DNA from: a phage
Assembly (NCBI GenBank): GCA_018509705.1
Contig: GCA_018509705.1_3630.1
DNA length: 64,000 nucleotides
Strand: one strand, 5' to 3'
Part shown: positions 1 to 64,000 of the stretch, one piece after another
Position numbering within the stretch: the stretch's first letter is position 1
Layout: each line of letters opens with the position of its first letter
Notes under the pieces: generated by a model
The model's input: the letters and a program-made list of their open reading frames with translations, nothing else
What the model was told of the DNA's origin: nothing
The model's database searches: none
Translations under genes and position numbers: made by a program

Positions 1-1194
1 GCGGTAGGTGTTTGCCTTGGAGTAATAAATTCTTTCAGTTTGACCGTCAGATGTAGTGACATCGTAGAAAATATTACCATAAGTCCTGTTCGTACAGGCT
101 ATAGTTTGGTAAAGTGCTTGGCAAATGTCTTCCGTTGCACCACCAAACACAACCACTTGGAACTTGTAAGGAGGTATACCTTTAGCATCAGTTTTATCAG
201 TGTTGTTGGAGAACACTCTCACTTTCTCAACACCTTTCACCTCGCTTACAGCGCTAAGGATTGCAGGACGGGTAGCCTTCGATGTTAACTGTTTTGTGCT
301 GGAAGCTCTTAAGCGATACTCTGAGTCTTTCTCAACATCCCTGCCCTCATTGAATCTTTCTCTGTTGGTAAGCTTGATAAATCCACTGGGAGTAGGTGAC
401 ATTGTTGTCACGGTTTCTGCCTCTCTTGACAGCTCACCAGCCTCGTTAGCGATAACATCTAGGGTGATAGTTCTTTCCCCTACAATCGGAGATACTCTGA
501 AATCTACCCTACTATTAAGTCCAACTTGATCAAGATTCGAATTGTACCCTATCCACAACGTTCCTGTCAACATATCGATCTGAATCAAATCGTCGTTCAA
601 CAGGGTTGTATTATCGACAATGAACTGCTTAATCTCTCCGTAAAAGCTTGGCAGATCAGAGGAGTCCAGAGACTTATCTGTTAAAACCAGACTTTTTGTT
701 TTGATACTTCCATCTGTCTGGTTGGTGATTTGAAAGTTGTATTTACCAATCCTTAGGTCTGGAGCATTTATTCTGTGGGCAATAAGATTCCCTGCCACCT
801 GCACATCATTGCTAAGAACAAAGTTGCCACTATCCAGCGTATAAGTTTTGGAATCATAAATCATATTGTACGGCACAGTTGTGTTGATTGTCAACTGGCA
901 GGTACCTGATGATTTAGAACGGCCTCTTCGGTAAATACCCTGTCTTCCAAGAAGCTCATCTAGGTAAATACCTTCTGCCCCATACAGCGTCTGTGATGCG
1001 TATACAGATGCTGCCATAAGAATAAGTTGATACTCTCGCTCGTTGAAGATAGTGGTCAGCTTATCTGCAACGGAGTTACTCTGTACGTTGAAGTTTTCGC
1101 CAAAAGCACGGATCAGGCTTTGCTTAGTTTCAACGATTAGGTCATTTAGGGTTGGTATAACGAAACCAGCCTCTGTCAATCCATACTTAGCCAC
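1..1194 (-). CDS. baseplate J-like protein, partial (gene continues beyond the left edge)
   Basis: My own translation of the reverse strand from about 1194 is open to position 1 (VAKYGLTEAGFVIPTLNDL...EKDSEYRLRASSTKQ...); GGAGGA precedes a GTG start; resembles P2 gpJ/T4 gp6 family proteins from memory; not in the ORF track because no stop lies in the window. Confidence 0.4.
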   Translation of the reverse strand, partial: MAKYGLTEAGFVIPTLNDLIVETKQSLIRAFGENFNVQSNSVADKLTTIFNEREYQLILMAASVYASQTLYGAEGIYLDELLGRQGIYRRGRSKSSGTCQLTINTTVPYNMIYDSKTYTLDSGNFVLSNDVQVAGNLIAHRINAPDLRIGKYNFQITNQTDGSIKTKSLVLTDKSLDSSDLPSFYGEIKQFIVDNTTLLNDDLIQIDMLTGTLWIGYNSNLDQVGLNSRVDFRVSPIVGERTITLDVIANEAGELSREAETVTTMSPTPSGFIKLTNRERFNEGRDVEKDSEYRLRASSTKQLTSKATRPAILSAVSEVKGVEKVRVFSNNTDKTDAKGIPPYKFQVVVFGGATEDICQALYQTIACTNRTYGNIFYDVTTSDGQTERIYYSKANTYR

Positions 1195-1261
1195 GTCACT
1201 CCTCCGGTATGAAAATCTCTACAAGGTATTTTACCAAATTTTGTAACAATAGTCAATCTGA

Positions 1262-1292
1262 GCATAAAAATAAACCCCGCCGAAGCGGGGCT
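1262..1292 (-). terminator. hairpin plus T-run terminator after the 1199-aa fibre gene
   Basis: ccccgcttcggcgggg hairpin followed by TTTATTTTTAT on the minus strand. Confidence 0.55.
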
Positions 1293-1299
1293 TTAAAGG

Positions 1300-4200
1300 T
1301 TAGTCGTGAGACTCGTTCCAAGGTCCCTGGAAGCTTGAGTTAGAACGACTAACGATCACAGTGGGACAGGAGATTGTGACACCTGTCACGCTAGACGTTG
1401 ACCACGGTGTGTAAATCTCGATAACAATGTCTATAGTTTGTTCACCCAGACCTGTTATCCCTACCGCACACATGCCGTTGTTGTCGTTAAAATACTTCTT
1501 GCCAGCAAGGATCTGATGACCAGCTATCCATGCATTCAATTGGGAGCTGGCAAGAGTACCATTCAGTTTAAAGAAGAATGTTACGTTCTTACCCTGACCT
1601 GAAACGTTATCTACGTATCTCCACCTCCAACGGCAAACCCTTTGCTGGGAGTTATATACTGGAGCACAATCCCCGTAAGTCCTGTGTGCAACAATTGCAC
1701 CTTCGAACTGGTTAGCGCGGATAACAGAAGCTTCTACACGACCACGGAAGGTACCTCCGGTTGCATCTATGGTGCCTCTAAAGCTACCATTATTGGCATA
1801 AACATCACCACGGAAGGTACCACTAGTGGCGTTAACTGCCCCTGTGAAGTTACCAGAACTGGCGTTGATGTTGCCTTTCACCCACACATCCATAAATTGG
1901 GCGTGCCCGTTCTTGTTAATATACCAACCGTATTGATGGTACCCGTTGCCATCGTAGTTGTTTGACGAAATTTCTTGTGCGATCTTGGCAGAGGAGATCG
2001 TGCCATTCTCTATAAAAGCGTCTTTCAAGAACGCTTGGTTATTCTTGATTGCGAAAGCAAGGGTTGCTGTGCCGTTGCCAGGATTGTACACCGCAAAGTT
2101 GTTTGCACTAACCATAAAGTATGATTGAACTTGTCCTCCAGACCCCTCCATGCCCAGCTGGATACCTGCCACATATTTATTACCATGGCTGTCAACCTGA
2201 ATCTTAGCTCCCCACTGAGCATCTATTTTACCCTCAAGTGTTGTTACAGCTTTAGAGGTATTAGATACTGTAGCCCTAAGCTCATCAATATTACCCATTT
2301 CGTCAACAATTTCTTGTTTTGCAGAGGTAAGTTCTTGACGGATCGCTGTGGCTGTATTATTAACAAGATCAACTGTTGTACTATTAGTTTCTTGAATAGA
2401 TGCTTGCAGATTGGCAACCTCTTTCTGCACATCATCTTCCAGCTCGGTGATCTTCCCTGTAGCTGCCACCAGATCCTGCTTAATAGCTTCCGTTGTCTTA
2501 TTTAGCAGGTCGGTTGTTGCCTTGTTGGTTTCTTGAATAGAGGAGTTAAGTTTGCTCTCAGTGTTCTTCAACTCTTCCCGCAGAGTACCTTGAGTTGCAG
2601 TTATTTGCTCACTCAATGCTTGAGTTTTACGATTAACAAGATCAACGGTTGATCTATTTGTTGTCTCGATTAGTGACCCAAGCCTACCAGACTCTGCTGC
2701 AAGTTTATCGTCAAAGGATTGCTGAGCTGCTACCAGCTTACTGTTAAGGGCAGAAATTTCTCCATTAACCCCTGTAAATTTTTCTGTCGTCTCTCTGACA
2801 ACACCCTCTATTGTATCTCCAAGCTCTTCAAAAATGCTAGTAACACGGTCATTGACTGCACCAACATTTTTATCCATTTCCTTGACTGCATTATCGAGAT
2901 TGGCGGTAAGCTCTTTATAAGTCTCTGTCTTTTTGAACTCAGCATCAATCTGAGGCATCAAATCTTCAATAGAGGTATAGCAGCGTGCAGCGCATTCTAC
3001 AAACTGAGAACTACCAAAAGCGTTTGTGGTTCGAATATACCAATAATAAACCTTATCGTTCTGCAGACCTTCAGATGTCCAAGTTGAACCAACACCCATA
3101 CGGGTGGCTTTTGAAGTAACGGTTGCATCACTAGTGTCTGGCAACCTTGTCATACCAGATGTCCAAAAGTCATACTGGGTGCTTACACTTGCTAAATCCC
3201 TACTGTGTGGGATCAAGGTGATAGCGAAGTATCCCTGCTTAACCTCTACAGAAACCGGAGCTTCAGGTGCCTGAATGTTAAACTCGCAGTACGCTTCTGG
3301 AGATACACCACCTTTATAAGATGTTGCAACCACGGTTGCTGTGTATGACCCTTTGGTCAAGCCTTCTACTCGGACAAACTGCTCAACTGTCTGTGCTGTC
3401 CAAACAATCTCTCCGTTCTTTCTTACCTGTACAATATTTTGAGCGTAAGTCCCAACGTTGTCCCAAGCCAAAACACCGTGAGTCACTTCTCCAGCTTGGA
3501 GAACGGAATATCTGAAGTTTTGTGGTTGAGCTACACCAGATGGAGATATCGGAATATCTACATCGCCAGAATCCGGAAGTTGCCCTGTGGCATCATTCCA
3601 CTCTTTAGCATCTTGACGAAGTTTTACCTTGACACCCCCCTTTTTGGTAAACTCCCATTCAAGAACTCTCATTTCTTGGCCCACTATACCAATACTTGGG
3701 AGGTCCATTGTAACGTAACGACCAGGTTTAAATTTGAAACCTCGCATATTGCAGGTGACTTCAATAATCCTGCCAGCTCTGGCACGTCTTAGGAAGATTG
3801 CAGAAACACGCTGAGCTTGATAAGGACTGGTAACAAAGCGATAATCTATATCGATTATCTTTCTTTCTCCATCCTTCTCTATCCACTCTGGGACAAACAC
3901 TGATGGAAAATCTGTTTCAGAATACCCTTTGGTCGGACTAGTGAATCTGCCAGTTATTGTGTTGGATCTTTTGTCAAATGAGGCTTCCGGATAGATCTTG
4001 ACCTCACCACAGACACAATCCTCACTCAGTGTCATTGTTGCCGGGCCATAGTATGCACCAACCAACAAACCATACTTACCAGCTACATAACTAAGATCTG
4101 CACCGCAAGCTTTCAGCATTTCTGCCATAATACTTGCTGGGGCCTCATCCATGTCAAACTCACCGTTAATGGTGTAACGGCGCTCACTGGTTCCGTCTGC

Positions 4201-4899
4201 GTTTTTTACCGCCTCGTCGCATATGTTGGCAGCCTCCTTGAAGGACTCCCAGTTGATGGTTTCGTCAGGACATTTAAGGTACGTTCTTAAATAGTCTAGG
4301 ATCACCAAGGCAGCGTTATTGGTATACACCTCTTTACTGATACGAGGATCATAGCATTTTTTACCAACCTTGACGAGTGTAACGTTTGGCAACCCAAAAG
4401 GAAACTTGTTAGGGTCAAACCTGAAGCTGGCACGTAGCCAACTGATCCCTCTACCTATCATGTCAGGTGACCATGATGGGCAGTGTGTGCCCATGAAAGG
4501 ATCAGATGTTTTTCTGTCGTTATGTAGCTCCCACGATACCAAATCCCCATACGAGGAAATAGGATTACCGTCGATAAGTATATCTTCTACACCTTCCAGA
4601 GGGTGATTGGCAAGAACAATAGCACAGTGGAGAGTTCTGTCTCTATCCTGCTCCAAAAACGCAAGCAATCCGGATGTGCGTGTCTTCCCATACACTACAG
4701 AGCAAGGTGCAGCAGAAGATCTGAGAAGCTTTTGTCTATCTTGCTGACTTCTGTAAGATTTGTTGCCCTCAAAAATCTTATCCAGAGTTCTGGTGGTAAC
4801 AGTGTTCAGGCTGTCAGCCAGAGCTGCCTTGGATGCGTTCCAGTCATAACTTGAAGATCTTGCAGAAGCAACGATGTTATCAATCATTGCAATTGGCAT
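1300..4899 (-). CDS. large tail fibre / host-specificity protein (1199 aa) with central heptad repeats and C-terminal G-T-F-R-G repeats
   Basis: ORF track; three roughly 35-aa repeats (SIQETN..TTDLLNKTTEAIKQDL) and SGNFTG/SGTFRG/GSFRG/GTFRG repeats; terminator hairpin just downstream. Confidence 0.6.
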   Translation of the reverse strand: MPIAMIDNIVASARSSSYDWNASKAALADSLNTVTTRTLDKIFEGNKSYRSQQDRQKLLRSSAAPCSVVYGKTRTSGLLAFLEQDRDRTLHCAIVLANHPLEGVEDILIDGNPISSYGDLVSWELHNDRKTSDPFMGTHCPSWSPDMIGRGISWLRASFRFDPNKFPFGLPNVTLVKVGKKCYDPRISKEVYTNNAALVILDYLRTYLKCPDETINWESFKEAANICDEAVKNADGTSERRYTINGEFDMDEAPASIMAEMLKACGADLSYVAGKYGLLVGAYYGPATMTLSEDCVCGEVKIYPEASFDKRSNTITGRFTSPTKGYSETDFPSVFVPEWIEKDGERKIIDIDYRFVTSPYQAQRVSAIFLRRARAGRIIEVTCNMRGFKFKPGRYVTMDLPSIGIVGQEMRVLEWEFTKKGGVKVKLRQDAKEWNDATGQLPDSGDVDIPISPSGVAQPQNFRYSVLQAGEVTHGVLAWDNVGTYAQNIVQVRKNGEIVWTAQTVEQFVRVEGLTKGSYTATVVATSYKGGVSPEAYCEFNIQAPEAPVSVEVKQGYFAITLIPHSRDLASVSTQYDFWTSGMTRLPDTSDATVTSKATRMGVGSTWTSEGLQNDKVYYWYIRTTNAFGSSQFVECAARCYTSIEDLMPQIDAEFKKTETYKELTANLDNAVKEMDKNVGAVNDRVTSIFEELGDTIEGVVRETTEKFTGVNGEISALNSKLVAAQQSFDDKLAAESGRLGSLIETTNRSTVDLVNRKTQALSEQITATQGTLREELKNTESKLNSSIQETNKATTDLLNKTTEAIKQDLVAATGKITELEDDVQKEVANLQASIQETNSTTVDLVNNTATAIRQELTSAKQEIVDEMGNIDELRATVSNTSKAVTTLEGKIDAQWGAKIQVDSHGNKYVAGIQLGMEGSGGQVQSYFMVSANNFAVYNPGNGTATLAFAIKNNQAFLKDAFIENGTISSAKIAQEISSNNYDGNGYHQYGWYINKNGHAQFMDVWVKGNINASSGNFTGAVNATSGTFRGDVYANNGSFRGTIDATGGTFRGRVEASVIRANQFEGAIVAHRTYGDCAPVYNSQQRVCRWRWRYVDNVSGQGKNVTFFFKLNGTLASSQLNAWIAGHQILAGKKYFNDNNGMCAVGITGLGEQTIDIVIEIYTPWSTSSVTGVTISCPTVIVSRSNSSFQGPWNESHD

Positions 4900-5336
4900 T
4901 AATACCTCCAGACATCAACAACGATAGAATCTTTCATGTCGAACATAAAGACCCCTTTATCACCTTTCGCCCAAATCTGGTTGTTCCAGAACACACCAGC
5001 GGTGAGCCCGTTCAGACCTTCGAAAATGACAATATCTCCACGCTGAACCTGTTTAGGAGTATCCAGCCGAGTCAGAAAGAGATCAAAAATAGTAGGCAGG
5101 TGTGCGGTTTTGAAACGAAGCATGCACCATCTTTTGCTTTCCAACTCTGTTTTATACGTTCCTTCGAAATTAGAAAGAAAATCTGTTCCGTATTGGGCAT
5201 CAACACACTTAGCTGCAAAGGTGCAACAATCGTGGAATCCCCATTCAAAAGGTATGGTGGCCTCTTCGTCAAATACTTTCCACAATCTTTCTTGCCAGTC
5301 CACTAGACGAGGATGTGTGCTCATTAAACCTCCCAA
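4899..5336 (-). CDS. hypothetical tail-tip protein with WGFHDCC motif (possible NlpC/P60-like cysteine peptidase)
   Basis: ORF track; position immediately upstream of the giant fibre gene; motif similarity only. Confidence 0.3.
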   Translation of the reverse strand: MGGLMSTHPRLVDWQERLWKVFDEEATIPFEWGFHDCCTFAAKCVDAQYGTDFLSNFEGTYKTELESKRWCMLRFKTAHLPTIFDLFLTRLDTPKQVQRGDIVIFEGLNGLTAGVFWNNQIWAKGDKGVFMFDMKDSIVVDVWRY

Positions 5337-5890
5337 ATGATCGGGCGGCTCGCCACCTGATCCACATATTTAAAAAATCTGTCATTATCGTTTCTTGAGC
5401 TGTGGCTTTCCTCCGTGTACCGATAAGGAAAACCTCTTAACCAACTGTTGAAGATGGAAGAGATGGATATGGACAAAGCACTATTCTCCCCTGTCTGAAT
5501 AGCCATATCTGTTATAAGGCCGTCAAACAAGCCATTAGTTGTGACAGGCAGACCATTCTCCATAGCGGTAATGTACAACGTGGCACGACAACCGGAATAC
5601 TCCGTCTTCAGAAGATCACCCACATACTTAGGATCAAACCCGTTCAATGTCGCTACCACAGATCCGAAGTTGGTGGCATCTTTCTCAGACACAGCAGTTA
5701 ACGTTGCTGATCCACCTATCCCTATAAAATGTTGCCCCTCAATTACTACAACACCAGTGCCTGAGCACACCCTGACAGTTCCTGTCGGTAGCTCCAGCTT
5801 TGCAGCAATTAAGATCTCAACACCATCAAGCTCCAGCTTTTCAAGAAATAAATTATCTAATGGCGCTCTGATCATCTTAGAAATCCTCAA
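5324..5890 (-). CDS. hypothetical virion (tail) protein
   Basis: ORF track; operon context between fibre genes. Confidence 0.3.
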   Translation of the reverse strand: MRISKMIRAPLDNLFLEKLELDGVEILIAAKLELPTGTVRVCSGTGVVVIEGQHFIGIGGSATLTAVSEKDATNFGSVVATLNGFDPKYVGDLLKTEYSGCRATLYITAMENGLPVTTNGLFDGLITDMAIQTGENSALSISISSIFNSWLRGFPYRYTEESHSSRNDNDRFFKYVDQVASRPIIWEV

Positions 5891-6467
5891 AGAAGTTGAT
5901 AACTATATTATCACCTTTTTGCATAGCATCGACTTTTTGCTTAATTTTATAAATATCTCTGATATGAAACCTACCCTTCGGGGATTGAGTTATTATCTTC
6001 ATAGTGTCCCCTGCGGCAATAGGTTTTCTAAGTCTTGGAGATATGCTTATAACAGCAGACCCAACACCATCGCTACGCACTGGAGCTGTTACCACTTTCA
6101 ATTCATCATTGACAGATATTTTATCCCCAGCTCTGGCTATGTCTCTGTTTGGCTCCCACCCAACCGTCTTCAAAAAATCGTCGTTACCAGTAGGCCCAAG
6201 GGCGATTGGCTCATTAGCTGTAACTGAGTGACCGTAAGTTTTAATAAGAAAGATGTTTCCATCTTTATACACCTGATCAACAAAGCTCTTAAGCTCTAGC
6301 AACTGTGACTCGCTGATATTGGAAACCGTCAAAGTGCCTTTCCAGTTAGGTGTGGCATAGGTTACTTTTTGCGTTTTACCTGTAAACGGACTTTTAAACG
6401 TAACAATATCTGCCAGCAGCTCCAATCTAATATCTGGAAGGTATCTAGGCCTTTCCCATAAAAACAT
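5877..6467 (-). CDS. hypothetical virion (tail) protein
   Basis: ORF track; operon context. Confidence 0.3.
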   Translation of the reverse strand: MFLWERPRYLPDIRLELLADIVTFKSPFTGKTQKVTYATPNWKGTLTVSNISESQLLELKSFVDQVYKDGNIFLIKTYGHSVTANEPIALGPTGNDDFLKTVGWEPNRDIARAGDKISVNDELKVVTAPVRSDGVGSAVISISPRLRKPIAAGDTMKIITQSPKGRFHIRDIYKIKQKVDAMQKGDNIVINFFEDF

Positions 6468-6529
6468 TGTGCCTCCAGGTTAAACAATCATGATAGTTAT
6501 TTTACCAGATTTTGAGTTAATACGCAATA

Positions 6530-6562
6530 CAAACAAAAAGCCCCCGCCGAAGCGAGGGCAAA
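6530..6562 (-). terminator. hairpin plus T-run terminator after the 1268-aa fibre gene
   Basis: Near-identical motif ccctcgcttcggcggggg followed by CTTTTTGTTTG on the minus strand. Confidence 0.45.
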
Positions 6563-6566
6563 ACAG

Positions 6567-9500
6567 TTACTTCAGTTTCTCTTGCAACCCAGTAACAACC
6601 TCTGTCAATTTTTTAACCTGCTCCTCAAGGGCGGTTATTTTATCGTCCTGTTCTCTGCAAACCTGGACAAGCAAGCCTGTTACGGCTGCGTAATCCACGC
6701 TGTAGAATCTTTCCTCTGTTATCAAAGGAGTTCCATCTTGATCAGGGTTTGGGATTTCCTTTCTTTGCACGAAAGAGCTAACTGCTTCCGGCAGTGCTTC
6801 AAGCACTTCTTGTGCTATAACACCTGCATAAGGCATACCGTTCTCTTTAAGAGTGTAAGTATAACCCTTCATCTTCCGGATAGCTTCTAACGCATCAGGA
6901 ATAACAGATATGTTGTCTTTCAGGTCTCTGTCAGAACTCTGATTGACAGATGTGCAATTCACAGCACCGTTTACAGAAAGATATCTTGATTTATCCGGCA
7001 AGGTACCGCAATGCCATACCCAATTTGCTTGAGACTCGTCAAGAACCTTAAACTCTAACACGTTTGGGCGATCCCCTGTGCTGCCGTTGCCCCAATAATG
7101 GAGTACAGCATCATCTTTAGGCAAGTTATCGGCGTTGGAGGAAAGACCATTAGCACCGACATGAATTTCCAGCTGAGTGCTGTTTTCGCCGAAAGTGTAA
7201 TTAGGTCTTAACTGAATGCCCTTACCAGCATCGTGTCTCCATTCTTCCCAAGTAAAGACATCGCCAACGTAGTTACCAGCACGAGTATATCTGTCGCCAA
7301 AATAGGTGATGTATTCCTGCACACAACCTTGCGGTCTGTTAGCTGTGTTTTTGTAAACAAGCAGTGTACCAGCGTACGGAGCAGGGTAGTGGCGATCTAT
7401 TACAAGTGCGTCAGCGTTTGAACCCTGGTGATAGAAACCTTCACGGCTACCATCGTAGTCATTAAGGTCTTCTGTCCCCAGACCTTGACCACGGTGCTGA
7501 ATAACTTTGTTCCACGCTCTGTGGTTTCCTTGCTCTATGGAACGAGTGTACAGCTGGTCTAAACGACCTGCCATCTGGAAAGCGTAGTTTCCAGAAAATG
7601 CCACAGACAACCCACCAACAACCATTGAACCTTCAGGTCCGTTGACGTTGCCAGCCAGTATTTTTGACGGATTATTATTCCCGAACTGATTGTTCCAATC
7701 TGCACCAGTATGACATACAAAACCGCCAGGGGCTGAGAAAGTACCGTCCTTGTTGAAGTTGTAGAATCTATGAGCTGTGCCTACAACATCGCGAACAATA
7801 ACTTGACCCGCTTCCGGAGTAGATCTGAACTCTGCCTGACCTTTGAGACCAGCACCATTACCGCATTTAGAGGTAAACGTACCGTTAGTCAGATCCTCTG
7901 TCCCATCGGATGCACACTGGAATCCTGCATTAGAGAATAACGCCTTTCTAGGACTGCCGTAGCACAAATAGTCAAGACCGTCTGCCCATAGCTCGACTTT
8001 TGGCATATTCATTTTGCTCATCACAGCATAGCGTTCAGCAGTGCCTATATAGTGCCACTGTGTGCCGCCCCCAGTGTAGAACCCTGAAGTACCTTTGAAG
8101 TCAACAATAGGTCTGGTATTGGTGTTGTTATCTCCAAGAATAGCAAGATTCAAATCTGCTGACTGAAGAGGTGCAACGAACTTAACCCCATCCTGATTGT
8201 CTGTTACAGCCCCAACCTGGTAATCTTGCTCTCTGGTAAACACTTCGACAACATTTCTACTTGCGTATATGCTGACAGGGAAAGCACGAGCCTCTACATA
8301 GAAAGCAACATACTCTTGTTTACCCCTTGTTGGAGCAACCATCCCAAGAAGTGCTTTTTCATTCTGGTAGAAATTTACTACCCCGTAGAAAGAGTCTCCC
8401 CTGTCAGTCCAGCCACCAGTTCTATAGTGACACTGCAGGGTGGCACAGTTCATAGGGTCATTTCCAGATGAAGACCTGGTGACTATAGTAATATCAGTGC
8501 CAGTTGCTGGAGCATAATATGGATCTGTTCTAACGATGATTGGGTAGTATTTACCATCCTCCATCCCTGCGGTTCTTGGCAGTGTTAAGAAATCTTTTAC
8601 ACCTGCGGCTATAGGAACTTTGAACAGATTCTGAGCATCTGCTAAAGTTGTAGCTCCAGTGCCACCTGCGGCGTGAGATAAAGGTTCCCACTTGGCCTTC
8701 CGGTTGTTATAAACACCCCATTCCAGAGTGCCGTTACCGGATTCGTCCATCCCGCCATCCCAGATAACCATCTTGGCGGCTTTCTTGGACCCCCAAAAGC
8801 CTCTTTCTGCTCCTGAACTACGGATCCACTCTCCAAGTCCCCAGTTTGTCAGCTGACCAGTAAGATCCCCAACCTGCATGTATTTAGGACAGTCTAATAC
8901 ACCGTCTTCGCGGAAACCTAAATATCTATGAGTTTCAGATCCTTTTGCACCTTTGTGCAGGTGGATTGTCAACCAAGTCTTATTGTCGTTTCTTACCTCA
9001 GAGTAGATCCTATACCCATGCTCAAGGACACCGTCAGCGCCGTATTTATCCCCATGGAGAATACCTGATGGCGACTTAACCTCAGAAGTGCTTTGAGACA
9101 GGTAAAGGTGCCCGAAGGTAGGGGTATTTCTAGACCCGAGACCGATGTGCGATCTAAAGGTATCATCGTTACGAGGTCTGACCATCGGCTGCCATGCAGT
9201 CCACTGGTTTGTGTTGGCCTGATAGGTTCTCAAATACCAAACATCTACGTTAGAGAATGGGTAGTATTCCTGACGACAACCTGTACCGCCGTTAGCATTG
9301 TTCTGCCAAACAATCAAGTGACCAGCACCAGAACCTGCAGGGTAACCATTTGCCTCAGTTGCATAAGCAGTCATCGGCTGGTAGTATACACCATCCTGAT
9401 TACCAGTCAAGTTATTGATATTGAAATTTGGCTCAAGGGCTGCACGTTGCTTATAGAAAGCCCCGATATTGATACGGACTCCAGCGGCATCTCTGGCCCC

Positions 9501-10373
9501 CGTACCGCCTTGCTCTATAGCAAGAGGTTGCCACGAGACTGTTTGTTGGTTCCACATGCCCCAACGGCCTGTTGCGTCAAGCTGCAAGTACCCTGCCGTG
9601 TTTAAATCATCTCCAGCACGGATAACTGTTCTTGTTGGGTTGTTTGCCTCCAGGCGTTTAAATTCATCACGAAGTGCTATTCTTTTTGTTGTTGCTACAC
9701 CGTTGGTTACTGCGATGGTATACATGGCTCCGGATGTAGCGCCACGGAAAATACCATCAACAGTTGTAGTATCACGACGAGATACCACACCGTTCAGAAA
9801 TTTTTCACCAGCTGCTACAGAAGGGTAGTTGGTGGTTCTTCCCTCTTCAATAACTGCAGGACCCACAAAGTTATCAAGGTGAATAACATCACCTACAGTG
9901 TGCACCGTACCAAAATCTACACGCTGTGCAAGTGCTTTAGCATCGTTAGCTGTCTGAACAGTAACATCCATTACATCCTGGACAGACTGCCCTTCGGCTG
10001 TCATGATCATAGATGCGCCAATGGTAGATTCCAGCTCCTCCCTTAGGGACGGGTCAGTATATACCATCCATGCAGCGTCAGTAATCCCACCATCTGAGTA
10101 CGGTGAAGATAGTGCAGGAACAGTGTGTGGAAATTCGCCTTTCCAACGCAGGTAGAGATCTTCCTCTTCAAAATAGGCAAAATCCATTGGGCCGTTTAAC
10201 TTACCACCTTCCTTAAAGGAGATTACATGAGAAACAGTCCCATCCACATGGACAACATCGCCAATTTTTACACGACGGGTCAGGTCTGGTTGTTGAACAA
10301 CCAGGTAATCATCCTCTGTCACTGCGGTAGTGGCAGGAAGAGATTCAATTCTGACAACTTTAATATCAGCCAT
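6567..10373 (-). CDS. tail fibre/tailspike protein (1268 aa) with C-terminal intramolecular chaperone (peptidase S74-like) domain
   Basis: C-terminus SDRDLKDNISVIPDALEAIRKMKGYTYTLKENG...ITALEEQVKKL is typical of autoproteolytic fibre chaperone domains; N-terminus shares a domain with the 13008-13676 protein. Confidence 0.65.
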   Translation of the reverse strand: MADIKVVRIESLPATTAVTEDDYLVVQQPDLTRRVKIGDVVHVDGTVSHVISFKEGGKLNGPMDFAYFEEEDLYLRWKGEFPHTVPALSSPYSDGGITDAAWMVYTDPSLREELESTIGASMIMTAEGQSVQDVMDVTVQTANDAKALAQRVDFGTVHTVGDVIHLDNFVGPAVIEEGRTTNYPSVAAGEKFLNGVVSRRDTTTVDGIFRGATSGAMYTIAVTNGVATTKRIALRDEFKRLEANNPTRTVIRAGDDLNTAGYLQLDATGRWGMWNQQTVSWQPLAIEQGGTGARDAAGVRINIGAFYKQRAALEPNFNINNLTGNQDGVYYQPMTAYATEANGYPAGSGAGHLIVWQNNANGGTGCRQEYYPFSNVDVWYLRTYQANTNQWTAWQPMVRPRNDDTFRSHIGLGSRNTPTFGHLYLSQSTSEVKSPSGILHGDKYGADGVLEHGYRIYSEVRNDNKTWLTIHLHKGAKGSETHRYLGFREDGVLDCPKYMQVGDLTGQLTNWGLGEWIRSSGAERGFWGSKKAAKMVIWDGGMDESGNGTLEWGVYNNRKAKWEPLSHAAGGTGATTLADAQNLFKVPIAAGVKDFLTLPRTAGMEDGKYYPIIVRTDPYYAPATGTDITIVTRSSSGNDPMNCATLQCHYRTGGWTDRGDSFYGVVNFYQNEKALLGMVAPTRGKQEYVAFYVEARAFPVSIYASRNVVEVFTREQDYQVGAVTDNQDGVKFVAPLQSADLNLAILGDNNTNTRPIVDFKGTSGFYTGGGTQWHYIGTAERYAVMSKMNMPKVELWADGLDYLCYGSPRKALFSNAGFQCASDGTEDLTNGTFTSKCGNGAGLKGQAEFRSTPEAGQVIVRDVVGTAHRFYNFNKDGTFSAPGGFVCHTGADWNNQFGNNNPSKILAGNVNGPEGSMVVGGLSVAFSGNYAFQMAGRLDQLYTRSIEQGNHRAWNKVIQHRGQGLGTEDLNDYDGSREGFYHQGSNADALVIDRHYPAPYAGTLLVYKNTANRPQGCVQEYITYFGDRYTRAGNYVGDVFTWEEWRHDAGKGIQLRPNYTFGENSTQLEIHVGANGLSSNADNLPKDDAVLHYWGNGSTGDRPNVLEFKVLDESQANWVWHCGTLPDKSRYLSVNGAVNCTSVNQSSDRDLKDNISVIPDALEAIRKMKGYTYTLKENGMPYAGVIAQEVLEALPEAVSSFVQRKEIPNPDQDGTPLITEERFYSVDYAAVTGLLVQVCREQDDKITALEEQVKKLTEVVTGLQEKLK

Positions 10374-10408
10374 TCTTTCTCCTGAAAGGGGGCAAACAGC
10401 CCCCTATG

Positions 10409-13006
10409 TTAAAGGTACAATCCACGGTATTGAGCATAAAGGCCCAGGCCGCGAAGGATTTCGCCAGAGTGATAGCCCACCGGATCAGAAACTGCCCAGC
10501 AGCCGTTTAAAACATTATCCCCATTGATGAAGTGGTGCTTTTGCAGTAGCTTCATACAGGCTTCTACAACAATGTCTATTTGAGGTATTGTCTCTGAATA
10601 CCCGCACAGACCTAGCCAGCAGCAACCTGCAAGCCATTCACCTACCACCCACATCCTGTCCCCTCTGTCTTGATAAGAATATCCCCCAGAGGTGTTAAAG
10701 TCTGTAGGCAGATTTCCTGAATGAGATGACTGGAATCTGTTGAGGAACCATGCCCATTTCTGGCAGAACAGGAATAATCTTTCATCAACAGGTTCTTTAT
10801 GTTTCTTGAGCTCATAGATTGTGCGGCACGCAGCAACAAAAGATCTTGACTGGAGCTTAGAGTTATCTACCATCTCCCACCAACCAGTCAGCCCTTCATT
10901 ACCTCTCTGCCATACATAACGCGAGGCAACTGGACCCTCTGTCTTAAATGTATTATTATACCAGACTTGAGCGTCATACAGAAAGCCTATTGTATTTGAC
11001 AATCTATGGCGATCTATGTTTTCTGCACCCATGCAGTATACTGCTGGGTATTGCATGCCAGGGTAGGGCCAATTTGGCTTTTCCTCTAAGAGATAGTTTT
11101 CCTTATCTATCACCTTTCCGGCAGGGAACACACCTGGTGTGTGCCTGTATGCACCTTGCTTGTAGTTTCTGACATAGCAATCACCAACCTTAGCGGTTGA
11201 TTCTGTCTTGCTTGCCATCCATACGCTAAACCATATTAGATAAGCATCCCTATCTGCAATATAGAACTGCGGCAGCGTGTTTACGCAGTACAGATCAAAC
11301 AAGCCATTACCTATCTGCCTGTCGCTTAGGCTGAAATCTACAGAGGTGAGCCCCTTAGGATTAGCAAAGAAAGGTTTAATCTCTTCTTCGGTGTGATGAG
11401 GTTGTGTCGGATCTAGTTTGAAATCTCCTAGAGTAAGAGTTTCTGTTATCCATTGTCCATTAGTGGCATATAGATCAGCATACCATAACCACCTATCTTT
11501 GTCAAGAAATTTGACCCTTACCATCTCATCATCTGATCTATAAGTTACTGAGTTTAAAGAAATCTCTCTCCCAAAATTGAAAGTTACTTTACCTCTTGCT
11601 ATATTACAACGGGTGAAGTTGTCAGAGTGGTTGTAAATGTCGGTATCATACTGCATACTAACACTAGCGCCACCGCTTACGACAATGTTTTCCTCTTTAG
11701 GTAAGAGATACGGATTACCGTCTTTACCAACTACCTCTACGAAATCAGTAACCTTGGCAACTATTTCTGTTACCTCTGCCCCTCCAAAAGGAACCCCTAT
11801 CCTGTACTGTTTTTTGTTATTGTTGCCATCATTAAGGATGAAATGTGGCTGGAACAGAACCCCTTCTCCTCCGAAATTCATAACAATTTCAGCATCTCTG
11901 CCTATTTTGTATGTAGTCCCTTTTTGAATTATTTCGCAAGGCTGGCGTGCGTTCATTCTAAAATTGATATACCCGTCACTGTCCCTGCTCATGGCAGGAA
12001 CTGTTCCTGCAACAAGGCAAGTACCATCTGTAAACGGTGCCTTAATCAACGTGGTCTTCCTAAACAGTTTGTCGTAGGCGTTTATATCACTGAAATTAAG
12101 CAATTTGTTGTAAGACTGTTTAAACGCGGTGTAATACTTTTCCTCACCTGTCAAGGTGTAGAGTTGATAACAAGCGTCACACCACATTTCTTCCCCGTCC
12201 AACTCTGGGGCCTGATTATCTGCAACCACGTTTATGGGATTTACAATTACAGGGGATCCTGCAGGTATCACCGATCCACCCTGCTCTTGAGGTAATCTTA
12301 CACAATAGGTCACCTTGTGGCTGCCTGTAACACCCTTATCTTGTAATTGGATTGTGCCGAACTCTACAGACGTATGACCACTGTCGGCTATGCTACCGTT
12401 AGCCCAATAGCGGTTACCATCCCATGCTATGTACCACTCAACCCACCAACTTAATCCGGATGTTGTCCAATCTGGGTTAGCATCTGTGCCACCGTAAACA
12501 TCAGAGTCTACAGTGTTTCTTCCTAACACACCGTTATACGCTTGGAATGCCTTGTCAAGGTATTCCCCCCATGTCGGAGATCCAGCTGGGATTTTTCCTC
12601 TACCGTTGGTAAAAGACACCACCACATCTTTAAACCCACCATGTGATGGAACCCCATCTGTGGATAGAGGGTAGTGGGACAATCTTTGCATTTTACTTTC
12701 TACTGCATATGCACCCAGAAGATGACTATTGTAAGCTTCCCAAGCATCTTTTGCCCTATCCAGATAGAAATCGCTTTTCGATGCCCTGTATGCTTCAATG
12801 TATCCCAGAATCAACACAGCTTGGGACTCATGCATTGCCCAATCATTATTTATCTTATTACCTGCCCACCCTGCAGCTATAAGACCATCAGGGTTTACTA
12901 ACTTATTTTGTGTAGGGGTGTTGGTAATACCTGTGTTGTTATCGAGGCACTTCCTGTGCCCCTCAATCATCTGAAATACGTTATCAATGTTATGTTGAAT
13001 ACGCAT
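10409..13006 (-). CDS. large tail-associated protein (865 aa), possible receptor-binding or depolymerase-type protein
   Basis: ORF track; size and position between fibre genes; no motif recognised with certainty. Confidence 0.35.
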   Translation of the reverse strand: MRIQHNIDNVFQMIEGHRKCLDNNTGITNTPTQNKLVNPDGLIAAGWAGNKINNDWAMHESQAVLILGYIEAYRASKSDFYLDRAKDAWEAYNSHLLGAYAVESKMQRLSHYPLSTDGVPSHGGFKDVVVSFTNGRGKIPAGSPTWGEYLDKAFQAYNGVLGRNTVDSDVYGGTDANPDWTTSGLSWWVEWYIAWDGNRYWANGSIADSGHTSVEFGTIQLQDKGVTGSHKVTYCVRLPQEQGGSVIPAGSPVIVNPINVVADNQAPELDGEEMWCDACYQLYTLTGEEKYYTAFKQSYNKLLNFSDINAYDKLFRKTTLIKAPFTDGTCLVAGTVPAMSRDSDGYINFRMNARQPCEIIQKGTTYKIGRDAEIVMNFGGEGVLFQPHFILNDGNNNKKQYRIGVPFGGAEVTEIVAKVTDFVEVVGKDGNPYLLPKEENIVVSGGASVSMQYDTDIYNHSDNFTRCNIARGKVTFNFGREISLNSVTYRSDDEMVRVKFLDKDRWLWYADLYATNGQWITETLTLGDFKLDPTQPHHTEEEIKPFFANPKGLTSVDFSLSDRQIGNGLFDLYCVNTLPQFYIADRDAYLIWFSVWMASKTESTAKVGDCYVRNYKQGAYRHTPGVFPAGKVIDKENYLLEEKPNWPYPGMQYPAVYCMGAENIDRHRLSNTIGFLYDAQVWYNNTFKTEGPVASRYVWQRGNEGLTGWWEMVDNSKLQSRSFVAACRTIYELKKHKEPVDERLFLFCQKWAWFLNRFQSSHSGNLPTDFNTSGGYSYQDRGDRMWVVGEWLAGCCWLGLCGYSETIPQIDIVVEACMKLLQKHHFINGDNVLNGCWAVSDPVGYHSGEILRGLGLYAQYRGLYL

Positions 13007-13007
13007 C

Positions 13008-13676
13008 TTAGATAGCTCCTGCGATAATCAGTGCCCCGTACCAAGTTAACCCGTTGTCGTAGGTTTCCAACTTGAAAATATCTGTTGCACCAGCTGTAAA
13101 TGTTAGGATAGGATCTCTTCCGTAGGACCATTTAACATTACCAGGCCAATAGACTTTGTTGCCGCCAGAGGTCTGAGTAATGCATACGGTTATAGTTCTC
13201 GCCACCCCTTCAAGACCTTCTGTTTGATTTTCAAAAGAGATTGTGGTATTTGAAGTTAGTCGAACCTTAAAGGTATCCGCCACTTCAAGATCCATATCAA
13301 GCTGACCACCGATAGATCCGTAATCAACTATTCTGCCAGAAGAAGTTGCAGCAAGCTCACCAAAAACAGACCAGGCGTTTGCAGACACACCCCCAGCACC
13401 CTCTACAGTGGAGTCTGGGAGGATTATTTTAGGATAATCCCCGTTCCACGTGTAGTAGCGCTTAGTTTCTGGATCATAAGCAAAGTCCTTCTTGCTCTTA
13501 AGATAACCACCCTCTGTGAAATAGACTATTTTAGTAATGCTGAGATCGTTGACAACATCATCAATCTTAGCCTTTCTTGTCCCATCAGTCTGGTTGACAA
13601 CCAAGAAGTCATCACTCAGGACTGTTTCTGCATCTTCAAGATCTGGAATTGGTATTGTAGGATAAGCTACAGCCAT
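13008..13676 (-). CDS. tail fibre N-terminal anchor-domain protein (222 aa)
   Basis: N-terminal region (DDFLVVNQTDGTRKAKIDDVV...FTEGGYLKSKKDFAYDPE) parallels the N-terminus of the 1268-aa fibre (DDYLVVQQPDLTRRVKIGDVV...FKEGGKLNGPMDFAYFEE). Confidence 0.4.
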   Translation of the reverse strand: MAVAYPTIPIPDLEDAETVLSDDFLVVNQTDGTRKAKIDDVVNDLSITKIVYFTEGGYLKSKKDFAYDPETKRYYTWNGDYPKIILPDSTVEGAGGVSANAWSVFGELAATSSGRIVDYGSIGGQLDMDLEVADTFKVRLTSNTTISFENQTEGLEGVARTITVCITQTSGGNKVYWPGNVKWSYGRDPILTFTAGATDIFKLETYDNGLTWYGALIIAGAI

Positions 13677-13685
13677 GATTTCTCC

Positions 13686-14402
13686 TTAGTTAACATCAAT
13701 AGCACGACCAGACTGGTTGGCAATAGCCTCATCATTGGAGGTAGCAATAACACCAGAGTATTCGCGCTCATCTGGAGCAAGCGTCCAGGTATTGCGGTTA
13801 ATGGTTTGTTCTGCCTCAGTCATCAGCAGATCTTTATCCTGAGTCAACAGAGAGCCTACAGGGATCGGGTTTTCCATCTCAGGACCAGCATACTGGTTCC
13901 ACCATGTGGCATCTCCGGTTCTAGGCAATCTGAAGTTGATCAGGTAGTACAGTTTATTAGCCCACTTAATCCAACCTTCATCATCACAGAGAGAGGTTGT
14001 CCCAGAATCAGGCTGTGGGTAGGTAAACTGATCAAGACCTACAAAAGCCAGCCTTACAATCTCGTTCTCTTTGGTAACAACCTCAAAGAACGCTTGGTAT
14101 GTTCTCGATCTTCGATCCATGGTAGACTGGAAGTTTACGATGTTTAGCACATCCGGCTCTTGTCTTGCCACTTCCATAATCTTGTTATCAAGAACAGTCT
14201 TCATGACCTTCTTACTGAGAAAGTCCATATAAGGGAAGCCAAACAACTCGTCAAAGTACCAGCTCCCCTTCCACGTATTAAACCTCATCCACAAGCGCTG
14301 GCGTAGACTTACCTGGTTTGAATCTATCAACTCAAGACCTTTGTCTATCGCCAAATCGCCTGTCTGTGGGTCCATCAATATATCACTATAAAGCGTAGCC
14401 AT
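13686..14402 (-). CDS. hypothetical baseplate protein
   Basis: ORF track; context. Confidence 0.3.
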   Translation of the reverse strand: MATLYSDILMDPQTGDLAIDKGLELIDSNQVSLRQRLWMRFNTWKGSWYFDELFGFPYMDFLSKKVMKTVLDNKIMEVARQEPDVLNIVNFQSTMDRRSRTYQAFFEVVTKENEIVRLAFVGLDQFTYPQPDSGTTSLCDDEGWIKWANKLYYLINFRLPRTGDATWWNQYAGPEMENPIPVGSLLTQDKDLLMTEAEQTINRNTWTLAPDEREYSGVIATSNDEAIANQSGRAIDVN

Positions 14403-14414
14403 GAAAGCCCTCTA

Positions 14415-15092
14415 TTAGTGCGGTCCACTTGTCTCGCCATCAGGGCAAGAGTGGGTATGACCTTTATATTCTGCATAGAATGAATCCAAATCCACACCAG
14501 CAGCAGTTATAATTCTACCAGATGGGTCTATTGTGGCACCATTCATTCTGATATTTCCATCCACAGCAGCTCGCAAATTGGCAGCACCGTTAGTGAAAGA
14601 AAACTCCCCGCTGCTGTCGCACCGTAATGTCCCACCCGGTGTTTGAAGCTCAAAATCTCCAGAAGGTGTCAGTTTAAAATAGACCTTATCATTCCATAAC
14701 TCTACGTTATCAGGATCGATCTGTAAAGCGTTTGAGTCTGAATGAACAGAGGTTATTGCCCACCCAGGAAACAGGCCGTGAGTTTGTTGATCGTCGTTAT
14801 TGTTTTCATTTCTCTCTGAAAACTGCAATCCTACAACATCACCAGCTTTAATAGGAAGTGTTAACCTTGCCTTTCCACTGTTTGCAGACATCACCTGAAT
14901 TGGAACGTCATAGATAAGAGGGTATCTCTCCACATCTCCGTCATCAAACGTGGTTTCAGCTATTGGCTGCACGGCTGCAGAAGGGATACTGTAGTCTACA
15001 CTGACAACTCTGGCCCTGATACTGGTGTGGTAGTCCCTCATTATTTTTTCTATAAAGGATCTTACAGCAGCATCTTTCCTATTTATTGCCAT
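14415..15092 (-). CDS. baseplate central spike protein (gpV-like) with C-terminal H-T-H-S tip motif
   Basis: 225-aa ORF ending ...YAEYKGHTHSCPDGETSGPH; HxH-type motifs occur at spike tips of P2 gpV-like proteins. Confidence 0.4.
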   Translation of the reverse strand: MAINRKDAAVRSFIEKIMRDYHTSIRARVVSVDYSIPSAAVQPIAETTFDDGDVERYPLIYDVPIQVMSANSGKARLTLPIKAGDVVGLQFSERNENNNDDQQTHGLFPGWAITSVHSDSNALQIDPDNVELWNDKVYFKLTPSGDFELQTPGGTLRCDSSGEFSFTNGAANLRAAVDGNIRMNGATIDPSGRIITAAGVDLDSFYAEYKGHTHSCPDGETSGPH

Positions 15093-16096
15093 TATACCTC
15101 CTCAGTTTTGTCAACAACCCCACCGACTGTTTCCCCAAGGCCAAGCTCTGTAGTGTAATCACCACCTTCTATGGTGCCCTTATGATGCACCGTGATCACC
15201 TTATAGAAGCCTGTATATTGCTTGCTTTTAAGATAAATAGTGGACTCTGGGAGGATAGCTCCGTTAAGGCATGTGGTTACAGTAAGGCCAACATCCTCTC
15301 TCGGGTTTTTCTTTTTCTTTTTAGATGTCGAACCACCTTTGGCAGCAGCTTTAGCTTTTCGTTTTTTAGCAGGTTCTGGGTTTTTAGGGGTAGGAGATCC
15401 GTGCATCCCAGACTCTGCACTTATTTCAAACACAGAGTCTTTGAACCTTTTTCCAACCTTGGTCCAATACAAAGCCCCATCCTGAACGCTAAATGTTGAG
15501 TTGGTCAGCCTTGCAAACCTGCGGAGGTTCTCTGCAGTGTTTCCAGAGAAAGCCATAGAGTATTGCAAAGTCTGGTTTCCAAAACCAACAACCCTACCTT
15601 TTGGCAAGTTCATATCCTTCAGTAGGTCATTAAGCACAGAGTTCAGAGGTGTACCTTTCTGATAAGATCTTGTGCTTTGGCACTTAATGATGTTCTCAGT
15701 GCCATCCCCAAAGATGAACTTAGTTTTTCTGGTCGGACCTTCCCACCTGTCTTCAACAAACTCCACAGTTCCGGAGAATATCAACTGGTTCTCATTATCA
15801 TAGCCAGCTTCAAACATAACTGCAAGGGCATCAGCCTGATGCATATCCAGATAGTTAACTGTATCGTCAGACAGGTTGTAAACTGTCACATAACCTTTGT
15901 TTGGCTCTTTGGTATTGTCCTTTTGTATGTCAAACTCTATATTGGCAGCACCAGTGTCTGAGCTAACTTCATAAACTCCGGAATCACTCTCCCCTTTCTT
16001 TTCAACAGATTTTGGGATATTGGTTTTTGATTTACCGCCATGGTCTACAGGACGACCAAACAATAATCGCCATGTTCTACGTCTGTACTCTGCCAT
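15092..16096 (-). CDS. hypothetical baseplate/tail protein with Lys-rich linker
   Basis: ORF track; context. Confidence 0.3.
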   Translation of the reverse strand: MAEYRRRTWRLLFGRPVDHGGKSKTNIPKSVEKKGESDSGVYEVSSDTGAANIEFDIQKDNTKEPNKGYVTVYNLSDDTVNYLDMHQADALAVMFEAGYDNENQLIFSGTVEFVEDRWEGPTRKTKFIFGDGTENIIKCQSTRSYQKGTPLNSVLNDLLKDMNLPKGRVVGFGNQTLQYSMAFSGNTAENLRRFARLTNSTFSVQDGALYWTKVGKRFKDSVFEISAESGMHGSPTPKNPEPAKKRKAKAAAKGGSTSKKKKKNPREDVGLTVTTCLNGAILPESTIYLKSKQYTGFYKVITVHHKGTIEGGDYTTELGLGETVGGVVDKTEEV

Positions 16097-16476
16097 TATT
16101 CTAACCCTTGCTGTTCCTTGTAAAGATCAACCGGGGTGCCGTATACAAGTTGTAGCTCAGATCTCGCCCCAAGGTTATATCTTCCAACCCTGCCCCAATA
16201 TTGATCGTCTTTAAACGACAGCGCCATCAATCTACCTTTCGGTAAATCGTCTCTGTAATGCAGTCCGTCTAAAATATCTTGACAAGCTGTTACTTTTCTG
16301 GTTACTAAAGGGCTGTCACCTACCGGACCAAGAGATAACCACCAGGACTCATCCCTCTCATTCCATTGCATACGCATTTCATACGTCTCATTGTCTAAAA
16401 CAACACGCATGGTTTGATCAGGAAAGCCGTCAATGTCCCACACAAAGGTGATTATGCACCAATCTTTAAGTTCCAT
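16096..16476 (-). CDS. hypothetical virion protein
   Basis: ORF track; translationally coupled to neighbours. Confidence 0.3.
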   Translation of the reverse strand: MELKDWCIITFVWDIDGFPDQTMRVVLDNETYEMRMQWNERDESWWLSLGPVGDSPLVTRKVTACQDILDGLHYRDDLPKGRLMALSFKDDQYWGRVGRYNLGARSELQLVYGTPVDLYKEQQGLE

Positions 16477-16488
16477 TACACGCTCCCC

Positions 16489-17400
16489 TTATTTTCCGTT
16501 AACTTTGTTGTAGTTTCCCTGCTCAGATGGGACTATGGTAGAAGGTCTTCCATATTCCTGATAATACCAATCCGCAGCAGATTGAGTAACACCGTTTTCA
16601 TCCGTCCACATCATAGATTTGTAGGGCTGCCACTCTTCTGCGGCATTTGTTGATGCAGTGTCTGCAAATGCCCCTGTGTCCCTCTTGTTACCTACGTTAC
16701 TGCCATTCTTACAGTCGTTGACAGCACCTTTTTGCTGGGTCTTGCCTACTTTCTTAGGGTTGCTGTATACAGTTGCATTAACAACCTTGTTCAAGTAGAA
16801 TGTGCGGAACTCTGTAAGTTCTACATCAAACACCATCGCAGCACCTTCACCAACAGACTTGTTGGCAGAAAGGCTGGTTATGATGTAGTTCTCAAGGAGT
16901 CTCTCCTCGGTAACCAAAGAAACCAACTGGCGCTTATTAATGATCTCAGTCAAAGCCTCCAGTGCAGCGCCTGGTCGCATAGACGCTGCAGGGTTTTTAG
17001 AGTCAGTATTCCTGTCAATGTAGTTTTGCTCATAGATTATATGTGGTGATGTATTTACCCTACCAGTAAAAGAAAATACACCATCTTTAATTACAGCGTG
17101 GTCTGACAGGGTAGATTTATCTTCCACCGCAAACCCAGTCTTATCAACAGAATGTTTGAAAGAGTAATTCTCAACCTGATCGAAGATGATGGCAAGATCG
17201 TTAGTAAAGTTTTTACCCTTCATCTCCGTATTGCGACCACCATAGTTAAGACCGCTGACAAACATAGTGTACTTTACATCGCTTTCAGTTTGCTGTTCTG
17301 CCTTTTCAGCCTTTGGAGATTTAACCTCTTGAGGCTTGTACAGGTCTTTTTCATCAACTATATTGCTTGGCATAACCTCTCCAGGACACTCCGATACCAT
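16489..17400 (-). CDS. hypothetical tail protein immediately downstream of the tape measure gene
   Basis: ORF track; context. Confidence 0.3.
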   Translation of the reverse strand: MVSECPGEVMPSNIVDEKDLYKPQEVKSPKAEKAEQQTESDVKYTMFVSGLNYGGRNTEMKGKNFTNDLAIIFDQVENYSFKHSVDKTGFAVEDKSTLSDHAVIKDGVFSFTGRVNTSPHIIYEQNYIDRNTDSKNPAASMRPGAALEALTEIINKRQLVSLVTEERLLENYIITSLSANKSVGEGAAMVFDVELTEFRTFYLNKVVNATVYSNPKKVGKTQQKGAVNDCKNGSNVGNKRDTGAFADTASTNAAEEWQPYKSMMWTDENGVTQSAADWYYQEYGRPSTIVPSEQGNYNKVNGK

Positions 17401-17439
17401 CTAAATATTGTATCATAAAATAGCCGTTTTTACAACACC

Positions 17440-17467
17440 GATAAAATAAAGGGGGCCGGAGCCCCCT
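17440..17467 (-). terminator. hairpin plus T-run terminator after the tape measure gene
   Basis: gggggccggagccccc hairpin followed on the minus strand by TTTATTTTAT. Confidence 0.5.
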
Positions 17468-17479
17468 ATGTGCTGTTTA

Positions 17480-19816
17480 TTACCAAAGATCTGTTGACAT
17501 AAAGTTAATATCTTTGTTATTCTCCCACTCAAGTTTTGCATCAAGTATTTTGCTAAACTCACCCTCATCTATTGAAATCGTGATTTTCCCATCACTAATC
17601 TCTAAAGGTAGCATTTCCATAGTTCTTAATTGAGAAGCAAAACCAGGGCCACCTGGCAACGGAAGAGTACCGCCCGGTAAGGTGTCCAAAGGATTAACAA
17701 ATCCGTTACCTCCCGATATGATATCTTTGCGAATCATATCGCTGATAGTATCCAGCTGCTGATTTCTTTCACTTAGTGGGTTGTAACGGTCATTAAATAA
17801 TTCCCCGGCGCTTAGTATTGTACCGATAATACCCAGCTTACCGAGCAGACCAACTTTGCCACCAGGTGTCTTGAGGCCACCTCCCCCTTTTCCTGCCGGA
17901 GCGCCACCACCAGATCCTTCTGTAGTAGCGGCACCTGCTACTCCAGCTGCACCCCTTAGAGAGCTAAGGAATTTAAAGGTTTTTACAAGCATAGATGCCA
18001 TGACAAAACCTTTTGTTAGGGCGTTGACGACCAGCATGATGGCAGCAGCAAACCCTGCCCATTTAGCATAGCTAAAGGTGTCATGAAGCTCTTCAGAATA
18101 TTCCTTCGTCTTAGCTGTTATGAACCCCCATTTAATCCCCCATTCAAGGAAAAACATGCGGATCTTGACTATAGTGTTGTTCAGTTCACCAACTACCCAG
18201 TTAAGGCCTCTCACAAACCCGCTAACAAAATCACCAGAGGCATCCCACACAAATTGCAGAGTCTCACCAGTGCGGATTAGTGTATAATAGAACTCTGTTA
18301 GTTCGTCAGACCAACGGGTGAACAGTTTCTGACGAGTCAGTTCGATAAAGGTTTTCAGTCTGTTTTCTGCCAGCACGTTAGACTTCTGCATTCTTTCATA
18401 ACCAGCTGCAGATGCCTCGTTCATGTACTTAGCCACATACTTCATGATCTTGGCTGTTTTAACCTCACCTTTCTTCATCATGTCCATGAACTGATCCATG
18501 GAGAGTTCAGAAAGACCAAAAGCCTCTTTGGTGGCCTTGATAAAAGGTTCGTATGCACCAGGCAATGCTTCAGCAAGTTGTTGCTTCAGTTCTTCGGACA
18601 TTACCTGTCCTTTCCCGAGCATCTGTTGGATTGCCATAATACCGCGCTGGTATTTTACCTCATCGGCACCATAAGCAGCAGCATACTGAGAGTATGCAGA
18701 AAACAGCTCATGCACTTCCTGATTTGTCATCTGGTTTTTGGCGTTTACCGACATCTGGGCGTAACCTTGAAGACCAGATTTGAGATCAAAACCAAGACGC
18801 ATAGCCTCTTGCTGGACAAACGCAACCTCACTGTTGGCTTTGTTTGGATCTCCAGTGACAGCAGTAAGAGCAGCACTTGCCCCCTCCATCATGTGACCGG
18901 ATCTGTTAACCGCAGCAAATCCAGAAAAAGCTGTATACGCAGCTGTTGCATTAATAACAGATCTACGTAAGTCTCTCATGGCATCGCCTAGTGTAAGCGT
19001 TTGGCTGGTGGCGCTTTTAAACCCAGACTGCAGCGCTGACAGGTGGGCGTTAAAGGTTGACTTCTTCATCTCCCCGCGAGCAAACCTGGACTCTAACTCT
19101 GAGTATCCTGGCAAGCTTCCACGGAATCCGGCCCCATACTTGGCAGAAAGTCTTATCGCGGAGTTGTAGAGGTGGGTTCTCCTTGCCTCACGATCCGACA
19201 TAAGCCTATTATCCATACCAGCTTTACTGTCTCTTCTTAGCTGTCTATGATAACGATTCATAGCGGCTGTCTGAGCTTTCACAAGGTTAGGGTCGGAAGC
19301 CACACCACCCATATTAGGGTTACCTGGGATATATTTGAAAGATTTGGCATTAGCCAAAACTCTTGCCTTAGGTGCCTTATAACCACCGTAAGACACTGGT
19401 GCAGATTTGGCAGCCTTTTTGGCCTCTTTAGCTTGCTGCTGGTAGAACTTACGCATCCTAGCCATTTCTGGATTTTTAGCGGTAAGATTACCTACAGCTT
19501 GTTTACGTCTCGCATTCTCCCTACGTTCTATTGCAGCCCTTACTGCAGCCTCTTTCTTGGCCTGTGCTACGCTCTCTCTGTGCAGTTTAGCATTTGCCTG
19601 AGATTGCTGTCTGGCAACCCTCTGCATTGTCTGCTGGGTTTTAACAGCTACCGCCTGCCATCTACTCATGGGGTTGGCTGAGTTAAAATCCTCGCCCAGT
19701 TTCCTGAACTCCCTCCCAATACTGCGAATTTTCTCTACAGCTTTTTTGTAGGAGGAGTTCTCTATCTCAAAGCCAATCTTGTTGACTGTTGTGGCAACTA
19801 TTTTGTTTGTAGCCAT
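17480..19816 (-). CDS. tail tape measure protein (778 aa)
   Basis: Long alpha-helical protein with Gly-rich C-terminal segment (GGGAPAGKGGGGLKTPGGKVGLLGKLG); position after chaperone-like ORFs. Confidence 0.7.
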   Translation of the reverse strand: MATNKIVATTVNKIGFEIENSSYKKAVEKIRSIGREFRKLGEDFNSANPMSRWQAVAVKTQQTMQRVARQQSQANAKLHRESVAQAKKEAAVRAAIERRENARRKQAVGNLTAKNPEMARMRKFYQQQAKEAKKAAKSAPVSYGGYKAPKARVLANAKSFKYIPGNPNMGGVASDPNLVKAQTAAMNRYHRQLRRDSKAGMDNRLMSDREARRTHLYNSAIRLSAKYGAGFRGSLPGYSELESRFARGEMKKSTFNAHLSALQSGFKSATSQTLTLGDAMRDLRRSVINATAAYTAFSGFAAVNRSGHMMEGASAALTAVTGDPNKANSEVAFVQQEAMRLGFDLKSGLQGYAQMSVNAKNQMTNQEVHELFSAYSQYAAAYGADEVKYQRGIMAIQQMLGKGQVMSEELKQQLAEALPGAYEPFIKATKEAFGLSELSMDQFMDMMKKGEVKTAKIMKYVAKYMNEASAAGYERMQKSNVLAENRLKTFIELTRQKLFTRWSDELTEFYYTLIRTGETLQFVWDASGDFVSGFVRGLNWVVGELNNTIVKIRMFFLEWGIKWGFITAKTKEYSEELHDTFSYAKWAGFAAAIMLVVNALTKGFVMASMLVKTFKFLSSLRGAAGVAGAATTEGSGGGAPAGKGGGGLKTPGGKVGLLGKLGIIGTILSAGELFNDRYNPLSERNQQLDTISDMIRKDIISGGNGFVNPLDTLPGGTLPLPGGPGFASQLRTMEMLPLEISDGKITISIDEGEFSKILDAKLEWENNKDINFMSTDLW

Positions 19817-19826
19817 GGTTTCCTCA

Positions 19827-19865
19827 TAATAAAAAGGGCCAGATCCCAGAAAAGGAATCCGGCCC
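19827..19865 (-). terminator. hairpin plus T-run (possible attenuator) between chaperone ORF and tape measure gene
   Basis: Imperfect hairpin gggccggattcc...gggatctggccc followed by TTTTT on the minus strand. Confidence 0.35.
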
Positions 19866-19870
19866 TTAGA

Positions 19871-20119
19871 TTATCCTCTCCTGCGCTTAGCTTTCGCAGC
19901 AGCTGCGGCAGCCTTCTGCTCCCGCTCCATTTCCCTGTTTTGGACGGTATCTAGGAATTCTTCGATATCAAGATACTCACAGAGCTTCAGGAAATACGCC
20001 ATATCTGCAAGATTTAGCGATTCAAAATTTTCCCCTTTGAAATTCTTGAGCACCCTGCACCAAAGAAAGTCGAACCAATTGAGTGAACTGTTCTTGGCTG
20101 CCCACTCACTGGCCCTCAC
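19871..20119 (-). CDS. tail assembly chaperone-like ORF (possible frameshift extension of the upstream ORF)
   Basis: 82-aa ORF in the -1 frame relative to 20131-20604, open upstream across that ORF's stop; classical chaperone position. Confidence 0.3.
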   Translation of the reverse strand: MRASEWAAKNSSLNWFDFLWCRVLKNFKGENFESLNLADMAYFLKLCEYLDIEEFLDTVQNREMEREQKAAAAAAKAKRRRG

Positions 20120-20130
20120 AACAACCTTGC

Positions 20131-20604
20131 TTATTCCTGCTCTTCCGGAGTCTGATCCAGATTGTTCACCTGCTGAATCATACCCATCTGCTGTAACATC
20201 TCCAGAAGGCTTCCTAAACCGTCTTGTGTGAAAAAACAGCCGTAGTTAACCTCCAGAACCTTACCTGCCAGCTTAATCATCTCCAGCAGATGCCCTGCAA
20301 ACACAACATCCGGGTTAAGCCTATCCACACCATCTACGGTAATATCTTCGAACAAGATTTTAAATAGCTCTTCAATGGAGTTATCATCAAGTTCTTGGAA
20401 CAGGTAAGCCAGGGCTGTAGGAAGGACCTCTGCCATATTCTGACCACCTGAGAGAATAGATCCACCGATAGCACCTAGCGGGACAGCCACAATCTTACCG
20501 ATTTTAGGCATGTTTTTCATTGCTTTCATCGGCCCCCAGTGGGTGATCACAAAGTTGTGCCCTGCTAAATCAATATCTGTTGTAGGTCTAAAGTTTATAG
20601 CCAT
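20131..20604 (-). CDS. tail assembly chaperone-like protein
   Basis: 157-aa acidic protein between putative tube and tape measure genes. Confidence 0.4.
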   Translation of the reverse strand: MAINFRPTTDIDLAGHNFVITHWGPMKAMKNMPKIGKIVAVPLGAIGGSILSGGQNMAEVLPTALAYLFQELDDNSIEELFKILFEDITVDGVDRLNPDVVFAGHLLEMIKLAGKVLEVNYGCFFTQDGLGSLLEMLQQMGMIQQVNNLDQTPEEQE

Positions 20605-20647
20605 TTTATAGCATCCTTATTAGTCATGTTATGCACCATATTTGTGT

Positions 20648-20676
20648 ATTTTACCATGATTATGGTGCATTGTCAA
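20648..20676 (-). promoter_or_regulatory. sigma70-like promoter (TTGACA-17-TAAAAT) flanked by a 9-bp inverted repeat
   Basis: Reverse strand reads TTGACA, 17-nt spacer, TAAAAT; inverted repeat atgcaccat / atggtgcat at about 20631-20639 and 20662-20670. Confidence 0.4.
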
Positions 20677-20717
20677 TTTAACCTTTCAAGCAATTCAAGA
20701 ACGTGTGTCAAAACCAT

Positions 20718-20750
20718 AAAAGCAAAAAGCCACACCCGAAGGTGAGGCTT
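20718..20750 (-). terminator. hairpin plus T-run terminator after the putative tube gene
   Basis: gcctcacc ttcg ggtgtggc hairpin followed by TTTTTGCTTTT on the minus strand. Confidence 0.45.
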
Positions 20751-20766
20751 ATGCTAAAGTGTGCCC

Positions 20767-21240
20767 TTAAATAATACCTGCAAGACCTGCGAGGCCAGTA
20801 AGAGCACCAGTGATGTTATCACGGTTGAGCCATGCATCCAGAATACCGATATCCCAGTCCAGTTGACCTACTTCGGTTCCGTAAGTCAGGTCAGGCTGTT
20901 TCTGGATCCAACCGATTGTGGAAATACCAGGGCCCTGGCTACCTTCCAGCAGAACCGGGAAGAATACCAGGCCAGTAATAGATGCCTGTTTCTGCCAGTC
21001 AGAAAGGTAAGCGTTCCATACAGAAGTGTTCTGCAAAGATACAGTCATAACACCGGATTGGTTACGGGACAGAGCCGCAGACATTTCACCATCCACACCG
21101 ACGTGAGGATAAATGTTGTCTTCGTTTCTTGAAACAACAATCTTGGTGTCAGCAGCGAAGCCAGTGACACGCTGCTGCATCAGATACAGTTTGACCTTTT
21201 TAGGGTCATACGCATAAGGAGTTAAAATTTGAGTTTCCAT
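20767..21240 (-). CDS. putative tail tube protein
   Basis: 157-aa ORF directly downstream of the 458-aa putative sheath gene; assignment by size and order only. Confidence 0.4.
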   Translation of the reverse strand: METQILTPYAYDPKKVKLYLMQQRVTGFAADTKIVVSRNEDNIYPHVGVDGEMSAALSRNQSGVMTVSLQNTSVWNAYLSDWQKQASITGLVFFPVLLEGSQGPGISTIGWIQKQPDLTYGTEVGQLDWDIGILDAWLNRDNITGALTGLAGLAGII

Positions 21241-21250
21241 CTAGGCTTCC

Positions 21251-22627
21251 TTATTCAGTCATTGCAACAGCATTGGTGGATTTAGAACCAACTTTGTCCA
21301 GAAGGACGTTGATCCGGATACGGACGAAGTGCAGGGCGTTGTTATACACCAGTTCTACTTTCACGCCTTCCAGAACACGAGCAGCCAACTGATTGGTTGG
21401 GATTTCTGCACGTTTAGGAACTGTGATGATCGGGTCGTAGAATACATTATTGTCTTCGTCGAAACCTGTCAGGATCGCACCATTCTTAATGCCAGTGTTG
21501 ATTGGGTTGTTCATCAGGACAGACTTGATAACCGGAAGATCATCATCAGACATCTTCATGCTTAAACCCATGTTGGAGCGACGATGCATGTACCCAAACA
21601 TAGATTCTTCAGATCTGAACTTGATCCAGTGTGCAAAACGAATAGCGTCTGCATACTGACCTGAAGCACACTTACCTTCCCAGAAAGCGCCAACACCGTT
21701 AATCATTCTGTAGAAGTTAACGTGGTTTTCCCAAATAGCCATACGCTGAGTTAAAGTCAGAGACGGTGCAATCACACCTGGCATCTGTTTTAAGTGCAAG
21801 CTGTCGCCGTAAGACGGATCGTTGGATGCCATAGCACCTATGATACCACCCTCCGGGAAGTCCTTATCTGCACGAGGATCGTACATGCCAACACTGTCAT
21901 ATTGTGCAGCCATCAGTTTGGTGGCGATGTTATTATCTTTGCCAGTCACATCTTCTGCAGTAGAGTAGACATGCAGCTTGTAGTTAGCCTGAGCCCACTT
22001 CGCACATGCTTCAATGTCGGTGTGGTCTTCATGGCACAGGAAGTACCAATTGTCACGCTCAGCATTGATCTTATCAACTACTGTAGAAGGTTTTTCAGCA
22101 TTGGCGATATTTTTGATTGTATAGTTACCAGTATGATAACCAACAGTACAGTCACCCGTGATGGTGAGAACACCGTCTTCAGCCGCTACAGTGATATCGT
22201 CCAAGTTATCATCTGCTTCGATTTTAGTCTTCATGGACTCTGCAATCTGAGTTGCACCTGTTCCACCAGAGATAGGCACTATCAGAGAAGTATTGTAGCC
22301 ACCTTTTGCAATAGTCATTACGACATCGGTATCAGCTGCGGCAGCAATACCTTTAAAATCTACAGTGGTTTTTTCTTTTGCCTGTCTGCCGATCATAACA
22401 TACTGCGGAGGGAATACACCGCCGAAAGCTTTTGCTGCAAACTCATAAGCTGCAGAGCCTTGTGCGAAACCGTCTTCCACCATCTGATCCAGCTCAGCAT
22501 ATACACGAGCTCGCTCAGTAAAGTTGTTGTGGATAGCGATGAACAGCGGAGTTTCGAAACCTACAGTGTCAATAGGCTGGGTTCCGAGGTTAACTGTAAC
22601 ATCTACCACTTTATCTAAATATGGCAT
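21251..22627 (-). CDS. putative tail sheath protein (458 aa)
   Basis: Size and position upstream of tube, chaperone and tape measure genes; could instead be a long major tail protein. Confidence 0.4.
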   Translation of the reverse strand: MPYLDKVVDVTVNLGTQPIDTVGFETPLFIAIHNNFTERARVYAELDQMVEDGFAQGSAAYEFAAKAFGGVFPPQYVMIGRQAKEKTTVDFKGIAAAADTDVVMTIAKGGYNTSLIVPISGGTGATQIAESMKTKIEADDNLDDITVAAEDGVLTITGDCTVGYHTGNYTIKNIANAEKPSTVVDKINAERDNWYFLCHEDHTDIEACAKWAQANYKLHVYSTAEDVTGKDNNIATKLMAAQYDSVGMYDPRADKDFPEGGIIGAMASNDPSYGDSLHLKQMPGVIAPSLTLTQRMAIWENHVNFYRMINGVGAFWEGKCASGQYADAIRFAHWIKFRSEESMFGYMHRRSNMGLSMKMSDDDLPVIKSVLMNNPINTGIKNGAILTGFDEDNNVFYDPIITVPKRAEIPTNQLAARVLEGVKVELVYNNALHFVRIRINVLLDKVGSKSTNAVAMTE

Positions 22628-22699
22628 TTGTTTCCTCTTAATATCTGTGCACGGATATCAAACACGCAGTGTAATCATTACACTACACAATTATAACGA

Positions 22700-23251
22700 T
22701 TACTGACCACTGTCTGTAACCGCTTTACCAGAATTGGGTGAAGGGAAGTGTGTGGTTATTTCAGCCTTAATTCCCTGAAGATCCTCAAAAGCCCCAATGT
22801 CTGTTTCAACAAACCTTACGTTAAATGTCAGCATCACAGTGGCTCTATTTTCATACGTCTGCTTATTCAACGGCACTCTTTGAGGTGAGATTGTTGAATT
22901 GTTAGAGTAGGCAAAGCACGATCCCAGAGGGAAATACTTGTCATAAAACATTGGAAGGTTTATTGCTTGCAATACTCTGCTAAGTGCAGCATATGCTCTG
23001 CCACGATAAGCTGTTAACAGATAAGTAACAGTGTAACTGTGGGTGACGTAAGCATTACCCTCTGCATCTTGAAACTCATTATCTTCCCAAGTTGTGGGAT
23101 TGATCGCCAAGGTTTGTAAAAGTACAAACTCACCTTCCGGCTTCGGTATGGTAGAGCTTTCTGCCAGAACTACAGTTCTTCCTGTGGCAACCTTGACGAG
23201 CTTAGCAATGGTTGTTTCAAGATCAGAAAAAACTTTTTCGAAAGCTTCCAT
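22700..23251 (-). CDS. hypothetical head-tail joining / tail completion protein
   Basis: ORF track; context between capsid and tail genes. Confidence 0.3.
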   Translation of the reverse strand: MEAFEKVFSDLETTIAKLVKVATGRTVVLAESSTIPKPEGEFVLLQTLAINPTTWEDNEFQDAEGNAYVTHSYTVTYLLTAYRGRAYAALSRVLQAINLPMFYDKYFPLGSCFAYSNNSTISPQRVPLNKQTYENRATVMLTFNVRFVETDIGAFEDLQGIKAEITTHFPSPNSGKAVTDSGQ

Positions 23252-23676
23252 CAGTTTTCTCCTTCAGGCTCTTCTACTACAAAAAATCTATATCTCCCAC
23301 CACCAGAGGTAACATATGCATCGCATTTTAAAACGGTAAACCATTTCAAGTCACCACGAATGTCAGGAAGTTGAATTTGATCAGCCATTGCATATGTCCC
23401 TTCATCCGGACTATACAACTTGGTTGAAGAGTAAACTGTAAAAGCCTCGTACTGTCTGTCACCTTCAGGGTTTATTTGAGAGGAGTAATCTTTAGCTGCC
23501 CTTCCTGTCAACGGCTGCACAACACACTCTAAGACATCAAACTCTTCATACTCAAGTTCTAACCCCTCGTTGGCAAAAGGGCCACCAACTGTTTTGTTAT
23601 ACACTCTGTGGCGACCTTTGAATGTTTTACGAGGTATTAGTCTGTTCTTTCCTATCAGCTTATAACCTGCTGCCAC
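23251..23676 (-). CDS. hypothetical head-tail connector protein
   Basis: ORF track; stop/start overlap with neighbour. Confidence 0.3.
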   Translation of the reverse strand: MAAGYKLIGKNRLIPRKTFKGRHRVYNKTVGGPFANEGLELEYEEFDVLECVVQPLTGRAAKDYSSQINPEGDRQYEAFTVYSSTKLYSPDEGTYAMADQIQLPDIRGDLKWFTVLKCDAYVTSGGGRYRFFVVEEPEGEN

Positions 23677-23691
23677 TCAACCCCCTTATTT

Positions 23692-24162
23692 TTACTGTCC
23701 GATTTTAAAGGTTGCAGATTCAAGCAGCACATCGTAATGCCGCATAGCCTCGTTGAAGCCCTTTTCTTGTGCCCACTGCTCACTAACAGTAGGATTACTA
23801 AACTGCCCAGCCTCAATAACAAACTGGATAGCTTTGGCCCCTGTGTCCCCCATCTGCTTAAGAATAGCCTCTGCACTTGATCCTCTAGCCATAGCTCTCA
23901 ACAATTTTTCTGTCAAGGTCTGTAGTTGAGTACTATGAAATGCAAAGGCTGTCTCCATGAAATTGCGAACAGGCAGCCCGTTCCAACCGAAGTTGTGAAT
24001 GGCTGCCAATGTTGCCATATTTAAGCCTGACGGGTGAGGTTCGTCATAAAAGCCGTAGGTTATTGTTTTACTTTCAAGTCTCACAAGTTCTTTGTAGAAG
24101 CGATCTAAACGCTTTAGGTTGAACCTTGTTTGACATTTAACCTTTAGCATTATATCCCTCAC
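23692..24162 (-). CDS. hypothetical head-tail connector protein
   Basis: ORF track; context. Confidence 0.3.
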   Translation of the reverse strand: MRDIMLKVKCQTRFNLKRLDRFYKELVRLESKTITYGFYDEPHPSGLNMATLAAIHNFGWNGLPVRNFMETAFAFHSTQLQTLTEKLLRAMARGSSAEAILKQMGDTGAKAIQFVIEAGQFSNPTVSEQWAQEKGFNEAMRHYDVLLESATFKIGQ

Positions 24163-24203
24163 TAATGTATTTTACCACAAAGATACATCAAAAGCAACAA
24201 TTT

Positions 24204-24881
24204 TTAAAAACTGCGTTTGCGTCTTGGGTGGCGAGGAGGTTGGTTATTTAGACCACTGATAGGTGTAATCCCCTGGACATCGAACGGTCCGTTGCTGTTT
24301 TCATTAAATTTAACCCGAATTCCTTCGTCTACACGAACACCACCAATGATAATCATTCTGCTGTAAGCATCTAGCTCAGAATCTACATAGTCTGGGTGTG
24401 CCAGCAGCCAATCAAGGAAATCCTTCCATTGGGCGTAGGAAGATCCACCACGAATCTCTATGGTCTCATCACCTATTTTTTCCAGACGGGAAGTTATACT
24501 TGCATTACCACTGGACACTTCCTGCATCATCAGCCACCGCACAAGCTGCACAAGCACATTGTACTTAAGCAGGGGCAGCTTATCAGGATCTGCCGGATAA
24601 TTTAGTTTCAACTTCTCCATGTCAAGGAATGTTTTAATTACCTCATCAGGGAGGGTTTCCTCATCAACATTGCCAAGTAACAACCTCATAATATTAATAA
24701 GAGGTTGGTCTGGATCAGGTTCCGGAGGTACAGGATCTTCTTTTGGTGGTTCTTCTGGGGTATCGACTACACCATCATGGTTAGGCGGTGACGGGATAAT
24801 CTCTTCATCTTCATACCATGCCATTTGAAAATACCTCGTAAAAATAAAGCCCCATTCCTGATTTGGAAGGGGCCTTAACAA
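24204..24881 (-). CDS. hypothetical head completion protein (acidic N-terminus)
   Basis: ORF track; context. Confidence 0.3.
   Translation of the reverse strand: MLRPLPNQEWGFIFTRYFQMAWYEDEEIIPSPPNHDGVVDTPEEPPKEDPVPPEPDPDQPLINIMRLLLGNVDEETLPDEVIKTFLDMEKLKLNYPADPDKLPLLKYNVLVQLVRWLMMQEVSSGNASITSRLEKIGDETIEIRGGSSYAQWKDFLDWLLAHPDYVDSELDAYSRMIIIGGVRVDEGIRVKFNENSNGPFDVQGITPISGLNNQPPRHPRRKRSF
24841..24873 (-). terminator. hairpin plus T-run terminator
   Basis: gccccttcc aaatcagg aatggggc hairpin followed by TTTATTTT on the minus strand. Confidence 0.45.
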
Positions 24882-24883
24882 AA

Positions 24884-25711
24884 TTATGCCAGTGCAGCCT
24901 CAAAATCTTTCATCATATTTTGGAAAGTTTTTGCCTTACTTAAGGTAACACCGTACTCTTTAGCGAAGGCTTGAAGTGCATCTTTTGAACCACTTTTGTC
25001 ATCTTCGTTGTTAAGAGCTGCGGCCTGTTTAAGGATTTCATCCTTATTCTCAATGGCTACAAATGAGGAAGAGGATACAGTCACATCTTGCGGATCTGCT
25101 ACAGTAACTTCACCGTCACCACCAGGTTCAGTAGGACCTACAGGCGGCTCCGGCTCTGGTTCAGGCGGTGGGGCTATCGTAGAGACCAGTCCAAGATTTA
25201 CAACCTGAGAACGTTTCTTAGGCCACTCAATGGTGAAAGTTTGGGTATCTTCTTCATAAACAATGTTGCATTGCTCATCGTTTATGGTCACTTTTTTAGG
25301 CATCCCTACAGGGTCCCATAGATGGCCCTCTGCCACGGAAACTTGGAAAGCAGCATCTACCTCTTTAAACACTGAAGGAGTTAGTGTGATATTGACATCC
25401 CCGCTTTGCAGTGTTAAAGTGCTTTCATCAAGGTTCTCTGTGAAGAACAGAAGAATAACACCCATACGGATAGTTGAAATACCAGTATCAATTGGCAGGC
25501 CTGTGTGTTTTGCAATCTTCTCGAAGAAGTCTACAATCGTTCTGCATGGATAGTGAACACTGCCAATAACGAACTCTGTTGGTGGCAGCAGGGCTGATAA
25601 ACCAACATTGATTTCTGGATTATATTGTGCTAAAAATTGATAAAAACTTAACTGATTGTTGAAAACTCTTAATAGAGGATCATACTCAACTGGATATACG
25701 GCTCTCTTCAC
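24884..25711 (-). CDS. hypothetical virion protein with Pro/Glu-rich linker (PPPEPEPEPP)
   Basis: ORF track; directly downstream of the major capsid gene. Confidence 0.3.
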   Translation of the reverse strand: MKRAVYPVEYDPLLRVFNNQLSFYQFLAQYNPEINVGLSALLPPTEFVIGSVHYPCRTIVDFFEKIAKHTGLPIDTGISTIRMGVILLFFTENLDESTLTLQSGDVNITLTPSVFKEVDAAFQVSVAEGHLWDPVGMPKKVTINDEQCNIVYEEDTQTFTIEWPKKRSQVVNLGLVSTIAPPPEPEPEPPVGPTEPGGDGEVTVADPQDVTVSSSSFVAIENKDEILKQAAALNNEDDKSGSKDALQAFAKEYGVTLSKAKTFQNMMKDFEAALA

Positions 25712-25726
25712 GGGACACTCCTGTTA

Positions 25727-25766
25727 AACCCTAATAAATAAAAAGGGGAGGGGAGAACCCCCTCCC
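25727..25766 (-). terminator. strong hairpin plus T-run terminator after the major capsid gene
   Basis: ggggagggggttctcccctcccc hairpin followed by TTTTTATTTATT on the minus strand. Confidence 0.6.
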
Positions 25767-25791
25767 CATATGGGATGAATCACCTTAGTGA

Positions 25792-26799
25792 TTATTCACC
25801 TTTCAGAGTTGCTTTAACAACCAGCTCTGGACGGGTGTTAACTGCCAGCATGGAAGTTTCAGATTCAATCTTCTCTTCACGCAGGTATGCAGAGTGTTTA
25901 TACCACATGTACAGTTCCTGTGCTGGAGTGTTTGCTTCGTTAACATCGTCTGCCGGAGCAAAGTGCAGCTGGAACATCTGATCAATACCCATCGGCAGAA
26001 TGCGAGCTTCTTTCTTAGGAATATTGCCAGAGATATCTTCGATAAAGGTGATACCTTTATGCTCAAACACACGGTATACGCTGTCTTGACCGCCAGCACC
26101 CAGACGGCGACGCAGAGGTTCCTGAGCAGAGCCGTAATAGGTGTATGCCAGTTCTACCAGCGGGTGATGAGTAACAGCACTGAAGAACTCCGGTGAGCAC
26201 AGAGCTACAATGCGATAGCCAGCTGCGTTATCACCAGCTTGCAGTGCGATGTGCAGACGAGCTTCTTCCAGAACCTCCATAGGATCCTGATCTGCTTTTG
26301 CAGGGTCGATCTCAACAGACTTCTGAGACACACCCCACAGAGTGTAGTAATCATACTGACAGGTGGTGTCACCAGGTGCATAGGATTTACCCAGAATAGC
26401 CTGGAACAGCGCTTTCTCACGCAGTGCTTCATGAGAAACACGGATACGGCGAACAACGCGGGTTACTACGTCCTGAACAGTTTTCGGAGCATCAGGAGTG
26501 AAGTAACGACGGAAGTTCTGAACATCTGCGGCAGTGATGCCTTTGTCCAGAGGGAAGAACGGGATGTTCAGGTTTTTAACCTGAGCACGTTCACTACCAA
26601 CGTAGTTACGCTCACCACCACGACGGCGTGCCGGAATGTCGGTTACAACTTCATCAACACGCTCAATCTGAGCAATTGTTGAGGTGCCGAGACGGGTTTC
26701 GAACAGATCCATACCAGTAATCAGGCGGAATTGACGTGGAACAAGGTCCAGAGTAGCACCTAAATCAACAATGCCAAATTCATCTTTACGAGTAATCAT
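25792..26799 (-). CDS. major capsid protein (335 aa)
   Basis: Size, position after scaffold/decoration-like genes, strong terminator downstream; no sequence search done. Confidence 0.55.
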   Translation of the reverse strand: MITRKDEFGIVDLGATLDLVPRQFRLITGMDLFETRLGTSTIAQIERVDEVVTDIPARRRGGERNYVGSERAQVKNLNIPFFPLDKGITAADVQNFRRYFTPDAPKTVQDVVTRVVRRIRVSHEALREKALFQAILGKSYAPGDTTCQYDYYTLWGVSQKSVEIDPAKADQDPMEVLEEARLHIALQAGDNAAGYRIVALCSPEFFSAVTHHPLVELAYTYYGSAQEPLRRRLGAGGQDSVYRVFEHKGITFIEDISGNIPKKEARILPMGIDQMFQLHFAPADDVNEANTPAQELYMWYKHSAYLREEKIESETSMLAVNTRPELVVKATLKGE

Positions 26800-26847
26800 T
26801 TATTTCTCCAAAGTAAAACTTAAATATTTTCCCGAACAATTTAGGAC

Positions 26848-27237
26848 TTACTCTTCACCAAGAGTCTGGACGTGAACTTTGTTACCCAGAGCTTCCAGCT
26901 TTTCAAGAACAGCCTGCTTAGCTGCTTCACCGTTAGACCCCAGCAGCTTATCTTTTGCAAAGGTAACACCGTGAACTGCAACAACCAGTTTATATTTCTG
27001 ACCTGTTTGCAGAGGCTCAGCAAGATGAACTTTTCCTGCATCTTTTACCAAAGCTCGGTCTACAAGAACACCATAAACGTCTGAGCCATCATCGTTAGCG
27101 ATAGTGCCAGTTTTTGTTACAACAGTACCCGCATGGTGGTGCTCTGTCAGTGTAATTTCCATCTCTTTAAAATTGTAGCCAGCATCGCTAGAATCAACTT
27201 TGCCGAGCACGATATCAGAATATTGAGCGGTAATCAT
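26848..27237 (-). CDS. putative capsid decoration protein
   Basis: 129-aa ORF immediately upstream of the major capsid gene. Confidence 0.3.
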   Translation of the reverse strand: MITAQYSDIVLGKVDSSDAGYNFKEMEITLTEHHHAGTVVTKTGTIANDDGSDVYGVLVDRALVKDAGKVHLAEPLQTGQKYKLVVAVHGVTFAKDKLLGSNGEAAKQAVLEKLEALGNKVHVQTLGEE

Positions 27238-27257
27238 TTATTTCCCCCGTTAATGTC

Positions 27258-28235
27258 TTATTTGTTAGATTCTGCACGTGCACGAGCAAGTGCTTTTGCA
27301 ACGTTTTCAGCAAGAATTTCTTCTGCGGATTTCGCAATATCATCCACAACAGGTTCGCCATCATTACCATGTTCAGTGGTGGCAAACTCTTCTTTAGTTT
27401 TATGCACCTCTGCTTCCAGCTCTTCAATTTTTGCTTGAGCTTTCTCCAGCATAGCTACGATAGGTTCGTTAGCTTTTTCCAGCATGAAGTTAACCAGGGT
27501 TGCGTGATCTTCTTCACCAACAAAGCTTAAAGCTTGAGCCTTAGTCAGCATTTTAGCTTTTTCAACTTCAACCTGGGCCTTGATGATTTCTTCAGCTTTA
27601 CTCTGGGTTGCTTTCAGCTCTTCTACTTGCTTCAGCAGATCCAGATACTCTTTAGTTTTGGTTACGTCCACCGGATTCTCCTCGGTATTTGCGGATTTTG
27701 CAACATCATCCACCTCGGTAGTTTTATCCACCTCAGCAGGTTCCTGTACCGCCTTGATCAGGTTCCCTTCTTTATCGAAGAGATCAGCGGTTACTTGTTC
27801 AAAAATCTGTTGTGTTTTTAACAGGCTGTATTGATCTACCACACTAAGCTGCTTGCCTTCTTTTGCAGCTTTATGAATGGTCACGTTATCACAACGCTCT
27901 TCCAGCCATGCAATACAAGACTCTGCGTCAGCTTGCGCCCATTCCCAATCAGGATGCTCTTTAGCCCAAGCCTCCTCTTCAATCTCAAAACCAAGCATGT
28001 GTGCAAGTGCTTTAGCATCATCATACCACATATCGAAGAAACGACGCAGGTATTCTTCAAAACTAAGCTCCACAGTAACTTGGCGAAGTGCCTTAACAAT
28101 GTCGTCTGTTAACTGCTCAGGCTTAAGATCACTCTTCATTAAAAGAGATACAGGTCTGTTGTTAGCGCTATAGCCTTGCGCCTTATGGCACAGGGCAATC
28201 CCCTTCTCTTTAATAGTAATCGTTTTTTCAGACAT
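27258..28235 (-). CDS. putative scaffolding protein
   Basis: 325-aa acidic, coiled-coil-rich protein between portal and capsid genes. Confidence 0.45.
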   Translation of the reverse strand: MSEKTITIKEKGIALCHKAQGYSANNRPVSLLMKSDLKPEQLTDDIVKALRQVTVELSFEEYLRRFFDMWYDDAKALAHMLGFEIEEEAWAKEHPDWEWAQADAESCIAWLEERCDNVTIHKAAKEGKQLSVVDQYSLLKTQQIFEQVTADLFDKEGNLIKAVQEPAEVDKTTEVDDVAKSANTEENPVDVTKTKEYLDLLKQVEELKATQSKAEEIIKAQVEVEKAKMLTKAQALSFVGEEDHATLVNFMLEKANEPIVAMLEKAQAKIEELEAEVHKTKEEFATTEHGNDGEPVVDDIAKSAEEILAENVAKALARARAESNK

Positions 28236-28666
28236 TATTCATTGCCCTCTTCTACAACACTGATTCCGAAGTTTACGTTGGTAATTTCACCAGTTTCTTC
28301 ATCAACATTACCTGTTGCCTGAATGCTTAGGCCACCAACAATGCCAGCCTTCTTAGCTTCCCATAGTTCAGGATTATTGTATTTAACTTTAGCAACCCAA
28401 GAGCCAGCCTTGATGACCTGCTCAGTGCCAATTACTACAACATCAAACTCTTCTTGAATCCACGTCTTTTCAATAGTGAAAGCATCTGTAGAGGTCAAGT
28501 GAAAAAGGTTTTCAGAAACTAGGCCTGCGGCGTATGCTGCGTCCCAGTTATCTTTAGCCTTTTTGATGGTGTCTTTACTCATCCACTCACCGTGAGCATC
28601 TTTAGTGTCAGGCTCGTAGATGATTTCGTAGGAAATCATTTCTTCCTGTGGCATCTTATTCCCCAT
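28235..28666 (-). CDS. hypothetical head morphogenesis protein
   Basis: Track ORF 28235-28810 overlaps the portal gene; start placed at the first ATG (MGNKMPQEEM...) downstream of the portal stop. Confidence 0.3.
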   Translation of the reverse strand: MGNKMPQEEMISYEIIYEPDTKDAHGEWMSKDTIKKAKDNWDAAYAAGLVSENLFHLTSTDAFTIEKTWIQEEFDVVVIGTEQVIKAGSWVAKVKYNNPELWEAKKAGIVGGLSIQATGNVDEETGEITNVNFGISVVEEGNE

Positions 28667-28721
28667 GTGGATTATTTTATCACGCCAAAGGAGGTTTTGC
28701 AACCCCCTGTGTTGATAATTT

Positions 28722-30278
28722 TTAATTTTCCATGTTGGATATGGAATTATCTCTGGTTGATGACATCTTAGAAGTGCCGTTACCAGTGGATCCTGCAGCC
28801 ATTCCATCACCAGCCCTACTGATGTCCTGGCCCAAGAGCTTCATCAGCTCTTCCTGATCCATGTCCTCGTCAAATCTTTCATCAAACCCGCCTACTTCAA
28901 GAATCTTATTAATTACTGCAGGAGTTTTTGGCAAGTAACCTACAGCACCGATCCTCTGGACAAATTTGGAGAAGCTCTCCATGTCCACCTCTTCAATCAG
29001 ACCAGGTTTCAGTTTAGGCATATCATCATCTTCAAGGATGATACCATTCAATGCCAGAAGCTGTGGAATAAGATCCTTATTGAAGGCTTCAGTGATAATA
29101 TCTATATCACGCTGAACAAAATGACCATGGATAGACTGTTTTGACTCAGACAGAGAGAAGGATCCAACGTTATCGTTACCGAGGTTAATAAAGCCAGCAC
29201 CGAAACGGTCAAGAATCGCCTTCTTACGGGCATCAATCAAATCTTTAGTCGAATACTGCTTACCCATACCATCAACCCCCTTCAGGGTCATGGAGTAAAG
29301 CTCTTTACCAGACTTATCTCTATCAGACGGAAGTATAAAGAAACTTTGCTCACCACTATGGGCGTTTGCTGCGTCAAGCATAAGGTCTGCAACCATTCTC
29401 CCTTCCATTGAATTCGGGTCAATGCTGGCCTTGTTCAAAATATTGGAAGGAATTTTCAGCTCAAGCACGCCACCAAGGTCTTTGGAACAGCCAACAACCT
29501 CAAGGTTTTCAATCAGAACTTTCTCACGGAAAGATCTGTAGCAACCTATCATCGGTGACACACCTGCAGGGTTAGATTCTGTTCCTGACAGGGTCATGAG
29601 CATAAGCTTTTTAGCAGGGATGAAAATTTCAGGCTCATTAAAGCCTTTTGAAGGCATTGCAGCAAGAGGTCCAGCCCAGCGTGCATTCTGAGTGTTTAGA
29701 AATGCATTAGGTGACTGATAAATACCTGTCAGTGTTCTACTATTCTTGTCAAAAACAAACGGCTCTGATCTGGACAGGCTGGCCTGAGGTCGGAATGCAA
29801 TTTTATCAATAAGAAGCATCCCGGCATATTTACCTTCTTTCTCTCTGCGGTATACTTTCTCAAACAGTGAAAAACCATACTCGTTAAAGGTAGCTGCGCT
29901 TCTTGCAATATCTCGAAGAGTTTGTTGGTTTGCCAAATTACGCAAAGAATACTCTATAAGCTCGGCAGCTTTCTTAGAGTCTTCACTTTTAACATTATAA
30001 AGGATCTTAAAATCATTGAATGCTTTCGTGATGAAAACATATTTTGTATCTAAGGCAGTAGCAACTGTGGAATCACATTTCATAGTCTCCACTGTGGCAA
30101 TCAGCTGAGGCCAACGCAATTCCTCAACCATCATAGATTGCGATTCTGCCATAATTTGGGAAAGTGCGCCAGAACCGATCTCACTCATACGAACATTATG
30201 AGTTGGTGCGCCTGCGTTCCCAGATTTATTCACAGTTTTGGCTGTGGCGTTGTGTTTCCTGCGGTTCTTTTTGGACAC
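28722..30278 (-). CDS. portal protein (518 aa)
   Basis: Size and position directly downstream of the terminase large subunit. Confidence 0.5.
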   Translation of the reverse strand: MSKKNRRKHNATAKTVNKSGNAGAPTHNVRMSEIGSGALSQIMAESQSMMVEELRWPQLIATVETMKCDSTVATALDTKYVFITKAFNDFKILYNVKSEDSKKAAELIEYSLRNLANQQTLRDIARSAATFNEYGFSLFEKVYRREKEGKYAGMLLIDKIAFRPQASLSRSEPFVFDKNSRTLTGIYQSPNAFLNTQNARWAGPLAAMPSKGFNEPEIFIPAKKLMLMTLSGTESNPAGVSPMIGCYRSFREKVLIENLEVVGCSKDLGGVLELKIPSNILNKASIDPNSMEGRMVADLMLDAANAHSGEQSFFILPSDRDKSGKELYSMTLKGVDGMGKQYSTKDLIDARKKAILDRFGAGFINLGNDNVGSFSLSESKQSIHGHFVQRDIDIITEAFNKDLIPQLLALNGIILEDDDMPKLKPGLIEEVDMESFSKFVQRIGAVGYLPKTPAVINKILEVGGFDERFDEDMDQEELMKLLGQDISRAGDGMAAGSTGNGTSKMSSTRDNSISNMEN

Positions 30279-30378
30279 AAGCTTTACCCCTCAAAACAGT
30301 ATAACAAAATAGCCCTCGTCAGAGGGCTAGTATCTCCAATTACTTTATTGTACCACATCTAATTAAGATTGGCAACAC

Positions 30379-31467
30379 TTAGATAAAACGCTTGAACATA
30401 GAAGGTGATGAGATTGATGGAATCACACAAGGAAGTGCTACCTCCTCTTTCTCCAGGAAATTAATCGCAGAAGCTACGCAGTCGGCCCAGTCGTCTTTTC
30501 TGTTAAATGTTGATCTTTCCCCGTTGAATTTTTCAAGTTCAGTCAGAAATGCTTCCAGAGTATCAGGATGGAAACTGGATTTTACAATCCTCACCATTCC
30601 TTGTTGGGCAAGATTGGCAAAAGGTGAGAACCTTGTCAGTTTAGACTTGTTGGAAGGCATTGGGTCTTCTTCAACCCTGAACCCTTCGGCAAGCAAGGAT
30701 CTGGAGGAGGTTAAGAACTCACTCTTACCTGCCTGCCCTGGGTCCACAGAGAAGACGATTATGCAATCATCACCATCGAACTGCGCCTGTTTCCTGATGA
30801 TCACATCTCGTTCACCAGCCTTTTTACAGAACTTGCCTTCCAGACCTGTGGAATACCTCCCGTCATCCACGTTCTCAGGACAATAATCACCGGACAGGTA
30901 ATAAAAGCCGTCGCTATCTTTACTTACCTTAATACTGGCAGTAAAGTCAGGAAATTTATTACCGGAAGTTCTCTCGGTTCCTGCCTTATCCCATGCCCTG
31001 CAAGATACTGACCCAAGAGGTACTCTATCGGCATCACGAAGGAAAGATCTTTGAAAATAGTTTGCACCCTCAGGCTTTGCAAACCAGTTACCATGGAGAA
31101 GCTGAGCTTTTTCCAGCTCTGGTAGACCTTCGAGGAAAGCAAGGTATTCTGGGTTGTCTCTCAAACAGACAGGATTATCGAATATTGTTGCGCCTATGAA
31201 CGAGAATGACAACGGTCTTGGCTTGATCTCTACGCCAAGTCCGTTAACCGTGGTGTATTTCTCTATCAACTCTTCTTTAGAGTCTCCCCAGATAAATTCA
31301 CCGTCGCGTCGGATAAAATATCTTTTCTTACCGCATTTCTCCGGATCTGGATACCCTTCATCGTCCAACCACCATCTAACCAGTTTGGCAAGCATGTGTT
31401 CTGAATCGGGGTTACAGCTGATAACCATTCTTGATGGATACTTTGACGGAGATCGCAGACGAGACAT
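30379..31467 (-). CDS. terminase large subunit, C-terminal segment (putative exon 2; true 5' boundary unknown)
   Basis: 362-aa ORF that continues the ATPase/nuclease protein begun in 32381-32809; the track start is probably not the real exon boundary. Confidence 0.55.
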   Translation of the reverse strand: MSRLRSPSKYPSRMVISCNPDSEHMLAKLVRWWLDDEGYPDPEKCGKKRYFIRRDGEFIWGDSKEELIEKYTTVNGLGVEIKPRPLSFSFIGATIFDNPVCLRDNPEYLAFLEGLPELEKAQLLHGNWFAKPEGANYFQRSFLRDADRVPLGSVSCRAWDKAGTERTSGNKFPDFTASIKVSKDSDGFYYLSGDYCPENVDDGRYSTGLEGKFCKKAGERDVIIRKQAQFDGDDCIIVFSVDPGQAGKSEFLTSSRSLLAEGFRVEEDPMPSNKSKLTRFSPFANLAQQGMVRIVKSSFHPDTLEAFLTELEKFNGERSTFNRKDDWADCVASAINFLEKEEVALPCVIPSISSPSMFKRFI

Positions 31468-32380
31468 CAGATAGTCTATCTGCTCCCATTCGAACTGTGT
31501 CGTTTATGTTCGGGCAAGGTCGCTAGTCTTGCCCCGCCATTTTCAGGCAGCTGCATGTCTCCATGCAGACCAGACTATATCTTATGAATGTGCAAATACT
31601 CTGCCGCTCTAAGAATAGTTTCCTCATCCTCTTGGAAGAAACCTAAAGCTCTGTTGCATTTATCACAAAGCAACCCTCTTACAGCACCAGTTTTATGGTC
31701 ATGATCAACACAAAAGAAATCTCTGTACCCTTGCGTCCTATACTCATCAAGAGATATTCTACAAATGGCACACTTATGATCTTGATCTGAGAGTAGACGA
31801 TAGTATTCATCTTTTGTTATGTGAAATTTCTTCTCAATCTGATAAAACTTTTCACACATCTTACACCTGTTCGTAACCAGATATACTTTACCATAGTCAC
31901 GTTTTGTGTAAAAACTATCAGCGAGCATACTTTCATGACAAGATTTGCATTCAAAAAGTTCACCTTTCTTCAGCAAGTCTTGAATAAATAATGCTGCGTC
32001 ATCTCTCTTAACCATATTTTTGTTTCTACGAGATCCACCCTTCCTGTAGTACATATAGCATTCCTTGCATGTACCTGAGTATCCATCCTTGCTCTTAGAT
32101 GATAAAAAGAAATCATCAATAGGTAGAACTCTTTGGCAATCCATACATTTTTTAGTATTACACATTCACCCTCCCGTTTCGAATCGCTTGATTCTACGTC
32201 TTTCGACTAGTCGTTGAACGTTCATCCTCTCGGATGCTTCGCTGCGGATTATCTAAATTAACACACTGTTACCATACCTTCGATCTCTCTTCGAAGCCTC
32301 TATCATGTTACCATGACAGGTTGGTGGTGTCAATAATAAAGATTTCCCCGCAATTAGGGAGGTTTTACGAGAGCTACAAA
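31468..32380 (-). mobile_element. intervening sequence in the terminase large subunit gene (putative self-splicing intron) carrying an HNH endonuclease ORF
   Basis: Lies between the in-frame stop of the ATPase segment and the C-terminal segment; contains the 31575-32165 ORF; flanks are GC-richer and stem-forming; intron class not determined. Confidence 0.45.
31575..32165 (-). CDS. HNH / endonuclease VII-like homing endonuclease
   Basis: Cys-rich N-terminus and FFCVDHDHKTGAVRGLLCDKCN motif, as in T4 gp49-type HNH nucleases. Confidence 0.65.
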   Translation of the reverse strand: MCNTKKCMDCQRVLPIDDFFLSSKSKDGYSGTCKECYMYYRKGGSRRNKNMVKRDDAALFIQDLLKKGELFECKSCHESMLADSFYTKRDYGKVYLVTNRCKMCEKFYQIEKKFHITKDEYYRLLSDQDHKCAICRISLDEYRTQGYRDFFCVDHDHKTGAVRGLLCDKCNRALGFFQEDEETILRAAEYLHIHKI

Positions 32381-32809
32381 TTAACCCTCATCGAAGCAAA
32401 CCATGGTGTACTCAAGCCCTTGATGGTTAAGCTTATCTTGTACATACTCCATGTGACAGTATTTTACAACAGCTCCCTTTTTGCTTCTATCCCACTTGCC
32501 AGTGTTCGGATCAAACCGTGGAAAAATGAACTTATGATCCTTCTCTCTGAACTTTGGCTTAATGTTTTCAGGCAGATCACTGTAAATAGCTACTGCTTTA
32601 GGCCATAGTCCACCCTCACCTTCCAACTGTGGGGTTGTTCTTCGGAACATAACCACAGAGCTGTGGGGGTCATCAATAATTTTAAGTGGCATCAACTGCA
32701 AGAGGAACGACTTGCCAGACCCTGCGGCACCGCCGATTACCAAAATATCTGCATCGTTTTCTAGGATCATCTTCTGCTTTTCAGAACACGGTCCGTAAAT
32801 CTTAGACAT
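32381..32809 (-). CDS. terminase large subunit, N-terminal ATPase segment (putative exon 1)
   Basis: Walker A ILVIGGAAGSGKSFLL and Walker B-like MVCFDEG immediately before the stop. Confidence 0.7.
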   Translation of the reverse strand: MSKIYGPCSEKQKMILENDADILVIGGAAGSGKSFLLQLMPLKIIDDPHSSVVMFRRTTPQLEGEGGLWPKAVAIYSDLPENIKPKFREKDHKFIFPRFDPNTGKWDRSKKGAVVKYCHMEYVQDKLNHQGLEYTMVCFDEG

Positions 32810-33096
32810 TAACCTCTCTCCTTTGGAAACAGTGTTCTAATATAGTCTTGCAAAATGATCAATTTAGCTCTATCATTGCTACAAGACAGATTATTATCCC
32901 TCATAATGCCAGAATTCACTGCATCTGGCGCACCTTTCTTCAAAGGCATAGCTTTAGCAGGTGGTTTCATGGCACCTTCCGGGGGTTTAACAATCAACCT
33001 TCCTACATCCGGAGGGTCAATCTTGTATTCTCTCTCAACGCTGGTTGCACACCCACATAATAACAAGCACACAATAAACAGTGTAGCAACTCTCAT
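32809..33096 (-). CDS. o-spanin-like outer-membrane lipoprotein (Rz1-like)
   Basis: Signal peptide with Cys-containing lipobox-like LLLCGCATS, Pro-rich body (KPPEGAMKPPAKAMP); 4-nt overlap with the upstream i-spanin-like gene. Confidence 0.5.
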   Translation of the reverse strand: MRVATLFIVCLLLCGCATSVEREYKIDPPDVGRLIVKPPEGAMKPPAKAMPLKKGAPDAVNSGIMRDNNLSCSNDRAKLIILQDYIRTLFPKERG

Positions 33097-33491
33097 CTAC
33101 CCTCCTGATTAATACTCTCATTATAAATATCTATAAGCTGATCAGGGAGTGTTGACTTCTTACCCTCAGGTGACTGGAGGTAAATAATCTGCTTTTCTTT
33201 ACCTGCCTTCTCAGCCATATTTAATTTATCCTGTAGATCAGAAAGGGATTTTTCAAGGTTTTTAACCTCCTCTGCGTGGCCCATTTTAATTTTGTCGGCC
33301 TGCTTTTGTTGCTGATCAAGGATCCGTTCCCACTTTAACTCTGTTGCTGACACACCTTCTTGGTAGGCATCATTAAGCTTAGAGTTAAACCAATACACGG
33401 CCCCAAGATAAGCTGTACCTATCGCAGCTGCAAAAACTAAACCTTTTATGATCCCTCTATACCTGCTCAGCCATGTTAAAACTGAAATCAT
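33093..33491 (-). CDS. i-spanin-like inner-membrane protein (Rz-like)
   Basis: N-terminal transmembrane helix (GLVFAAAIGTAYLGAVYWF) followed by coiled-coil periplasmic region. Confidence 0.5.
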   Translation of the reverse strand: MISVLTWLSRYRGIIKGLVFAAAIGTAYLGAVYWFNSKLNDAYQEGVSATELKWERILDQQQKQADKIKMGHAEEVKNLEKSLSDLQDKLNMAEKAGKEKQIIYLQSPEGKKSTLPDQLIDIYNESINQEGR

Positions 33492-33504
33492 TTTAAGGCT
33501 CCAG

Positions 33505-33545
33505 AAACGAAAAAACCCCGCAGCTATACAGCTAACGGGGCGGGT
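33505..33545 (-). terminator. hairpin plus T-run terminator
   Basis: ccccg...cgggg hairpin followed by TTTTTTCG on the minus strand. Confidence 0.4.
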
Positions 33546-33596
33546 TAAAATTGAGTAACCTAAATAGATCGAAACTAACTAAAAGGAGACTAATAC

Positions 33597-33866
33597 TTAT
33601 CGAGGCACTCGGTGGATGATTCTAACAGTAACTGCATTTTCATTCATCAAGTATGCATCTACATCTCTGTAAATATAAAACTTCTGCTCACTATCAACAA
33701 CACAAGCTACCGCCCCTTCAGAGTTGTCTTCAAAAAAGACCACCACTGCATCGCAGCTGAGTTCATGATATGACTCTCGAAGATTTACAGCCAGAGGATT
33801 GAAATCGTCACGAAAATCTACGGTATGGGTTGGATTTACACGCTCTACAATTTTAAGTGTATACAT
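33597..33866 (-). CDS. hypothetical protein
   Basis: Track ORF trimmed to the first ATG (MYTLKIVERV...) so that it no longer overlaps tRNA-Pro. Confidence 0.3.
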   Translation of the reverse strand: MYTLKIVERVNPTHTVDFRDDFNPLAVNLRESYHELSCDAVVVFFEDNSEGAVACVVDSEQKFYIYRDVDAYLMNENAVTVRIIHRVPR

Positions 33867-33912
33867 TTTAAAGGTTCCTTTTGTTTGTATATGTTTAAAG
33901 TATAACTGAAAG

Positions 33913-33989
33913 TGGTCTCCACGGAGTGATTCGAACACTCGACCTCCTGATCCCAAATCAGGCGCTCTACCAAGCTGAGCTACGCGGAG
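33913..33989 (-). tRNA. tRNA-Pro (anticodon UGG)
   Basis: Hand-folded cloverleaf: acceptor CTCCGCG, D-loop TAGCTCAG, anticodon loop TTTGGGA, T-loop GGTTCGAATC, encoded CCA. Confidence 0.8.
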
Positions 33990-34000
33990 TATTTATTATT

Positions 34001-34075
34001 TGGTGGCCCTGGGTGGAATTGAACCACCGTCTGGCGATTATGAGTCGCTTGCTTGAACCTTCCAGCTACAGGGCC
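34001..34075 (-). tRNA. tRNA with CAU anticodon (Met, or Ile2 lysidine-type)
   Basis: Acceptor GGCCCTG/CAGGGCC, anticodon arm GCGA-CTCATAA-TCGC, T-loop TTCAATT, encoded CCA. Confidence 0.75.
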
Positions 34076-34076
34076 A

Positions 34077-34152
34077 TGGTGCTGATGGCAGGACTTGAAC
34101 CTGCAACCTATTGATTACAAATCAATTGCACTACCAATTGTGCTACATCAGC
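34077..34152 (-). tRNA. tRNA-Thr (anticodon UGU)
   Basis: Acceptor GCTGATG/CATCAGC, D-stem GCAC/GTGC, anticodon arm ATTGA-TTTGTAA-TCAAT, T-arm GCAGG-TTCAAGT-CCTGC, CCA. Confidence 0.8.
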
Positions 34153-34157
34153 AAAAA

Positions 34158-34256
34158 GGTGCTAGGTGATGGAATCGAACCACCTATGTATTCAACGACT
34201 ACCTCGTCTATTTTCAGGATTAAAAATCCTCGCCCTTGCCAAAGGGCTTACCTAGC
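34158..34256 (-). tRNA. atypical tRNA-like gene (about 99 nt; isotype unresolved)
   Basis: Good acceptor (GCTAGGT/ACCTAGC) and T-arm (GGTGG-TTCGATT-CCATC), but about 24 extra nt between D and T arms; anticodon arm ambiguous (AGGAT-TTTTA-ATCCT or 4-bp stem with UUU). Confidence 0.3.
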
Positions 34257-34354
34257 TCAGTATGTTGACCATGTTGCTAGTCGGCGATGACGACTGTAAC
34301 ATTTGATAATCCGGTTCTGCTTCCGGCTTTCGCTTAATTACAAGGTCAACAATA

Positions 34355-34445
34355 TGGCTGAGGGTAATGGAATCGAACCATCATCAAGTCATCCTCAACG
34401 GGACGGTTTTCAAGACCGCTTGAGCACCATTGCTCCCTACCCTCA
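34355..34445 (-). tRNA. tRNA-Ser (anticodon UGA), long variable arm
   Basis: Acceptor TGAGGGT/ACCCTCA, anticodon arm GCGGT-CTTGAAA-ACCGT, long variable arm, T-loop TTCGATT, CCA. Confidence 0.7.
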
Positions 34446-34559
34446 TTTATAAACAATACTGATAATGACACTGATTTTCGAGCAGTTAGTGACTAGTATA
34501 AACGACGATAAATATCAATGCCATTATCTGTATGATTTATGCATTTAAAACTATAAATT

Positions 34560-34646
34560 TGGTGGGGAGTGGTGGAGTCGAACCACCCGAGTCGCAATGA
34601 CAATAGATTTACAGTCTACACCGCTACCCCTACGGGATAACTCCCC
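34560..34646 (-). tRNA. tRNA-Tyr (anticodon GUA), long variable arm
   Basis: Acceptor GGGGAGT/ACTCCCC, anticodon arm GTAGA-CTGTAAA-TCTAT, T-arm GGTGG-TTCGACT-CCACC, CCA. Confidence 0.7.
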
Positions 34647-34650
34647 AATT

Positions 34651-34725
34651 TGGCACCCCGTACTGGACTCGAACCAGTGTCAACGGCTTAGAAGGCCGCT
34701 GCTTTATCCACTAAGCTAACAGGGC
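34651..34725 (-). tRNA. tRNA-Arg (anticodon UCU)
   Basis: Acceptor GCCCTGT (two G-U pairs), D-stem GCTT/AAGC, anticodon arm GCGGC-CTTCTAA-GCCGT, T-arm ACTGG-TTCGAGT-CCAGT, CCA. Confidence 0.75.
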
Positions 34726-34821
34726 ACTGGGTGGCTTTCTTTTACACCTTAGCCGCCAGAAAAGGTGGGAGACCATGTTTACAATATTACACTGTTAAGC
34801 AAAGTTTGTCAAGAAAATATT

Positions 34822-35160
34822 TTAGCTATTGCTAACAGGTTGTATTTCTGTGGTAAATGGCATAAAAGGTGCTGGTTTTTCAGCCTCTTCTACTACCACC
34901 TCTTCCTCTTCACCAAACATCTCATCATATTCTTCCTGCATTCGGTCTGCCTTATCAAGAACATACTCTGCAATGCTTTGACGAATATTTTGTTTGGTTT
35001 TCGGGTCCAACATCAGCTCTCTTAAAACTTTGTGAGCTTCTGGAACCATCGCTATAAAAGATTCCTTCATATCAAGGATGTTCTTCTCTAGCTGAATGGC
35101 GTTGGACTCCTCTTTCAGAGGTCTGCCTCTACGGCGACGCTTTTTAGTTGTATCCGCCAT
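34822..35160 (-). CDS. hypothetical protein with basic N-terminus (KKRRRRGRP) and acidic C-terminus
   Basis: Track ORF trimmed to the ATG preceded by GGAGGA. Confidence 0.35.
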   Translation of the reverse strand: MADTTKKRRRRGRPLKEESNAIQLEKNILDMKESFIAMVPEAHKVLRELMLDPKTKQNIRQSIAEYVLDKADRMQEEYDEMFGEEEEVVVEEAEKPAPFMPFTTEIQPVSNS

Positions 35161-35504
35161 GTTTCCTCCATTATCACGTGATAGGTGGATTTTATCATAG
35201 CAAATACTGATTGTCAAGTTCGCCGCAGGGTGGTATTCCCTGCGACTTGTCCAGCGTCCTGGACCAGCAAGACCCAACAAGTGGGTTACCAGAGCCCATT
35301 ACCGCACTTTGGCTCGACCTTATTACAGGTTGGCTGGGGTCACATCGTCATGTGCTGGCTGCCCCTACCATTTTAAGTGTGGTGCACTATCAAGCCCTCT
35401 AAGGGGAACTCAGCCTTCTCCGAACCCTGTTTCAAAGCATCCGGAGATAAAGCCATCAAATTCATCTTTAAATTGGATATTCATCATGATACACGAAAAC
35501 AACC

Positions 35505-35747
35505 TCATTGTAAAGCACAAATAAATAAAACATACTTAATTTGTTTGTTATCAGGCTCAGGGTAGAAGTAGAAGATCTTGCTATCACCGATCTGAACACC
35601 ACCATCCCAACAGCATAGCCCATAACCCGTATTCATACAAGCTAAGTCGTTGGCAAAATCTATTGCATCATCCAGTGCACGAAATTCACCTTCATCTTCT
35701 AAATAATCCTCATTCATGGAACGAAAAACGAGCTTAACCTTAAACAT
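35505..35747 (-). CDS. hypothetical protein
   Basis: ORF track. Confidence 0.3.
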   Translation of the reverse strand: MFKVKLVFRSMNEDYLEDEGEFRALDDAIDFANDLACMNTGYGLCCWDGGVQIGDSKIFYFYPEPDNKQIKYVLFICALQ

Positions 35748-35823
35748 AGCATTACCTGTAGACCTCGTAAGTTAAAATTGCATCACATCATATTGCAGAT
35801 CTTATCAGGTAACACTATTTTTG

Positions 35824-36033
35824 TCAACAGATTCCGGCCTTATCCTTCCTGTCTGCGTATTCTTTAATCGCAACCTCATCTGCATTAGTGACCAGGTCTT
35901 CAAAGTAACTCTCAAGCTCCTCGTCAATGTCAGGAGACCAGCTCTTTTTCCTGTCAGTGTGAATTGCAGACTTGTTGAACTTATTACAGTTCTTTGCTAC
36001 CGGGTTGTTCATTAAGCGCTCCTCAGCGTTCAT
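35824..36033 (-). CDS. hypothetical protein
   Basis: ORF track; overlaps the upstream gene end. Confidence 0.25.
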   Translation of the reverse strand: MNAEERLMNNPVAKNCNKFNKSAIHTDRKKSWSPDIDEELESYFEDLVTNADEVAIKEYADRKDKAGIC

Positions 36034-36601
36034 AGTAAATCTTATTTAACATTACCTCATCCTTTGCAGAAAGGATATCAAGATATGCATCACCAAATCT
36101 TCCTGCAACAACCTCTGCATGATACATCACTTCGTTAACATCGTCAAGAGTGATAACCGGATGACCATATCTTTCTGAATATTGTCTCAGGGTGCGATGT
36201 AACGAGTCGTCATCATATGCAGACTTTTTAATATCACAAACACGACGAATAGCCTTGATGTCGAAAAAACCTGTGCGATACCACCCAAGAAAAAGGTTTC
36301 GTGCAGTGTCAACATCTACATTGATACCATCAAGAACCTTATCTACAAGATAGCTGTCATCCTTTGGACCAGCGTCCTTAGTGCGAATGTAGTTGCCATC
36401 TTTTCCAGGCGACATCTCCTTCTCATCCCCAACCTGAATGCCATCATTTGGCGGTGTTAGCCACTTATCCGGATGCTTACGATCACGAGCGTTAGAATGA
36501 TTACGCTGGAAACCGGGCTTCCACTTGAAAGTTTTCTCCATCTGTTCTTCATTCTGATAACGTTTTGCAATCTTTTCACGGTCATCTTTGCGTGAACCCA
36601 T
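36023..36601 (-). CDS. hypothetical protein
   Basis: ORF track; GGAGG-like site upstream. Confidence 0.35.
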   Translation of the reverse strand: MGSRKDDREKIAKRYQNEEQMEKTFKWKPGFQRNHSNARDRKHPDKWLTPPNDGIQVGDEKEMSPGKDGNYIRTKDAGPKDDSYLVDKVLDGINVDVDTARNLFLGWYRTGFFDIKAIRRVCDIKKSAYDDDSLHRTLRQYSERYGHPVITLDDVNEVMYHAEVVAGRFGDAYLDILSAKDEVMLNKIYYER

Positions 36602-37104
36602 AGCTGCCTCCTCTTCAAGTTATAGAAAAACTAACTGTATCGCTTTGTAACGAGCTTTTCTATCAAACTGGTGCGATTGCATTACCTGGTATAGTTTATA
36701 TAGCTGTGGAGCGATTTAGGTGCCTTCTTGTCCGTTTCCACACATAAACTTCATCCAAGCTCGCGCGGGAGACTCTCAACCGACTCCTTCCGGCGCTGGC
36801 AAGCTTTCGTCGGTGGTCCACATCAGTGCTCGGCCTTTGGCCTGCGCTATCGCTTCGCTCTCACACATGTTAACAGACCTGCATGTATGCACTTCTGTTA
36901 TTGTGTGCACCAGGGAGGCCCGGCATCTCGCCCCTCGTAGGCGAGTGCCAATGAAGGGCCGACACTACCCATAGTAAGTAATAAATTTAAAACATGGTAC
37001 TTAGGATCTAATATATTCTACATAAGTTAAGTATATGTACTTAGTACCATAAGTACTAGATCTTTTGTTTTTTATTATTTAGTTATTTTAGTTATATTCT
37101 TTAT

Positions 37105-37148
37105 GTGTCCGTATCACGGACAGTTAGTGTCCGTATTACGGACAGTTA
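37105..37148. repeat. two tandem 22-bp palindromic units (candidate operator or iteron sites)
   Basis: gtgtccgtatcacggacagtta then gtgtccgtattacggacagtta; each contains the 7-bp inverted repeat TGTCCGT/ACGGACA; AT-rich agttatttt repeats just upstream. Confidence 0.5.
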
Positions 37149-37219
37149 CTAACCTCTGTTCCAGAGCGAACATAAAACATACGAATCCTTATAGTACAGA
37201 TATTTAAGTTTTTACTGGT

Positions 37220-37570
37220 CTAACCAGTTGTTGACATTCGAATAACTTCTTCTGGTGGCAAAACTTTGGAAAATGTGCATCTTTTACCTCTCCCTTGTGT
37301 GGATATTTCAACCACTCCCGCACATTCTAAAGTTTTAACGCACGCTGCTGCTTTTGTTTTCTTTATTCCAACATCTGCTGCAATTTTCCTTGTGCTGGGT
37401 GTGAAGCGTGAACTTCCTCCAAGCTTATACCAGTTGTGCAGGTAGCAGTATACGATCTTGTCATACAAGTCAAGAACAACAACCTCCCCAGTTGTGTCAT
37501 TCAAAACTTTTGACATAGATAGTATTTCAAGGGGGACTTTAAGATATAGCAGCTTATCCCCATCTTTCAT
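37220..37570 (-). CDS. hypothetical protein with helix-turn-helix-like segment
   Basis: STRKIAADVGIKKTKAAACVKTLECAGVVEIS resembles a winged-helix/HTH DNA-binding segment; weak. Confidence 0.3.
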   Translation of the reverse strand: MKDGDKLLYLKVPLEILSMSKVLNDTTGEVVVLDLYDKIVYCYLHNWYKLGGSSRFTPSTRKIAADVGIKKTKAAACVKTLECAGVVEISTQGRGKRCTFSKVLPPEEVIRMSTTG

Positions 37571-37617
37571 ATCTCCTGATTCTCCTTGTGTGGCAATTTT
37601 CTTTAAAATAGCAGGGA

Positions 37618-38172
37618 TTACTCCCCGCTGTCAATAGCAAAACTCATTGCAATACGGTATGCCTCTTCTAATGGTAAGAGTCTCCCCCACACATCCCAAC
37701 CGACATCAAACTGTCTGCCAAACAACTGTTGTGTGGTTCCGTGAGCATGACCGAACAGTTGGACTGATCCGTGAGGCTTTCTGTTCCACTTTGCAAACTG
37801 GTAATGGCTCATACAGATCAAATTCTTGTTGTGGCGAAGCTCGTAATAATCTACAACCTCATGACCGAACTCTTTCATAATTCTGACAGTCGTCCTTGTG
37901 TCATGGTTACCACGAACAAGAATAATATGTCCGTTCAACATATTTAGAACATCTGGGAGCAATTTGTTGATATTCTTATCATTAGTGCACGCAATATCTC
38001 CCAAGTGAAACACAGTGTCTGCAGGTGACACAACAGAGTTCCACTTGGTGATGATTCCCGCATTCATACTGTCAAGATTGTGATCATACTGAGATCTGTG
38101 TTTTTGACATGAGTCGAACTCCATGACCCGCTGGTGGAGAAAGTGTGTGTCGCTTGTTACAAAGTATTTCAT
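37618..38172 (-). CDS. calcineurin-like metallophosphoesterase (possible polynucleotide 3'-phosphatase)
   Basis: Motifs VTSDTHF, GDIACTNDKN and LVRGNHD; track ORF trimmed to the ATG just downstream of the kinase stop. Confidence 0.55.
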   Translation of the reverse strand: MKYFVTSDTHFLHQRVMEFDSCQKHRSQYDHNLDSMNAGIITKWNSVVSPADTVFHLGDIACTNDKNINKLLPDVLNMLNGHIILVRGNHDTRTTVRIMKEFGHEVVDYYELRHNKNLICMSHYQFAKWNRKPHGSVQLFGHAHGTTQQLFGRQFDVGWDVWGRLLPLEEAYRIAMSFAIDSGE

Positions 38173-38179
38173 ACATTCC

Positions 38180-38590
38180 TCATTTAAGTTTAATGCAGTT
38201 TTTAAGCTGGCGTTCCATACGATCCACAACCCTGTCTGGAACATCATGAATGCTTTTATTACCATGGCGGTTTTCAACCACGATCACGGTATAACTATAC
38301 CCATGACTGATCGCCATGTCAATATATTCTTGCACATATTTTTCTTTTGTAAACGTATTACTTACCACGATACGGTCGTATCCCATACGCATCATATCTT
38401 CTACGTTATCTTTGCACCATTTTGCTGCAAGTGTTACTTTACTTGCATCCCAGTTGTAATTTCCATCATCGTCGTACCAGAACATGTCGTTCTCAAAATG
38501 TGGATACAGACCTTCTAAAGATAGCGCATTTGCCAGTGTTGATTTGCCAGACCCTGGTAGACCACGCACGATATATAGCATTTTAGACAT
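38180..38590 (-). CDS. P-loop kinase (polynucleotide kinase-like)
   Basis: Walker A MLYIVRGLPGSGKSTLA close to the N-terminus; start placed at the ATG preceded by GGAGGA. Confidence 0.5.
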   Translation of the reverse strand: MSKMLYIVRGLPGSGKSTLANALSLEGLYPHFENDMFWYDDDGNYNWDASKVTLAAKWCKDNVEDMMRMGYDRIVVSNTFTKEKYVQEYIDMAISHGYSYTVIVVENRHGNKSIHDVPDRVVDRMERQLKNCIKLK

Positions 38591-38650
38591 AGTAATCCTC
38601 CGTTTTAATTTCAACGATAGTATACCCAACTGTTTTGTTAATTTCAAGTG

Positions 38651-38680
38651 TTGACACTAGGTTATTTGTGTGGCAGGATA
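38651..38680 (+). promoter_or_regulatory. candidate sigma70-like promoter for the plus-strand early gene block
   Basis: TTGACA at 38651-38656; downstream -10 is weak (caggat/gataga), so the call is tentative. Confidence 0.3.
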
Positions 38681-38690
38681 GACTGACAAA

Positions 38691-39626
38691 ATGACAAATG
38701 AGGAATGTATAATGAAGTATTTTAATGCAGACGACCTAGTTGACAAAGGTCTTGTAACCAGCAGATATTACCCAGATCTTGGGTTAAAGATCTATAAATA
38801 TGCCAGAAAAGTATTCTACAACAACTTATGGCATTTGTCTCCTCGATTACTGGAGTGCCGAGGCATTGTTGTCGGTAATGAAGGAAATGTTGTGGCATGG
38901 CCCTTCACAAAAGTGTTTAACTTGGGAGAAAACTCCACCAACCTGCCTGACAATAAGCTTGTGACGGCGGTAGAGAAAAAGAACGGATTCCTTGGTGTGG
39001 TGTCATCTCATAAAGGTGAACTATTGTTCTCAACAACCGGGTCTCTTGATTCTCCATATTGTAACCTTGCAAAGGAAACCATCCAGGAGCAATGCAGTAA
39101 TTTAGATCTTATCAAGAAGGTTATGGGCAATGAAAACATGACATTCATGTTTGAAATTTGTCACCCTTCAGATCCGCATATTGTTCAGGAAGATCATGGT
39201 GCATATTTGATAGGTTGCAGATATAATGATTCTGGAATAATGCTACCAGAAGCAGCTTTAGATGGGATTGCCAAATACCTTGGTGCAAAACGTCCTCACA
39301 CTGTGCGTGAAATTCCGTTCAGTTATGCAAAAGAATTGGCTGCAGAAACAAGAGGTGAAGGGTATATGATTCGTAAGCCTTACTACCCTTATGATCTGCA
39401 GCTGAAGATTAAGTCTCCATACTATCTGGCACGGAAGGCCGTAATGAGGGGTAAAGCTTGGAAGATTTGGGATGATGATATCTTTAAACGTGTTGACGAA
39501 GAGTTTTACGGCATGGTAAACTTCATTCGTAACAACTACACAGAGGATGTATGGAACTGCCTCCTGGAGCAGGAACGCCGTGAGATACTTGATTACTATT
39601 TCCACAACGAGAACTATATGCAATGA
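38691..39626 (+). CDS. RNA ligase (nucleotidyltransferase superfamily)
   Basis: Motif I-like VEKKNGF, motif IV-like GEGYMIRKP, motif V-like LQLKIKSP; adjacent to kinase/phosphatase and the tRNA cluster. Confidence 0.55.
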   Translation: MTNEECIMKYFNADDLVDKGLVTSRYYPDLGLKIYKYARKVFYNNLWHLSPRLLECRGIVVGNEGNVVAWPFTKVFNLGENSTNLPDNKLVTAVEKKNGFLGVVSSHKGELLFSTTGSLDSPYCNLAKETIQEQCSNLDLIKKVMGNENMTFMFEICHPSDPHIVQEDHGAYLIGCRYNDSGIMLPEAALDGIAKYLGAKRPHTVREIPFSYAKELAAETRGEGYMIRKPYYPYDLQLKIKSPYYLARKAVMRGKAWKIWDDDIFKRVDEEFYGMVNFIRNNYTEDVWNCLLEQERREILDYYFHNENYMQ

Positions 39627-39973
39627 AGAAGTTGATTGTGTGGCTAGATGACTTGAGAGATCCGTCAAATTATGGGCTCCCAGACGCTATTTGGCTAAAG
39701 AATTCCTCCGAGTTTATGGATTTTATTAACGATAATAAAAAGCTCTACAGACGCGTTTCTGAGTGGCATATGGACAACGACCTTGGAGAGGTATTCGAAG
39801 GGTACGATTGCCTATCCATGTTGGAGGAAAAGTTTGTATTTGGTAAGCCTCCTGTAGTTGACAACGTGAAGATTTTCGTGCATACTTCTAACCCATCAGC
39901 GGCTCGTAAATTCATGCTTGCGACTGACTCGTTTAAAAAGTTTGGAATAGAGATTAAACAAAACATCTACTGA
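39623..39973 (+). CDS. hypothetical protein (116 aa)
   Basis: ORF track; overlaps the RNA ligase stop and precedes the Sir2-like gene. Confidence 0.4.
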   Translation: MKKLIVWLDDLRDPSNYGLPDAIWLKNSSEFMDFINDNKKLYRRVSEWHMDNDLGEVFEGYDCLSMLEEKFVFGKPPVVDNVKIFVHTSNPSAARKFMLATDSFKKFGIEIKQNIY

Positions 39974-39981
39974 GGACACTT

Positions 39982-40743
39982 ATGCGACGACTGATTGTTA
40001 TCTCCGGTGCTGGTTTGAGTGCTGAATCTGGTATTCCCACTTTCCGATCTGGTAGCACTGCAATGTGGGAGAATTTCAGCATCGATGAGGTGTGCAACAT
40101 CCACACCTTTGCCAAGAACTACTATAAGGTGCATGACTTTTACAATGCACGTCGTGTAGCTTTAGGCAGTGTTGAGCCTAACCTTGCACATCTTCGGATC
40201 GCTGAGTGGTATTCCCGCTGGTCTGGTCGTGTGATCAACCTTACCACCAATGTAGATGATTTGCTGGAGCGTGCTGGTGTAAAACATGAAGATATTTTAC
40301 ATGTCCACGGGTATTTGCCAGAAATAGTCTATGAGGACGATGAAGGAAGTGACGTCATTAAGGACATTGGATACTCTGAGGTAGACGCAGGAAAGTATAC
40401 CTGGGTTAAGCCTAATGTGGTGTTCTTCGGAGAAGTAGCTCCGAAGTATACAGACATGTATGACCTGTTGACTTCTCTTACGAGCAATGATATGGTTATC
40501 CTTGTAGGGTGCTCCAACACAGTTATCAATTTTAACTGGGAGCTATTCCCTGCCTGCAATAAGGGAACCAAACTACTGATCGTTAATAAATACGACTCAC
40601 AGCATCTAGAGGAGAATGGCATTTCACGTAGTGATATTTACCAGTATGAGGATCGCGGCATCCCAGTTTGGTTTAACGGTGCGGTTGATGCCTTCTCTGA
40701 TAAAACATTCATTGAGACTGTAGAAAACTTTATGGAACTTTAA
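39982..40743 (+). CDS. Sir2-family NAD-dependent deacylase / ADP-ribosyltransferase-like protein
   Basis: N-terminal GAGLSAESGIPTFRSG motif and HVHG catalytic-His motif; Zn-ribbon cysteines not evident. Confidence 0.65.
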   Translation: MRRLIVISGAGLSAESGIPTFRSGSTAMWENFSIDEVCNIHTFAKNYYKVHDFYNARRVALGSVEPNLAHLRIAEWYSRWSGRVINLTTNVDDLLERAGVKHEDILHVHGYLPEIVYEDDEGSDVIKDIGYSEVDAGKYTWVKPNVVFFGEVAPKYTDMYDLLTSLTSNDMVILVGCSNTVINFNWELFPACNKGTKLLIVNKYDSQHLEENGISRSDIYQYEDRGIPVWFNGAVDAFSDKTFIETVENFMEL

Positions 40744-40756
40744 AAGGAGACCTTTA

Positions 40757-41470
40757 ATGCTGAATACTAAATTAATTGACAACCTGGAAAAACTATCCCA
40801 ACCTGAAAACTACCTTTGGTCTGCCAACTGGGTGGAAAACTGGAACCGTGTGGCAGCTAAAGTGAAAAAATCATACACACCATTCGAATTACAGCTTAGC
40901 TTCATTGAGGAAGAGTTCAATGAAGTTTTGGAAGAGCTGGAGAAAGGTGATGGTGGAGATCACCTGCTAAAAGAGGCCTGCGATCTTCACGTTGTCACAA
41001 GTTATGCAGCTTATCTTGTTAATGACAATCACGAAAAGTGGTCAAACCTGTTTGATAATCCACGAGGTCTTAAGTTCAAGATCGGTGAGTTCTATGACAC
41101 ACTGATCGCTGCGAAAAACACATCCAAGCAAAGAGCGTCAGCTTACCGTTTAGCGGAGTTGTCAACAGCTTTGCTGTTCCAGCTTCGCGGCGATGTGTGC
41201 GGGATGATGCGTAAGGTTCTCAAATCGAATGACAGCAAGTTTGCACGGGTCAACCATCTACGGTATTCACACGGTGCCAGTGCAGATATGCCTGCTGAAC
41301 AACTCATCGAGTTGGAGATTAAAGATCTTGAGCGACGCTTTGATGGTCGATATGAAGGTTTTGTTGCTAAGGAAGAATTCTACAACGGTAATAAAGTTAT
41401 CATATTCCTCGACAGTAAAGGTAAGATTATGAAGCCTTCAAGCTTCAAGGATGTAACAGAATATATTTAA
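40757..41470 (+). CDS. hypothetical protein, possible MazG-like nucleotide pyrophosphohydrolase domain
   Basis: Glu-rich segment SFIEEEFNEVLEELEKGD...LKEACDL resembles all-alpha NTP pyrophosphatase metal-binding motifs; weak. Confidence 0.3.
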   Translation: MLNTKLIDNLEKLSQPENYLWSANWVENWNRVAAKVKKSYTPFELQLSFIEEEFNEVLEELEKGDGGDHLLKEACDLHVVTSYAAYLVNDNHEKWSNLFDNPRGLKFKIGEFYDTLIAAKNTSKQRASAYRLAELSTALLFQLRGDVCGMMRKVLKSNDSKFARVNHLRYSHGASADMPAEQLIELEIKDLERRFDGRYEGFVAKEEFYNGNKVIIFLDSKGKIMKPSSFKDVTEYI

Positions 41471-41477
41471 TAATATA

Positions 41478-41505
41478 GCCGGGGCGATCCCGGCTTTACT
41501 TGTTT
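41478..41505 (+). terminator. hairpin plus T-rich tail
   Basis: gccggggcgatcccggc followed by tttacttgttt. Confidence 0.4.
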
Positions 41506-41534
41506 CGGAAAGTATGCAAGTGAGGTAGAAAGTT

Positions 41535-41843
41535 ATGTACAAGCACTCCAGAGATCTTGAAAACGATGCTGTGTTTGGGGATCAGATGAAAGAATTGGTT
41601 AAACTTATAGGTAGGATAGAGGATAAGTTTGACACTAAGATCTACATCGACAGCAAAGTATTCAACCACAAAATATGGACAAATCTGTGTGTTGGACTAC
41701 ATGGAGATAAAGATGTGGTAAATTTAGTTGTAATTAAGTTCATAGTGTGGCAGAATAAAACTATAAATTATTACGATCCACACCTGCTTGTTTACCCGAT
41801 AAAAGACCTATTAGAGAAGGAGGACTGCAATGCCGTTATTTAA
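41535..41843 (+). CDS. hypothetical protein
   Basis: ORF track; AGGTAGAAAG-type RBS. Confidence 0.35.
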   Translation: MYKHSRDLENDAVFGDQMKELVKLIGRIEDKFDTKIYIDSKVFNHKIWTNLCVGLHGDKDVVNLVVIKFIVWQNKTINYYDPHLLVYPIKDLLEKEDCNAVI

Positions 41844-42099
41844 TCTTGCTAAACCTGTAGAAGCACACCAGTTTGACGGAAGCTCTTCATCAGTATCTGA
41901 TCTGCAACGGTGGATTGATACAGGTGTGTTTACATCGTCACCTGTTCGGACCAGAGATCTTCGTCGTATGTGTGAGCTTGTAGAGCCGTTTGGTAACCTA
42001 GTCTTGTACCAGGGTGATTGGCTTGTTGATTTTATGGGTGACTGGTTGGTAATGAGTAAAGAAGAGATGTTTAAAATTTTTAAGGAAGAGGTAGAGTAA
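41830..42099 (+). CDS. hypothetical protein
   Basis: ORF track; coupled to neighbours. Confidence 0.35.
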   Translation: MPLFNLAKPVEAHQFDGSSSSVSDLQRWIDTGVFTSSPVRTRDLRRMCELVEPFGNLVLYQGDWLVDFMGDWLVMSKEEMFKIFKEEVE

Positions 42100-43364
42100 T
42101 GCATCAATTCAAAACAACACTTTATGCTCGCAATAAAGACGGGTCCATCCAGATGTGGAAAGTAGATACAAGCGGCAACGAGGTTATTGTTGTGTTCGGC
42201 AGGGTTGGTGGCGCTGTACAATCAAAAACCACAAAATGTGAAGCCAAAAACATCGGGCGATCCAACGAAACTACAGCAGAAGAACAAGCTGTTTTAGAGG
42301 CGCAGTCTAAATGGGAAAAGCAAGTCCGGCTGGGTTACAAAGAAAATGTCGAAGACCTTGAGGCCATTGACATTTCACCTATGCTGGCGCAAGATGCTTC
42401 GAAAAAACCACACGCTATTGTGTATCCATGCCACCTGCAACACAAACTTGACGGGAACCGTTGCTTTGTCAAATTCGTAGACGGTGTACCTAAATTCATC
42501 TCTCGCGGTAACAAAGTGTATGAGCCGAAAGGTAACATCCTCCGTGAGCTACAAGACCTGCATGAAGAAACAGGCTTTGATGAATTTGATGGGGAGTTCT
42601 ACATTCACGGTTTACCGTTGCAGAAAATAACCTCCCTCGTTAAGAAATGGCGTAGTCTGGAAGACATTGAGAAAGAAATTGATAAGGATTTCATGGCAGA
42701 CATAAAACGCCGTGAGAAAGCGATCAAGGCCGGAGAGGAGACATGGAAAGACTTCAACAAGGTTGATCATCCGGTTTATGAAGAACCTGTCCGTGATTCT
42801 GATCGGTATGGAGGTTACTGCTCTTATGACCTGAAACTGATGGTGTTCGATGTTCCTGATTGCATCCATCGCTGGGAAGATCGGGCCACAAATCTTCAGG
42901 AAGTTATTGATTATTGTGAAGTTAACCATCTCACAAACGTCGAGGGTGTTCCTTTCAAGATCGCCTACAACGAGGAAGAGGTTCGCAACTCCATCGGACA
43001 GTACATGCAGGAAGGTTATGAAGGATCTATTATTCGTAACTTCTGTGGCACCTACGAATACGGTCAACGCTCTACTGATCTGCTCAAGTGGAAACTGTTC
43101 ACCGATGTTGAAGCAAAAGTGATCGGTGTTGAAAAAGATAAAAACGGGGAAGGTGTTCTTATCTGCGAAGAGAAAGATGGGACACAATGCAAATGCAAAA
43201 TGAAAGGCACTTTTGCCGTAAGGAACTACGAAAAATGCTGCTCATATGTTGGCAAATTTATCACGATAAAATTCCAACAGCGTACGGTGGACGGTGTGCC
43301 TCAATTCCCTGTGGGTATCGCATTCCGCAATCTTAATCCAGAAACTTGGGAGGTGCTGGAATAA
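42099..43364 (+). CDS. ATP-dependent DNA ligase
   Basis: Adenylation motif I PCHLQHKLDGNRCF (KxDGxR) and further nucleotidyltransferase motifs; 421 aa. Confidence 0.7.
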   Translation: MHQFKTTLYARNKDGSIQMWKVDTSGNEVIVVFGRVGGAVQSKTTKCEAKNIGRSNETTAEEQAVLEAQSKWEKQVRLGYKENVEDLEAIDISPMLAQDASKKPHAIVYPCHLQHKLDGNRCFVKFVDGVPKFISRGNKVYEPKGNILRELQDLHEETGFDEFDGEFYIHGLPLQKITSLVKKWRSLEDIEKEIDKDFMADIKRREKAIKAGEETWKDFNKVDHPVYEEPVRDSDRYGGYCSYDLKLMVFDVPDCIHRWEDRATNLQEVIDYCEVNHLTNVEGVPFKIAYNEEEVRNSIGQYMQEGYEGSIIRNFCGTYEYGQRSTDLLKWKLFTDVEAKVIGVEKDKNGEGVLICEEKDGTQCKCKMKGTFAVRNYEKCCSYVGKFITIKFQQRTVDGVPQFPVGIAFRNLNPETWEVLE

Positions 43365-43487
43365 TGTAGGAAGGTCTAGTAGGTAACGGTAACCAATTGA
43401 ATGATGGTTTTCAATTGGCACCTACATAACCACACTATGCAGTGTTGTTGATCGGGTTAGTTATGAGTAAACTGGAGAGTATGAAAA

Positions 43488-43976
43488 ATGAAACTTGATA
43501 AAAATGTTCAACGAAAAGCTTTCTTGGATATGATCGCATATTCGGAAGGAACAGATAATGGTAGACAACCTACCAAGGATCGGGGGTACGATGTCATAGT
43601 CGGCGGCAAGCTGTTCAGCGATTACAGCAAGCATCCCGGTGTTTACGTTAAGCTAAATGCTAAACTTACCTCCTCCGCTGCTGGGCGTTACCAGGTTTTG
43701 GAGAAGTTTGCTAAACACTACATGAAACAGTTAGGATTACCAGATTTTGGCCCTGCCAGTCAGGACAAGATTGCGTTGCAACTGATCCGTGAGTGCAAGG
43801 CTCTCGCCGACATTGATGAAGGGCGTATTCATCAGGCCATTTATAAATGCCGCAGCCGCTGGGCAAGCTTCCCACCACCGCCAGGGGCTGGAAAGCTGTA
43901 CAATCAGCGAGCAGAAAGTATAGACAAGATGCTGGAGATCTTTAAGAGGGCAGGTGGAGTTGTTACAGATGAGTAA
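43488..43976 (+). CDS. endolysin, lambda R-type lytic transglycosylase
   Basis: N-terminus QRKAFLDMIAYSEGTDNGRQPTKDRGYDVIVGG closely parallels the lambda R N-terminus recalled from memory. Confidence 0.8.
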   Translation: MKLDKNVQRKAFLDMIAYSEGTDNGRQPTKDRGYDVIVGGKLFSDYSKHPGVYVKLNAKLTSSAAGRYQVLEKFAKHYMKQLGLPDFGPASQDKIALQLIRECKALADIDEGRIHQAIYKCRSRWASFPPPPGAGKLYNQRAESIDKMLEIFKRAGGVVTDE

Positions 43977-44649
43977 CGGGATTGACTGGTGGAGTGTCTT
44001 TAGATACGATACAGGCACTGGAAGGTTGTTTTGGAAGTCCCCACCAAAAAACAAACCTCAACTAATGGGAAAGGAGGCTGGATGTACTAACAACGGGTAC
44101 AGGGATATAGTCTATCGTGGCGTGCATTACTACAGGCATAGATTGGTGTGGGAGATGCATTATGGACCAATCCCAGAAGGGTACGAAGTTGATCACATAA
44201 AGCCACTTTTCTATTCCGACGGTGTTGCGGATGATAGGGTAGAAAACCTACAACTGTTAACACCAGAAGAAAATGCAAAAAAGGCGGCAGATGACGGATG
44301 CCTGGCACGCAAGATACCTAAATCCAATACTGGACATTTGGGTGTATATTTTCATGCTAGATCTGGAAGGTATGCTGCTTTTGGTAAGGTAGGTCATTAC
44401 TATAAGAAAGACCTAGGAGAATACGATACCTTAGAAGAGGCCATTGCTGCTCAAAAGTCTTTTGAAAGTGGCACGTTTGTCAGGGAATATCGTGGACAGC
44501 CTTTAGGGAGGGATAAATCTAGAGGTGTCAGATTTGAAGCAGATAGGGGCAAATGGAAAGTAACTTTCAGAGGAAAAACGCTAGGCAGGTTTGACACCAA
44601 AGAGTCTGCTGAAGCGTGTTACGCAAAGGCTCTTACTGAAAGCTTGTAA
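43969..44649 (+). CDS. HNH homing endonuclease with AP2-like DNA-binding domain
   Basis: HNH_3-type core (YRHRLVWEMHYGPIPEGYEVDHIKP...ENLQLLTPEEN) then AP2-like segment; start placed at the ATG overlapping the endolysin stop. Confidence 0.6.
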   Translation: MSNGIDWWSVFRYDTGTGRLFWKSPPKNKPQLMGKEAGCTNNGYRDIVYRGVHYYRHRLVWEMHYGPIPEGYEVDHIKPLFYSDGVADDRVENLQLLTPEENAKKAADDGCLARKIPKSNTGHLGVYFHARSGRYAAFGKVGHYYKKDLGEYDTLEEAIAAQKSFESGTFVREYRGQPLGRDKSRGVRFEADRGKWKVTFRGKTLGRFDTKESAEACYAKALTESL

Positions 44650-44717
44650 CAGTATCATTGACATAACCACACGGACGTGGTATTGTCACCTCATAAAATG
44701 TTTGAGAGGGTTTAACC

Positions 44718-44924
44718 ATGAAAGATTTTCTGTTGGCAATTTTGTTCATGGCGGCATGTCTGGCCTGTGGTGTAGTGTTTGCAGGTGAAACAGCGTATCT
44801 TGTCGATGTATATCGGGACAATGGTAAACGTATTTGCCTTTATGAGACAAGCCAAGGTGAGCTCTACGAACTTGTGAAACAAGGAGAGGCAGGTTCCTGC
44901 CCTCGTACCCATTTCTTTGAATGA
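44718..44924 (+). CDS. small secreted or lipoprotein-like protein (68 aa)
   Basis: N-terminal hydrophobic signal-like segment with Cys (LLAILFMAACLACGVVFAG). Confidence 0.3.
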   Translation: MKDFLLAILFMAACLACGVVFAGETAYLVDVYRDNGKRICLYETSQGELYELVKQGEAGSCPRTHFFE

Positions 44925-44933
44925 GGAGGATAC

Positions 44934-45398
44934 GTGGAAGACGGACGTTTAATGAAGTCTGAACGCAGGCTTATTGTGCAACTGATCCCAGAAACAGCTT
45001 GGTATAATAACCTCCGAAACGCTGTAAAGAAGAGTGAGTGGGATAAGATCCGCAAGAAGTGCTATAGAGAAGCCAACTACACCTGTGAGGTGTGCGGCGG
45101 TAAAGGCAGCAAACACCCAGTGGAGTGTCATGAACTTTACACTTTCGAAGAGGGAGTGATCCGGCTTGTCGGACTGATAGCGTTGTGCCCAGATTGTCAC
45201 ACATCGGTGCATCCTGGGTTAGCAAATATTCGTGGAAAGTATGCTCAGGCAGTTAATCAGTTGGCTAAGGTGAATAAGATCACCAGAGGTATGGCAGAGG
45301 CGTATTACCGAGACTGCTTTGCAGAGTGGCGCGAGCTTAGTAAAGTTCCAGAATGGAAGACTGACTTTTCGTGGATAGAGGATTACCTTGATGGCTAA
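44934..45398 (+). CDS. hypothetical Cys/His-rich protein (possible zinc-binding nuclease)
   Basis: CEVCGG...HPVECHELY...ALCPDCHTSVH cluster. Confidence 0.3.
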   Translation: MEDGRLMKSERRLIVQLIPETAWYNNLRNAVKKSEWDKIRKKCYREANYTCEVCGGKGSKHPVECHELYTFEEGVIRLVGLIALCPDCHTSVHPGLANIRGKYAQAVNQLAKVNKITRGMAEAYYRDCFAEWRELSKVPEWKTDFSWIEDYLDG

Positions 45399-45681
45399 GA
45401 GATCTGTAAAAGAGAAATTCGATAAGACAGCTTTTGTATTCGATACACCTCTGGACGATATCATCAGAGGTATGCAAGCCTTGTATCGGAAGGCTGAATC
45501 TGAGCAGTTGTCTGAATCAGAACTTTACTGGCTTGGTTGGTGGGAGTTAAACCTGCCTAGAGCTGAAAGTTCTTGTCTGAGAACTGTTAAAACGTGCGCC
45601 CAAGAAAACGCTGCACTTGGAATCTACCACAAAAGGAAAAGATCAACAAAAAGCTCTCCAAGAAAGACTAAAAAGTCTTGA
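45388..45681 (+). CDS. hypothetical protein with basic C-terminal tail
   Basis: ORF track. Confidence 0.3.
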   Translation: MMAKRSVKEKFDKTAFVFDTPLDDIIRGMQALYRKAESEQLSESELYWLGWWELNLPRAESSCLRTVKTCAQENAALGIYHKRKRSTKSSPRKTKKS

Positions 45682-45707
45682 CAAAAGTGTTATTAATCTG
45701 ATATTAT
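45678..45707 (+). promoter_or_regulatory. sigma70-like promoter (TTGACA-18-TATTAT)
   Basis: cTTGACAaaagtgttattaatctgaTATTATcgg upstream of the 45741 gene. Confidence 0.45.
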
Positions 45708-45740
45708 CGGTCAGATATCTATAAACTAGGAGAACTAGAT

Positions 45741-46049
45741 ATGCTTAAAATTTTTATTGTTGAAGATAAAGATATTGTCCAGTTGTATGCAAACGAGAAT
45801 CATAAAGGTATGATTCTGAAGAAGGCAAGCAACCTTCATGAAAACACAATTCAACCTGGCGATGTAATTAAGATCTGTGGTTATATGATACCAGACTCCT
45901 TGATGAAAATAACCCACCACTGGGGGTCTAATCCGTTCCTTTTTGAAAAGTATTGGGATGTTGAGTCACTTATTGCAGAGAGTGATGATGCATTCCATTA
46001 CAGCATCCAACCATCTTGCAGAATAACTAACAGGAGGGTCTTTGAGTAG
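45741..46049 (+). CDS. hypothetical protein
   Basis: ORF track; AGGAG RBS. Confidence 0.35.
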   Translation: MLKIFIVEDKDIVQLYANENHKGMILKKASNLHENTIQPGDVIKICGYMIPDSLMKITHHWGSNPFLFEKYWDVESLIAESDDAFHYSIQPSCRITNRRVFE

Positions 46050-47181
46050 AGAATATCCACTTATTGAGTCCATAGATTGTCTGGCTGATCTTCTTGAACC
46101 TGACGCTATAGTTTATTATGACTTCGATCAGGTTGCATATCAAGCTGCAGCAAGTTGTGAAAAAAGGACAATTGAGGTAACACACAAAGCCTCCGGACGT
46201 AAGAAGATGTTTAAAACACGAACAGAGTTCTGGGGGCGGCAGAAGAACACCGTTGGTGGTTGGTTAAAAGCTGAGAATACCAACCGTGAAGCTGCATGTA
46301 AAAAGGCTGGCAAGGAGTTTATTCCGTGGACACGAGAAGATTTCGATGTCTTGGATATCCAAACCCCTGATCCTGTAGAGAACTGCTTGCACACAATTAA
46401 GTGTAAAGCTAATGCAGTCCTTAATTATCTCGGTATTCCGGAAGATCGGTGCGTGGGGGTACTTGGAGGCACAGGTAATTTCAGACTAGATCTTCCCATG
46501 CCGGAAAGATATAAAGCCAACCGTAACAATACTCTTCGACCACTGCTGCTTGGAGATGCAAGACAGTATCTCCAAAAGCAGTATAATGCTCAAGTGATCA
46601 ACGGTATCGAGGCTGACGACTGGTTAGCTATCCAGCAATTTGAAGGTTGGAATCACTACCAAAAAACAGGTAAGTTCAACAAGTTTATTATCTCTATTGA
46701 TAAGGACCAAAGAACACTACCGGGGCTTGTGTTCGATCCCATGCGAAACGATAAGGGAGATTTTGTAAGAGAAACCCCTATGCTGATCGATAACGGTATG
46801 GGGAACATCTTCATGAAGCCTAATGGAGAGGTTGGTGGTTACGGAATGCTGTTCTTCGGATACCAAATGCTGTGTGGTGACTCTGCTGACAACATCAAGC
46901 CGTATCAGGGACTTATCGGTAAGGGTAAGTTCGGAGATGCCTCAGCATTCTACCTACTGTCTCAGTGCAGCACTCCAAAGGAGATGTGGATGGCTATTAT
47001 TGATCAGTACAAGAAGTGGTTCCCGAAAGGTGTTGTTAAGTATACTGACTTCAATGGTATTGATCGTAGAATTTCCGTAGGTCAATGGATGAGTATAATT
47101 TTTGACTGTTTGTATATGAAGCGAACATTCAATGATCAAACAAAACTTGTTAACGTTCTTAGAAATGTTGGAGCAATTTGA
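46042..47181 (+). CDS. 5'-3' exonuclease / flap endonuclease (RNase H-like)
   Basis: YKANRN and GIEADDWLA motifs plus H3TH-like GDSADNIKPYQGLIGKG; alternative (TTG) start. Confidence 0.6.
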   Translation: MSREYPLIESIDCLADLLEPDAIVYYDFDQVAYQAAASCEKRTIEVTHKASGRKKMFKTRTEFWGRQKNTVGGWLKAENTNREAACKKAGKEFIPWTREDFDVLDIQTPDPVENCLHTIKCKANAVLNYLGIPEDRCVGVLGGTGNFRLDLPMPERYKANRNNTLRPLLLGDARQYLQKQYNAQVINGIEADDWLAIQQFEGWNHYQKTGKFNKFIISIDKDQRTLPGLVFDPMRNDKGDFVRETPMLIDNGMGNIFMKPNGEVGGYGMLFFGYQMLCGDSADNIKPYQGLIGKGKFGDASAFYLLSQCSTPKEMWMAIIDQYKKWFPKGVVKYTDFNGIDRRISVGQWMSIIFDCLYMKRTFNDQTKLVNVLRNVGAI

Positions 47182-47513
47182 TGACTAAAAATTCTGTAGA
47201 TAACGCAATTATGGAAGCTGTTTTTGAGGATGATCACACAACAGGGACACTTAAAACAAAAAATACATTCGTTGTTGCCACAGGTATGTGGCGGTTGTAT
47301 GAAGATGACACCATTTCATACATCCTGTACACGGATGATTACGCAGATGACCGTGTATGGTCTGCTGTTTTAAAAGAGGATTGTGAGCTGATTGAGGGCG
47401 AGCGGTTATGCATGTTCACCAGTGTGGAAACAGATGTTAAGCTTTGCTCTCTCGTATTGTTCAAAGATAAGGCTTATGCTCCTGATGAAGGAGAGGAGGA
47501 TGAGGAAGCATGA
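47178..47513 (+). CDS. hypothetical protein with acidic C-terminus
   Basis: ORF track. Confidence 0.3.
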   Translation: MMTKNSVDNAIMEAVFEDDHTTGTLKTKNTFVVATGMWRLYEDDTISYILYTDDYADDRVWSAVLKEDCELIEGERLCMFTSVETDVKLCSLVLFKDKAYAPDEGEEDEEA

Positions 47514-48139
47514 GAGAGCGTCTATTATCCATAGACCAGTCGTTGACACACACAGCTTGCGTTGTATGGGACGATGGAAAGCCTGTTCATAAGGTTGTGT
47601 TACGAACTCAAAGCTCATCTGCAAAAGAGAAGAAACCAGGGACGGTTTCTTTTGCAACAGCTGCTGAGCGTATTGACTGGATCTGCAAACAGGTCAGATA
47701 TTATATCCACACGCACGGCGTTGACACCGTAGTTATGGAAGGGCTTTCCTTTGGATCACGCGGGGATGCCACACGTGAACTGGCTGGGTTGTTTTACGGT
47801 CTTGAAGTTATGCTTTGGGATGCCTTAGCTGATTGTGAAAATGACGGCCTGTTTAAGGTCCACACAGTGACACCAACAACTGCCAAAAAGTTTGCTCGTA
47901 GTCATCTTCCTGAGGAACTTGCTTTCGAGGAGAAGAAAAAGCTTGACAAAAAGACAGGTAAAGAGCATACTGTGAAGAAACCTGTTACGATGGATAAAAA
48001 GTTGATGGTTAAGGCCTGCGAAGTATCTGAACCTGGGTTCCTAGATGGGGTCAATTTGGTACAAGGTAAGGCCGATCTCGCAGATGCTTATTGGATAGGC
48101 AGGGCGCATCTGGAGGGATTATCGCAAAGCGTAAAATAA
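47510..48139 (+). CDS. RuvC-like Holliday-junction resolvase candidate
   Basis: LSIDQSL, VVMEGLSF and ADLADAYWIG segments in RuvC-like order; moderate. Confidence 0.4.
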   Translation: MRERLLSIDQSLTHTACVVWDDGKPVHKVVLRTQSSSAKEKKPGTVSFATAAERIDWICKQVRYYIHTHGVDTVVMEGLSFGSRGDATRELAGLFYGLEVMLWDALADCENDGLFKVHTVTPTTAKKFARSHLPEELAFEEKKKLDKKTGKEHTVKKPVTMDKKLMVKACEVSEPGFLDGVNLVQGKADLADAYWIGRAHLEGLSQSVK

Positions 48140-48696
48140 GAAAGAAAGCTGTCAAAGCCCCCGTTCATAACGGGTGGTTAAAAGATTCTAAGGACATAGC
48201 CAACTTTCGAAAAGAATTGTCAGAGGAGCAGGATGGTCTTGATCCGATCTTGTGCGAGCCACTTCGTAAGCCTTGTTTGGATCATGACCATCTGACTGGT
48301 CGTTGCAGGGGTGTTTTGTCACAATGCACTAATACCTTTGAGGGGTATGTGCTTAAATACTGGATGAAATACTGTAACGAGTATACAGATTGCAGTTTAT
48401 CAGAGGCGTTGCGCCGGATGGCTGACTATTTGGAGAAAGACTACAGCGACTTCCCGCTCCACAAAAACTACAGAGATGATATGACAAAGTTCTTGAGGAG
48501 ATGCTCTAAAGCTACGATCATTGCACGAGCAGAATCAGATCTCAATATTGTCATTAATCCAGAGTGCACCAAGCATGAGGCTATTGAGTTCTACATGCAA
48601 GAGTTTATAAAGAAAACTGAGGAGAGAGATTTCTATGGGGATGAAAAAGGTATTCAATCCTTGCGACTCAGTCCTGATCAGGATGAAATACCGTAA
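48091..48696 (+). CDS. endonuclease VII-like (T4 gp49-type) HNH nuclease
   Basis: CEPLRKPCLDHDHLTGRCRGVLSQCTN motif; track ORF overlaps the upstream gene, true start probably further 3'. Confidence 0.5.
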   Translation: MDRQGASGGIIAKRKIRKKAVKAPVHNGWLKDSKDIANFRKELSEEQDGLDPILCEPLRKPCLDHDHLTGRCRGVLSQCTNTFEGYVLKYWMKYCNEYTDCSLSEALRRMADYLEKDYSDFPLHKNYRDDMTKFLRRCSKATIIARAESDLNIVINPECTKHEAIEFYMQEFIKKTEERDFYGDEKGIQSLRLSPDQDEIP

Positions 48697-48856
48697 CTGG
48701 AAAGGTGTTGTTGCAGATCGCTGCGTTACTGAGCCTAATTTATGGTTTGGCTCTACAGAGTATCATAAAGAAGAGCAGTGGTTGATGCGTGCCTTCGATG
48801 TAGACAAGGGCGAATATCGTGACTTCGCTTTAAAAGACATTCTTCAGTTTTACTAA
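48635..48856 (+). CDS. hypothetical protein
   Basis: ORF track; overlaps the 3' end of the previous ORF in another frame. Confidence 0.25.
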   Translation: MGMKKVFNPCDSVLIRMKYRNWKGVVADRCVTEPNLWFGSTEYHKEEQWLMRAFDVDKGEYRDFALKDILQFY

Positions 48857-48868
48857 GGAATCTTAACG

Positions 48869-49852
48869 ATGATGACAAAGTTAACTCTTGAGCAAATTTT
48901 AACACTAAAGCAACAGGGATACACTAATAGACAAATTGCTCGTGAATTTTTAGGCCGTGAGTCACGTGAGAGCTGGATCCGACTACAGCTTAAACGTGCA
49001 CAAGAGAATATGTCAGAGATTGTAGGAGAAGCAACGGAGCGCTTCCTTGAAGAGCACAAAGGTGCTAAAGTTTGGGTGTATGATACAGAAACATCCCCAA
49101 CAAACGGCTGGTTCTTTGGGCACTATAAGACCAACATTCAAACCTGTGGTATTGAAGTTATGCCCTATATGCTAACTTTCGCAGGTAAGTGGTTAGACAG
49201 CCCTAGTGTGGTTGACTGCGCTCTTCCCGATTACAAAATGTGGGATGAGGATATTCACAATGATCTCGAATTGATTCAGGATTTGTGGTATTATCTGGAT
49301 AAATGTGATGTCGCAGTAGCCCACAATTCAGGTTTTGACTGTGGGTGGGCCAACCAACGATTTGCATTTCACGGGTTGCCTCCAACAAGCCCCTACAAAG
49401 AGGTTGACACCCTTAAAATGATCAAGAAGGCATTCCGTTTGAATGCAAACACTTTGGAGTATGCATGCAAATACTTCCAACTTGCCCGACAGAAACTAAT
49501 TGACCACACATTTGAAATGTGGATCAAGTGTGTTCACGGTGATCTTGAGGCGTTTAAACAGATGCGGGAGTACAATGTTGGTGATATCCTATCTCTGGAA
49601 GGCCTGTATTTGCTGGCTCGACCGTTTGCTAAGCAGCACCCCAACATGTCATTGTACTACCAGGACGAGGAGCCAAAAGTTCGTTGCCCACGCTGTGGTG
49701 GAGAACACCTTCACGAGGAAGAAGCTTTGGCGTATACTCAATTGAGTGCATTTAAAACATACCGCTGCGAAGGTTGTGGATCTGTTGTTCGTGATCGTAA
49801 CAACATCCGTACCAGAGAAGAAATGAAAAACACCCTGATTCAGATAATCTAA
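48869..49852 (+). CDS. DEDD-family 3'-5' exonuclease with N-terminal HTH and C-terminal Cys clusters
   Basis: HTH-like LKQQGYTNRQIAREF; Exo I VWVYDTETSP, Exo II AHNSGFDCGW, Exo III-like HGDLEAF...YNVGD; CPRCGG...CEGCG. Confidence 0.5.
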   Translation: MMTKLTLEQILTLKQQGYTNRQIAREFLGRESRESWIRLQLKRAQENMSEIVGEATERFLEEHKGAKVWVYDTETSPTNGWFFGHYKTNIQTCGIEVMPYMLTFAGKWLDSPSVVDCALPDYKMWDEDIHNDLELIQDLWYYLDKCDVAVAHNSGFDCGWANQRFAFHGLPPTSPYKEVDTLKMIKKAFRLNANTLEYACKYFQLARQKLIDHTFEMWIKCVHGDLEAFKQMREYNVGDILSLEGLYLLARPFAKQHPNMSLYYQDEEPKVRCPRCGGEHLHEEEALAYTQLSAFKTYRCEGCGSVVRDRNNIRTREEMKNTLIQII

Positions 49853-49860
49853 CAATTATA

Positions 49861-49890
49861 GGGAGGCTTGCGCCTCCCTTTTCCTTTTGG
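49861..49890 (+). terminator. hairpin plus T-run terminator
   Basis: gggaggcttgcgcctccc followed by ttttcctttt. Confidence 0.5.
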
Positions 49891-49897
49891 AGGCACT

Positions 49898-50704
49898 TTG
49901 AGCAAGAAAGAGTCCAACGACAAATATTACACAAACCCTGAGTATGCAGAATATCTTGTTGGTAAAGTAAAAGATAAGTATGGGAATTGTGCATACGTTG
50001 AGCCTTCTGCTGGAAGGGGTTCTTTTTCAAAACTATTTTCAGAGATACTGTCGTACGATTTAGTACCAGATCCTGAATTTGAAGGACCAACACCGTGCAT
50101 TCAGGCAAACTTCTTGGAGGTGCATCCCAAGGCAGATGTCTTCATAGGTAACCCACCATTTGGCAAGAATTCATCCTTAGCTTGCAAATTCTTTAACCAT
50201 TGTGCATCATTGCTAGAGATTGGAGGAGCTATAGCCTTCATCTTGCCACGGACATTTGAAAAAATATTTTTTGCAAACAAACTGGACATGTCGATGCATC
50301 TTGTCTACAGCGAAAGGTGCCCTAAGAACTCGTTTTTACTTAATGGCAAACCTTATGACGTGCCATGTGTTTTCCAAATTTGGGAGAAAAAGGCGTGCAA
50401 TAGGGATCCTGTAGAGGTTGGAGAGAATAAGTTATTTTCTTTTAGCACACCAGATGACTACGACTTCTGTGTAAGACGTGTTGGGTATAATGCTGGAAAA
50501 GTACTGGGGGATGATGATCCAAAATCTGAAGAATCTACATATTTCATAAAATCTTTAGTTGACGGTGTTGACAGAGTGTTTGCTGAATGCTATTCTTCTT
50601 TTCAAGAAGAAGCAGGTAAGACTGCTGGAATGAAGAGTATAGGCAAGAAAGAACTACAATACATTTTGGAGACCAGGTATGATCAAAAGCATAGATTTGA
50701 CTAA
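49898..50704 (+). CDS. DNA N6-adenine methyltransferase
   Basis: Motif I-like VEPSAGRGSF and motif IV IGNPPFG; start moved to an in-frame TTG after GGAGG because the track start lies inside the terminator hairpin. Confidence 0.55.
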   Translation: MSKKESNDKYYTNPEYAEYLVGKVKDKYGNCAYVEPSAGRGSFSKLFSEILSYDLVPDPEFEGPTPCIQANFLEVHPKADVFIGNPPFGKNSSLACKFFNHCASLLEIGGAIAFILPRTFEKIFFANKLDMSMHLVYSERCPKNSFLLNGKPYDVPCVFQIWEKKACNRDPVEVGENKLFSFSTPDDYDFCVRRVGYNAGKVLGDDDPKSEESTYFIKSLVDGVDRVFAECYSSFQEEAGKTAGMKSIGKKELQYILETRYDQKHRFD

Positions 50705-51137
50705 AGAACTTACTGATGCAAAAGCTTTTGGTGAGACAGCGGTACAAAGGGGGCAGGCGATGGGACTGGCACTACCTTTCGTCTTAAAAGAGCACTTTAC
50801 CGATTTTCAACTTATCAAGGGTGATAAGGGAATGCTTATCCTGGAGCATAAGTTGAGTAAGAAACGCTATAAAGTTGTTTTTAATTCTAAAGCTCCAACA
50901 AAACTGGGATTCAGAACTTACAATCTTAACCCATCCTACACTAAGGGTGTTGGAAGGGTAGAACAACAGCATTTCAGTGCCAGAGCTTCTTTAGCCCCTT
51001 TGATGCTAAATTTCTCAGGGGTGGCTTTAGGATACCTTGATAAGAAAAGAGTTCTTCATGTCCGTTTCACAGACTTTGTAACGCTTTTAGCTAACAACGA
51101 GGTTGATGAAAAGGGACGTGTAAAAACAAACTTCTAA
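50679..51137 (+). CDS. hypothetical protein
   Basis: ORF track. Confidence 0.3.
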   Translation: MIKSIDLTKELTDAKAFGETAVQRGQAMGLALPFVLKEHFTDFQLIKGDKGMLILEHKLSKKRYKVVFNSKAPTKLGFRTYNLNPSYTKGVGRVEQQHFSARASLAPLMLNFSGVALGYLDKKRVLHVRFTDFVTLLANNEVDEKGRVKTNF

Positions 51138-51152
51138 TAACGCATAGTATGA

Positions 51153-51356
51153 TTGGAGGCCACAATGACACTAAAGTTAACAATTCCAGACAGCTTTTCA
51201 GAAAACTTTATCCCAGAAATGATGGGTAAGATGCGATCATTGCTTGATCAGATTGAGGAAGCTGTTTGGGAAGACGATGCTGTAGTGGCTAACGAGCTGG
51301 TAGATAAGTGTAAAAGTATTATTGATGCAGTTGAAGAATACCACGGAGGTTTTTGA
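51153..51356 (+). CDS. hypothetical small protein
   Basis: ORF track. Confidence 0.25.
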   Translation: MEATMTLKLTIPDSFSENFIPEMMGKMRSLLDQIEEAVWEDDAVVANELVDKCKSIIDAVEEYHGGF

Positions 51357-51970
51357 TGGATATTATTGTTCTTAACGCCCCACCTAGCAGTGGCAAGGAT
51401 CACATTGCAGATCTCTTGTTGGAAGCTATTCCTAACTCACACCACCGTGAGGTTAAGGAAATGCTCTTCAGTGTGGCAATTAAGGCAGCTGGTGTAACCC
51501 CTCAACTCTGGAGTGCACTTTATGACCGCCACTACAAGGAAGAGCCTTGCCCTTTCTTAATGATGGACGGCAAGCATGTTTCTCCGCGAGAATGGATGAT
51601 CCATTGTAGTGAAAATCTGATTAAACCTATCTTTGGTGAAGATGCTTTCGGTAAAGCCGCAGTCGCATCTTTGAAGAAAGATTTCCCTGAAGGTAAAGGG
51701 GTTGTTGTTTACTCCGATGGTGGATTCAAAGAGGAGCTGGCATGCCTTAGTGAGTACGCATACAGCACAGGTGGAGATCTGTTGTTGTTCCGTATTCACC
51801 GTGTCGGATATGACTGGGGAAATGATTCCAGAACCTATCTAAGTCTGGAAAAGAACGGAATAAAAGGGATTGAGTTTGATGTTGTAAACCCTGAAGGTGC
51901 ACCTTGGGAATGTGCATCGGAGATTGTGTGCAAGTATATTGATGCTAAAGAGGCCCAAGAAGAATGTTAA
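51353..51970 (+). CDS. deoxynucleoside monophosphate kinase-like protein
   Basis: N-terminal IIVLNAPPSSGKDHIADLL resembles T4 gp1 dNMP kinase (LIFLSGVKRSGKDTTADFI) from memory. Confidence 0.45.
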   Translation: MMDIIVLNAPPSSGKDHIADLLLEAIPNSHHREVKEMLFSVAIKAAGVTPQLWSALYDRHYKEEPCPFLMMDGKHVSPREWMIHCSENLIKPIFGEDAFGKAAVASLKKDFPEGKGVVVYSDGGFKEELACLSEYAYSTGGDLLLFRIHRVGYDWGNDSRTYLSLEKNGIKGIEFDVVNPEGAPWECASEIVCKYIDAKEAQEEC

Positions 51971-52557
51971 TCGGAATTGATGTAGATTTGACACTGGTAG
52001 ATTCAGGAACAGCATGGTGGGAGTGGTTGGAGCGTTTGTATGGTCCAGCCAGTAAGACAGTCGCTAAACCTTCTAACGGGCTGATGTATTACGATCTGTC
52101 AAAGTATTGGCCTGATCGCCCCAAAGAAAACATCATAGGGCCTTTTGATTTCTGGAGTGACCCGTTCCTTTACGACTTTCTTAAGCCTGAAGAGGGGGCT
52201 ATTGAGGTTATGAAAGATTTGGTGGCTCGTGGTCACAAGCTTGCGTTTATCTCGGTATGCAAGAAAGGTCACCTTGCATCTAAATCAAGGTTCTTAAAGC
52301 GTTGGACCAGTGATTTTATGGATCTGGACGATCACACCCAGGGCCACGGATTCTACGCCACACATTTCAAAGGGAATGTGGCTGTAGATGTTATAATTGA
52401 CGACAGGCATGAATACCTGAACCAATTCGCTTCACGACCTGAAGTTATTAAAATCCTAAAAGATACGCCTTATGAGCAATTCGAGGAGTTAAAGGTCAGT
52501 ATTGACTATACCGCTAATAGCTGGTATAAAATAGGAAAGTTTTTAGAAGGTATTTGA
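51964..52557 (+). CDS. HAD-superfamily phosphatase (5'-deoxynucleotidase-like)
   Basis: N-terminal HAD motif I LIGIDVDLTLVD. Confidence 0.45.
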   Translation: MLIGIDVDLTLVDSGTAWWEWLERLYGPASKTVAKPSNGLMYYDLSKYWPDRPKENIIGPFDFWSDPFLYDFLKPEEGAIEVMKDLVARGHKLAFISVCKKGHLASKSRFLKRWTSDFMDLDDHTQGHGFYATHFKGNVAVDVIIDDRHEYLNQFASRPEVIKILKDTPYEQFEELKVSIDYTANSWYKIGKFLEGI

Positions 52558-52558
52558 A

Positions 52559-52759
52559 ATGGGCAGATGTTCTAAAGGTGGCGATCCTGTAGTCAGATAC
52601 GGAGACTGGCTAGAGGTATATAATCTGGAGGGAAAGCTAGTGTATGCTTCCAGGATCACCCAGGATATGTGCTCTGATATGTTTAACAGGTACCTTGCAT
52701 TTAAGGCCAACATAAACCCAGACGAAATTTCCAAAATTAAAACAAGGAGAGCTAAATAA
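52559..52759 (+). CDS. hypothetical small protein
   Basis: ORF track. Confidence 0.25.
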   Translation: MGRCSKGGDPVVRYGDWLEVYNLEGKLVYASRITQDMCSDMFNRYLAFKANINPDEISKIKTRRAK

Positions 52760-53742
52760 TGCTAAAACTGTGCACTGCAAAGATTATTGCTGACAGCATT
52801 TCCGAGAAAGGTAAGTGTATAACCACTTTTGAGCTAGAGTATCCTAGAATCATTCACTCTGAACTCATGACACACCGAGTTTTCAGCAGAAACGCCATGT
52901 CCTCTCGTGCAGTACCTGTTAACAAAATGCTGCAGCAGGTTATGGAAAATCCTGCAATGCCAGTTCGTTTTGGTGTAAACCAGCGAGGTATGGAGGATGG
53001 TGGCGATCACGATCAGAAGATCCGTGTAGAGTATACTGATCTTGAGTTCTCTCCTGAAGAGTTCTGGAAAGAAGCTGCCAAAAATGCAGCCTGGCACGCT
53101 GAGAAGTTTGCTCTTGCTGGATACCATAAGCAGGTGTGTAACCGCTTAGTAGAGCCGTTTCAGCGCATGAAAACAGTTGTAACAAGCACCGAGTGGAATA
53201 ATTTTTTCCACCTCCGTTGCTGGCACGATGCAGATCCTACGATTCAGATGTTGGCTAATTGTATGTGGGAGGCTATGACTAATAGCACTCCTGAAATCCT
53301 TAAACCTGGTCAATGGCACACCCCATATGTAGAGCACATTTATTTGGACGGTGAGTTTAACTATGCTGTACGGGATGCAGAAGGAAAGCTCTGCGTTCTC
53401 AATACTGAAGAAGCTCTATCTATTAGTGCGAGCTGTTGTGCACAAGTATCTTATCGCAATATTGACAGCACGTTTGAAAAGGCAGACAATGTGGCTAAAA
53501 AATTGATTGGTGGGGATCGTATTCATGCAAGCCCTTACGAGCACCAGGCAACACCTATGGATCACGATAACGCAATGGAACGTTTAAACTACTACCTGTC
53601 TTCATGTGAGATCACACAAGACATCAGTACTTGGCAGGAAGGTGTAACCCATCAAGACCGTGATGGTAAATTCTGGTCTGCTAACTTTTGTGGGTGGGTT
53701 CAGCACAGACAACTGCTTAATAACCACTTCGTGAAAGGTTAA
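52759..53742 (+). CDS. thyX: flavin-dependent thymidylate synthase ThyX-like
   Basis: ThyX signature region HSELMTHRVFSRNAMSSRA (HR-x7-S; first Arg of canonical RHR replaced by Thr). Confidence 0.65.
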   Translation: MLKLCTAKIIADSISEKGKCITTFELEYPRIIHSELMTHRVFSRNAMSSRAVPVNKMLQQVMENPAMPVRFGVNQRGMEDGGDHDQKIRVEYTDLEFSPEEFWKEAAKNAAWHAEKFALAGYHKQVCNRLVEPFQRMKTVVTSTEWNNFFHLRCWHDADPTIQMLANCMWEAMTNSTPEILKPGQWHTPYVEHIYLDGEFNYAVRDAEGKLCVLNTEEALSISASCCAQVSYRNIDSTFEKADNVAKKLIGGDRIHASPYEHQATPMDHDNAMERLNYYLSSCEITQDISTWQEGVTHQDRDGKFWSANFCGWVQHRQLLNNHFVKG

Positions 53743-53771
53743 TCCTATCACAGCGATAGGTAACTTTTGTG

Positions 53772-53800
53772 TTGACTAATAGTATTAGATAATCTATAAT
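53772..53800 (+). promoter_or_regulatory. strong sigma70-like promoter (TTGACT-17-TATAAT)
   Basis: gTTGACTaatagtattagataatcTATAAT about 25 nt upstream of the 53802 start. Confidence 0.6.
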
Positions 53801-53801
53801 A

Positions 53802-54302
53802 ATGGCTCACTTTGTTAGTGAGCCAGAAATGGAGACAGATATGAGTAATGTTATGATTCCTAAAAAGACATTTATTTCAGTTACTTTGGATTTCCTATCT
53901 ACCGTTCCCGGGTTTAACGTTCGCACACGAAACGGTCTCCGAGCTGCACTCTTTGCCGTAGGGTTTGATTTAAAAAGTATTGATGTTCTTCGTGGAAAAA
54001 ACGTTCGATGCAAAAATAAGCCAACACATTATCGAAAGGCAGATGTATTTGCTGGTGTTATGCGTGCAGACTTTAGATACCCGCAAATGTATAACGGTGT
54101 AGATATTTTAGATGTAGATAAAGCACCTGGTGAGGCAATGCTTGTTCAAGATCTTCCGTATGATATTCCTGTAGAGGATCGTGTTAATGTAAGAAAGTAT
54201 ACAAAACAATCTGAAAAGGCTGAAGATATTCATATTGTTGATGAACCTTTCAATTTTGAAGATCTGCATCGCCTGGAAAAATTATTCGGTATTGAAAGCT
54301 AA
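53802..54302 (+). CDS. hypothetical protein
   Basis: ORF track; strong promoter upstream. Confidence 0.35.
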   Translation: MAHFVSEPEMETDMSNVMIPKKTFISVTLDFLSTVPGFNVRTRNGLRAALFAVGFDLKSIDVLRGKNVRCKNKPTHYRKADVFAGVMRADFRYPQMYNGVDILDVDKAPGEAMLVQDLPYDIPVEDRVNVRKYTKQSEKAEDIHIVDEPFNFEDLHRLEKLFGIES

Positions 54303-54312
54303 GGTGGTGAAG

Positions 54313-54543
54313 ATGAGTCATAACTCCAAGTGGAAGGATCTTGGTTTTGCAAGTCGGGCAGAATATGTTGGTTGGCTTTGGTTCAACGGTCTGACAAACG
54401 ATATTAAAATGTATGATGATGTTTATTATGACGAGTATACAGGTAAAATTATAAATATCTCTGTAGAAGAGGATACCTTTATCCAGCAAGATACTGATAC
54501 CTGCCTTGATAAATACGTTAATGAAGTGGAGGAAGCAAATTGA
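54313..54543 (+). CDS. hypothetical protein
   Basis: Track ORF trimmed to the ATG (MSHNSKWKDL...) preceded by AAGGTGGTGAAG. Confidence 0.3.
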   Translation: MSHNSKWKDLGFASRAEYVGWLWFNGLTNDIKMYDDVYYDEYTGKIINISVEEDTFIQQDTDTCLDKYVNEVEEAN

Positions 54544-56855
54544 TCACCAAGGTAATTAAAAGTAACGGATGTGAAGTGGCATTCGATCCAGAACGTTTAA
54601 ATAAGGCAGCTATTTTCGGTGACGACGGTAACGGCAATTGGTCACATATTGCACTAGATGCATACAAACGACTGTATGATGGATGTACAACCAAAGAAGT
54701 TAACCAAGCTATCATAGACTCCTGTGTTAGCCGTAAAGACGAAGCACATTCTCGTATGGCTGGTCGTGTTCTTATTGGTCAGATTTATAAAGAGGCTTTT
54801 GGAGGGTTTACAAAGATCCCTTCCTTACCATCATTTTACAATACCATGGTTGAGAAAGGGTATTGGGAGGATATGGGTTATAGCTTTACCGAGCTAAACA
54901 CTTTAGACGCTGTTATTGACCACAGTAAAGATCTCGGTTATGGCTATGCAGTCCTTAAACAGTTTCGCGACAAATACGGGATCAAGGATACTCTTAAAGA
55001 CACCCTGTTTGAATCCCCCCAGATGATGTTTATGGGGATAGCAATGGCTGTCATGAAGAATATGCCGAAAGAACGTCGTATCAACGATGTTGTAAAATTA
55101 TACACTTATCTGTCCGACTTAAAGATCAATGCCCCGACACCGTACTTAAACGGGCTGCGCACAGGTAAGACAGGGTATGCATCTTGTTGTGTAATAAAAG
55201 CTGACGATACAGCAAAATCTATTGGTGTGGCACGTGAAGTTGCGTACACAATGACGGTTAACCAAGCAGGTATCGGCTACTACTTATCCTCAAGATCTGC
55301 AGGCGATGGTGTTCGTGGTAACACTATTAAACATATGGGTAAGATTCCATATTATCGAGGTATTGATGCTGGTGTTAAGGAGAACAGACAACAATCACGT
55401 GGCGGTTCTGCAACAGTATCATTCCTTGCACTGGACCCGCAGATTGATGAGCTAATCCGTTTGAGAAACCCTATGACTGTTGCTTCAAAAAGAATCAACA
55501 CCATGGACTACTCCATCGGTATTAATAGGTCGTTTATCAACCGTGTGGCTAAGAATTTAGATTGGATGCTTGTTTCTTATAAGCACGCTCCTCAACTGCA
55601 TGAGGGTATCTTCACCATGTCTATGGAGGAGTTTGATGCAGAGGTTGATCGTATTGCTAAAGATGACAGTATTCCTAAAACATGGATCCGAGCCAGAGAT
55701 CTTGCTGTTGAACTGATCACGCAGCGTACTGAGGTGGGAAGGCTGTATGTATACTGGACAGATGAGATGAATAGACATACACCTTTTAAAGATGTGATCT
55801 ATTCAAGTAACCTGTGTGCAGAAATAGCCCTCCCTACAAAAGGCTATTCAGATATGCGTAATATCTTCAAGTACGATGCTGATGATGGAGAGGTTGCATT
55901 GTGCTTCCTGTCATCTCTTGTAGCTGGAAGGGTTACTCCAGAGGAGTATGAGGATGTTGCATACTACACGGTGCTTATGATTGACAATGTTATGGAAATC
56001 ATGACATATCCGTATGAAAATATGGAAAGCACAGTTAAAAAACGCAGATCCATCGGGGTTGGCCTTACCAATGTTGCACATTTTATTGCCAGCCACAAGG
56101 TTACTTACGGGTCTCCTGAAAGTAAACAGCTCGTTCACGATCTTGCAGAACTTCACAGCTACAGCTTGCATAAGGCAAGTTTACGGTTGGCAAAAGAGCG
56201 TGGTGTCTGCGAGTGGATGCATAAAACAAAATATCCAGAAGGTTGGTTACCAATCGACACCTATAACAAAGAGGTCGATAGCGTGGTGAAAGATCCTTCT
56301 CTTAAGCAGGATTGGGAAGGGTTACGTAAAGAAATCATTGAAAATGGTGGGCTACGTAATAGCGTTCTTGAAGCATATATGCCTAATGAAAGCTCTTCGC
56401 TGGCAACAAACACCACTAACGGGGTCTATCCTGTCCGTGAGCACATTATCTTTAAAAAGTCGCCACAAGGGCAGGTGCTGTTTATCGTTCCTGACTATGA
56501 TGAGTTGAAAGAGTATTACACTTCGGCTTGGGACGTTGATACTAACGACATGATCGATATGTATGCTGTGATTCAAAAATTCACAGGTCAGGCAATCAGC
56601 GCGGATTTATACATAGACTACACCAAGTTGAAAGATGGTAAAATTTCAATGAAGGAGCAGCTAGGTTACCTTATCCGTGCCACTAAATTCGGGATGAAGA
56701 CATGGTATTATTTAAACTCCCGGGTTGGTGCTGGTGACTCCTTGGCAGAGGAACTTCATGCCAAGAAACAGGCTGAAGATGAAACCAGAAAGAACTATCC
56801 TTTGATTGCAGATAGTTCAGTTGAAGATCAGTATTGCGAAAGTTGTGCACTATAA
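54540..56855 (+). CDS. nrdA: ribonucleoside-diphosphate reductase large subunit (class Ia)
   Basis: 771 aa; N-terminal ATP-cone-like VIKSNGCEVAFDPERL; followed directly by the small subunit gene; TTG start overlapping the upstream stop. Confidence 0.8.
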   Translation: MITKVIKSNGCEVAFDPERLNKAAIFGDDGNGNWSHIALDAYKRLYDGCTTKEVNQAIIDSCVSRKDEAHSRMAGRVLIGQIYKEAFGGFTKIPSLPSFYNTMVEKGYWEDMGYSFTELNTLDAVIDHSKDLGYGYAVLKQFRDKYGIKDTLKDTLFESPQMMFMGIAMAVMKNMPKERRINDVVKLYTYLSDLKINAPTPYLNGLRTGKTGYASCCVIKADDTAKSIGVAREVAYTMTVNQAGIGYYLSSRSAGDGVRGNTIKHMGKIPYYRGIDAGVKENRQQSRGGSATVSFLALDPQIDELIRLRNPMTVASKRINTMDYSIGINRSFINRVAKNLDWMLVSYKHAPQLHEGIFTMSMEEFDAEVDRIAKDDSIPKTWIRARDLAVELITQRTEVGRLYVYWTDEMNRHTPFKDVIYSSNLCAEIALPTKGYSDMRNIFKYDADDGEVALCFLSSLVAGRVTPEEYEDVAYYTVLMIDNVMEIMTYPYENMESTVKKRRSIGVGLTNVAHFIASHKVTYGSPESKQLVHDLAELHSYSLHKASLRLAKERGVCEWMHKTKYPEGWLPIDTYNKEVDSVVKDPSLKQDWEGLRKEIIENGGLRNSVLEAYMPNESSSLATNTTNGVYPVREHIIFKKSPQGQVLFIVPDYDELKEYYTSAWDVDTNDMIDMYAVIQKFTGQAISADLYIDYTKLKDGKISMKEQLGYLIRATKFGMKTWYYLNSRVGAGDSLAEELHAKKQAEDETRKNYPLIADSSVEDQYCESCAL

Positions 56856-56859
56856 TTTT

Positions 56860-56885
56860 AAAGGGGCTTCGGCCCCATTTTAGAG
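56860..56885 (+). terminator. hairpin plus T-run between nrdA and nrdB (possible attenuator)
   Basis: ggggcttcggcccc followed by attttag. Confidence 0.4.
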
Positions 56886-56894
56886 GTTAGAATA

Positions 56895-57983
56895 ATGGCT
56901 GTATTTAATGCTGAGAACACCGCTCATAAAACTGGTGACTATCCGCTGTTTCTAGGACAGCAAATGGGTATGTACGACTCTATCAACAAAAAATATCCAC
57001 AACTGTTTGAACTGTACAAAAAACAAAAAGAACAAGATTGGGCAGAGGATGAAGTGGATTTGTCGCAATCTATTTCAGATTTTGTAACATGCTCAAAGTC
57101 AACTTATGACGTGATGGTGCAGACCTTGATGTGGCAATGGGAGGCTGATAGCGTTGCGGCAAGATCGATCATCTGCCTCTTTTCACCATTCATCACTAAT
57201 AGTGAGCTTTTCACCCTATTGATGAAACAGTCGGAGATTGAAGTTCTTCACGCACTAACTTACTCAGAGATTGTTAGACAATGCCTCCCCAATGCCCGTG
57301 AGATTATAGAAGAGATCCAGGAAAACCAAAACGTTCTGAGCAGATCCGGCGTTATTGTCAAATACATGCAGGAACTCGAGGTTATTGGTGCAAAATACCG
57401 ACTGGATCCTTCTAGTGTTGAAGAAGATGTTGTGCGGAAATGCATTCTTAGAGCGCTTTTTGCACTTTTGGCTCTGGAAAGTATTGAGTTTATTGCAAGT
57501 TTTGCATGCACTTTCGCAGTGGCTGAACAGGGTATCTTTGTTCAGGTGGCGCAGCTTGTTCAAAAAATCATGCTTGACGAAATGCTACATTCGAAAGGTG
57601 ATTTTGCCATCATTGATATCCTGCTTAACGATCCCGCATGGGAGAAAAGCTTCCTTGAGATAAAGGGAGAGTTAAAAGAGATTCTTGATGAAGTACGAAC
57701 CAAGGAGTACGGTTGGAGCGACTATATTTTCAGCGAAGGAAGAGCGATTATAGGTCTTAACTCACCGTTGCTTAAAGAATGGGTTGACTATAACTGTTCA
57801 CCGATTTATGATTACTACGACATCGACAAAGACTTTGTGCCGCCAACAAAGGACCCGCTACCGTTTATGCAGGTGTGGATGAAACCTTCATTGCAACAGA
57901 CGGCGAACCAAGAAATGTCGAACACTGACTACCGCGTCAACACAACTGTTAACGACGCTGAAGAAGAAATTTGGGAGTTTTAA
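56895..57983 (+). CDS. nrdB: ribonucleoside-diphosphate reductase small subunit
   Basis: 362-aa ORF immediately after nrdA with acidic C-terminal tail (EEEIWEF) typical of R2; family assigned by size and context. Confidence 0.75.
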   Translation: MAVFNAENTAHKTGDYPLFLGQQMGMYDSINKKYPQLFELYKKQKEQDWAEDEVDLSQSISDFVTCSKSTYDVMVQTLMWQWEADSVAARSIICLFSPFITNSELFTLLMKQSEIEVLHALTYSEIVRQCLPNAREIIEEIQENQNVLSRSGVIVKYMQELEVIGAKYRLDPSSVEEDVVRKCILRALFALLALESIEFIASFACTFAVAEQGIFVQVAQLVQKIMLDEMLHSKGDFAIIDILLNDPAWEKSFLEIKGELKEILDEVRTKEYGWSDYIFSEGRAIIGLNSPLLKEWVDYNCSPIYDYYDIDKDFVPPTKDPLPFMQVWMKPSLQQTANQEMSNTDYRVNTTVNDAEEEIWEF

Positions 57984-57986
57984 TAT

Positions 57987-58265
57987 ATGAGCTGTGAAAA
58001 ATCTTTTTTCTTTATTATTTACGGTAAAGATAACTGCCCACATTGTGTCAGAGCAAAAGAATTTGCAATCAGCAAAGGTCTGCCTTTTGTATATAAGACA
58101 CTTGGCGAGGGATACACAAAAGAAGAGCTTATTGAGAAGTGTAGCCCAATCGTGCCCAGAACGTTGCCGCAGATCTTCTTAGAAAGCAATCTTGAAAGTG
58201 TCCATATAGGCGGTGCCGACGATTTCATCTCTTTTGTTAAGAATGGTTTTGGAGAGAAAAAGTGA
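57987..58265 (+). CDS. glutaredoxin/thioredoxin-like redoxin (NrdC/NrdH-like)
   Basis: CPHC active site in FIIYGKDNCPHCVRAKEF; located between nrdB and nrdD. Confidence 0.65.
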   Translation: MSCEKSFFFIIYGKDNCPHCVRAKEFAISKGLPFVYKTLGEGYTKEELIEKCSPIVPRTLPQIFLESNLESVHIGGADDFISFVKNGFGEKK

Positions 58266-59125
58266 AAGTTGTAAAACGGGACGGTAGAGAAGAGTTCTAT
58301 AACGGAATTAAGGTGATCAAGGCGGCAGAGTCCGCCTTACTTGAGTCTGGACATACTGAAGAAGAAGCTTACCGGATCGCCTGCGCGGTTAATGAAGTTG
58401 TTGCTAACAATCTACCAACCGACCAGTGCACGATCTCTGTAAAAAATATCCATATCCTTGTTGAAGACGCTCTTATGGATATGGGTTTAAAATGTGCAGC
58501 CAGAGAATACATCCAGTATAGGCAGACAAGAGATAATAACAGAGAGGCAGGTGGAAAACTGCTTGCAGATATTAGTGGCTTCTTGGATCGCACTTGTGAT
58601 GAATTTACAAAAGAAAACGCAAATAAGCCTACCAATCATGTACACACTCATCGTGACCTGCTTGCAGGCATTCTTAGCAAACACCTTGCATCAACACAGA
58701 TCCTGCCAGACCGTGTCTCTGAAGAGCACAATAAAGGCTTCATCCATGTGCATGATCTTGACTACTTGATCAGTCCGTTAACAAACTGTTGTTTGGTAAA
58801 TTATCCAGATATGCTGGAAAACGGATTCAACATTGGTAACGCTCATGTCAGTAAGCCGAAGTCAATAGGGGTTGCAACAACAATCCTTAGCCAAATCTCT
58901 AGTGCGGTAGCTAGTGCTCAATATGGTGGTCAGACTATGAGCCATATTGATCATTATCTGGCACAGTATGCTGAAGCAACCTATGAGAAGAACCTTAAAT
59001 TTTGCCAGGAACATTGGTTGCCAGATGCTGAGACTGTTGCAATGCAAATGACAGATAAAGACGTATTTGACAGCATGCAGACTTTGCTCTATCAAATCAA
59101 TACGTTAACTTCTGTCAACGGTTAA
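58262..59125 (+). CDS. nrdD: anaerobic ribonucleotide reductase, N-terminal segment (putative exon 1)
   Basis: ATP-cone-like KVVKRDGREEFYNGIKV; ORF ends at a stop entering a structured non-coding stretch; true 3' boundary unknown. Confidence 0.7.
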   Translation: MKVVKRDGREEFYNGIKVIKAAESALLESGHTEEEAYRIACAVNEVVANNLPTDQCTISVKNIHILVEDALMDMGLKCAAREYIQYRQTRDNNREAGGKLLADISGFLDRTCDEFTKENANKPTNHVHTHRDLLAGILSKHLASTQILPDRVSEEHNKGFIHVHDLDYLISPLTNCCLVNYPDMLENGFNIGNAHVSKPKSIGVATTILSQISSAVASAQYGGQTMSHIDHYLAQYAEATYEKNLKFCQEHWLPDAETVAMQMTDKDVFDSMQTLLYQINTLTSVNG

Positions 59126-59433
59126 CAAACTGGCCGTTTTAAAACTCTGCTAACCTCAGTATGAGGGGTCAGCTGATCGCTGGCTAACGGGGAACGCTAA
59201 GGCGAAAGCTATGCCAATCCCGTGACTAGCTTCACAAGGAGTGAGGCGGTTGTAACGACTAACCTTTTGGTGTAGGGATTATGGAAGATTCCGAAACGCA
59301 GAGGTCTGATTAAGAATCACACGGTGTGATTTCAGGCAAGAGATAGTCTGGCCTTGTGGAAACATAAGGGTGGGGACCGCAAACCCCTTTTATCACATTA
59401 AGTTTAGGTCTGGACACCTCAGTATTTGGTAGA
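59126..59433 (+). mobile_element. intervening sequence 1 in nrdD (putative self-splicing intron, no ORF)
   Basis: About 300 nt without an ORF, locally GC-richer with many complementary segments, between two nrdD-like segments. Confidence 0.45.
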
Positions 59434-59688
59434 ATGATTACCAAAAACTACTTGAAAGTCCACAAAATGGGTCTTGGTGAAGAACGTATCACACCTGTGT
59501 TCCCTAAAGTGCTGTTCTTCCTAGAAGAGGGTGTCAACATGAACCCTGGAGATCCTAACTATGATTTGAAACGATTAGCTTTGGAATGCTCTGCAGAGCG
59601 GATTTATCCTGACTTTGTTTCTGTTCCACTAAATCGTAAAGTGACAGGATCGACAGATGGCAAAGTAACGAGCATGGGTAAACTATAA
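59434..59688 (+). CDS. nrdD: anaerobic ribonucleotide reductase, middle segment (putative exon 2; boundaries approximate)
   Basis: 84-aa ORF between the two intervening sequences; assignment by context. Confidence 0.45.
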   Translation: MITKNYLKVHKMGLGEERITPVFPKVLFFLEEGVNMNPGDPNYDLKRLALECSAERIYPDFVSVPLNRKVTGSTDGKVTSMGKL

Positions 59689-60411
59689 CTGCTCATGTAA
59701 AATCTATCTAAACGGGGAAACTCCAGAACGGACAATCCCGTGCTAAACGTAACAGAACTCCTGACCAAGAGGAGTCCTGAAATGAGAAAACAAATTCGTG
59801 ATTTTGAAGGTTATGAAATTGACGAGATGGGCAATGTTTATTGCACCCGCTACGAAAATGAAAGAATTATTCATTCGTGGGAAGAGATAAACACAGGTTA
59901 CCGTCTTGTTAGGATACGCAAGAACAAAAAGACTGTTTGCCTAAGGGTTCACAGACTTGTTGCTGAATCGTTCTTACCAAATCCAGACAATTTACCCTAT
60001 GTTAAGCACAAAGGGGACAACAGGAAAGATAACAGTGTATACAACCTTGAGTGGGGAGCTTGCCCAGACAATACGCAAGAAGGATACAACAACAACTGTT
60101 ATGCTTTTTACACAAAATGCCACGGTGTGAAAGCCACCAACAAATTAACTGGTGAGGTTTTCCACTTTAAAAGTCTGAGATGTTGTGCTGATGTTTTAGG
60201 AGTGGATAGAAAAAGAATATCTGCTATCCTGAAACGTGGTGCGCCTAATAACTATGATTACGAGTTCTGTTACGAAATGCCTAACGACTAACCGTGATGA
60301 ATGTAGCGGTGTAGGGTGTAAGCCGATGACACTCGAAATGGTAGACACACTAAGTGTGAAGATATAGTCTGATCTGCATGGGAACATGCAGCAGCACGTA
60401 AAGGTGCGGGG
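59689..60411 (+). mobile_element. intervening sequence 2 in nrdD (putative intron) carrying an HNH endonuclease ORF
   Basis: Contains ORF 59740-60291 plus a structured 3' tail; the nrdD frame resumes downstream. Confidence 0.45.
59740..60291 (+). CDS. intron-encoded HNH homing endonuclease
   Basis: HNH_3-like core CLRVHRLVAESFLPNP...NLEWGAC. Confidence 0.55.
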   Translation: MLNVTELLTKRSPEMRKQIRDFEGYEIDEMGNVYCTRYENERIIHSWEEINTGYRLVRIRKNKKTVCLRVHRLVAESFLPNPDNLPYVKHKGDNRKDNSVYNLEWGACPDNTQEGYNNNCYAFYTKCHGVKATNKLTGEVFHFKSLRCCADVLGVDRKRISAILKRGAPNNYDYEFCYEMPND

Positions 60412-61404
60412 GTGGACTTGCGAACCACCCTGAACATAATGTGTAGAAGTTTCTTATCGAAATATAGCGACCCTGTAACAGGCGAGGAGAAATACCTTGG
60501 CAGATTTAACTTAGGCGTTGTTAGCCTTAACCTGCCAATGATTGCGGCAAAAGCTAAAACGGAAGGTGTTGATTTCTTTGCAGTTCTTGACGAATACCTG
60601 GATCTTGCATACGAGGCTCACCTTGTAAGGGTTAACCGTCTAAAAGGAACAAAGGCAGGGCAGAACCCTATCATGTGGTGTGAAGGCGCTCTTGCTCGCC
60701 TGGATCCTGAAGAGAGTATTGATAAACTCTTCTATGACGGGTACGCTTCCATCAGTATTGGGTATATTGGTGTGTATGAAACCTGTCAGATTTTGGGCAG
60801 GGAGGGTGACAAGGCTTTAGCTCTTGGAATACTACAGCACATGAGAGATGCTTGTGAGCGATACAAGAAGGAAAGTAGACTAGCGTTTAGCTTGTACGGC
60901 ACTCCTTCTGAGAGTCTATGCTATAAAGCTGCAACCTGTCTGGATCGTGAATATCCTGAAGTGTTGAAGCACGAGCATGAATATCTCACCAACAGTTTCC
61001 ATCAGCCAGTATGGATCAATAGCTCTCCTTTTGATAAGTGGGAGTATGAAGAAGGTTTTGCTATGATATCCTCTGGTGGCAACATCGGATACGTAGAGAC
61101 ACCAAATCTGAAAAACAACTTAGATGCTTTGGAAGCTCTTGTTGATTTCGGATATAAACACATTATGTATTTTGGTATCAACCAGCCTGTGGATAAATGT
61201 CTTAAGTGTGGTTTCTCTGGTGAGTTCAGTGCAACAGCTAAAGGGTTCTGCTGCCCTGCGTGCGGATGCCACGATGAACAATATATCTCAGTGATCCGAA
61301 GAGTGTCTGGATACCTTTCCAGTCCTAACTCCCGTCCTTACAATAAAGGTAAGCAAGCGGAAGTTATAGAACGGGTTAAGCACTACGGAAGTTGTGGTTG
61401 CTGA
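60412..61404 (+). CDS. nrdD: anaerobic ribonucleotide reductase, C-terminal segment (putative exon 3; track start is not the true boundary)
   Basis: CRSFL and GRFNLGVVSLNLPMIA, C-terminal Cys cluster CLKCG...CPACGC and glycyl-radical-like RRVSGYLS. Confidence 0.7.
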   Translation: MDLRTTLNIMCRSFLSKYSDPVTGEEKYLGRFNLGVVSLNLPMIAAKAKTEGVDFFAVLDEYLDLAYEAHLVRVNRLKGTKAGQNPIMWCEGALARLDPEESIDKLFYDGYASISIGYIGVYETCQILGREGDKALALGILQHMRDACERYKKESRLAFSLYGTPSESLCYKAATCLDREYPEVLKHEHEYLTNSFHQPVWINSSPFDKWEYEEGFAMISSGGNIGYVETPNLKNNLDALEALVDFGYKHIMYFGINQPVDKCLKCGFSGEFSATAKGFCCPACGCHDEQYISVIRRVSGYLSSPNSRPYNKGKQAEVIERVKHYGSCGC

Positions 61405-61470
61405 TACTTGACAAAAGCCACAAGGATGTGGCACCCTTAGTTCAAAGACGAGAACTAAGAGGATTCAGCA

Positions 61471-62631
61471 GTGAGAAAACTTACAACCGAAGATTTTATA
61501 GAGGGGGCGAAAGCAGTTCATGGTGATAAATATGATTATTCCAAAGTCAAATATGTGGGTGCACACACCAAGATTGTAATTATATGCCCTGAGCATGGAG
61601 AATTTAAGAAAACTCTTGGAGATCACCTCCGTAAAAAACAGGGTTGCCCAAAATGTCAGATTGAAGCAGAAAGAGCGGCTTCTGCTGAAAAATTTAAAGC
61701 GGAGGCCGAGGCTAAGTATAATTATAAATATGATTACTCTAAGGTAGAGTATGTAAATGCTAAAACTAAAGTTGTGATTGTTTGTCCTGTTCACGGCGAG
61801 TTTGAGCAAAAGCCTGATAACCATCTCCGCGAGGGGGGTTGCCGTAAGTGTGGAGGAACTGAGAGAAAGACTACTGAAGAGTGGATCGCTGAGGCAAAAG
61901 CGCTTCATGGCGATAAGTATGATTACTCTCTTGTAAATTATAAAACCGGTAATGATAAAGTGGAGATAATCTGTAATACATGTGGTGCTCACTTCCCACA
62001 AAGACCTCATGACCATGCACCAAGTGGAAAAGGTTGCCCCGAGTGCGGGAAGAAGAAGGTGGCCGAGGTTAGTAGGAAGACGCAGAGAAAGAAAGCATCT
62101 GAGGTAGCTAAAAGGTTTGAGGCAAGAGCCAGAGCTATCCATAAAGATAAATACGATTATTCCAGGGTGGAATATGTTAATAGGGAGACAGAGGTCACTA
62201 TCATCTGTCCGATTCACGGGGAGTTCACACAAAAACCGTTTGTCCACATCAACCAAAAAGCTGGCTGTCAAAAATGTGCTAAAGTCGGCTTCTTATCTCA
62301 TGAACATGGTAGCCTTTATATCATGGTTGACGATCTGGAAGTACCAACTATGATGAAAATTGGTGTGAGTGTCCGGGTAGATGAACGAAGAAAAGATGTG
62401 TTAAAAAGAGCTAAAAAAGCTGGTGCTAGATTCTCTGATCTACATGTTATAAAAACTTGGGAAGGAACAACAGACGACATGCAAACTTTAGAAAAAGCTA
62501 TGCACCAAGCCTTGAGCCAATACAAAATCAACTTCACAGAGAAGTTTGATGGCTGTCGAGAGTTCTTCTACTACAGACCGGAGGTGTTCAGCATAGTGGA
62601 AGCAGCGTATAAAGAGATCTGCGGTAAATGA
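61471..62631 (+). CDS. repeat protein: four tandem Cys/His zinc-ribbon-like repeats plus C-terminal GIY-YIG-like (T5orf172-type) domain; putative free-standing homing endonuclease
   Basis: Four repeats of about 45 aa (GDKYDYS.V.Y...V.I.CP.HGEF...P..H...GC.KC), visible at DNA level; C-terminal SLYIMVDD...MMKIGVS...RRKDVLKR. Confidence 0.4.
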   Translation: MRKLTTEDFIEGAKAVHGDKYDYSKVKYVGAHTKIVIICPEHGEFKKTLGDHLRKKQGCPKCQIEAERAASAEKFKAEAEAKYNYKYDYSKVEYVNAKTKVVIVCPVHGEFEQKPDNHLREGGCRKCGGTERKTTEEWIAEAKALHGDKYDYSLVNYKTGNDKVEIICNTCGAHFPQRPHDHAPSGKGCPECGKKKVAEVSRKTQRKKASEVAKRFEARARAIHKDKYDYSRVEYVNRETEVTIICPIHGEFTQKPFVHINQKAGCQKCAKVGFLSHEHGSLYIMVDDLEVPTMMKIGVSVRVDERRKDVLKRAKKAGARFSDLHVIKTWEGTTDDMQTLEKAMHQALSQYKINFTEKFDGCREFFYYRPEVFSIVEAAYKEICGK

Positions 62632-62683
62632 TCGTAGAAAGATACACACATCTTAAACATGCTATAAACTAAGGAGGTACAGT

Positions 62684-62800
62684 ATGTCTAAAGGTATTTC
62701 TAAAATTTGCAAGTGTGGTTGTCGTTGCAATCTTCGTTGGTGCAAGGCACTAGATGATTTTATTTGGCATTGCCCTAAATGTGATACGGAGTATCTATGA
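62684..62800 (+). CDS. small Cys-rich zinc-ribbon protein (38 aa)
   Basis: MSKGISKICKCGCRCNLRWCKALDDFIWHCPKCDTEYL; AAGGAGG RBS; ATGA overlap with nrdG. Confidence 0.3.
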   Translation: MSKGISKICKCGCRCNLRWCKALDDFIWHCPKCDTEYL

Positions 62801-63270
62801 ACATTGTCGGATACACAGAAATATCTTACACAGAAGGGCCAGGTATTAGAACTGCCTTGTGGGTATCTGGGTGCCCACACGCTTGCCCTGGTTGCTTTAA
62901 TCAGGCATTTTGGTCAAAAGATAAGGGGAGGGAGTTCACTGAAGAAGATTTGCAAAAAATCTTGTCAGATTTAGATAACCCGTCTGTGTGCGGTATCTCT
63001 CTGCTGGGTGGAGAACCCTTAGCATACTATAATGAGCCAGATATTATTAGCCTGATGGAGAAAATTAAGGAAAAATTTGGTGACAAGAAAACTATTCTTG
63101 TATATACTGGGTTCACATTTAACCATATCTCTAGTGATGTTCTTAAACTGGCTGATATCATCATTGACGGTAAGTATGTAAAAGATTTACCAACCAAGAA
63201 ACCGTTCCGAGGCAGTGATAATCAAAGAATGTTTAAAAAAGTATCAGGCGGTTGGGTTCAGGTAGACTAG
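62797..63270 (+). CDS. nrdG: anaerobic ribonucleotide reductase activating protein (radical SAM)
   Basis: GCPHACPGCFN radical-SAM Cys motif near the N-terminus; 157 aa. Confidence 0.8.
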   Translation: MNIVGYTEISYTEGPGIRTALWVSGCPHACPGCFNQAFWSKDKGREFTEEDLQKILSDLDNPSVCGISLLGGEPLAYYNEPDIISLMEKIKEKFGDKKTILVYTGFTFNHISSDVLKLADIIIDGKYVKDLPTKKPFRGSDNQRMFKKVSGGWVQVD

Positions 63271-63273
63271 TTG

Positions 63274-63303
63274 TTGACAAAGCTTTGTTTAGATAGGTAT
63301 AAT
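63274..63303 (+). promoter_or_regulatory. sigma70-like promoter (TTGACA-18-TATAAT)
   Basis: gTTGACAaagctttgtttagataggTATAATtatcg immediately after nrdG. Confidence 0.55.
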
Positions 63304-63335
63304 TATCGTAAAATGAAAGCAGAGGAGGTGCCAAA

Positions 63336-63449
63336 TGGCTAAAAAAGCCTTGAAGAAGGCGTACAAGAAAGAGATTGCGCTTGAGCTTAAGAAAAAACAC
63401 AAGCGTGAAAAGAAACATCATGAGGATGAAGAGGGGGTGCAACAGTGAC
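63336..63449 (+). CDS. hypothetical small basic protein (37 aa)
   Basis: ATG preceded by AGAGGAGG; MAKKALKKAYKKEIALELKKKHKREKKHHEDEEGVQQ; below the track length cut-off. Confidence 0.2.
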
Positions 63450-63795
63450 ACAAGAACGTATCGATTTGGCTAATAAGTTTGTAGATCTCATTTTGCCACG
63501 GTTAGTTACTCAACATGCAGACGCTATTTCTACTAATCTTGATGGCTTACGCCTAATGCTGAATCGCACAGATGATCCTCGTATTCGAGCTGATTTAGAA
63601 GCCTCTGCCAACAAACTGGAAAAGTTCTTGCAAGTAGATACGCAAGAAGCCTTACACAAGATTATGGTGGAAGGTTTCTCTAAAGAATTTACCATTAAAG
63701 AGCTTAAGGAGCTGATCCACCAAGAAGAGATGAATATCCGAGTTCAGGCTGTTGCAAGCAGCATGGAAGCGGCTATTGAAAAACTGTTGCAGTAA
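63445..63795 (+). CDS. hypothetical protein
   Basis: ORF track (GTG start). Confidence 0.3.
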   Translation: MTQERIDLANKFVDLILPRLVTQHADAISTNLDGLRLMLNRTDDPRIRADLEASANKLEKFLQVDTQEALHKIMVEGFSKEFTIKELKELIHQEEMNIRVQAVASSMEAAIEKLLQ

Positions 63796-63833
63796 AAGTA
63801 CTTGGCACATCTCAATCTGAAAGGAGTACCAAC

Positions 63834-64000
63834 ATGGGTCGAGCTAAAGAAACAAAACGCATGCGTGATGAAGCTAGAGAGGCTCGCAAATCTGATCGCC
63901 TGCGTAAGGCTGCTGAGAAATTTGCTGACGAACGAGAGCACACCGCTCCAGCTCTCCGACCGATGAATAAAAAGCAGCAAAAGTATCTTGATTATCTAGG
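63834..64000 (+). CDS. hypothetical protein, partial (continues beyond the right edge)
   Basis: ATG after AAGGAG; open to the end of the window. Confidence 0.25.
   Translation, partial: MGRAKETKRMRDEAREARKSDRLRKAAEKFADEREHTAPALRPMNKKQQKYLDYL

Follow-up and report, generated by a model that had tools for sequence, protein, structure and literature searches.

The dispersed lysis genes of an rV5-like phage and a probably secreted 68-residue protein encoded near its endolysin

Lysis genes of the window and the HNH insertion

The stretch of phage DNA analysed here (the window, 64,000 nucleotides) is part of a Vequintavirus, an rV5-like myovirus of E. coli: across the region it shows about 96-97% DNA identity to rV5 and its relatives, and its gene order agrees with the rV5 and nom annotations. 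An earlier note, made from the letters alone, had described the lysis genes as dispersed, and every feature it named lies where it had been placed, with the spanin genes at terL on the minus strand and the endolysin gene about 10 kb off on the plus strand.

The first exon of terL, the large terminase gene (32381..32809, minus strand), stands directly downstream of two small genes of the same late-strand block. The distal one (33093..33491, minus strand) encodes a 132-residue protein, the counterpart of rV5 gp068, which matches phrog_4297, 'Rz-like spanin' (E=1.5e-49); hydropathy scans place an N-terminal transmembrane domain (TMD) at about residues 13-32, with R/K ahead of it, the remainder being a charged, helix-prone, predicted periplasmic domain. 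The proximal one (32809..33096, minus strand) encodes a 95-residue protein, the counterpart of rV5 gp067, matching phrog_1267, also 'Rz-like spanin' (E=1.3e-22). Its lipobox, LCGC, fits the regular expression [ILMFTV][^REKD][GAS]C; the predicted lipidated residue is Cys16, the +2 residue is Ala, and the mature part of 80 residues has nine Pro and one further periplasmic Cys (C72). The genes are closely packed: the end of the i-spanin gene shares 4 nt with the beginning of the o-spanin gene, which in turn shares its last nucleotide with the start of terL. An Rfam scan of positions 30000-46000 at gathering thresholds returned tRNAs only, with no intron model in terL.

Gene adjacency, TMD and lipobox together mark these proteins as a putative two-component spanin of the Rz/Rz1 type with separated architecture. 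They are annotated as i-spanin and o-spanin in the relatives nom and Murica; the rv5 spanin family is catalogued under 'Separated' architecture (PMC6139136), and spanins adjoining terL have been discussed before (PMC7344957). The spanin-like pair proposed earlier just upstream of the terminase is thus borne out, and both members have the lipobox or TM topology whose lack was to have told against them. From its place at the head of terL in the minus-strand structural block, the pair would be transcribed late.

The endolysin gene (43488..43976, plus strand; rV5 gp085) encodes a 162-residue protein homologous to R, the lytic transglycosylase of lambda, as the earlier note had recognised. Residues 4-160 match PDB entry 1AM7 (E=3.7e-49), entry 3D3D scores similarly (E=6e-49), and among PHROGs the protein falls in phrog_90, endolysin (E=8e-52). 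Its YSEGTD motif (E20) aligns with WSEGTD of lambda R (E19), the aligned Glu being the catalytic Glu19 of lambda lysozyme. Homology thus assigns it to the lambda R-type enzymes (GH104 lytic transglycosylases), which are conserved in the genus. Neither the endolysin (Pfam-A at E<=0.01; NCBIfam) nor the two spanins and the 68-residue protein described below (Pfam-A and NCBIfam) gave any match in these collections, and their identities are therefore taken from the PDB sequence search and PHROGs. Kyte-Doolittle scans at both thresholds used (see below) detected no hydrophobic, SAR or signal segment at the endolysin N-terminus, and the enzyme is probably soluble and cytoplasmic and, we infer, dependent on a holin.

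Between the endolysin gene and that of the 68-residue protein lies a free-standing HNH homing endonuclease gene (43969..44649, plus strand), whose product has an HNH_3 domain (PF13392, E=1.9e-13) and an AP2-like domain (E=7e-6, below Pfam's cut-off) and matches phrog_99 (E=5e-49). The mechanical ORF opens at a GTG at 43954; from the probable start, the ATG at 43969, the overlap with the endolysin 3' end that had been noticed earlier comes to 8 nt. The endolysin agrees with rV5 gp085 throughout residues 1-115 and departs from it over roughly the last 45; the 3' end of the gene next to the HNH gene is mosaic. The HNH gene is present in 11 phage records, as against 124 that have the 68-residue gene; it occurs in nom and is absent from rV5, where, as in most relatives, the endolysin and 68-residue genes are direct neighbours. 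HNH motif, patchy presence and altered flank all point to a sporadic mobile insertion, which would have landed between the endolysin gene and its usual neighbour.

The 68-residue protein

The gene of the 68-residue protein (44718..44924, plus strand; rV5 gp086) begins 31 nt after a sigma-70-like promoter (TTGACA, 17 nt, TG-TATTGT; 44658..44686, plus strand) that directly follows the HNH insertion and corresponds to the annotated rV5 promoter P90; the call is a consensus match only, of a kind no commoner in the region than in shuffled sequence. The protein matches phrog_4641 (E=4e-28), a family labelled 'unknown function'. Residues 1-22 form a predicted cleavable Sec signal peptide that ends in an AxA-type motif (VFA, followed by GE). 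In alignments the hydrophobic segment, though strong (KD 2.7), is variable and the least conserved part of the protein; the small-residue -3/-1 motif before residue 23, typical of signal peptidase I, is conserved; and the C-terminal 45-46 residues or so are nearly invariant and beta-rich, with two invariant Cys (C40 and C61). An AlphaFold model (pLDDT 81.6) has one N-terminal helix and four strands. Comparison of this model with the PDB by Foldseek gave nothing significant, the best E-value being 0.06, to generic and unrelated small beta-barrels, and a protein database search returned only 11 close relatives, none informatively named. More distant homologues, in other Vequintavirinae, occupy the equivalent place in the genome with no endolysin gene beside them; those of ChuuTotoro and SSBI34 are encoded between ligase and exonuclease genes. 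We rejected a lipoprotein reading, because the Cys residues in the hydrophobic segment are not conserved. Sequence and model together make the protein read as a Sec-secreted, probably disulfide-bonded periplasmic mini-protein.

The earlier note had singled this ORF out as the only small membrane-like candidate for a holin. It is indeed the only such ORF in the window apart from the spanins, it stands immediately downstream of the endolysin in most relatives, and its segment is strongly hydrophobic, which would suit a single-TMD holin that, anchored in the inner membrane, would release the neighbouring enzyme. Its other properties fit that role poorly. A holin would be expected to keep a conserved, membrane-resident TMD, and here the hydrophobic part is the variable one and carries a predicted cleavage motif at its end; in place of a charged cytoplasmic C-terminal tail there is a conserved four-strand beta domain with its two Cys, predicted to be periplasmic; and linkage to the endolysin, seen in Vequintavirus, is not kept in ChuuTotoro or SSBI34, where the gene holds its position without it. 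The gene also has its own sigma-70-like promoter, its PHROG carries no functional label, and the annotators of rV5, Murica and LL12 did not name it a holin. We consider it very unlikely that the ORF encodes the holin, and this is the least probable of the readings weighed here; more probably its product would be exported by Sec to the periplasm.

A product of that kind could still take part in lysis or superinfection control as an accessory factor in the periplasm (an antiholin like RI, or an inhibitor of muralytic enzymes like T4 Spackle), with the holin encoded elsewhere. Small size, predicted secretion, a probable disulfide, an early-type promoter (again a consensus match) and proximity to the endolysin in Vequintavirus are all consistent with this, and the rIIA and rIIB genes of rV5 point to T4-like lysis control. 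However, the protein has no sequence or structural likeness to RI, Spackle, Ivy or Pli/Mli (again with Foldseek E 0.06 at best), and its distant homologues do not keep the adjacency to the endolysin, so that we regard the proposal as unlikely. The more specific version, in which the phrog_4641 protein would be a new periplasmic lysis-timing or anti-muralytic factor, antiholin-like or endolysin-inhibiting and functionally tied to the Vequintavirus holin, we hold to be somewhat more doubtful again.

Where the holin may lie

The whole 64-kb window was scanned for membrane proteins by applying 19-residue windows at KD>=1.6 and 17-residue windows at KD>=1.1 to all coding-strand ORFs 30 residues or longer; TMD and signal-peptide calls are thus by simple Kyte-Doolittle hydropathy and alignment, not by TMHMM or SignalP. 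The membrane-like ORFs found by both scans are the two spanins and the 68-residue ORF only, and neither scan revealed, anywhere in the window, a small protein that would span the membrane two or three times. The earlier failure to recognise a holin-like small membrane protein near the endolysin therefore extends to the full 64 kb, and the canonical holin adjoining the endolysin that would have overturned that account did not appear in these scans. Since a soluble endolysin needs a holin, we infer that the holin is encoded outside the window, elsewhere in the genome.

Our whole-genome scan of rV5 picked out the two-TMD ORF129 (gp124), gp029, gp031 and others, all outside the window. The rV5 paper (Kropinski et al. 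2013, PMC3606486) had already proposed a 78-residue two-TMD protein (gp129), beyond the window's end, as a putative holin; this protein (ORF129, gp124) is encoded at rV5 94058-94294, roughly 4-5 kb past the 3' end of the window. It and the conserved two-TMD gp029 family of the tail-fibre module are the two best putative holins. The loop between the ORF129 TMDs is strongly positive (RRKVK), at odds with the usual N-in/C-in topology of class II. As for the gp029 family, in several phage subfamilies it accompanies the module for baseplate and tail fibres, and it could equally well be a morphogenetic factor. When ten membrane proteins that rV5 encodes outside the window were compared with PHROGs and Pfam, none matched a holin family. 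The 'T-type holin' of a 2026 preprint was also considered and set aside, as it belongs to a Tequatrovirus.

Lysis might also do without a canonical holin, being begun by a signal-bearing SleB-like hydrolase or by some other non-holin route, with the R-type enzyme secondary. The hydrolase in question would be rV5 gp002, encoded beside rIIA, which has a Hydrolase_2 domain (PF07486, E=2e-19) after an N-terminal hydrophobic signal or anchor, and repeated expert annotation has found no holin: the LL12 and the Gotham announcements both state that one could not be identified. Against this, an R-type endolysin without an export signal is conserved in the genus and, being soluble, is useful only once the membrane is breached; gp002, itself outside the window, might serve in the virion or as an accessory enzyme; and several uncharacterised small membrane proteins are encoded in the genome, so that a holin may still be present. 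We judge a route of this kind highly improbable.

We therefore read the window, with a probability of about 0.85, as carrying the ordinary T4-style dispersed lysis genes of a Vequintavirus, with the holin outside the 64 kb and the 68-residue protein not a holin. The endolysin, encoded in the plus-strand DNA-metabolism block, would accumulate harmlessly in the cytoplasm until a holin, presumably encoded in the other half of the genome of about 137 kb, allowed its release. The account of a dispersed layout with no holin in evidence is correct for the window but already known for rV5-like phages, and it is in this sense that we call the layout ordinary; having been in print since 2013, it has little discovery value. 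Vequintavirus is nevertheless a genus much used in phage therapy and biocontrol, and the analysis removes the 68-residue ORF as a serious holin candidate and draws attention to two proteins that lie beyond the window and are open to test, the ORF129-type 78-residue protein and the gp029 family.

Comparison with known lysis systems

The closest counterpart is rV5 itself (NC_011041), which, at about 96-97% DNA identity, has the same lysis genes, arranged and oriented alike: spanins upstream of terL, and the R-type lysin after DNA ligase and followed by the 68-residue protein, with no holin beside the lysin. The window differs in having the HNH gene between lysin and 68-residue genes, in the divergent C-terminus of its lysin, and in the intron content of terL. 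In other Vequintavirinae, including Certrevirus CB7 and PVP-SE1, the spanin pair likewise adjoins the large terminase, a classic lysis cassette is lacking and identification of the holin has been described as difficult (PMC7344957). Their endolysins, however, are of other types, and in CB7 a 65-residue two-TMD candidate overlaps the SleB-like gene; our rV5 genome scan showed no equivalent ORF beside gp002.

With lambda the window shares an endolysin closely homologous to R and a two-component spanin on the Rz/Rz1 principle. Unlike lambda, it has no S-R-Rz/Rz1 cassette: no S-like holin precedes the R-type gene, and the spanin genes are separated rather than embedded, 10 kb from the endolysin gene and on the other strand.

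The arrangement resembles more that of T4 (e, t, the pseT.3/pseT.2 spanins, rI, rIIA/B), although T4 has an E-type lysozyme where the window has a lambda R-type transglycosylase, no homologue of the T holin was seen among the rV5 membrane proteins scanned, and the window's spanin genes, in a further departure from T4, abut terL. The two have in common 'separated' spanin genes in which the i-spanin stop touches the o-spanin start; rIIA and rIIB, present in the rV5-like genome; and endolysin, holin and spanins at separate loci, the rV5 paper (PMC3606486) having noted that lysin and putative holin lie apart there 'as in phage T4'.

The spanin pair, terL and the distant endolysin

The stretch 32000-45500 matches Escherichia phage rV5 (NC_011041) at 96.5% identity and 93% coverage, and many further Vequintavirus genomes match it similarly (megablast, phage collection); gene order and orientation in the window are those of the rV5 and phage nom annotations. 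GC skew changes sign near 38.6 kb, with minus-strand genes before this point and plus-strand genes after it. By offset, the rV5 counterpart of the window is about 27.6-89 kb of the 137.9-kb genome.

An earlier note had placed a spanin-like pair just upstream of the terminase on the minus strand, and all that we find agrees. The i-spanin gene (33093-33491, minus strand) matches PHROG 4297, 'Rz-like spanin' (E=1.5e-49), and the Kyte-Doolittle scan of its product reveals one hydrophobic segment only, at the N-terminus. The o-spanin gene (32809-33096, minus strand; PHROG 1267, E=1.3e-22) specifies a lipobox, LCGC, with Cys16 and with Ala at +2, and a Pro-rich mature part of 80 aa. The i- and o-spanin genes share 4 nt, the o-spanin gene overlaps the start of the large terminase gene, terL, by 1 nt, and annotations of close relatives give the same pair the names i- and o-spanin. 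Judged from sequence, the pair is genuine. A published spanin census enters the 'rv5' family under separated architecture (PMC6139136), and in CB7, rV5 and PVP-SE1 the spanin pair adjoins the large terminase, outside any lysis cassette (CB7 paper, PMC7344957).

The terL gene (30379-32809, minus strand) is itself interrupted: compared with nom, in which terL is continuous, it has an 887-nt insertion at 31498-32384, which carries an endonuclease VII-type ORF (31575-32165; PF02945, E=2e-21). The terL gene of rV5 is broken at this site too, by an insertion without the ORF, and has a second, HNH-containing intron, at the position of window 31183/31184, that the window is missing. No Rfam intron model was found in terL at gathering score. 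Inside a seven-gene tRNA cluster is a 99-nt tRNA-like gene (34158-34256, minus strand; Rfam tRNA, 35.5 bits) with a four-base anticodon, its identity left undetermined by ARAGORN; it is tRNA-OTHER in the nom annotation and absent from that of rV5.

The endolysin gene (43488-43976) lies on the plus strand, and its product matches lambda lysozyme R along its full length (PDB 1AM7, E=3.7e-49). Within the aligned region is an SEGTD motif, where we take the catalytic Glu of lambda R to be located. Kyte-Doolittle scans at two stringencies detected no hydrophobic N-terminus on the endolysin.

An HNH insertion beside the endolysin

As the earlier note held, an HNH gene overlaps the 3' end of this lambda-R-type endolysin gene: read from ATG 43969 (plus strand; HNH_3, E=1.9e-13, with a sub-threshold AP2 domain), it covers the last 8 nt. 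In rV5, an annotated sigma-70 promoter, P90, comes directly after the endolysin gene gp085, and next comes gp086, the equivalent of the window's 68-aa gene, annotated as 'contains transmembrane domain'. Three-way alignment identifies ~680 extra bases common to the window and nom relative to rV5, which stop exactly before a promoter-like TTGACA-17-TATTGT (44658-44686, consensus match); among phage records the HNH DNA is present in 11, as against 124 for the 68-aa protein encoded beyond it (44718-44924, plus strand). By these comparisons the HNH gene is an insertion between the endolysin gene and the 68-aa gene.

Residues 1-115 of the endolysin are 100% identical to those of rV5 and the remainder is divergent to the end; the divergent end (43830-43976, plus strand) amounts to about 45 codons and includes a 5-residue insertion (PPP..KL). 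The boundary of this mosaic adjoins the HNH insertion. Such a pattern is as expected from co-conversion next to a homing endonuclease, and the divergent end looks like a co-conversion tract. A second HNH endonuclease gene, unrelated to the first (44934-45398, plus strand; phrog_5200, E=1e-72; rV5 gp087), directly follows the 68-aa gene, which thus has HNH genes on both sides.

The 68-aa protein and the search for a holin

Every coding-strand ORF of at least 30 aa in the 64-kb window, nested ones included, was scanned with Kyte-Doolittle windows at two stringencies. The only convincing membrane-like products were the two spanins and the 68-aa protein; every other match was either a short out-of-frame ORF within a known gene or a weak peak in a soluble protein. 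The 123-nt gap between ligase and endolysin contains no ORF, and the 68-nt gap between the HNH and 68-aa genes is taken up by the promoter-like site. The proposed lack of a holin-like small membrane protein near the endolysin can therefore be extended to the whole window.

The 68-aa ORF had been singled out as the only small membrane-like candidate; it is indeed the only one besides the spanins, but is unlikely to be a holin. The protein is placed in PHROG 4641, a family of 'unknown function', and a large protein database yielded few relatives, all of them close. These were aligned with homologues at 35-38% identity from two phages, ChuuTotoro of Serratia and SSBI34 of Salmonella. The hydrophobic N-terminus is variable and closes with a conserved -3/-1 motif of small residues (VFA|G, AWS|G, ASA|S, AHA|G). 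The C-terminal domain barely varies and has two invariant Cys. This combination, in which the signal segment varies and the periplasmic domain is conserved, is the opposite of the holin pattern. A lipoprotein was ruled out, the Cys in the hydrophobic segment not being conserved. In an AlphaFold2 model (mean pLDDT 81.6) a single helix at the N-terminus precedes a beta domain of four strands; Foldseek returned no significant match for the model. On our reading the product would be a Sec-secreted periplasmic mini-protein, probably disulfide-bonded, and a host-type promoter may drive its gene.

The homologues in ChuuTotoro and SSBI34 likewise lie between ligase and exonuclease, with no endolysin among the six neighbouring proteins scanned or the annotated neighbours. 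Directly after DNA ligase, both phages have a gene for a ~150-aa 'membrane protein' (phrog_12581; L007, the ChuuTotoro locus, 1763-2221; L008, that of SSBI34, 1712-2167); the matching position in Vequintavirus is that of the R-type endolysin.

Candidates outside the window and the published layout

We reassembled rV5 from five annotated stretches and scanned it for membrane proteins: the small ones lie outside the counterpart of the window, and none of ten scanned matched a holin family. ORF129 (rv5_gp124; rV5 94058-94294, 78 aa), one holin candidate, has two strong TMDs, and its C-terminus is rich in Lys and Arg. It is restricted to the genus (116 records, 53-100% identity) and diverges faster than its flanking sequence; its inter-TMD loop is strongly positive, a poor fit to class II topology. 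The alternative candidate is gp029 (phrog_1322; rV5 20937-21203, 88 aa), in which the two TMDs are moderate and the C-end is charged; its family (about 85 aa, 33-52% identity) extends through Vequintavirinae, Stephanstirmvirinae, Plateaulakevirus and a Pseudomonas phage. It is always found within the baseplate and tail-fibre module, across several subfamilies of large myoviruses and at loci L009-L011 among others. Since T4 t adjoins tail-fibre gene 38, this position is suggestive of a holin by analogy, but gp029 could equally be a morphogenetic membrane factor. Beside rIIA, rV5 (which encodes rIIB too) has at 1980-2480 the gene of a SleB-like cell-wall hydrolase (PF07486) whose N-terminus forms a hydrophobic signal or anchor; this second muralytic enzyme may have a virion-associated, SAR-type or accessory role.

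The observation of dispersed lysis genes without a recognisable holin is thus confirmed, and its interpretation supported; the holin is probably a protein encoded outside the window. Kropinski et al. 2013 (PMC3606486) describe a lone lysin and a distant putative holin in rV5. The layout of the window is that published for rV5-like phages, of which dispersal of the lysis genes is an already-known property.

Follow-up and report, generated by a model that had tools for sequence, protein, structure and literature searches.

The tRNA array of an rV5-like coliphage (Vequintavirus) is predicted to encode an irregular tRNA-shaped RNA that belongs to a conserved family specific to phages; it is not a normal tRNA, but not a dead one either. 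The family illustrates clearly how strong selection can preserve a tRNA scaffold and leave the anticodon loop free to vary. To judge from the sequences compared, the function that its members share most likely resides in the body of the tRNA rather than in any fixed anticodon. Such a pattern would be expected if the RNA were a tRNA mimic, or a scaffold open to re-targeting from one codon to another, and either outcome bears on why phages carry tRNA arrays and on how they cope with tRNA-cleaving defences such as PrrC, PARIS, retron-Eco7, ApeA and Schlafen-like nucleases. The rV5-like, PVP-SE1-like and phi92-like phages, all of them carriers, are among the most used therapeutic and model phages of the coliphage, Salmonella and Klebsiella groups.

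The window (the whole stretch of 64,000 nucleotides that was analysed) holds a single copy of the element, within an array of seven genes: Arg(UCU), Tyr(GUA), Ser(UGA), the element, Thr(UGU), Met(CAU) and Pro(UGG). According to ARAGORN, its neighbours are tRNA-Ser (34355-34445) and tRNA-Thr (34077-34152), the latter beginning 5 nt beyond the end of the element. A candidate promoter precedes the first tRNA of the array by about 60 nt (Table 1), and a repair cassette composed of a kinase, a phosphoesterase and an Rnl1 RNA ligase lies 3.4-5.5 kb from the element.

The first-pass annotation had described an over-long tRNA-like gene of about 99 nt in this cluster, and ARAGORN delimits exactly this segment, which it reports as 'tRNA-???' with the 4-base anticodon 'atcc' and no isotype. 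The best match within the Rfam tRNA clan is the tRNA model itself (RF00005; 34160-34256 on the minus strand, 35.5 bits, E 2.5e-5), above its gathering score of 29 bits, compared with 60-80 bits for four neighbouring tRNAs. The alignment requires the deletion of position 27 and an insertion of 26 nt in the variable region, close to the 24 or so extra nucleotides first estimated, and neither ARAGORN nor Rfam assigns a normal isotype with a canonical structure. As a single sequence, the element folds with -34.2 kcal/mol (z = -3.66), a stability reached by none of 200 shuffles.

Table 1. Predicted features of the element and its surroundings (nt 1 of the RNA = 34256)
Feature	Position	Strand	Nt of the RNA	Basis or remark
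Whole irregular tRNA-like RNA gene	34158..34256	-	1-99	99 nt; ARAGORN, Rfam, model R1
tRNA array holding the element	33913..34725	-		ARAGORN and Rfam
Sigma-70-like promoter, TTGACA-17-TAATAT	34784..34812	-		Consensus match only
Acceptor stem 5' strand, GCUAGGU	34250..34256	-	1-7	Pairs with nt 90-96
D arm, GCCC-UUUGGCAA-GGGC	34232..34247	-	10-25	3 of 4 D-stem pairs covary
Anticodon-like hairpin, AGGA-UUUUUAA-UCCU	34216..34230	-	27-41	Pairs 27:41 and 30:38 covary across genera
5' linker, GAAAAUA, single-stranded	34209..34215	-	42-48	G and AAA core invariant
Extra (variable-position) hairpin, GACGA-GGUAG-UCGUU	34194..34208	-	49-63	Hairpin in nearly every variant
3' linker, GAAUACAUA, single-stranded	34185..34193	-	64-72	AAUAC core and final A invariant
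T arm, GGUGG-UUCGAUU-CCAUC	34168..34184	-	73-89	T loop canonical; pairs covary
Acceptor 3' strand ACCUAGC (nt 90-96), discriminator A97, CC	34158..34167	-	90-99	Sequence

Five helices are distinguished in the element, namely the acceptor stem, D arm, anticodon-like hairpin, extra hairpin and T arm. The acceptor stem consists of 7 bp, all Watson-Crick. A8 and A9 (34249-34248) precede the D arm, which may also adopt a form of 6 bp closed by the tetraloop UGGC; this 6-bp form is the one predicted by RNAalifold, and the two pairs added in it never vary. The anticodon arm, flanked by the invariant G26 (34231) and G42 (34215), is 15 nt long versus the canonical 17, i.e. one base pair short, and it had rightly been called ambiguous: its sequence (AGGAUUUUUAAUCCU) allows 4 bp with a 7-nt loop (Rfam), 5 bp with a 5-nt loop or 6 bp with a 3-nt loop (the MFE structure), and ARAGORN draws yet another stem, AUUUU/AAAAU. 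A further 31 nt separate this hairpin from the T stem. At the 3' end of the window copy, CC is followed by UUUUU and the CCA is not fully encoded. The discriminator A is limited to the rV5 lineage, the other copies having U or, in one variant, C; in Seunavirus, Mydovirus, Henunavirus and UTK0002 the discriminator U is followed by an encoded CCA, an end which a decoy would not obviously need.

A total of 167 GenBank phage records match the element, and 30 unique variants were collected from Vequintavirus, Avunavirus, Seunavirus, Mydovirus, Henunavirus, Justusliebigvirus, one Ithacavirus (N4-like) and metagenomes, with five Vequintavirinae genera among the carriers. The comparison with the tRNA clusters of related phages, proposed when the element was first noticed, found it conserved across seven genera. 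A scan of the bacterial and archaeal genomes of 185,579 species yielded no member and one chance hit, and viral and metagenome scans with five anchor patterns gave, outside the known phage lineages, chance matches only. This is a phage-only, discrete RNA family, cleanly separated by a covariance model (R1): its members score 93-122 bits, including five variants left out of model building, the window copy reaches 99.6 bits (34157-34256) and ordinary tRNAs obtain at most 30 bits. Such a clean separation makes the consistent annotation of hundreds of genomes possible. Rfam holds no family for the element, and no description of this RNA was found in the literature on rV5, Vequintavirinae, tRNA-like RNAs, decoys and allo-tRNAs. 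The GenBank annotations conflict, using six different labels, or none: some records call it tRNA-Pseudo or tRNA-OTHER, those of slur12 and slur16 repeat the quadruplet call of ARAGORN, the copy of an Erwinia phage appears as a suppressor and the BASEL genomes give 'tRNA-Lys, codon AAA'. ARAGORN calls the element in no non-rV5 relative, and on these relatives Rfam gives scores below threshold or no match.

All four cloverleaf helices covary. The paired cells amount to 97.4%, versus 32-44% when the partners are slid, 11 of the 22 pairs are altered on both sides, and the covariation score of 0.497 (at most 0.114 for slid structures) was equalled by none of 500 shuffles; RNAalifold finds the same helices independently. 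In the acceptor stem, 100% of cells pair among 21 variants, with 3 pairs changed on both sides, and within the rV5 lineage the substitutions G74A and U88C of the T arm turn a G.U pair into A-U or G-C. Moreover, the second G of the D loop (34239) covaries with the C of the T loop (34177), this elbow pair being G:C in 13 variants and U:A in 8 and never broken, on the strength of which the element is predicted to keep the L-shape of tRNA. A8 and U14 are invariant in all variants, with the orientation of the canonical tertiary pair U8/A14 swapped.

The linkers are the most conserved part of the molecule. G42 and A44-A46 of the 5' linker, and A65, A66, U67, A68, C69 and A72 of the 3' linker, are invariant in 30 of 30 variants, and A43 is nearly so; no pairing partner for the 5' linker was found by RNAalifold or by variant comparison. 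The extra hairpin differs in length and sequence among variants, with a compensatory change from A-U to G-C between rV5 and Av-05. An intron, or a recent form of the short insertion suggested in the first-pass annotation, is rejected, since the extra module is ancient and is found in every variant and in seven phage genera, with its flanks as the most conserved part. No bacterial mechanism is known to excise a 25-35-nt insert at this position.

The anticodon arm, 15-16 nt long in all 30 variants, carries loops that differ by lineage: UUUUUAA (the window), UUUAUAA, YAUCAAA and the 6-nt CNNCCA, with central triplets UUU, UAU, UCA and UCC/GCC in orthologous copies. The loop of the rV5 type looks canonical (U32 U33 UUU A37 A38). 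In its nearest relative, Av-05, which is about 93% identical, UAU occupies this position and the discriminator is U or C; U33 is restricted to these two types. The AUCAAA-type loop is carried by the Henunavirus, Justusliebigvirus and N4-like phage copies; in this YAUCAAA group A33 is invariant above covarying stems, which makes decoding by the UCA-type copies unlikely. The Seunavirus and Mydovirus copies have a loop of 6 nt. Since the loop varies between sister lineages while body and linkers are fixed, the function shared by the family is most likely not codon reading.

With canonical tRNAs the element has in common the 7-bp acceptor stem, the 5-bp T stem, the T-loop and the elbow pair, and the window copy, unlike its orthologues from other genera, passes the RF00005 threshold; however, it fails as to the 17-nt arm with U33 and purine 37, the anticodon fixed among orthologues and the U8/A14 orientation. 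The type II reading, put forward in the first-pass annotation, came nearest, in that a real hairpin does occupy the variable position and, as in class II tRNAs (Leu, Ser, bacterial Tyr), it completes a five-helix cloverleaf with canonical acceptor, T arm and elbow. The class assignment itself did not hold: the extra arm of class II tRNAs stands on very short linkers, whereas here they measure 7 and 9 nt and have invariant cores; the anticodon arm is short and its loop varies, as opposed to a 17-nt arm with U33 and an anticodon fixed among orthologues; the loop triplets are not those of Leu, Ser or Tyr, and A8/U14 stands against U8/A14.

Furthermore, tRNA-Sec (RF01852) was considered, which resembles the element in its long extra arm and in a D stem that may extend to 6 bp around a 4-nt loop, and which is the best Rfam match of the relatives. 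The YAUCAAA loop of these relatives differs only at position 33 from CUUCAAA, which we take to be the loop of E. coli tRNA-Sec. This identity was rejected, as the matches are below threshold (26-39 bits versus 47) and show no advantage over ordinary Ser, Tyr and Leu tRNAs, which score in the same range; tRNA-Sec has an 8/5 branch, UCA and G73, whereas the family has a 7/5 branch and a discriminator A or U, and the window copy the triplet UUU.

We tentatively favour a tRNA mimic that does not decode and that may act as a decoy in the phage's conflict with tRNA-cleaving defences. The element would be co-transcribed with the array from the predicted upstream promoter and released in the manner of a tRNA, with RNase P generating the 5' end and trimming and the host CCA-adding enzyme completing the 3' end. 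The RNA would then fold into an L-shape, and a tRNA-recognising factor might bind it via the acceptor, elbow and core. Its most plausible role would be that of a competitor or decoy against tRNA-targeting host defences, the loop mimicking a host anticodon loop, which in the rV5 lineage would be that of tRNA-Lys. Parallels to a tRNA-like RNA that does not decode exist, as YrlA, the gammaherpesvirus TMERs and mascRNA are tRNA-shaped and processed by tRNA enzymes and have no known decoding use. The Rfam YrlA model does not match the element, its sole weak match in the scanned region falling over the neighbouring Pro and Met tRNAs. Bacillus cereus tRNA-Other is likewise a non-decoding tRNA-like RNA (cited in PMC5389517). 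These RNAs have no sequence or architectural homology to the element and lack its linker-hairpin-linker module.

The decoy role itself is possibly played, to judge from a context that comprises the nearby repair cassette, the anticodon nucleases of the host and the recognition of the tRNA-Lys anticodon stem-loop by AriB. Anticodon nucleases of E. coli act on Vequintavirus and Justusliebigvirus infections, but phages of both genera are still sensitive to Ec2ApeA (bioRxiv 10.64898/2026.01.26.701840), so that at least this nuclease is not neutralised. The fully specified form of the idea, an RNA decoy against tRNA-targeting immunity with a loop tuned in each lineage and a linker-hairpin-linker module that blocks cleavage or use, we regard as unlikely. 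The tRNA body, elbow and 3' end would be retained so that nucleases or toxins engage the RNA; the loop would be Lys-like in rV5 (UUUUUAA), Gly-like in Seunavirus and Mydovirus (NCCA) and Sec/opal-like in Henunavirus, Justusliebigvirus and the N4-like phage (AUCAAA); and the invariant module would prevent cleavage or productive use. If true, the element would be the first case of an RNA-based decoy directed at anticodon nucleases, distinct from the known replacement tRNAs.

A serious rival, although a doubtful one, is that the rV5 lineage has a working but irregular tRNA-Lys(UUU), charged by LysRS via UUU and A73 and reading AAA and AAG. It would supplement a high demand for Lys, or replace host tRNA-Lys cleaved by PrrC- or PARIS-type nucleases, from which the foreign, shorter anticodon stem and the extra arm would hide the RNA. 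Rfam aligns the 7-nt loop UUUUUAA with U33 and A37, the discriminator A is exclusive to this lineage, and the A73 and UUU of the rV5 copy are what we take to be the identity elements of E. coli LysRS. In addition to the BASEL label, ARAGORN finds no second tRNA-Lys in the window, and PVP-SE1 and muut, whose loops are non-Lys, carry a separate tRNA-Lys. Lys codons amount to 65.5 per 1000 in the window ORFs, and the six canonical phage tRNAs presumably match the phage-enriched codons, given the host codon values that we assume. Related arrays hold enlarged canonical tRNAs, among them a tRNA-Asn whose extra arm is long and a tRNA-Lys of 86 nt. The canonical-looking loop, A73, the Rfam tRNA pass, the tRNA-Lys label, the lack of another tRNA-Lys in the window and the frequency of Lys codons also count against a mimic.

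The tRNA-Lys of phage T5 neutralises PARIS, whose AriB recognises the anticodon stem-loop of tRNA-Lys and is evaded through changes in it (Burman et al. 2024, PMC11464382), and phage tRNAs with anticodon-loop changes have been described (van den Berg et al. 2023, PMC10264068). The element resembles these tRNAs in being phage-encoded, in its location in a tRNA array and in the context of tRNA-nuclease conflict, and the window copy carries a Lys-type loop on an anticodon stem unlike that of the host. However, the T5 tRNA is canonical and decoding, with few substitutions, whereas the element is irregular and its orthologues have non-Lys, non-canonical loops. The 15-nt arm, the A8/U14 swap, the 31 nt in the variable position, the 3-nt loop left by the MFE structure and the rejection by ARAGORN of a tRNA with a 3-base anticodon all argue against a working tRNA-Lys. 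Moreover, the UAU of Av-05 implies a switch between Ile and Lys by one substitution, and the orthologues of other genera, with their 6-nt loop or conserved A33, would be unable to decode normally.

That the element is a processing signal only, i.e. a tRNA-shaped handle recruiting RNase P and 3'-end enzymes to cut the array or neighbouring RNAs, is quite improbable. Its distance of 5 nt from tRNA-Thr, inside an array counted as co-transcribed, would suit such a role, as would the conserved non-coding stretch of about 190 nt that follows the Seunavirus copies; but this stretch is absent from the window, and the flanking RNAs are not conserved between genera. RNase P requires little beyond the acceptor stem and T arm, yet conservation or covariation extends to the D arm, the anticodon-like stem, the elbow pair and both linkers.

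The closest published analogues of the element are the allo-tRNAs, which have 8/4 or 9/3 acceptor/T branches and longer anticodon stems and some of which lie in polycistronic arrays; irregular allo-tRNA(UAU) species with a five-stem junction were inactive in translation assays, a precedent for the mimic reading, and a regulatory or non-translational role was proposed for them (Mukai et al. 2017, PMC5389517). The two groups agree in their long extra arm, in a D stem that can be long and end in a tetraloop, in having mostly U73 and in the diversity of their anticodons, UAU and UCA among them. Unlike allo-tRNAs, the family has a 7/5 branch backed by covariation, a shorter anticodon stem and long, invariant, A-rich linkers, and it was found only in enterobacterial phages, whereas allo-tRNAs occur in Clostridia, Acidobacteria and Proteobacteria. 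On this likeness (PMC5389517), and on the suppressor label of the Erwinia phage copy, one might build a recoder charged independently of the anticodon, e.g. by SerRS via extra arm and discriminator, which would place a 'wrong' amino acid at AAA in this phage and, in other lineages, at AUA, UGA or GGN. We give this very little credence: the discriminator of the rV5 copy is A73 instead of G73 or U73; the 7-nt and 9-nt linkers part the extra hairpin from the core, in contrast to the arms that SerRS recognises; the UCA group conserves A33, and the loops of Seunavirus and Mydovirus have 6 nt; and proteome-wide misreading of Lys as Ser would cost the phage.

A decaying pseudo-tRNA, which the first-pass annotation had allowed for, or a tRNA broken by a small insertion, is effectively refuted by the comparative data: the tRNA-Pseudo and tRNA-OTHER labels, the low Rfam score and the missing ARAGORN isotype stand against the occurrence in seven genera, the pairs changed on both sides, the invariant linker cores, the intact elbow pair and the few substitutions of rV5-type genomes, all of which fall in the flanks or preserve pairing. 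Finally, a +1 frameshift suppressor with an 8-nt anticodon loop and the quadruplet AUCC, as drawn by ARAGORN and copied in the slur12 and slur16 records, hardly merits consideration, because its stem AUUUU/AAAAU cannot form in Seunavirus, Mydovirus, Henunavirus or Justusliebigvirus and it is AGGA(U)/(A)UCCU that covaries.

Some further contacts and constraints were considered for the loops and rejected. Kissing between the anticodon-like loop and the loop of the extra hairpin (UCCA/UGGA in Seunavirus, GCCA/UGGC in 4MG) is unsupported: in KE22 and KB57 the UGGAG segment lies within the extra hairpin's own stem, and in the rV5, Av-05 and KPP-1 types there is no complement between the two loops. 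Pairing of the AUCAAA loop with UUUGGU of the D loop was judged a coincidence of A-rich and U-rich sequence. An 'NCC = glycine' constraint on the Seunavirus and Mydovirus loops, where CC-A is invariant with U or G at the wobble position, next to U73, G1:C72 and C2:G71, involves too few independent changes for significance; these phages already carry a canonical tRNA-Gly(UCC).

In the window, ARAGORN identifies a single minus-strand array of seven genes, among which the element is returned as 'tRNA-???'. In the element, the 7 bp of the acceptor stem are perfectly paired, and both the D arm (GCCC-UUUGGCAA-GGGC) and the T arm (GGUGG-UUCGAUU-CCAUC) are normal. Its anticodon-like arm counts only 15 nt (AGGAUUUUUAAUCCU), and another 31 nt lie between this arm and the T stem. 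On the Rfam tRNA model (threshold 29) the element reaches 35.5 bits, which requires a deletion at position 27 and an insertion of 26 nt, while four neighbouring tRNAs score 60-80 bits. The first-pass annotation, which described an over-long tRNA-like gene with an excellent acceptor stem and T-arm and an odd anticodon arm, is thus confirmed in these respects. ARAGORN assigns no normal isotype, and the stem with quadruplet 'AUCC' that it proposes has been rejected, being unable to form in other genera. The fold of the element is more stable than 200 of 200 shuffles (z = -3.66), and in the minimum free energy (MFE) structure the anticodon-like loop is shut to a triloop.

Coordinates of the features in the window and in loci (L) of related phage genomes
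Feature	Location	Strand	Remarks
tRNA array	window 33913-34725	-	Arg(UCU), Tyr(GUA), Ser(UGA), element, Thr(UGU), Met(CAU), Pro(UGG); ARAGORN
Element, 'tRNA-???'	window 34158-34256	-	ARAGORN
Terminator-like pattern	window 34153-34186	-	Element T arm and acceptor 3' strand, then UUUUU
Repair-like cassette	window 37618-40743		3.4-5.5 kb from the tRNA array
Metallophosphoesterase	window 37618-38277	-	
AAA_33 P-loop kinase	window 38180-38647	-	
T4 Rnl1-type RNA ligase	window 38691-39626	+	
Cyclic-phosphate-processing receiver domain protein	window 39623-39973	+	
Sir2	window 39982-40743	+	
Enlarged tRNA, PVP-SE1	L088:8079-8164	-	
Enlarged tRNA, PVP-SE1	L088:7933-8017	-	
Enlarged tRNA, muut	L045:2481-2564		
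Irregular tRNA directly upstream of element, Seunavirus/Mydovirus	L001:1419-1494; L002:1418-1494; L035:324-398		
Conserved stretch of ~190 nt	L001:1606-1796		Homologous in L002, L007, L037, L039, partly L003
Rfam tRNA match, muut	L045:1679-1757		38.6 bits
Rfam tRNA match, KB57	L005:1787-1865		34.9 bits

The window belongs to an rV5-like coliphage. In database comparison, the 1 kb around the element shows 100% identity with Escherichia phage ime (Vequintavirus) and 98-100% with dozens of genomes of the rV5 type. The element matches 167 phage records in BLAST, and the identical sequence has been labelled in GenBank as tRNA-OTHER, tRNA-Lys, tRNA-???(atcc), tRNA-Pseudo or tRNA-TERM, or left unannotated. 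More distant copies, the lowest at about 72% identity, are found in the Vequintavirinae (Avunavirus, Seunavirus, Mydovirus and Henunavirus), in Justusliebigvirus (Stephanstirmvirinae) and in one N4-like podovirus, Salmonella phage UTK0002; every copy lies within a tRNA array, and 30 distinct variants are known in total. ARAGORN makes no call among the divergent non-rV5 relatives, for which Rfam gives only sub-threshold tRNA-Sec matches of 26-39 bits, the same range that ordinary class II tRNAs reach on the Sec model; the copies of KB57 and muut lack any Rfam match. Pattern scans of IMG/VR (five different anchors) and of metagenomes (one scan) returned only chance matches beyond contigs of these phage types, and the genomes of 185,579 species gave a single match, also due to chance. 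No Rfam family and, within an incomplete literature coverage, no publication describing the element was found. The family is a real, conserved, ancient, phage-only and structurally irregular tRNA-like RNA and no accident.

The array is also matched by 18 GenBank records (MG0656xx) named 'Campylobacter phage', all without annotation, of which those listed are 99-100% identical to it; the host label looks doubtful, which suggests contamination or mislabelling. In Klebsiella phage vB_Kpn_K18PH07C1 (loci H158/H247), a CDS labelled HNH endonuclease covers the match to the element's T arm, suggesting that a homing-endonuclease gene has been inserted at or beside the element.

The structure of the family has been established by comparison. 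In an alignment of 21 variants, standard pairs make up 97.4% of the cells of the proposed cloverleaf, compared with 32-44% in slid controls (partners moved by 1-3 columns), and both partners have changed in 11 of the 22 pairs; slid structures have covariation scores of at most 0.114, while the cloverleaf scores 0.497, which none of 500 shuffles reaches. RNAalifold, applied to 30 variants, independently predicts the acceptor, D, anticodon-like and T helices, drawing the D helix as 6 bp with a tetraloop. Moreover, the D-loop/T-loop pair that corresponds to G19:C56 occurs as G:C in 13 variants and as U:A in eight and is broken in none; since it switches without ever breaking, there is direct comparative evidence for a tRNA-like elbow. 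On the family covariance model, members score 93-122 bits, including five metagenomic variants outside the training set, and all ordinary tRNAs in 302 kb score at most 30; each genome segment has a single copy, as does the window. The few substitutions among rV5-type genomes fall in the flanks or turn a stem G.U into A-U or G-C, so that, with helices covarying and the structure conserved, a pseudogene, one of the early suggestions, is excluded.

Neither does the proposal of a short insertion hold in the sense of a recent one, since conservation in the molecule is highest in the two single-stranded linkers flanking the extra hairpin: G42, A44-A46 and an AAUAC core are identical in 30 of 30 variants. 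The hairpin itself (3-9 bp) folds in nearly every variant, with unrelated sequences and one compensatory A-U to G-C change between the rV5 and Av-05 types. Also invariant are U15, the A preceding the T stem, and A8 and U14, the reverse of canonical U8 and A14; the corresponding tertiary pairs may be retained in swapped orientation. To a specialist, this invariant linker module and an anticodon loop running free on a frozen scaffold would come as a surprise.

The anticodon-like arm has 15 nt in the rV5, Av-05, Henunavirus, Justusliebigvirus and UTK0002 types and 16 nt in Seunavirus and Mydovirus, and the canonical 17-nt arm occurs in no variant. Covariation backs four pairs of its stem, the fifth being U-A in rV5, C-G in Seunavirus and Mydovirus, and C.A elsewhere. 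The loop is UUUUUAA in the rV5 type (invariant among the copies seen), UUUAUAA in Av-05, YAUCAAA in Henunavirus, Justusliebigvirus, UTK0002 and three metagenomic lineages, whose underlying stems covary, and a 6-nt CAUCCA, CAGCCA, CCGCCA, CCUCCA or CUUCCA in Seunavirus and Mydovirus. These loops resemble real anticodon loops (Lys, Ile-like, Sec/opal, Gly), yet are off at position 32 or 33 or one nucleotide short, U33 being limited to the rV5 and Av-05 types. Because body and linkers stay constant whereas the loop varies among sister genera and cannot support normal decoding in two of the three major groups, the parsimonious reading of these comparisons is that the tRNA body, rather than the reading of a codon, would carry the shared function. 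Tentatively, we regard the element as a tRNA mimic that does not decode and whose most plausible role would be that of a competitor or decoy for tRNA-targeting defence factors.

The two main candidates for the function are such a mimic and an unusual tRNA-Lys. Somewhat less likely than the mimic, but a serious rival to it, is that the element works as an irregular tRNA-Lys(UUU) in the rV5 lineage. Its loop there is fully canonical (U32, U33, UUU, A37, A38), and a discriminator A is limited to this lineage; UUU and A73 are the identity elements of LysRS. Moreover, the window array holds no second tRNA-Lys, PVP-SE1 and muut, with non-Lys element loops, have a separate one, and Lys codons are frequent (65.5 per 1000 in 45 long ORFs of the window). 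The canonical phage tRNAs also fit phage-enriched codons such as AGA and ACA, relative to general host frequencies, and enlarged yet otherwise canonical tRNAs are present in related arrays. Against this reading stand the short arm, the swapped A8/U14, the triloop closure in the MFE fold, and Av-05, where one substitution makes the triplet UAU and the discriminator is U or C.

Other classes fit less well. The closest published analogues are the allo-tRNAs or 'irregular tRNAs' (Mukai et al., PMC5389517), which share with the family a long extra arm, diverse anticodons, U73 (in most members) and a long D stem ending in a tetraloop, and whose five-stem variants failed translation assays and were proposed as non-translational; however, their defining acceptor branch is 8/4 or 9/3, as opposed to 7/5 in the element, which is thus no allo-tRNA. 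Nor is it a tRNA-Sec, a standard elongator or a class II tRNA; of the early ideas, that of a type II tRNA with an unusual variable region comes nearest, through the extra hairpin.

The element would be transcribed with the array, from a TTGACA-17-TAATAT promoter match (by consensus only) about 60 nt upstream of tRNA-Arg, and would be cut out by RNase P and 3' processing, given its intact acceptor, T arm and elbow and its distance of 5 nt from tRNA-Thr. U-CCA is encoded in most other lineages; in rV5 the CCA would be finished by the host enzyme. The terminator-like pattern at the 3' end of the element, which lacks one T in some rV5-type genomes, may either stop part of the transcription ahead of tRNA-Thr, Met and Pro or be a simple spacer.

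The T4 healing-and-sealing pathway repairs cleaved tRNA, and the metallophosphoesterase, P-loop kinase and Rnl1-type ligase of the nearby repair-like cassette resemble it. Infections by Vequintavirus and Justusliebigvirus are subject to ApeA anticodon nucleases, of which Ec1ApeA cleaves the host tRNAs Pro, Thr, Met and Ser most strongly (bioRxiv 10.64898/2026.01.26.701840); four of the six canonical window tRNAs coincide with these. Furthermore, AriB of PARIS recognises the tRNA-Lys anticodon stem-loop (PMC11464382). This genomic and literature context for a conflict with tRNA nucleases is suggestive but indirect. The codons read by the six canonical tRNAs are strongly enriched in window ORFs (per 1000: AGA 15.5, ACA 21.8, CCU 18.0, UCU 20.0, Tyr 42) over general host frequencies, and the array suits codon compensation and nuclease replacement alike.

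Further irregular genes occur in related arrays. The enlarged tRNAs of PVP-SE1 and muut include an 86-nt 'tRNA-Lys', called tRNA-???(ggca) by ARAGORN, with a canonical Lys anticodon arm and an insertion of about 12 nt between D arm and anticodon stem, and tRNA-Asn(GUU) genes of 84-85 nt, with a long extra arm in the PVP-SE1 copy. The orthologues of the irregular tRNA that directly precedes the element in Seunavirus and Mydovirus differ in their anticodon loop, which has 7 nt (ACGAUUC, with C33 and U37), 8 nt (ARAGORN '???' agat) or 6 nt ('???' ga); they may form a second family of tRNA-like genes whose loops are non-canonical. Several Seunavirus genomes and, in part, Av-05 carry 3' of the element about 190 nt of conserved non-coding sequence, absent from the window; a different conserved stretch (…UUAAAACCUUGCUGCACCUACUGGGG…) occupies this position in PVP-SE1, K54_rec1 and FENT2, with similar sequences after the element in KPP-1 and Henunavirus and after tRNA-Asn in UTK0002, and neither has an Rfam match in the loci scanned. 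Finally, two loci of muut and KB57 that match the Rfam tRNA model and are unannotated as tRNA in GenBank may be further weak or irregular tRNA-like array genes.

Follow-up and report, generated by a model that had tools for sequence, protein, structure and literature searches.

The island at positions 35200-35445 is a non-coding RNA locus, and nucleotides 35285-35367 of the minus strand are a member of an apparently undescribed family of pseudoknotted RNAs, 85-115 nt long; both statements are very probably correct. The DNA analysed, termed the window in what follows, is a stretch of 64,000 nucleotides from Escherichia phage rV5 or a near-identical relative, and over the island it matches phage rV5 (DQ832317) with 100% identity. 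The family fold is a nested double pseudoknot (helices Pa and P1) around a three-way junction (P2, P3h and P4). Across unrelated phages the helices change by compensation, while the single-stranded nucleotides of junction and loops are nearly invariant.

The island lies within a 344-nt gap between ORF75 (35747..35505) and ORF74 (35160..34822). An earlier note on this DNA had described it as GC-rich, and its GC content is indeed 53.7%, while the window averages 43.5% (sd 3.4% over 246-nt segments). A value as high as that of the island occurs in only 0.23% of such segments, and these fall in four places: 8631-8880, 26047-26345, the island itself and 36679-37010. The genes and tRNAs around the island are on the minus strand, with tRNA-Arg at 34651-34725, and 475 nt separate the lower island edge from the tRNA cluster downstream of it, in agreement with the direction and the ∼500 bp given before. 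The ORFs inside are short (27-71 aa) and occur in several frames, again as claimed, and they lie on both strands. The same note had seen the signature of the island repeated at 36700-36975. The likeness holds for composition and goes no further: the two do not align, the covariance model R1 (described below) has no match at 36700-36975, and homology between them was rejected.

The minus strand folds a little better than shuffled sequences, with z = -2.5 (344 nt) and -2.3 (263 nt). By themselves such scores are weak evidence; the strong evidence is comparative. Features of the locus are collected in Table 1.

Table 1. Features of the RNA island, in 5′ to 3′ order of the minus strand (positions are those of the window)
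Feature	Position	Strand	Basis
Promoter-like site TTTACA-N17-TATCAT (10/12 matches), overlapping the end of ORF75	35486-35514	-	consensus pattern scan
Upstream hairpin CUCCGGAUGCUUUGAAACAGGGUUCGGAG, rV5-type-specific	35418-35446	-	predicted fold
5′ conserved block UUCCCCUUAGAGGGCUUGAUAGUGCACCACACUUAAAAUGGUAGG, including hairpin CCCU-UAG-AGGG	35364-35408	-	near-identical in sister clade
Core RNA module M1, UAGGGGCAGCCAGCACAUGACGAUGUGACCCCAGCCAACCUGUAAUAAGGUCGAGCCAAAGUGCGGUAAUGGGCUCUGGUAAC	35285-35367	-	only significant R1 match in the 64-kb window
Pa 5′ strand GGGG, pairing with CCCC at 35336-35339; first pseudoknot helix	35362-35365	-	read from sequence
P1 5′ strand GCCAG in the Pa loop, pairing with CUGGU; second pseudoknot helix	35355-35359	-	CM alignment
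Pb hairpin CACAU-GACG-AUGUG	35341-35354	-	CM alignment and sequence
Pa 3′ strand CCCC	35336-35339	-	read from sequence
Three-way junction (P2, P3h, P4), most conserved part of the module	35293-35335	-	identity to T4-like copies, covariation
P2, AGCC x GGCU	35332-35335 x 35293-35296	-	sequence, covariation
P3h hairpin ACCU-GUAAUA-AGGU, followed by junction CGA	35317-35330	-	sequence
P4 short hairpin GC..GC, followed by junction GGUAAU	35304-35313	-	sequence
Invariant UAA within the GGUAAU junction	35299-35301	-	conservation
P1 3′ strand CUGGU	35288-35292	-	CM alignment and sequence
Downstream hairpin ACCCA-CUUGU-UGGGU	35272-35286	-	predicted fold
Downstream hairpin GUCCAG-GACG-CUGGAC	35249-35264	-	predicted fold
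Downstream hairpin CGCAGGG-AAUACCA-CCCUGCG (that of the earlier note)	35224-35244	-	predicted fold
Promoter P74, TTGACA-N17-TAAAAT (11/12 matches), with TG, before ORF74	35189-35217	-	rV5 record annotation (sigma-70-type) and scan

Judged from its pattern, the promoter-like site at the end of ORF75 may possibly start an island transcript near 35479, and P74 bounds the RNA island on its downstream side. Between them the parts are unequally conserved. The hairpin quoted in the earlier note, gcaggg-tggtatt-ccctgc, exists (35225-35243) and is extended by a pair on the minus strand. It belongs to the portion that is not conserved in the sister clade of rV5, and the conserved element is instead 35285-35408. 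The sequences of all three downstream hairpins (35224-35286) are likewise not conserved in that clade, which has other hairpins there. No U-tract follows any of the three, and a scan of the island found no terminator.

Membership of the family was assessed with R1, a model built from T4-like copies alone, without any rV5 sequence. It gave one significant match in the 64-kb window (38.1 bits, E=5e-9), which spans the full length of the model (positions 1-113) and lies on the minus strand at 35285-35367; the second-best match scored 12.3 bits. The ∼43-nt junction stretch recurs with 90-97% identity at a site in ∼690 T4-like phage records. The strand order of the family is Pa (with the P1 5′ strand in its loop), P2, ACCU-GUAAUA-AGGU, CGA, GC..GC, GGUAA and the closing P1 3′ strand. 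Its P3h-junction pattern, (A/G)CCU-GURAWA-AGG(U/C), C(N)A, GC..GC, GGUAA, appears in the window as ACCUGUAAUAAGGU-CGA-GCCAAAGUGC-GGUAAU (35298-35330). The P2 helix that closes the three-way junction and the pseudoknot in which the Pa loop pairs 3′ of the junction as P1, both features of the family, are also present in rV5.

The core is carried by the ∼690 T4-like records just 5′ of the gene vs.8, by all 119 rV5-like records, by the rV5 sister clade and by several further phage lineages. The copy of T4 itself lies directly after denV, and in some records an over-long vs.8 annotation covers the module. In the sister clade (L216-218, L244, L260) Pa, Pb and P1 are kept at the syntenic position with different sequences, and the 35364-35408 block is near-identical, unlike the ORF74 coding sequence that flanks it. 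No stretch is better conserved between rV5 and this clade than the island. In a megablast comparison of an 851-nt stretch, the island alone matched rV5.

Searches elsewhere were negative. Rfam 15 (4227 models) at the gathering threshold found only tRNAs in the whole window; at E≤10 in 35100-35560 it gave only chance-level matches (SNORD126, 15.8 bits; toxic sRNA, 12.7 bits), both outside the module, and at E≤1 it matched nothing at six T4-like loci. A blastn search of 5,426 E. coli genomes found no match to the island. In bacterial genomes there were at least 120 matches to a degenerate 18-nt pattern, and these look like chance because none of the 80 loci screened with R1 did better than E=0.037. 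The literature on the module sequence, vs.8, rV5 RNAs and surveys of structured phage RNAs yielded no description, while a 2023 catalogue of ∼10,000 unnamed phage RNA candidates may include the module.

The fold is supported by covariation. Among 15 T4-like sequences, 96.5% of alignment cells pair, compared with 30-43% when partners are slid, and seven pairs are compensatory, both pseudoknot helices included. For 47 distinct sequences from all lineages the figure is 94.9% versus 28-39%, a percentage that is inflated by the fitting of the cross-lineage alignment to the structure of the model. Compensatory changes affect 13 of 22 pairs in this larger set, and the covariation score of 0.233 (0.060 in shuffles) was reached by none of 500 shuffles. 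Across lineages they are seen in all four pairs of P1, in both of P2, and in one each of P3h and P4. Cognate P2 strands outdid non-cognate ones in 2000 of 2000 permutations. For P1, cognate partners exceeded permuted ones in 5000 of 5000 trials of a narrower test; in a wide-window permutation over all lineages the result was not significant, 565 of 2000 permutations reaching the observed value. G.U pairs (P1 GU:7, P2 UG:12) are possible only on the minus strand of the window.

Pa was counted formally in the 15 T4-like sequences only, and elsewhere, the sister clade included, its changes were read by eye: GGGAA/UUCCC versus GGGAG/CUCCC and UGAAUG/CAUUCA versus UGAGUG/CACUCA in other lineages, and GGAAC x GUUCC at the same place in the sister clade, altered on both sides relative to the GGGG x CCCC of rV5. 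P1 is GAGG x CCUC in the sister clade and GCCAG x CUGGU in rV5, where the CM alignment pairs CCAG with CUGG. Pb reads CUAC-GGACGC-GUAG in the sister clade and CCUCAU-GAUUCU-AUGAGG in T4; a further, 47-kb lineage has no hairpin there, so Pb is variable scaffolding. Two early guesses at helices were dropped: the rV5 hairpin GAGCC..GGCUC is broken in L015, and GUGAAC x GUUUAC shows no covariation.

Could the minus strand of the island instead code for one or more small proteins, such as those of the 34-aa ORF at 35299..35195 or the 36-aa ORF at 35520..35410? Short ORFs are present, rV5 and the sister clade share a short stretch, AAAGAUGAAUUUGAUGGCUUU, at the upstream island edge, and the 34-aa ORF begins in the conserved UAAUGGG. 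The earlier note had named a conserved minus-strand protein in related phages as the observation that would speak against an RNA. What we found is a 34-aa ORF whose frame is shifted by a 1-nt insertion in L015 and L277, and, in the sister clade, corresponding ORFs of unrelated sequence with indels of 1, 2, 8 and 14 nt, none a multiple of three. Nor is the frame conserved across T4-like modules, in which the distance from AUGGA to GUGCC is 12, 13 or 14 nt, and the pattern of changes preserves helices, not codons. A coding function is barely credible. The central claim of that note, a structured non-coding RNA on the tRNA strand, is borne out.

That the island consists of decayed tRNA genes, or of functionless GC-rich junk, is highly improbable. 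Other genera of Vequintavirinae carry tRNA-Cys/Arg/Leu genes where rV5 has the island, and in KB57, PVP-SE1, 4MG and Hena1 tRNA genes stand directly upstream of the ORF74 homologue, at the position of the island. The seven tRNA genes of the window are at 33913-34725, and neither ARAGORN nor the Rfam tRNA model (E≤10, 35100-35560) found one in the island. Against decay stand also the conservation between rV5 and the sister clade, the compensatory changes that preserve the fold and the presence of the module in T4-like and other phages. The island bears no similarity to the tRNA loci of the related genera and has no tRNA-like fold; identity as a tRNA remnant was rejected.

The T4 species 1/2 stable RNAs (rnaC, rnaD) resemble the module in being small, non-coding, tRNA-associated and on the same strand as the tRNAs. 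They differ in that the end of rnaC looks like a tRNA T-arm (GGUUCGAAUCCCGG), whereas the module is a pseudoknot around a three-way junction. R1 had no significant match at a T4-like rnaC/rnaD locus (L220, 3888-4151), with a weak 14.7 bits elsewhere in the 8-kb region. The island matches T4-like genomes by blastn only at the denV/vs.8 site. A relationship was rejected, there being no homology; the T4 copy of the module stands elsewhere, after denV.

The topology of the fold raises the question of a self-cleaving ribozyme that would process the polycistronic transcript, either of a new class or as a very divergent relative of the HDV-like ‘theta’ ribozymes. The strand order of HDV-like ribozymes, a nested double pseudoknot running P1-P2-P3-P1′-P4-P2′, is reproduced exactly, with Pa as P1, the P1 of the module as P2, Pb as P3 and the junction domain as P4 (that is, Pa, P1, Pb, Pa′, junction domain, P1′). 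Conservation in the module is concentrated in the P4 equivalent, which in HDV-like ribozymes is dispensable. The P1 equivalent has no G.U at its base and starts with A-U or G-C pairs, and P1.1 is precluded, since the two nucleotides that follow Pa′ are engaged in P2, which covaries. In place of a short P3 with a conserved L3 there is a 5-6-bp hairpin with the loop GACG (rV5) or GAUUCU (T4), and P3 and L3 are absent altogether in the 47-kb lineage. Models of the HDV, hammerhead, twister, pistol and hatchet ribozymes had no match. Theta ribozymes are known from gut phages, where they adjoin tRNAs; both families are found in phages and both are tRNA-associated. HDV-like catalysis obligatorily needs a C at the first J4/2 position (PMC10879173). 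This C is wanting: the J4/2 of the module begins with U, G or C, the P2 3′ strand being followed in T4-likes by UUUAC.., GUUAC.. or UAAAU.., while in rV5 J4/2 is almost absent and GGCU leads directly into CUGG. Theta ribozymes moreover lie within 5 nt of tRNAs, the module tens to hundreds of nt away. HDV-like or theta identity was rejected, as the topology fits and the catalytic features do not, and we consider any ribozyme reading very unlikely.

Genomic context bears on what the RNA may do. Outside the T4-likes the module is usually inside or adjoining tRNA arrays, on the same strand, as counted on a few dozen loci found by sequence pattern and not as a genome-wide statistic. In L212 and L257 it has a tRNA on either side; in L290 it follows the last tRNA by 43 nt, and in L203 it follows tRNA-Ile by 140 nt. 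In the 47-kb lineage it precedes tRNAs by 190-340 nt, an 8-bp stem (GUUGUGAC..GUCACAAC) encloses it, and it is set in a ∼900-nt stretch of hairpin-flanked modules without substantial ORFs. Tandem copies occur in L046, L058, L071 and L282. In the sister clade the island is flanked by two promoter-like sites (11/12 and 10/12 matches), and a TTGACA-N17-TATACT promoter-like site stands where rV5 has the hairpin CUCCGGAUGCUUUGAAACAGGGUUCGGAG. This recurrence of the core in or beside tRNA arrays of several unrelated lineages makes a functional or processing link with tRNAs plausible. Physical co-processing with the tRNAs in rV5 we infer rather than observe, because ORF74, with its own strong promoter-like site, intervenes.

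In most T4-like loci examined the module occupies a fixed place directly 5′ of vs.8, ∼50-60 nt before the start codon, and a second covarying hairpin with a GGA loop comes between module and start codon. A cis-regulatory mRNA leader, whether a riboswitch aptamer or a protein-binding operator, might on this ground control translation of vs.8 in T4-likes and of ORF74 in rV5. Tandem copies are known for some riboswitches, compact pseudoknots whose junction does not vary are typical of aptamers, and the T4 gene 32 leader offers a parallel, the T4-like module being likewise a pseudoknot in the 5′ untranslated region, here of vs.8. The module departs from leaders of the gene 32 or riboswitch type in occurring also where vs.8 is absent and no protein gene adjoins it: within tRNA arrays, flanked by tRNAs, or following a promoter of its own. 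The gene vs.8, encoded by 1010 phage records, is confined to T4-like phages, and no homologue was found in the window. Where vs.8 is present it may be separated from the module by another gene, as in L013 and L200, in which the module precedes an internal-protein-like gene. In rV5 the module is upstream of ORF74 with P74 between them, as a promoter is in the sister clade too, and because of this promoter the main ORF74 mRNA would not contain the module. Several lineages have tRNAs as the next genes, or the module between tRNAs, and neither a terminator nor an alternative pairing that would sequester the SD is evident. A leader function is improbable.

A second cis-acting reading, also unlikely in our view, has the module act on its own transcript, as a processive antitermination signal working on RNA polymerase in the manner of HK022 put, or as a nuclease roadblock that shields long untranslated stretches, such as tRNA arrays and other RNA modules, from Rho, RNase E or exonuclease. 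Consistent with it, the module is always co-directional with the surrounding genes, has no terminator of its own, lies within or before untranslated arrays in most non-T4 lineages and in the sister clade comes shortly after a strong promoter-like site; its invariant single-stranded nucleotides would suit a target that is conserved among hosts, for instance RNA polymerase, Nus factors or Rho. Like put and other cis antiterminators, it is a structured phage RNA placed after promoters in the direction of the operon, and these act on a conserved host machine. In sequence and structure, however, the module and put are dissimilar, put being two stem-loops and not a pseudoknot. There is no likeness to boxA/boxB or EAR either, nor any Rfam match. 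In L290, L203 and L241 the module is downstream of the tRNAs of the locus, and in T4-likes it precedes translated genes. For a roadblock, 43 nt at 90-97% identity between unrelated phages is more than would be needed.

Our own proposal for the function is tentative: the module would be transcribed with the downstream genes, fold as an autonomous unit whose junction binds a factor, and persist as a stable RNA. In rV5 it would share its transcript with ORF74 and the tRNA array, in T4-likes with vs.8, and in other phages with tRNA arrays or further untranslated modules. The factor bound by the invariant junction would be one that all of these phages have in common; the likeliest candidate is a conserved protein of the enterobacterial host, active in RNA/tRNA metabolism or transcription. 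After processing of the polycistronic transcript the module would remain as a small stable RNA beside the tRNAs. Control of one particular neighbouring gene is apparently not its role: the module is not tied to a single downstream gene, because it is followed by vs.8, an internal-protein-like gene, ORF74 or tRNAs in different phages, and it appears as an independent unit because it is promoter-flanked in the sister clade and stem-enclosed in the 47-kb lineage. Taken whole, identity as an RNA family together with a role in binding a host factor is a serious candidate, if short of probable.

Two observations sit uneasily with this proposal. The fixed spot before vs.8 in T4-likes has the look of a cis-regulatory leader, and the rV5 island is without a terminator, with a promoter-like site of its own that has only 10/12 matches.

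The 90-97% identity of the core in unrelated phage families, with its recurrence in tRNA arrays, points to a shared, probably host-directed function. It is possible, if doubtful, that the module represents a new functional class of phage RNA, exchanged horizontally among unrelated enterobacterial phages, whose invariant junction captures a conserved factor that the host uses in tRNA metabolism, RNA decay or transcription. Such a class might serve as a decoy against tRNA-targeting immunity or as a processive antiterminator for untranslated tRNA arrays. It is suggestive here that the hairpin loop reads CUGUAA(A/U), the anticodon loop sequence of tRNA-Tyr, and that tRNA-Tyr or tRNA-Arg genes follow the module in rV5-type phages. 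A conserved pseudoknotted RNA after denV has apparently gone unnoticed although T4 is among the best-studied viruses. Should its partner be found, the RNA may uncover an unrecognised means by which phages deal with tRNA supply, RNA processing, transcription or host defence, and some of the ‘dark’ non-coding DNA beside phage tRNA genes may thereby be assigned a role. Even without a partner, the module adds a new family for RNA curation; its structure can be tested, and T4 and rV5 are tractable models in which to do so.

The island fills the 344-nt gap between the rV5 genes ORF75 and ORF74, and DQ832317 (Escherichia phage rV5) and many Vequintavirus genomes are 100% identical over its region. 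Its GC content is indeed elevated, as the earlier note had it: 53.7%, where the window averages 43.5%. Just 0.23% of all 246-nt windows are at least as GC-rich, and these fall in four places, of which 8631-8880 and 26047-26345 are the sole ones apart from the GC-rich islands. The hairpin quoted in that note was located, and the ORFs of the island are short, in several frames, with nothing longer. A conserved small minus-strand protein, which the note had set against an RNA product, was not found; the island is not coding. On the minus strand its RNA folds somewhat better than shuffled versions of it (z ∼ -2.3 to -2.5). Two side observations concern the records. Eighteen ‘Campylobacter phage’ records (MG065635-MG065677, host Campylobacter jejuni) share 98–99.8% identity with rV5-type coliphages across the island and ORF74, and this host assignment looks doubtful. 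The large terminase subunit is annotated in the rV5 record as a join of three pieces, ORF64ABC (L001 1-710; DQ832317 58027-60872), an annotation that hints at interruption of the gene by, for example, introns, inteins or insertions of homing endonucleases.

A blastn search with the island matched 805 phage records. The match spans the whole island in 119 rV5-like genomes and is limited to a ∼43-nt core, at 90–97% identity, in ∼690 T4-like genomes; nothing similar was found in E. coli genomes. In T4 the core lies directly 3′ of the denV stop codon. In the T4T record (HM137666.1, our L002) it opens a vs.8 ORF that is annotated too long; most other records carry no annotation for it. T4-like loci, gathered with a search pattern and by way of vs.8 homologues, have a conserved element of 85–115 nt before vs.8, sometimes in tandem copies. 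Because the spacing across it is 12, 13 or 14 nt, so that the reading frame is not kept, a coding identity was rejected.

As annotated in HM137666.1 (L002 1903-2553; 64242-64892), vs.8 has 216 aa and begins within the RNA element. Judged from homologues and their alignment, the true start is MRTFLTG (179 aa), and gene callers produce variable, non-homologous N-terminal extensions (MDNSCATEWP.., MCQGMAQN.., MRHGRPYL..). Some records name the product ‘endoribonuclease’ or ‘RegB domain-containing’. Between module and vs.8 start, T4-like phages have a second covarying hairpin (L002 ∼2430-2480, minus; L038-L072 ∼1150-1195), with variants GCCA-AGGAA-UGGC, GGCA-UGGA-UGCC, GACA..UGUC and CAGC..GCUG, every one of them with GGA in its loop. 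Another one or two AUGGA(U/C) motifs lie nearby, and the hairpin is retained in three loci that lack the upstream module (L055, L056, L059). These features resemble CsrA-binding sites.

The structure was derived from T4-like sequences by RNAalifold and direct inspection. The loop of hairpin Pa pairs, as helix P1, with a strand that follows the entire element on its 3′ side. An inner hairpin, Pb, is optional. P2 closes a three-way junction containing the hairpin P3h (ACCU-GUAAUA-AGGU), the CGA junction, P4 (a short GC..GC hairpin) and GGUAA. Pa and P1 cross, which makes the fold a nested double pseudoknot. Among 15 T4-like sequences 96.5% of cells pair, versus 30–43% with partners slid by 1–3 columns, and seven pairs, some in Pa and some in P1, show two-sided changes. 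In each of 5000 permutation trials the cognate P1 strands matched each other better than the permuted strands did.

The covariance model R1, built from T4-like copies only, was run over the whole window with filters off. Its sole significant match covers the full model (38.1 bits, E = 5e-9; next best 12.3 bits) and constitutes the module: the rV5 island contains a member of the T4-like RNA family.

Features of the island and its surroundings in the window
Feature	Position	Strand	Remarks
tRNA cluster	33913-34725	minus
ORF74	35160..34822	minus
P74 promoter	35217-35189	minus	annotated in rV5
Island	35200-35445
Three downstream hairpins	35224-35286		lineage-specific
Hairpin of the earlier note	35225-35243		one of the three
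Module (R1 match)	35285-35367	minus
T4-like core	35295-35337
Pa	35362-35365 × 35336-35339		GGGG × CCCC
P1	35355-35359 × 35288-35292		GCCAG × CUGGU
Pb	35341-35354		CACAU-GACG-AUGUG
P2	35332-35335 × 35293-35296		AGCC × GGCU
P3h	35317-35330
P4	35304-35313
45 nt directly 5′ of module	35364-35408		near-identical in sister clade
CCCNUAGAGGGCUUGA(U/A)AGUGC	35383-35406		upstream copy
AAAGAUGAAUUUGAUGGCUUU	35410-35484	minus	peptide KDEFDGF
Upstream hairpin	35418-35446		lineage-specific
Promoter-like site	35514-35486		10/12 matches; weaker than sister-clade site
ORF75	35747..35505	minus

Further lineages were found by running a degenerate pattern over viral and metagenomic contigs and screening the matches with R1. 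rV5 has an uncultured sister clade (L216-218, L244, L260, L285) that carries the module in the rV5 gene order (homologues of ORF76 and ORF75, island, ORF74 homologue, tRNA-Arg, tRNA-Tyr); its Pa (GGAAC × GUUCC), Pb (CUAC..GUAG) and P1 (GAGG × CCUC) are each altered on both sides relative to rV5. The 47-kb lineage, on 46–70-kb contigs (L194, L199, L207, L210, L213, L227, L241, L267, L284), has UGAAUG × CAUUCA or UGAGUG × CACUCA as Pa, CGGA × UCCG as P1, ACC × GGU or ACU × AGU as P2, and no Pb. Single examples (L203, L212, L214, L236, L257, L290) each have their own complementary helices. In the cross-lineage alignment of 47 distinct sequences 94.9% of cells pair (28–39% when slid), 13 of 22 pairs show compensatory change and the covariation score is 0.233 versus 0.060 in shuffles (reached by 0 of 500), figures tilted towards the structure by the fitting of the alignment to the model. 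In P1 and P2, G.U pairs identify the folded strand as the transcribed (minus) strand. At 80 bacterial loci with chance pattern matches (of at least 120 matches) the R1 screen gave no convincing match.

In an 851-nt sister-clade stretch, the ORF74 coding sequence included, megablast finds a remaining match to rV5 in the island alone. The sister-clade island is flanked by two promoter-like sites, TTGACA-N17-TATACT and TTGACA-N17-TAAACT; no terminator was found in the rV5 island. The sister clade has CCCNUAGAGGGCUUGA(U/A)AGUGC once on each side of the module (L216 ∼50-95 and ∼175-215; L217 8463-8632), and the two copies may work as a pair in binding or processing; rV5 keeps the upstream copy alone. 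At the upstream edge, AAAGAUGAAUUUGAUGGCUUU is an 8-codon ORF behind a good Shine-Dalgarno (AAGGAG) in the sister clade (L217 ∼8395-8420) and lies inside a 24–36-codon ORF without one in rV5; it could conceivably encode a tiny upstream peptide. The likeness that the earlier note drew to the island at 36700-36975 holds for composition and no further. This second island (36602-37000) has homologues in rV5-like genomes only, is more variable among them than the first (89–99% identity), and has no R1 match and no counterpart in sister-clade loci.

Outside the T4-likes the module shares its strand with tRNA arrays and is inside or adjoining them: 190–340 nt upstream of tRNA-Ser, tRNA-Arg or tRNA-Met in the 47-kb lineage, between two tRNAs (L212, L257), 43 nt past the last tRNA (L290), 140 nt past tRNA-Ile (L203), and, in rV5 and its sister clade, ∼520–560 nt upstream of tRNA-Arg/Tyr and separated from them by ORF74. 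In the 47-kb lineage a stem GUUGUGAC..GUCACAAC encloses the module, which sits within a ∼900-nt ORF-poor stretch of hairpin-flanked modules. Other Vequintavirinae genera have tRNA genes at the syntenic place and no module there. In the main rival explanation the module would act in cis on its own transcript, by antitermination or by protecting untranslated arrays. Next comes a leader or riboswitch of vs.8 or ORF74; the module is 5′ of vs.8 in most T4-like loci examined, and L013 and L200 have it before an internal-protein-like gene instead. The window has no homologue of vs.8, which is encoded in 1010 phage records.

The ORF-poor stretch lies upstream of the tRNA array (L194 5104-5980, minus; also L199, L207, L213, L241, L284), and its modules are bounded by long hairpins (CACAACAGGUAAGAGCA...UGCUCUUAUCGUUGUG). 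Another part of the L194 query (positions 89-283, ∼125–190 nt) is 73–89% identical to regions without annotation in very different phages (Kuttervirus-size genomes, Felixounavirus wV8/VpaE1, IME11, Moogle, SJ46) and may be another shared phage RNA. Within the rV5 cluster, ARAGORN calls a 99-nt ‘tRNA-???’ with the four-base anticodon atcc at 34158-34256 (minus; 35.5 bits with the Rfam tRNA model), unannotated in the rV5 record. The call recurs in two rV5-like loci from metagenomes, L233 and L276, and may represent a pseudogene or else a tRNA carrying an insertion or intron.

A ribozyme, a tRNA remnant and a small protein rank after the leader or riboswitch. The helix order of the module is identical to that of the HDV fold, and theta ribozymes are likewise phage- and tRNA-associated (PMC10879173). 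However, an HDV-like ribozyme was rejected: the catalytic C, which is the first J4/2 position in HDV-like and theta ribozymes (PMC10879173), P1.1 and the G.U at the base of P1 are all missing. The equivalent of P3 is dispensable in the module, whose conservation sits in the equivalent of P4, the helix that is dispensable in HDV-like ribozymes. A tRNA was rejected with no tRNA call in the island, and T4 rnaC and rnaD are unrelated.

No Rfam model matches island or module. We found no description of the module in the literature, as far as its accessible parts go, and a 2023 survey of phage RNAs may include it among its unnamed candidates. It appears to be a new RNA class. The phages bearing it have little else in common besides enterobacterial hosts. 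An autonomous module with a common partner is favoured because its scaffolding helices vary freely, its junction and loop nucleotides are almost invariant across lineages and its neighbouring genes differ from lineage to lineage. We tentatively infer such a unit, as a possibility short of even odds: it would bind a common partner, probably a host factor, and would form part of early polycistronic transcripts, from which it would be released together with the tRNAs.
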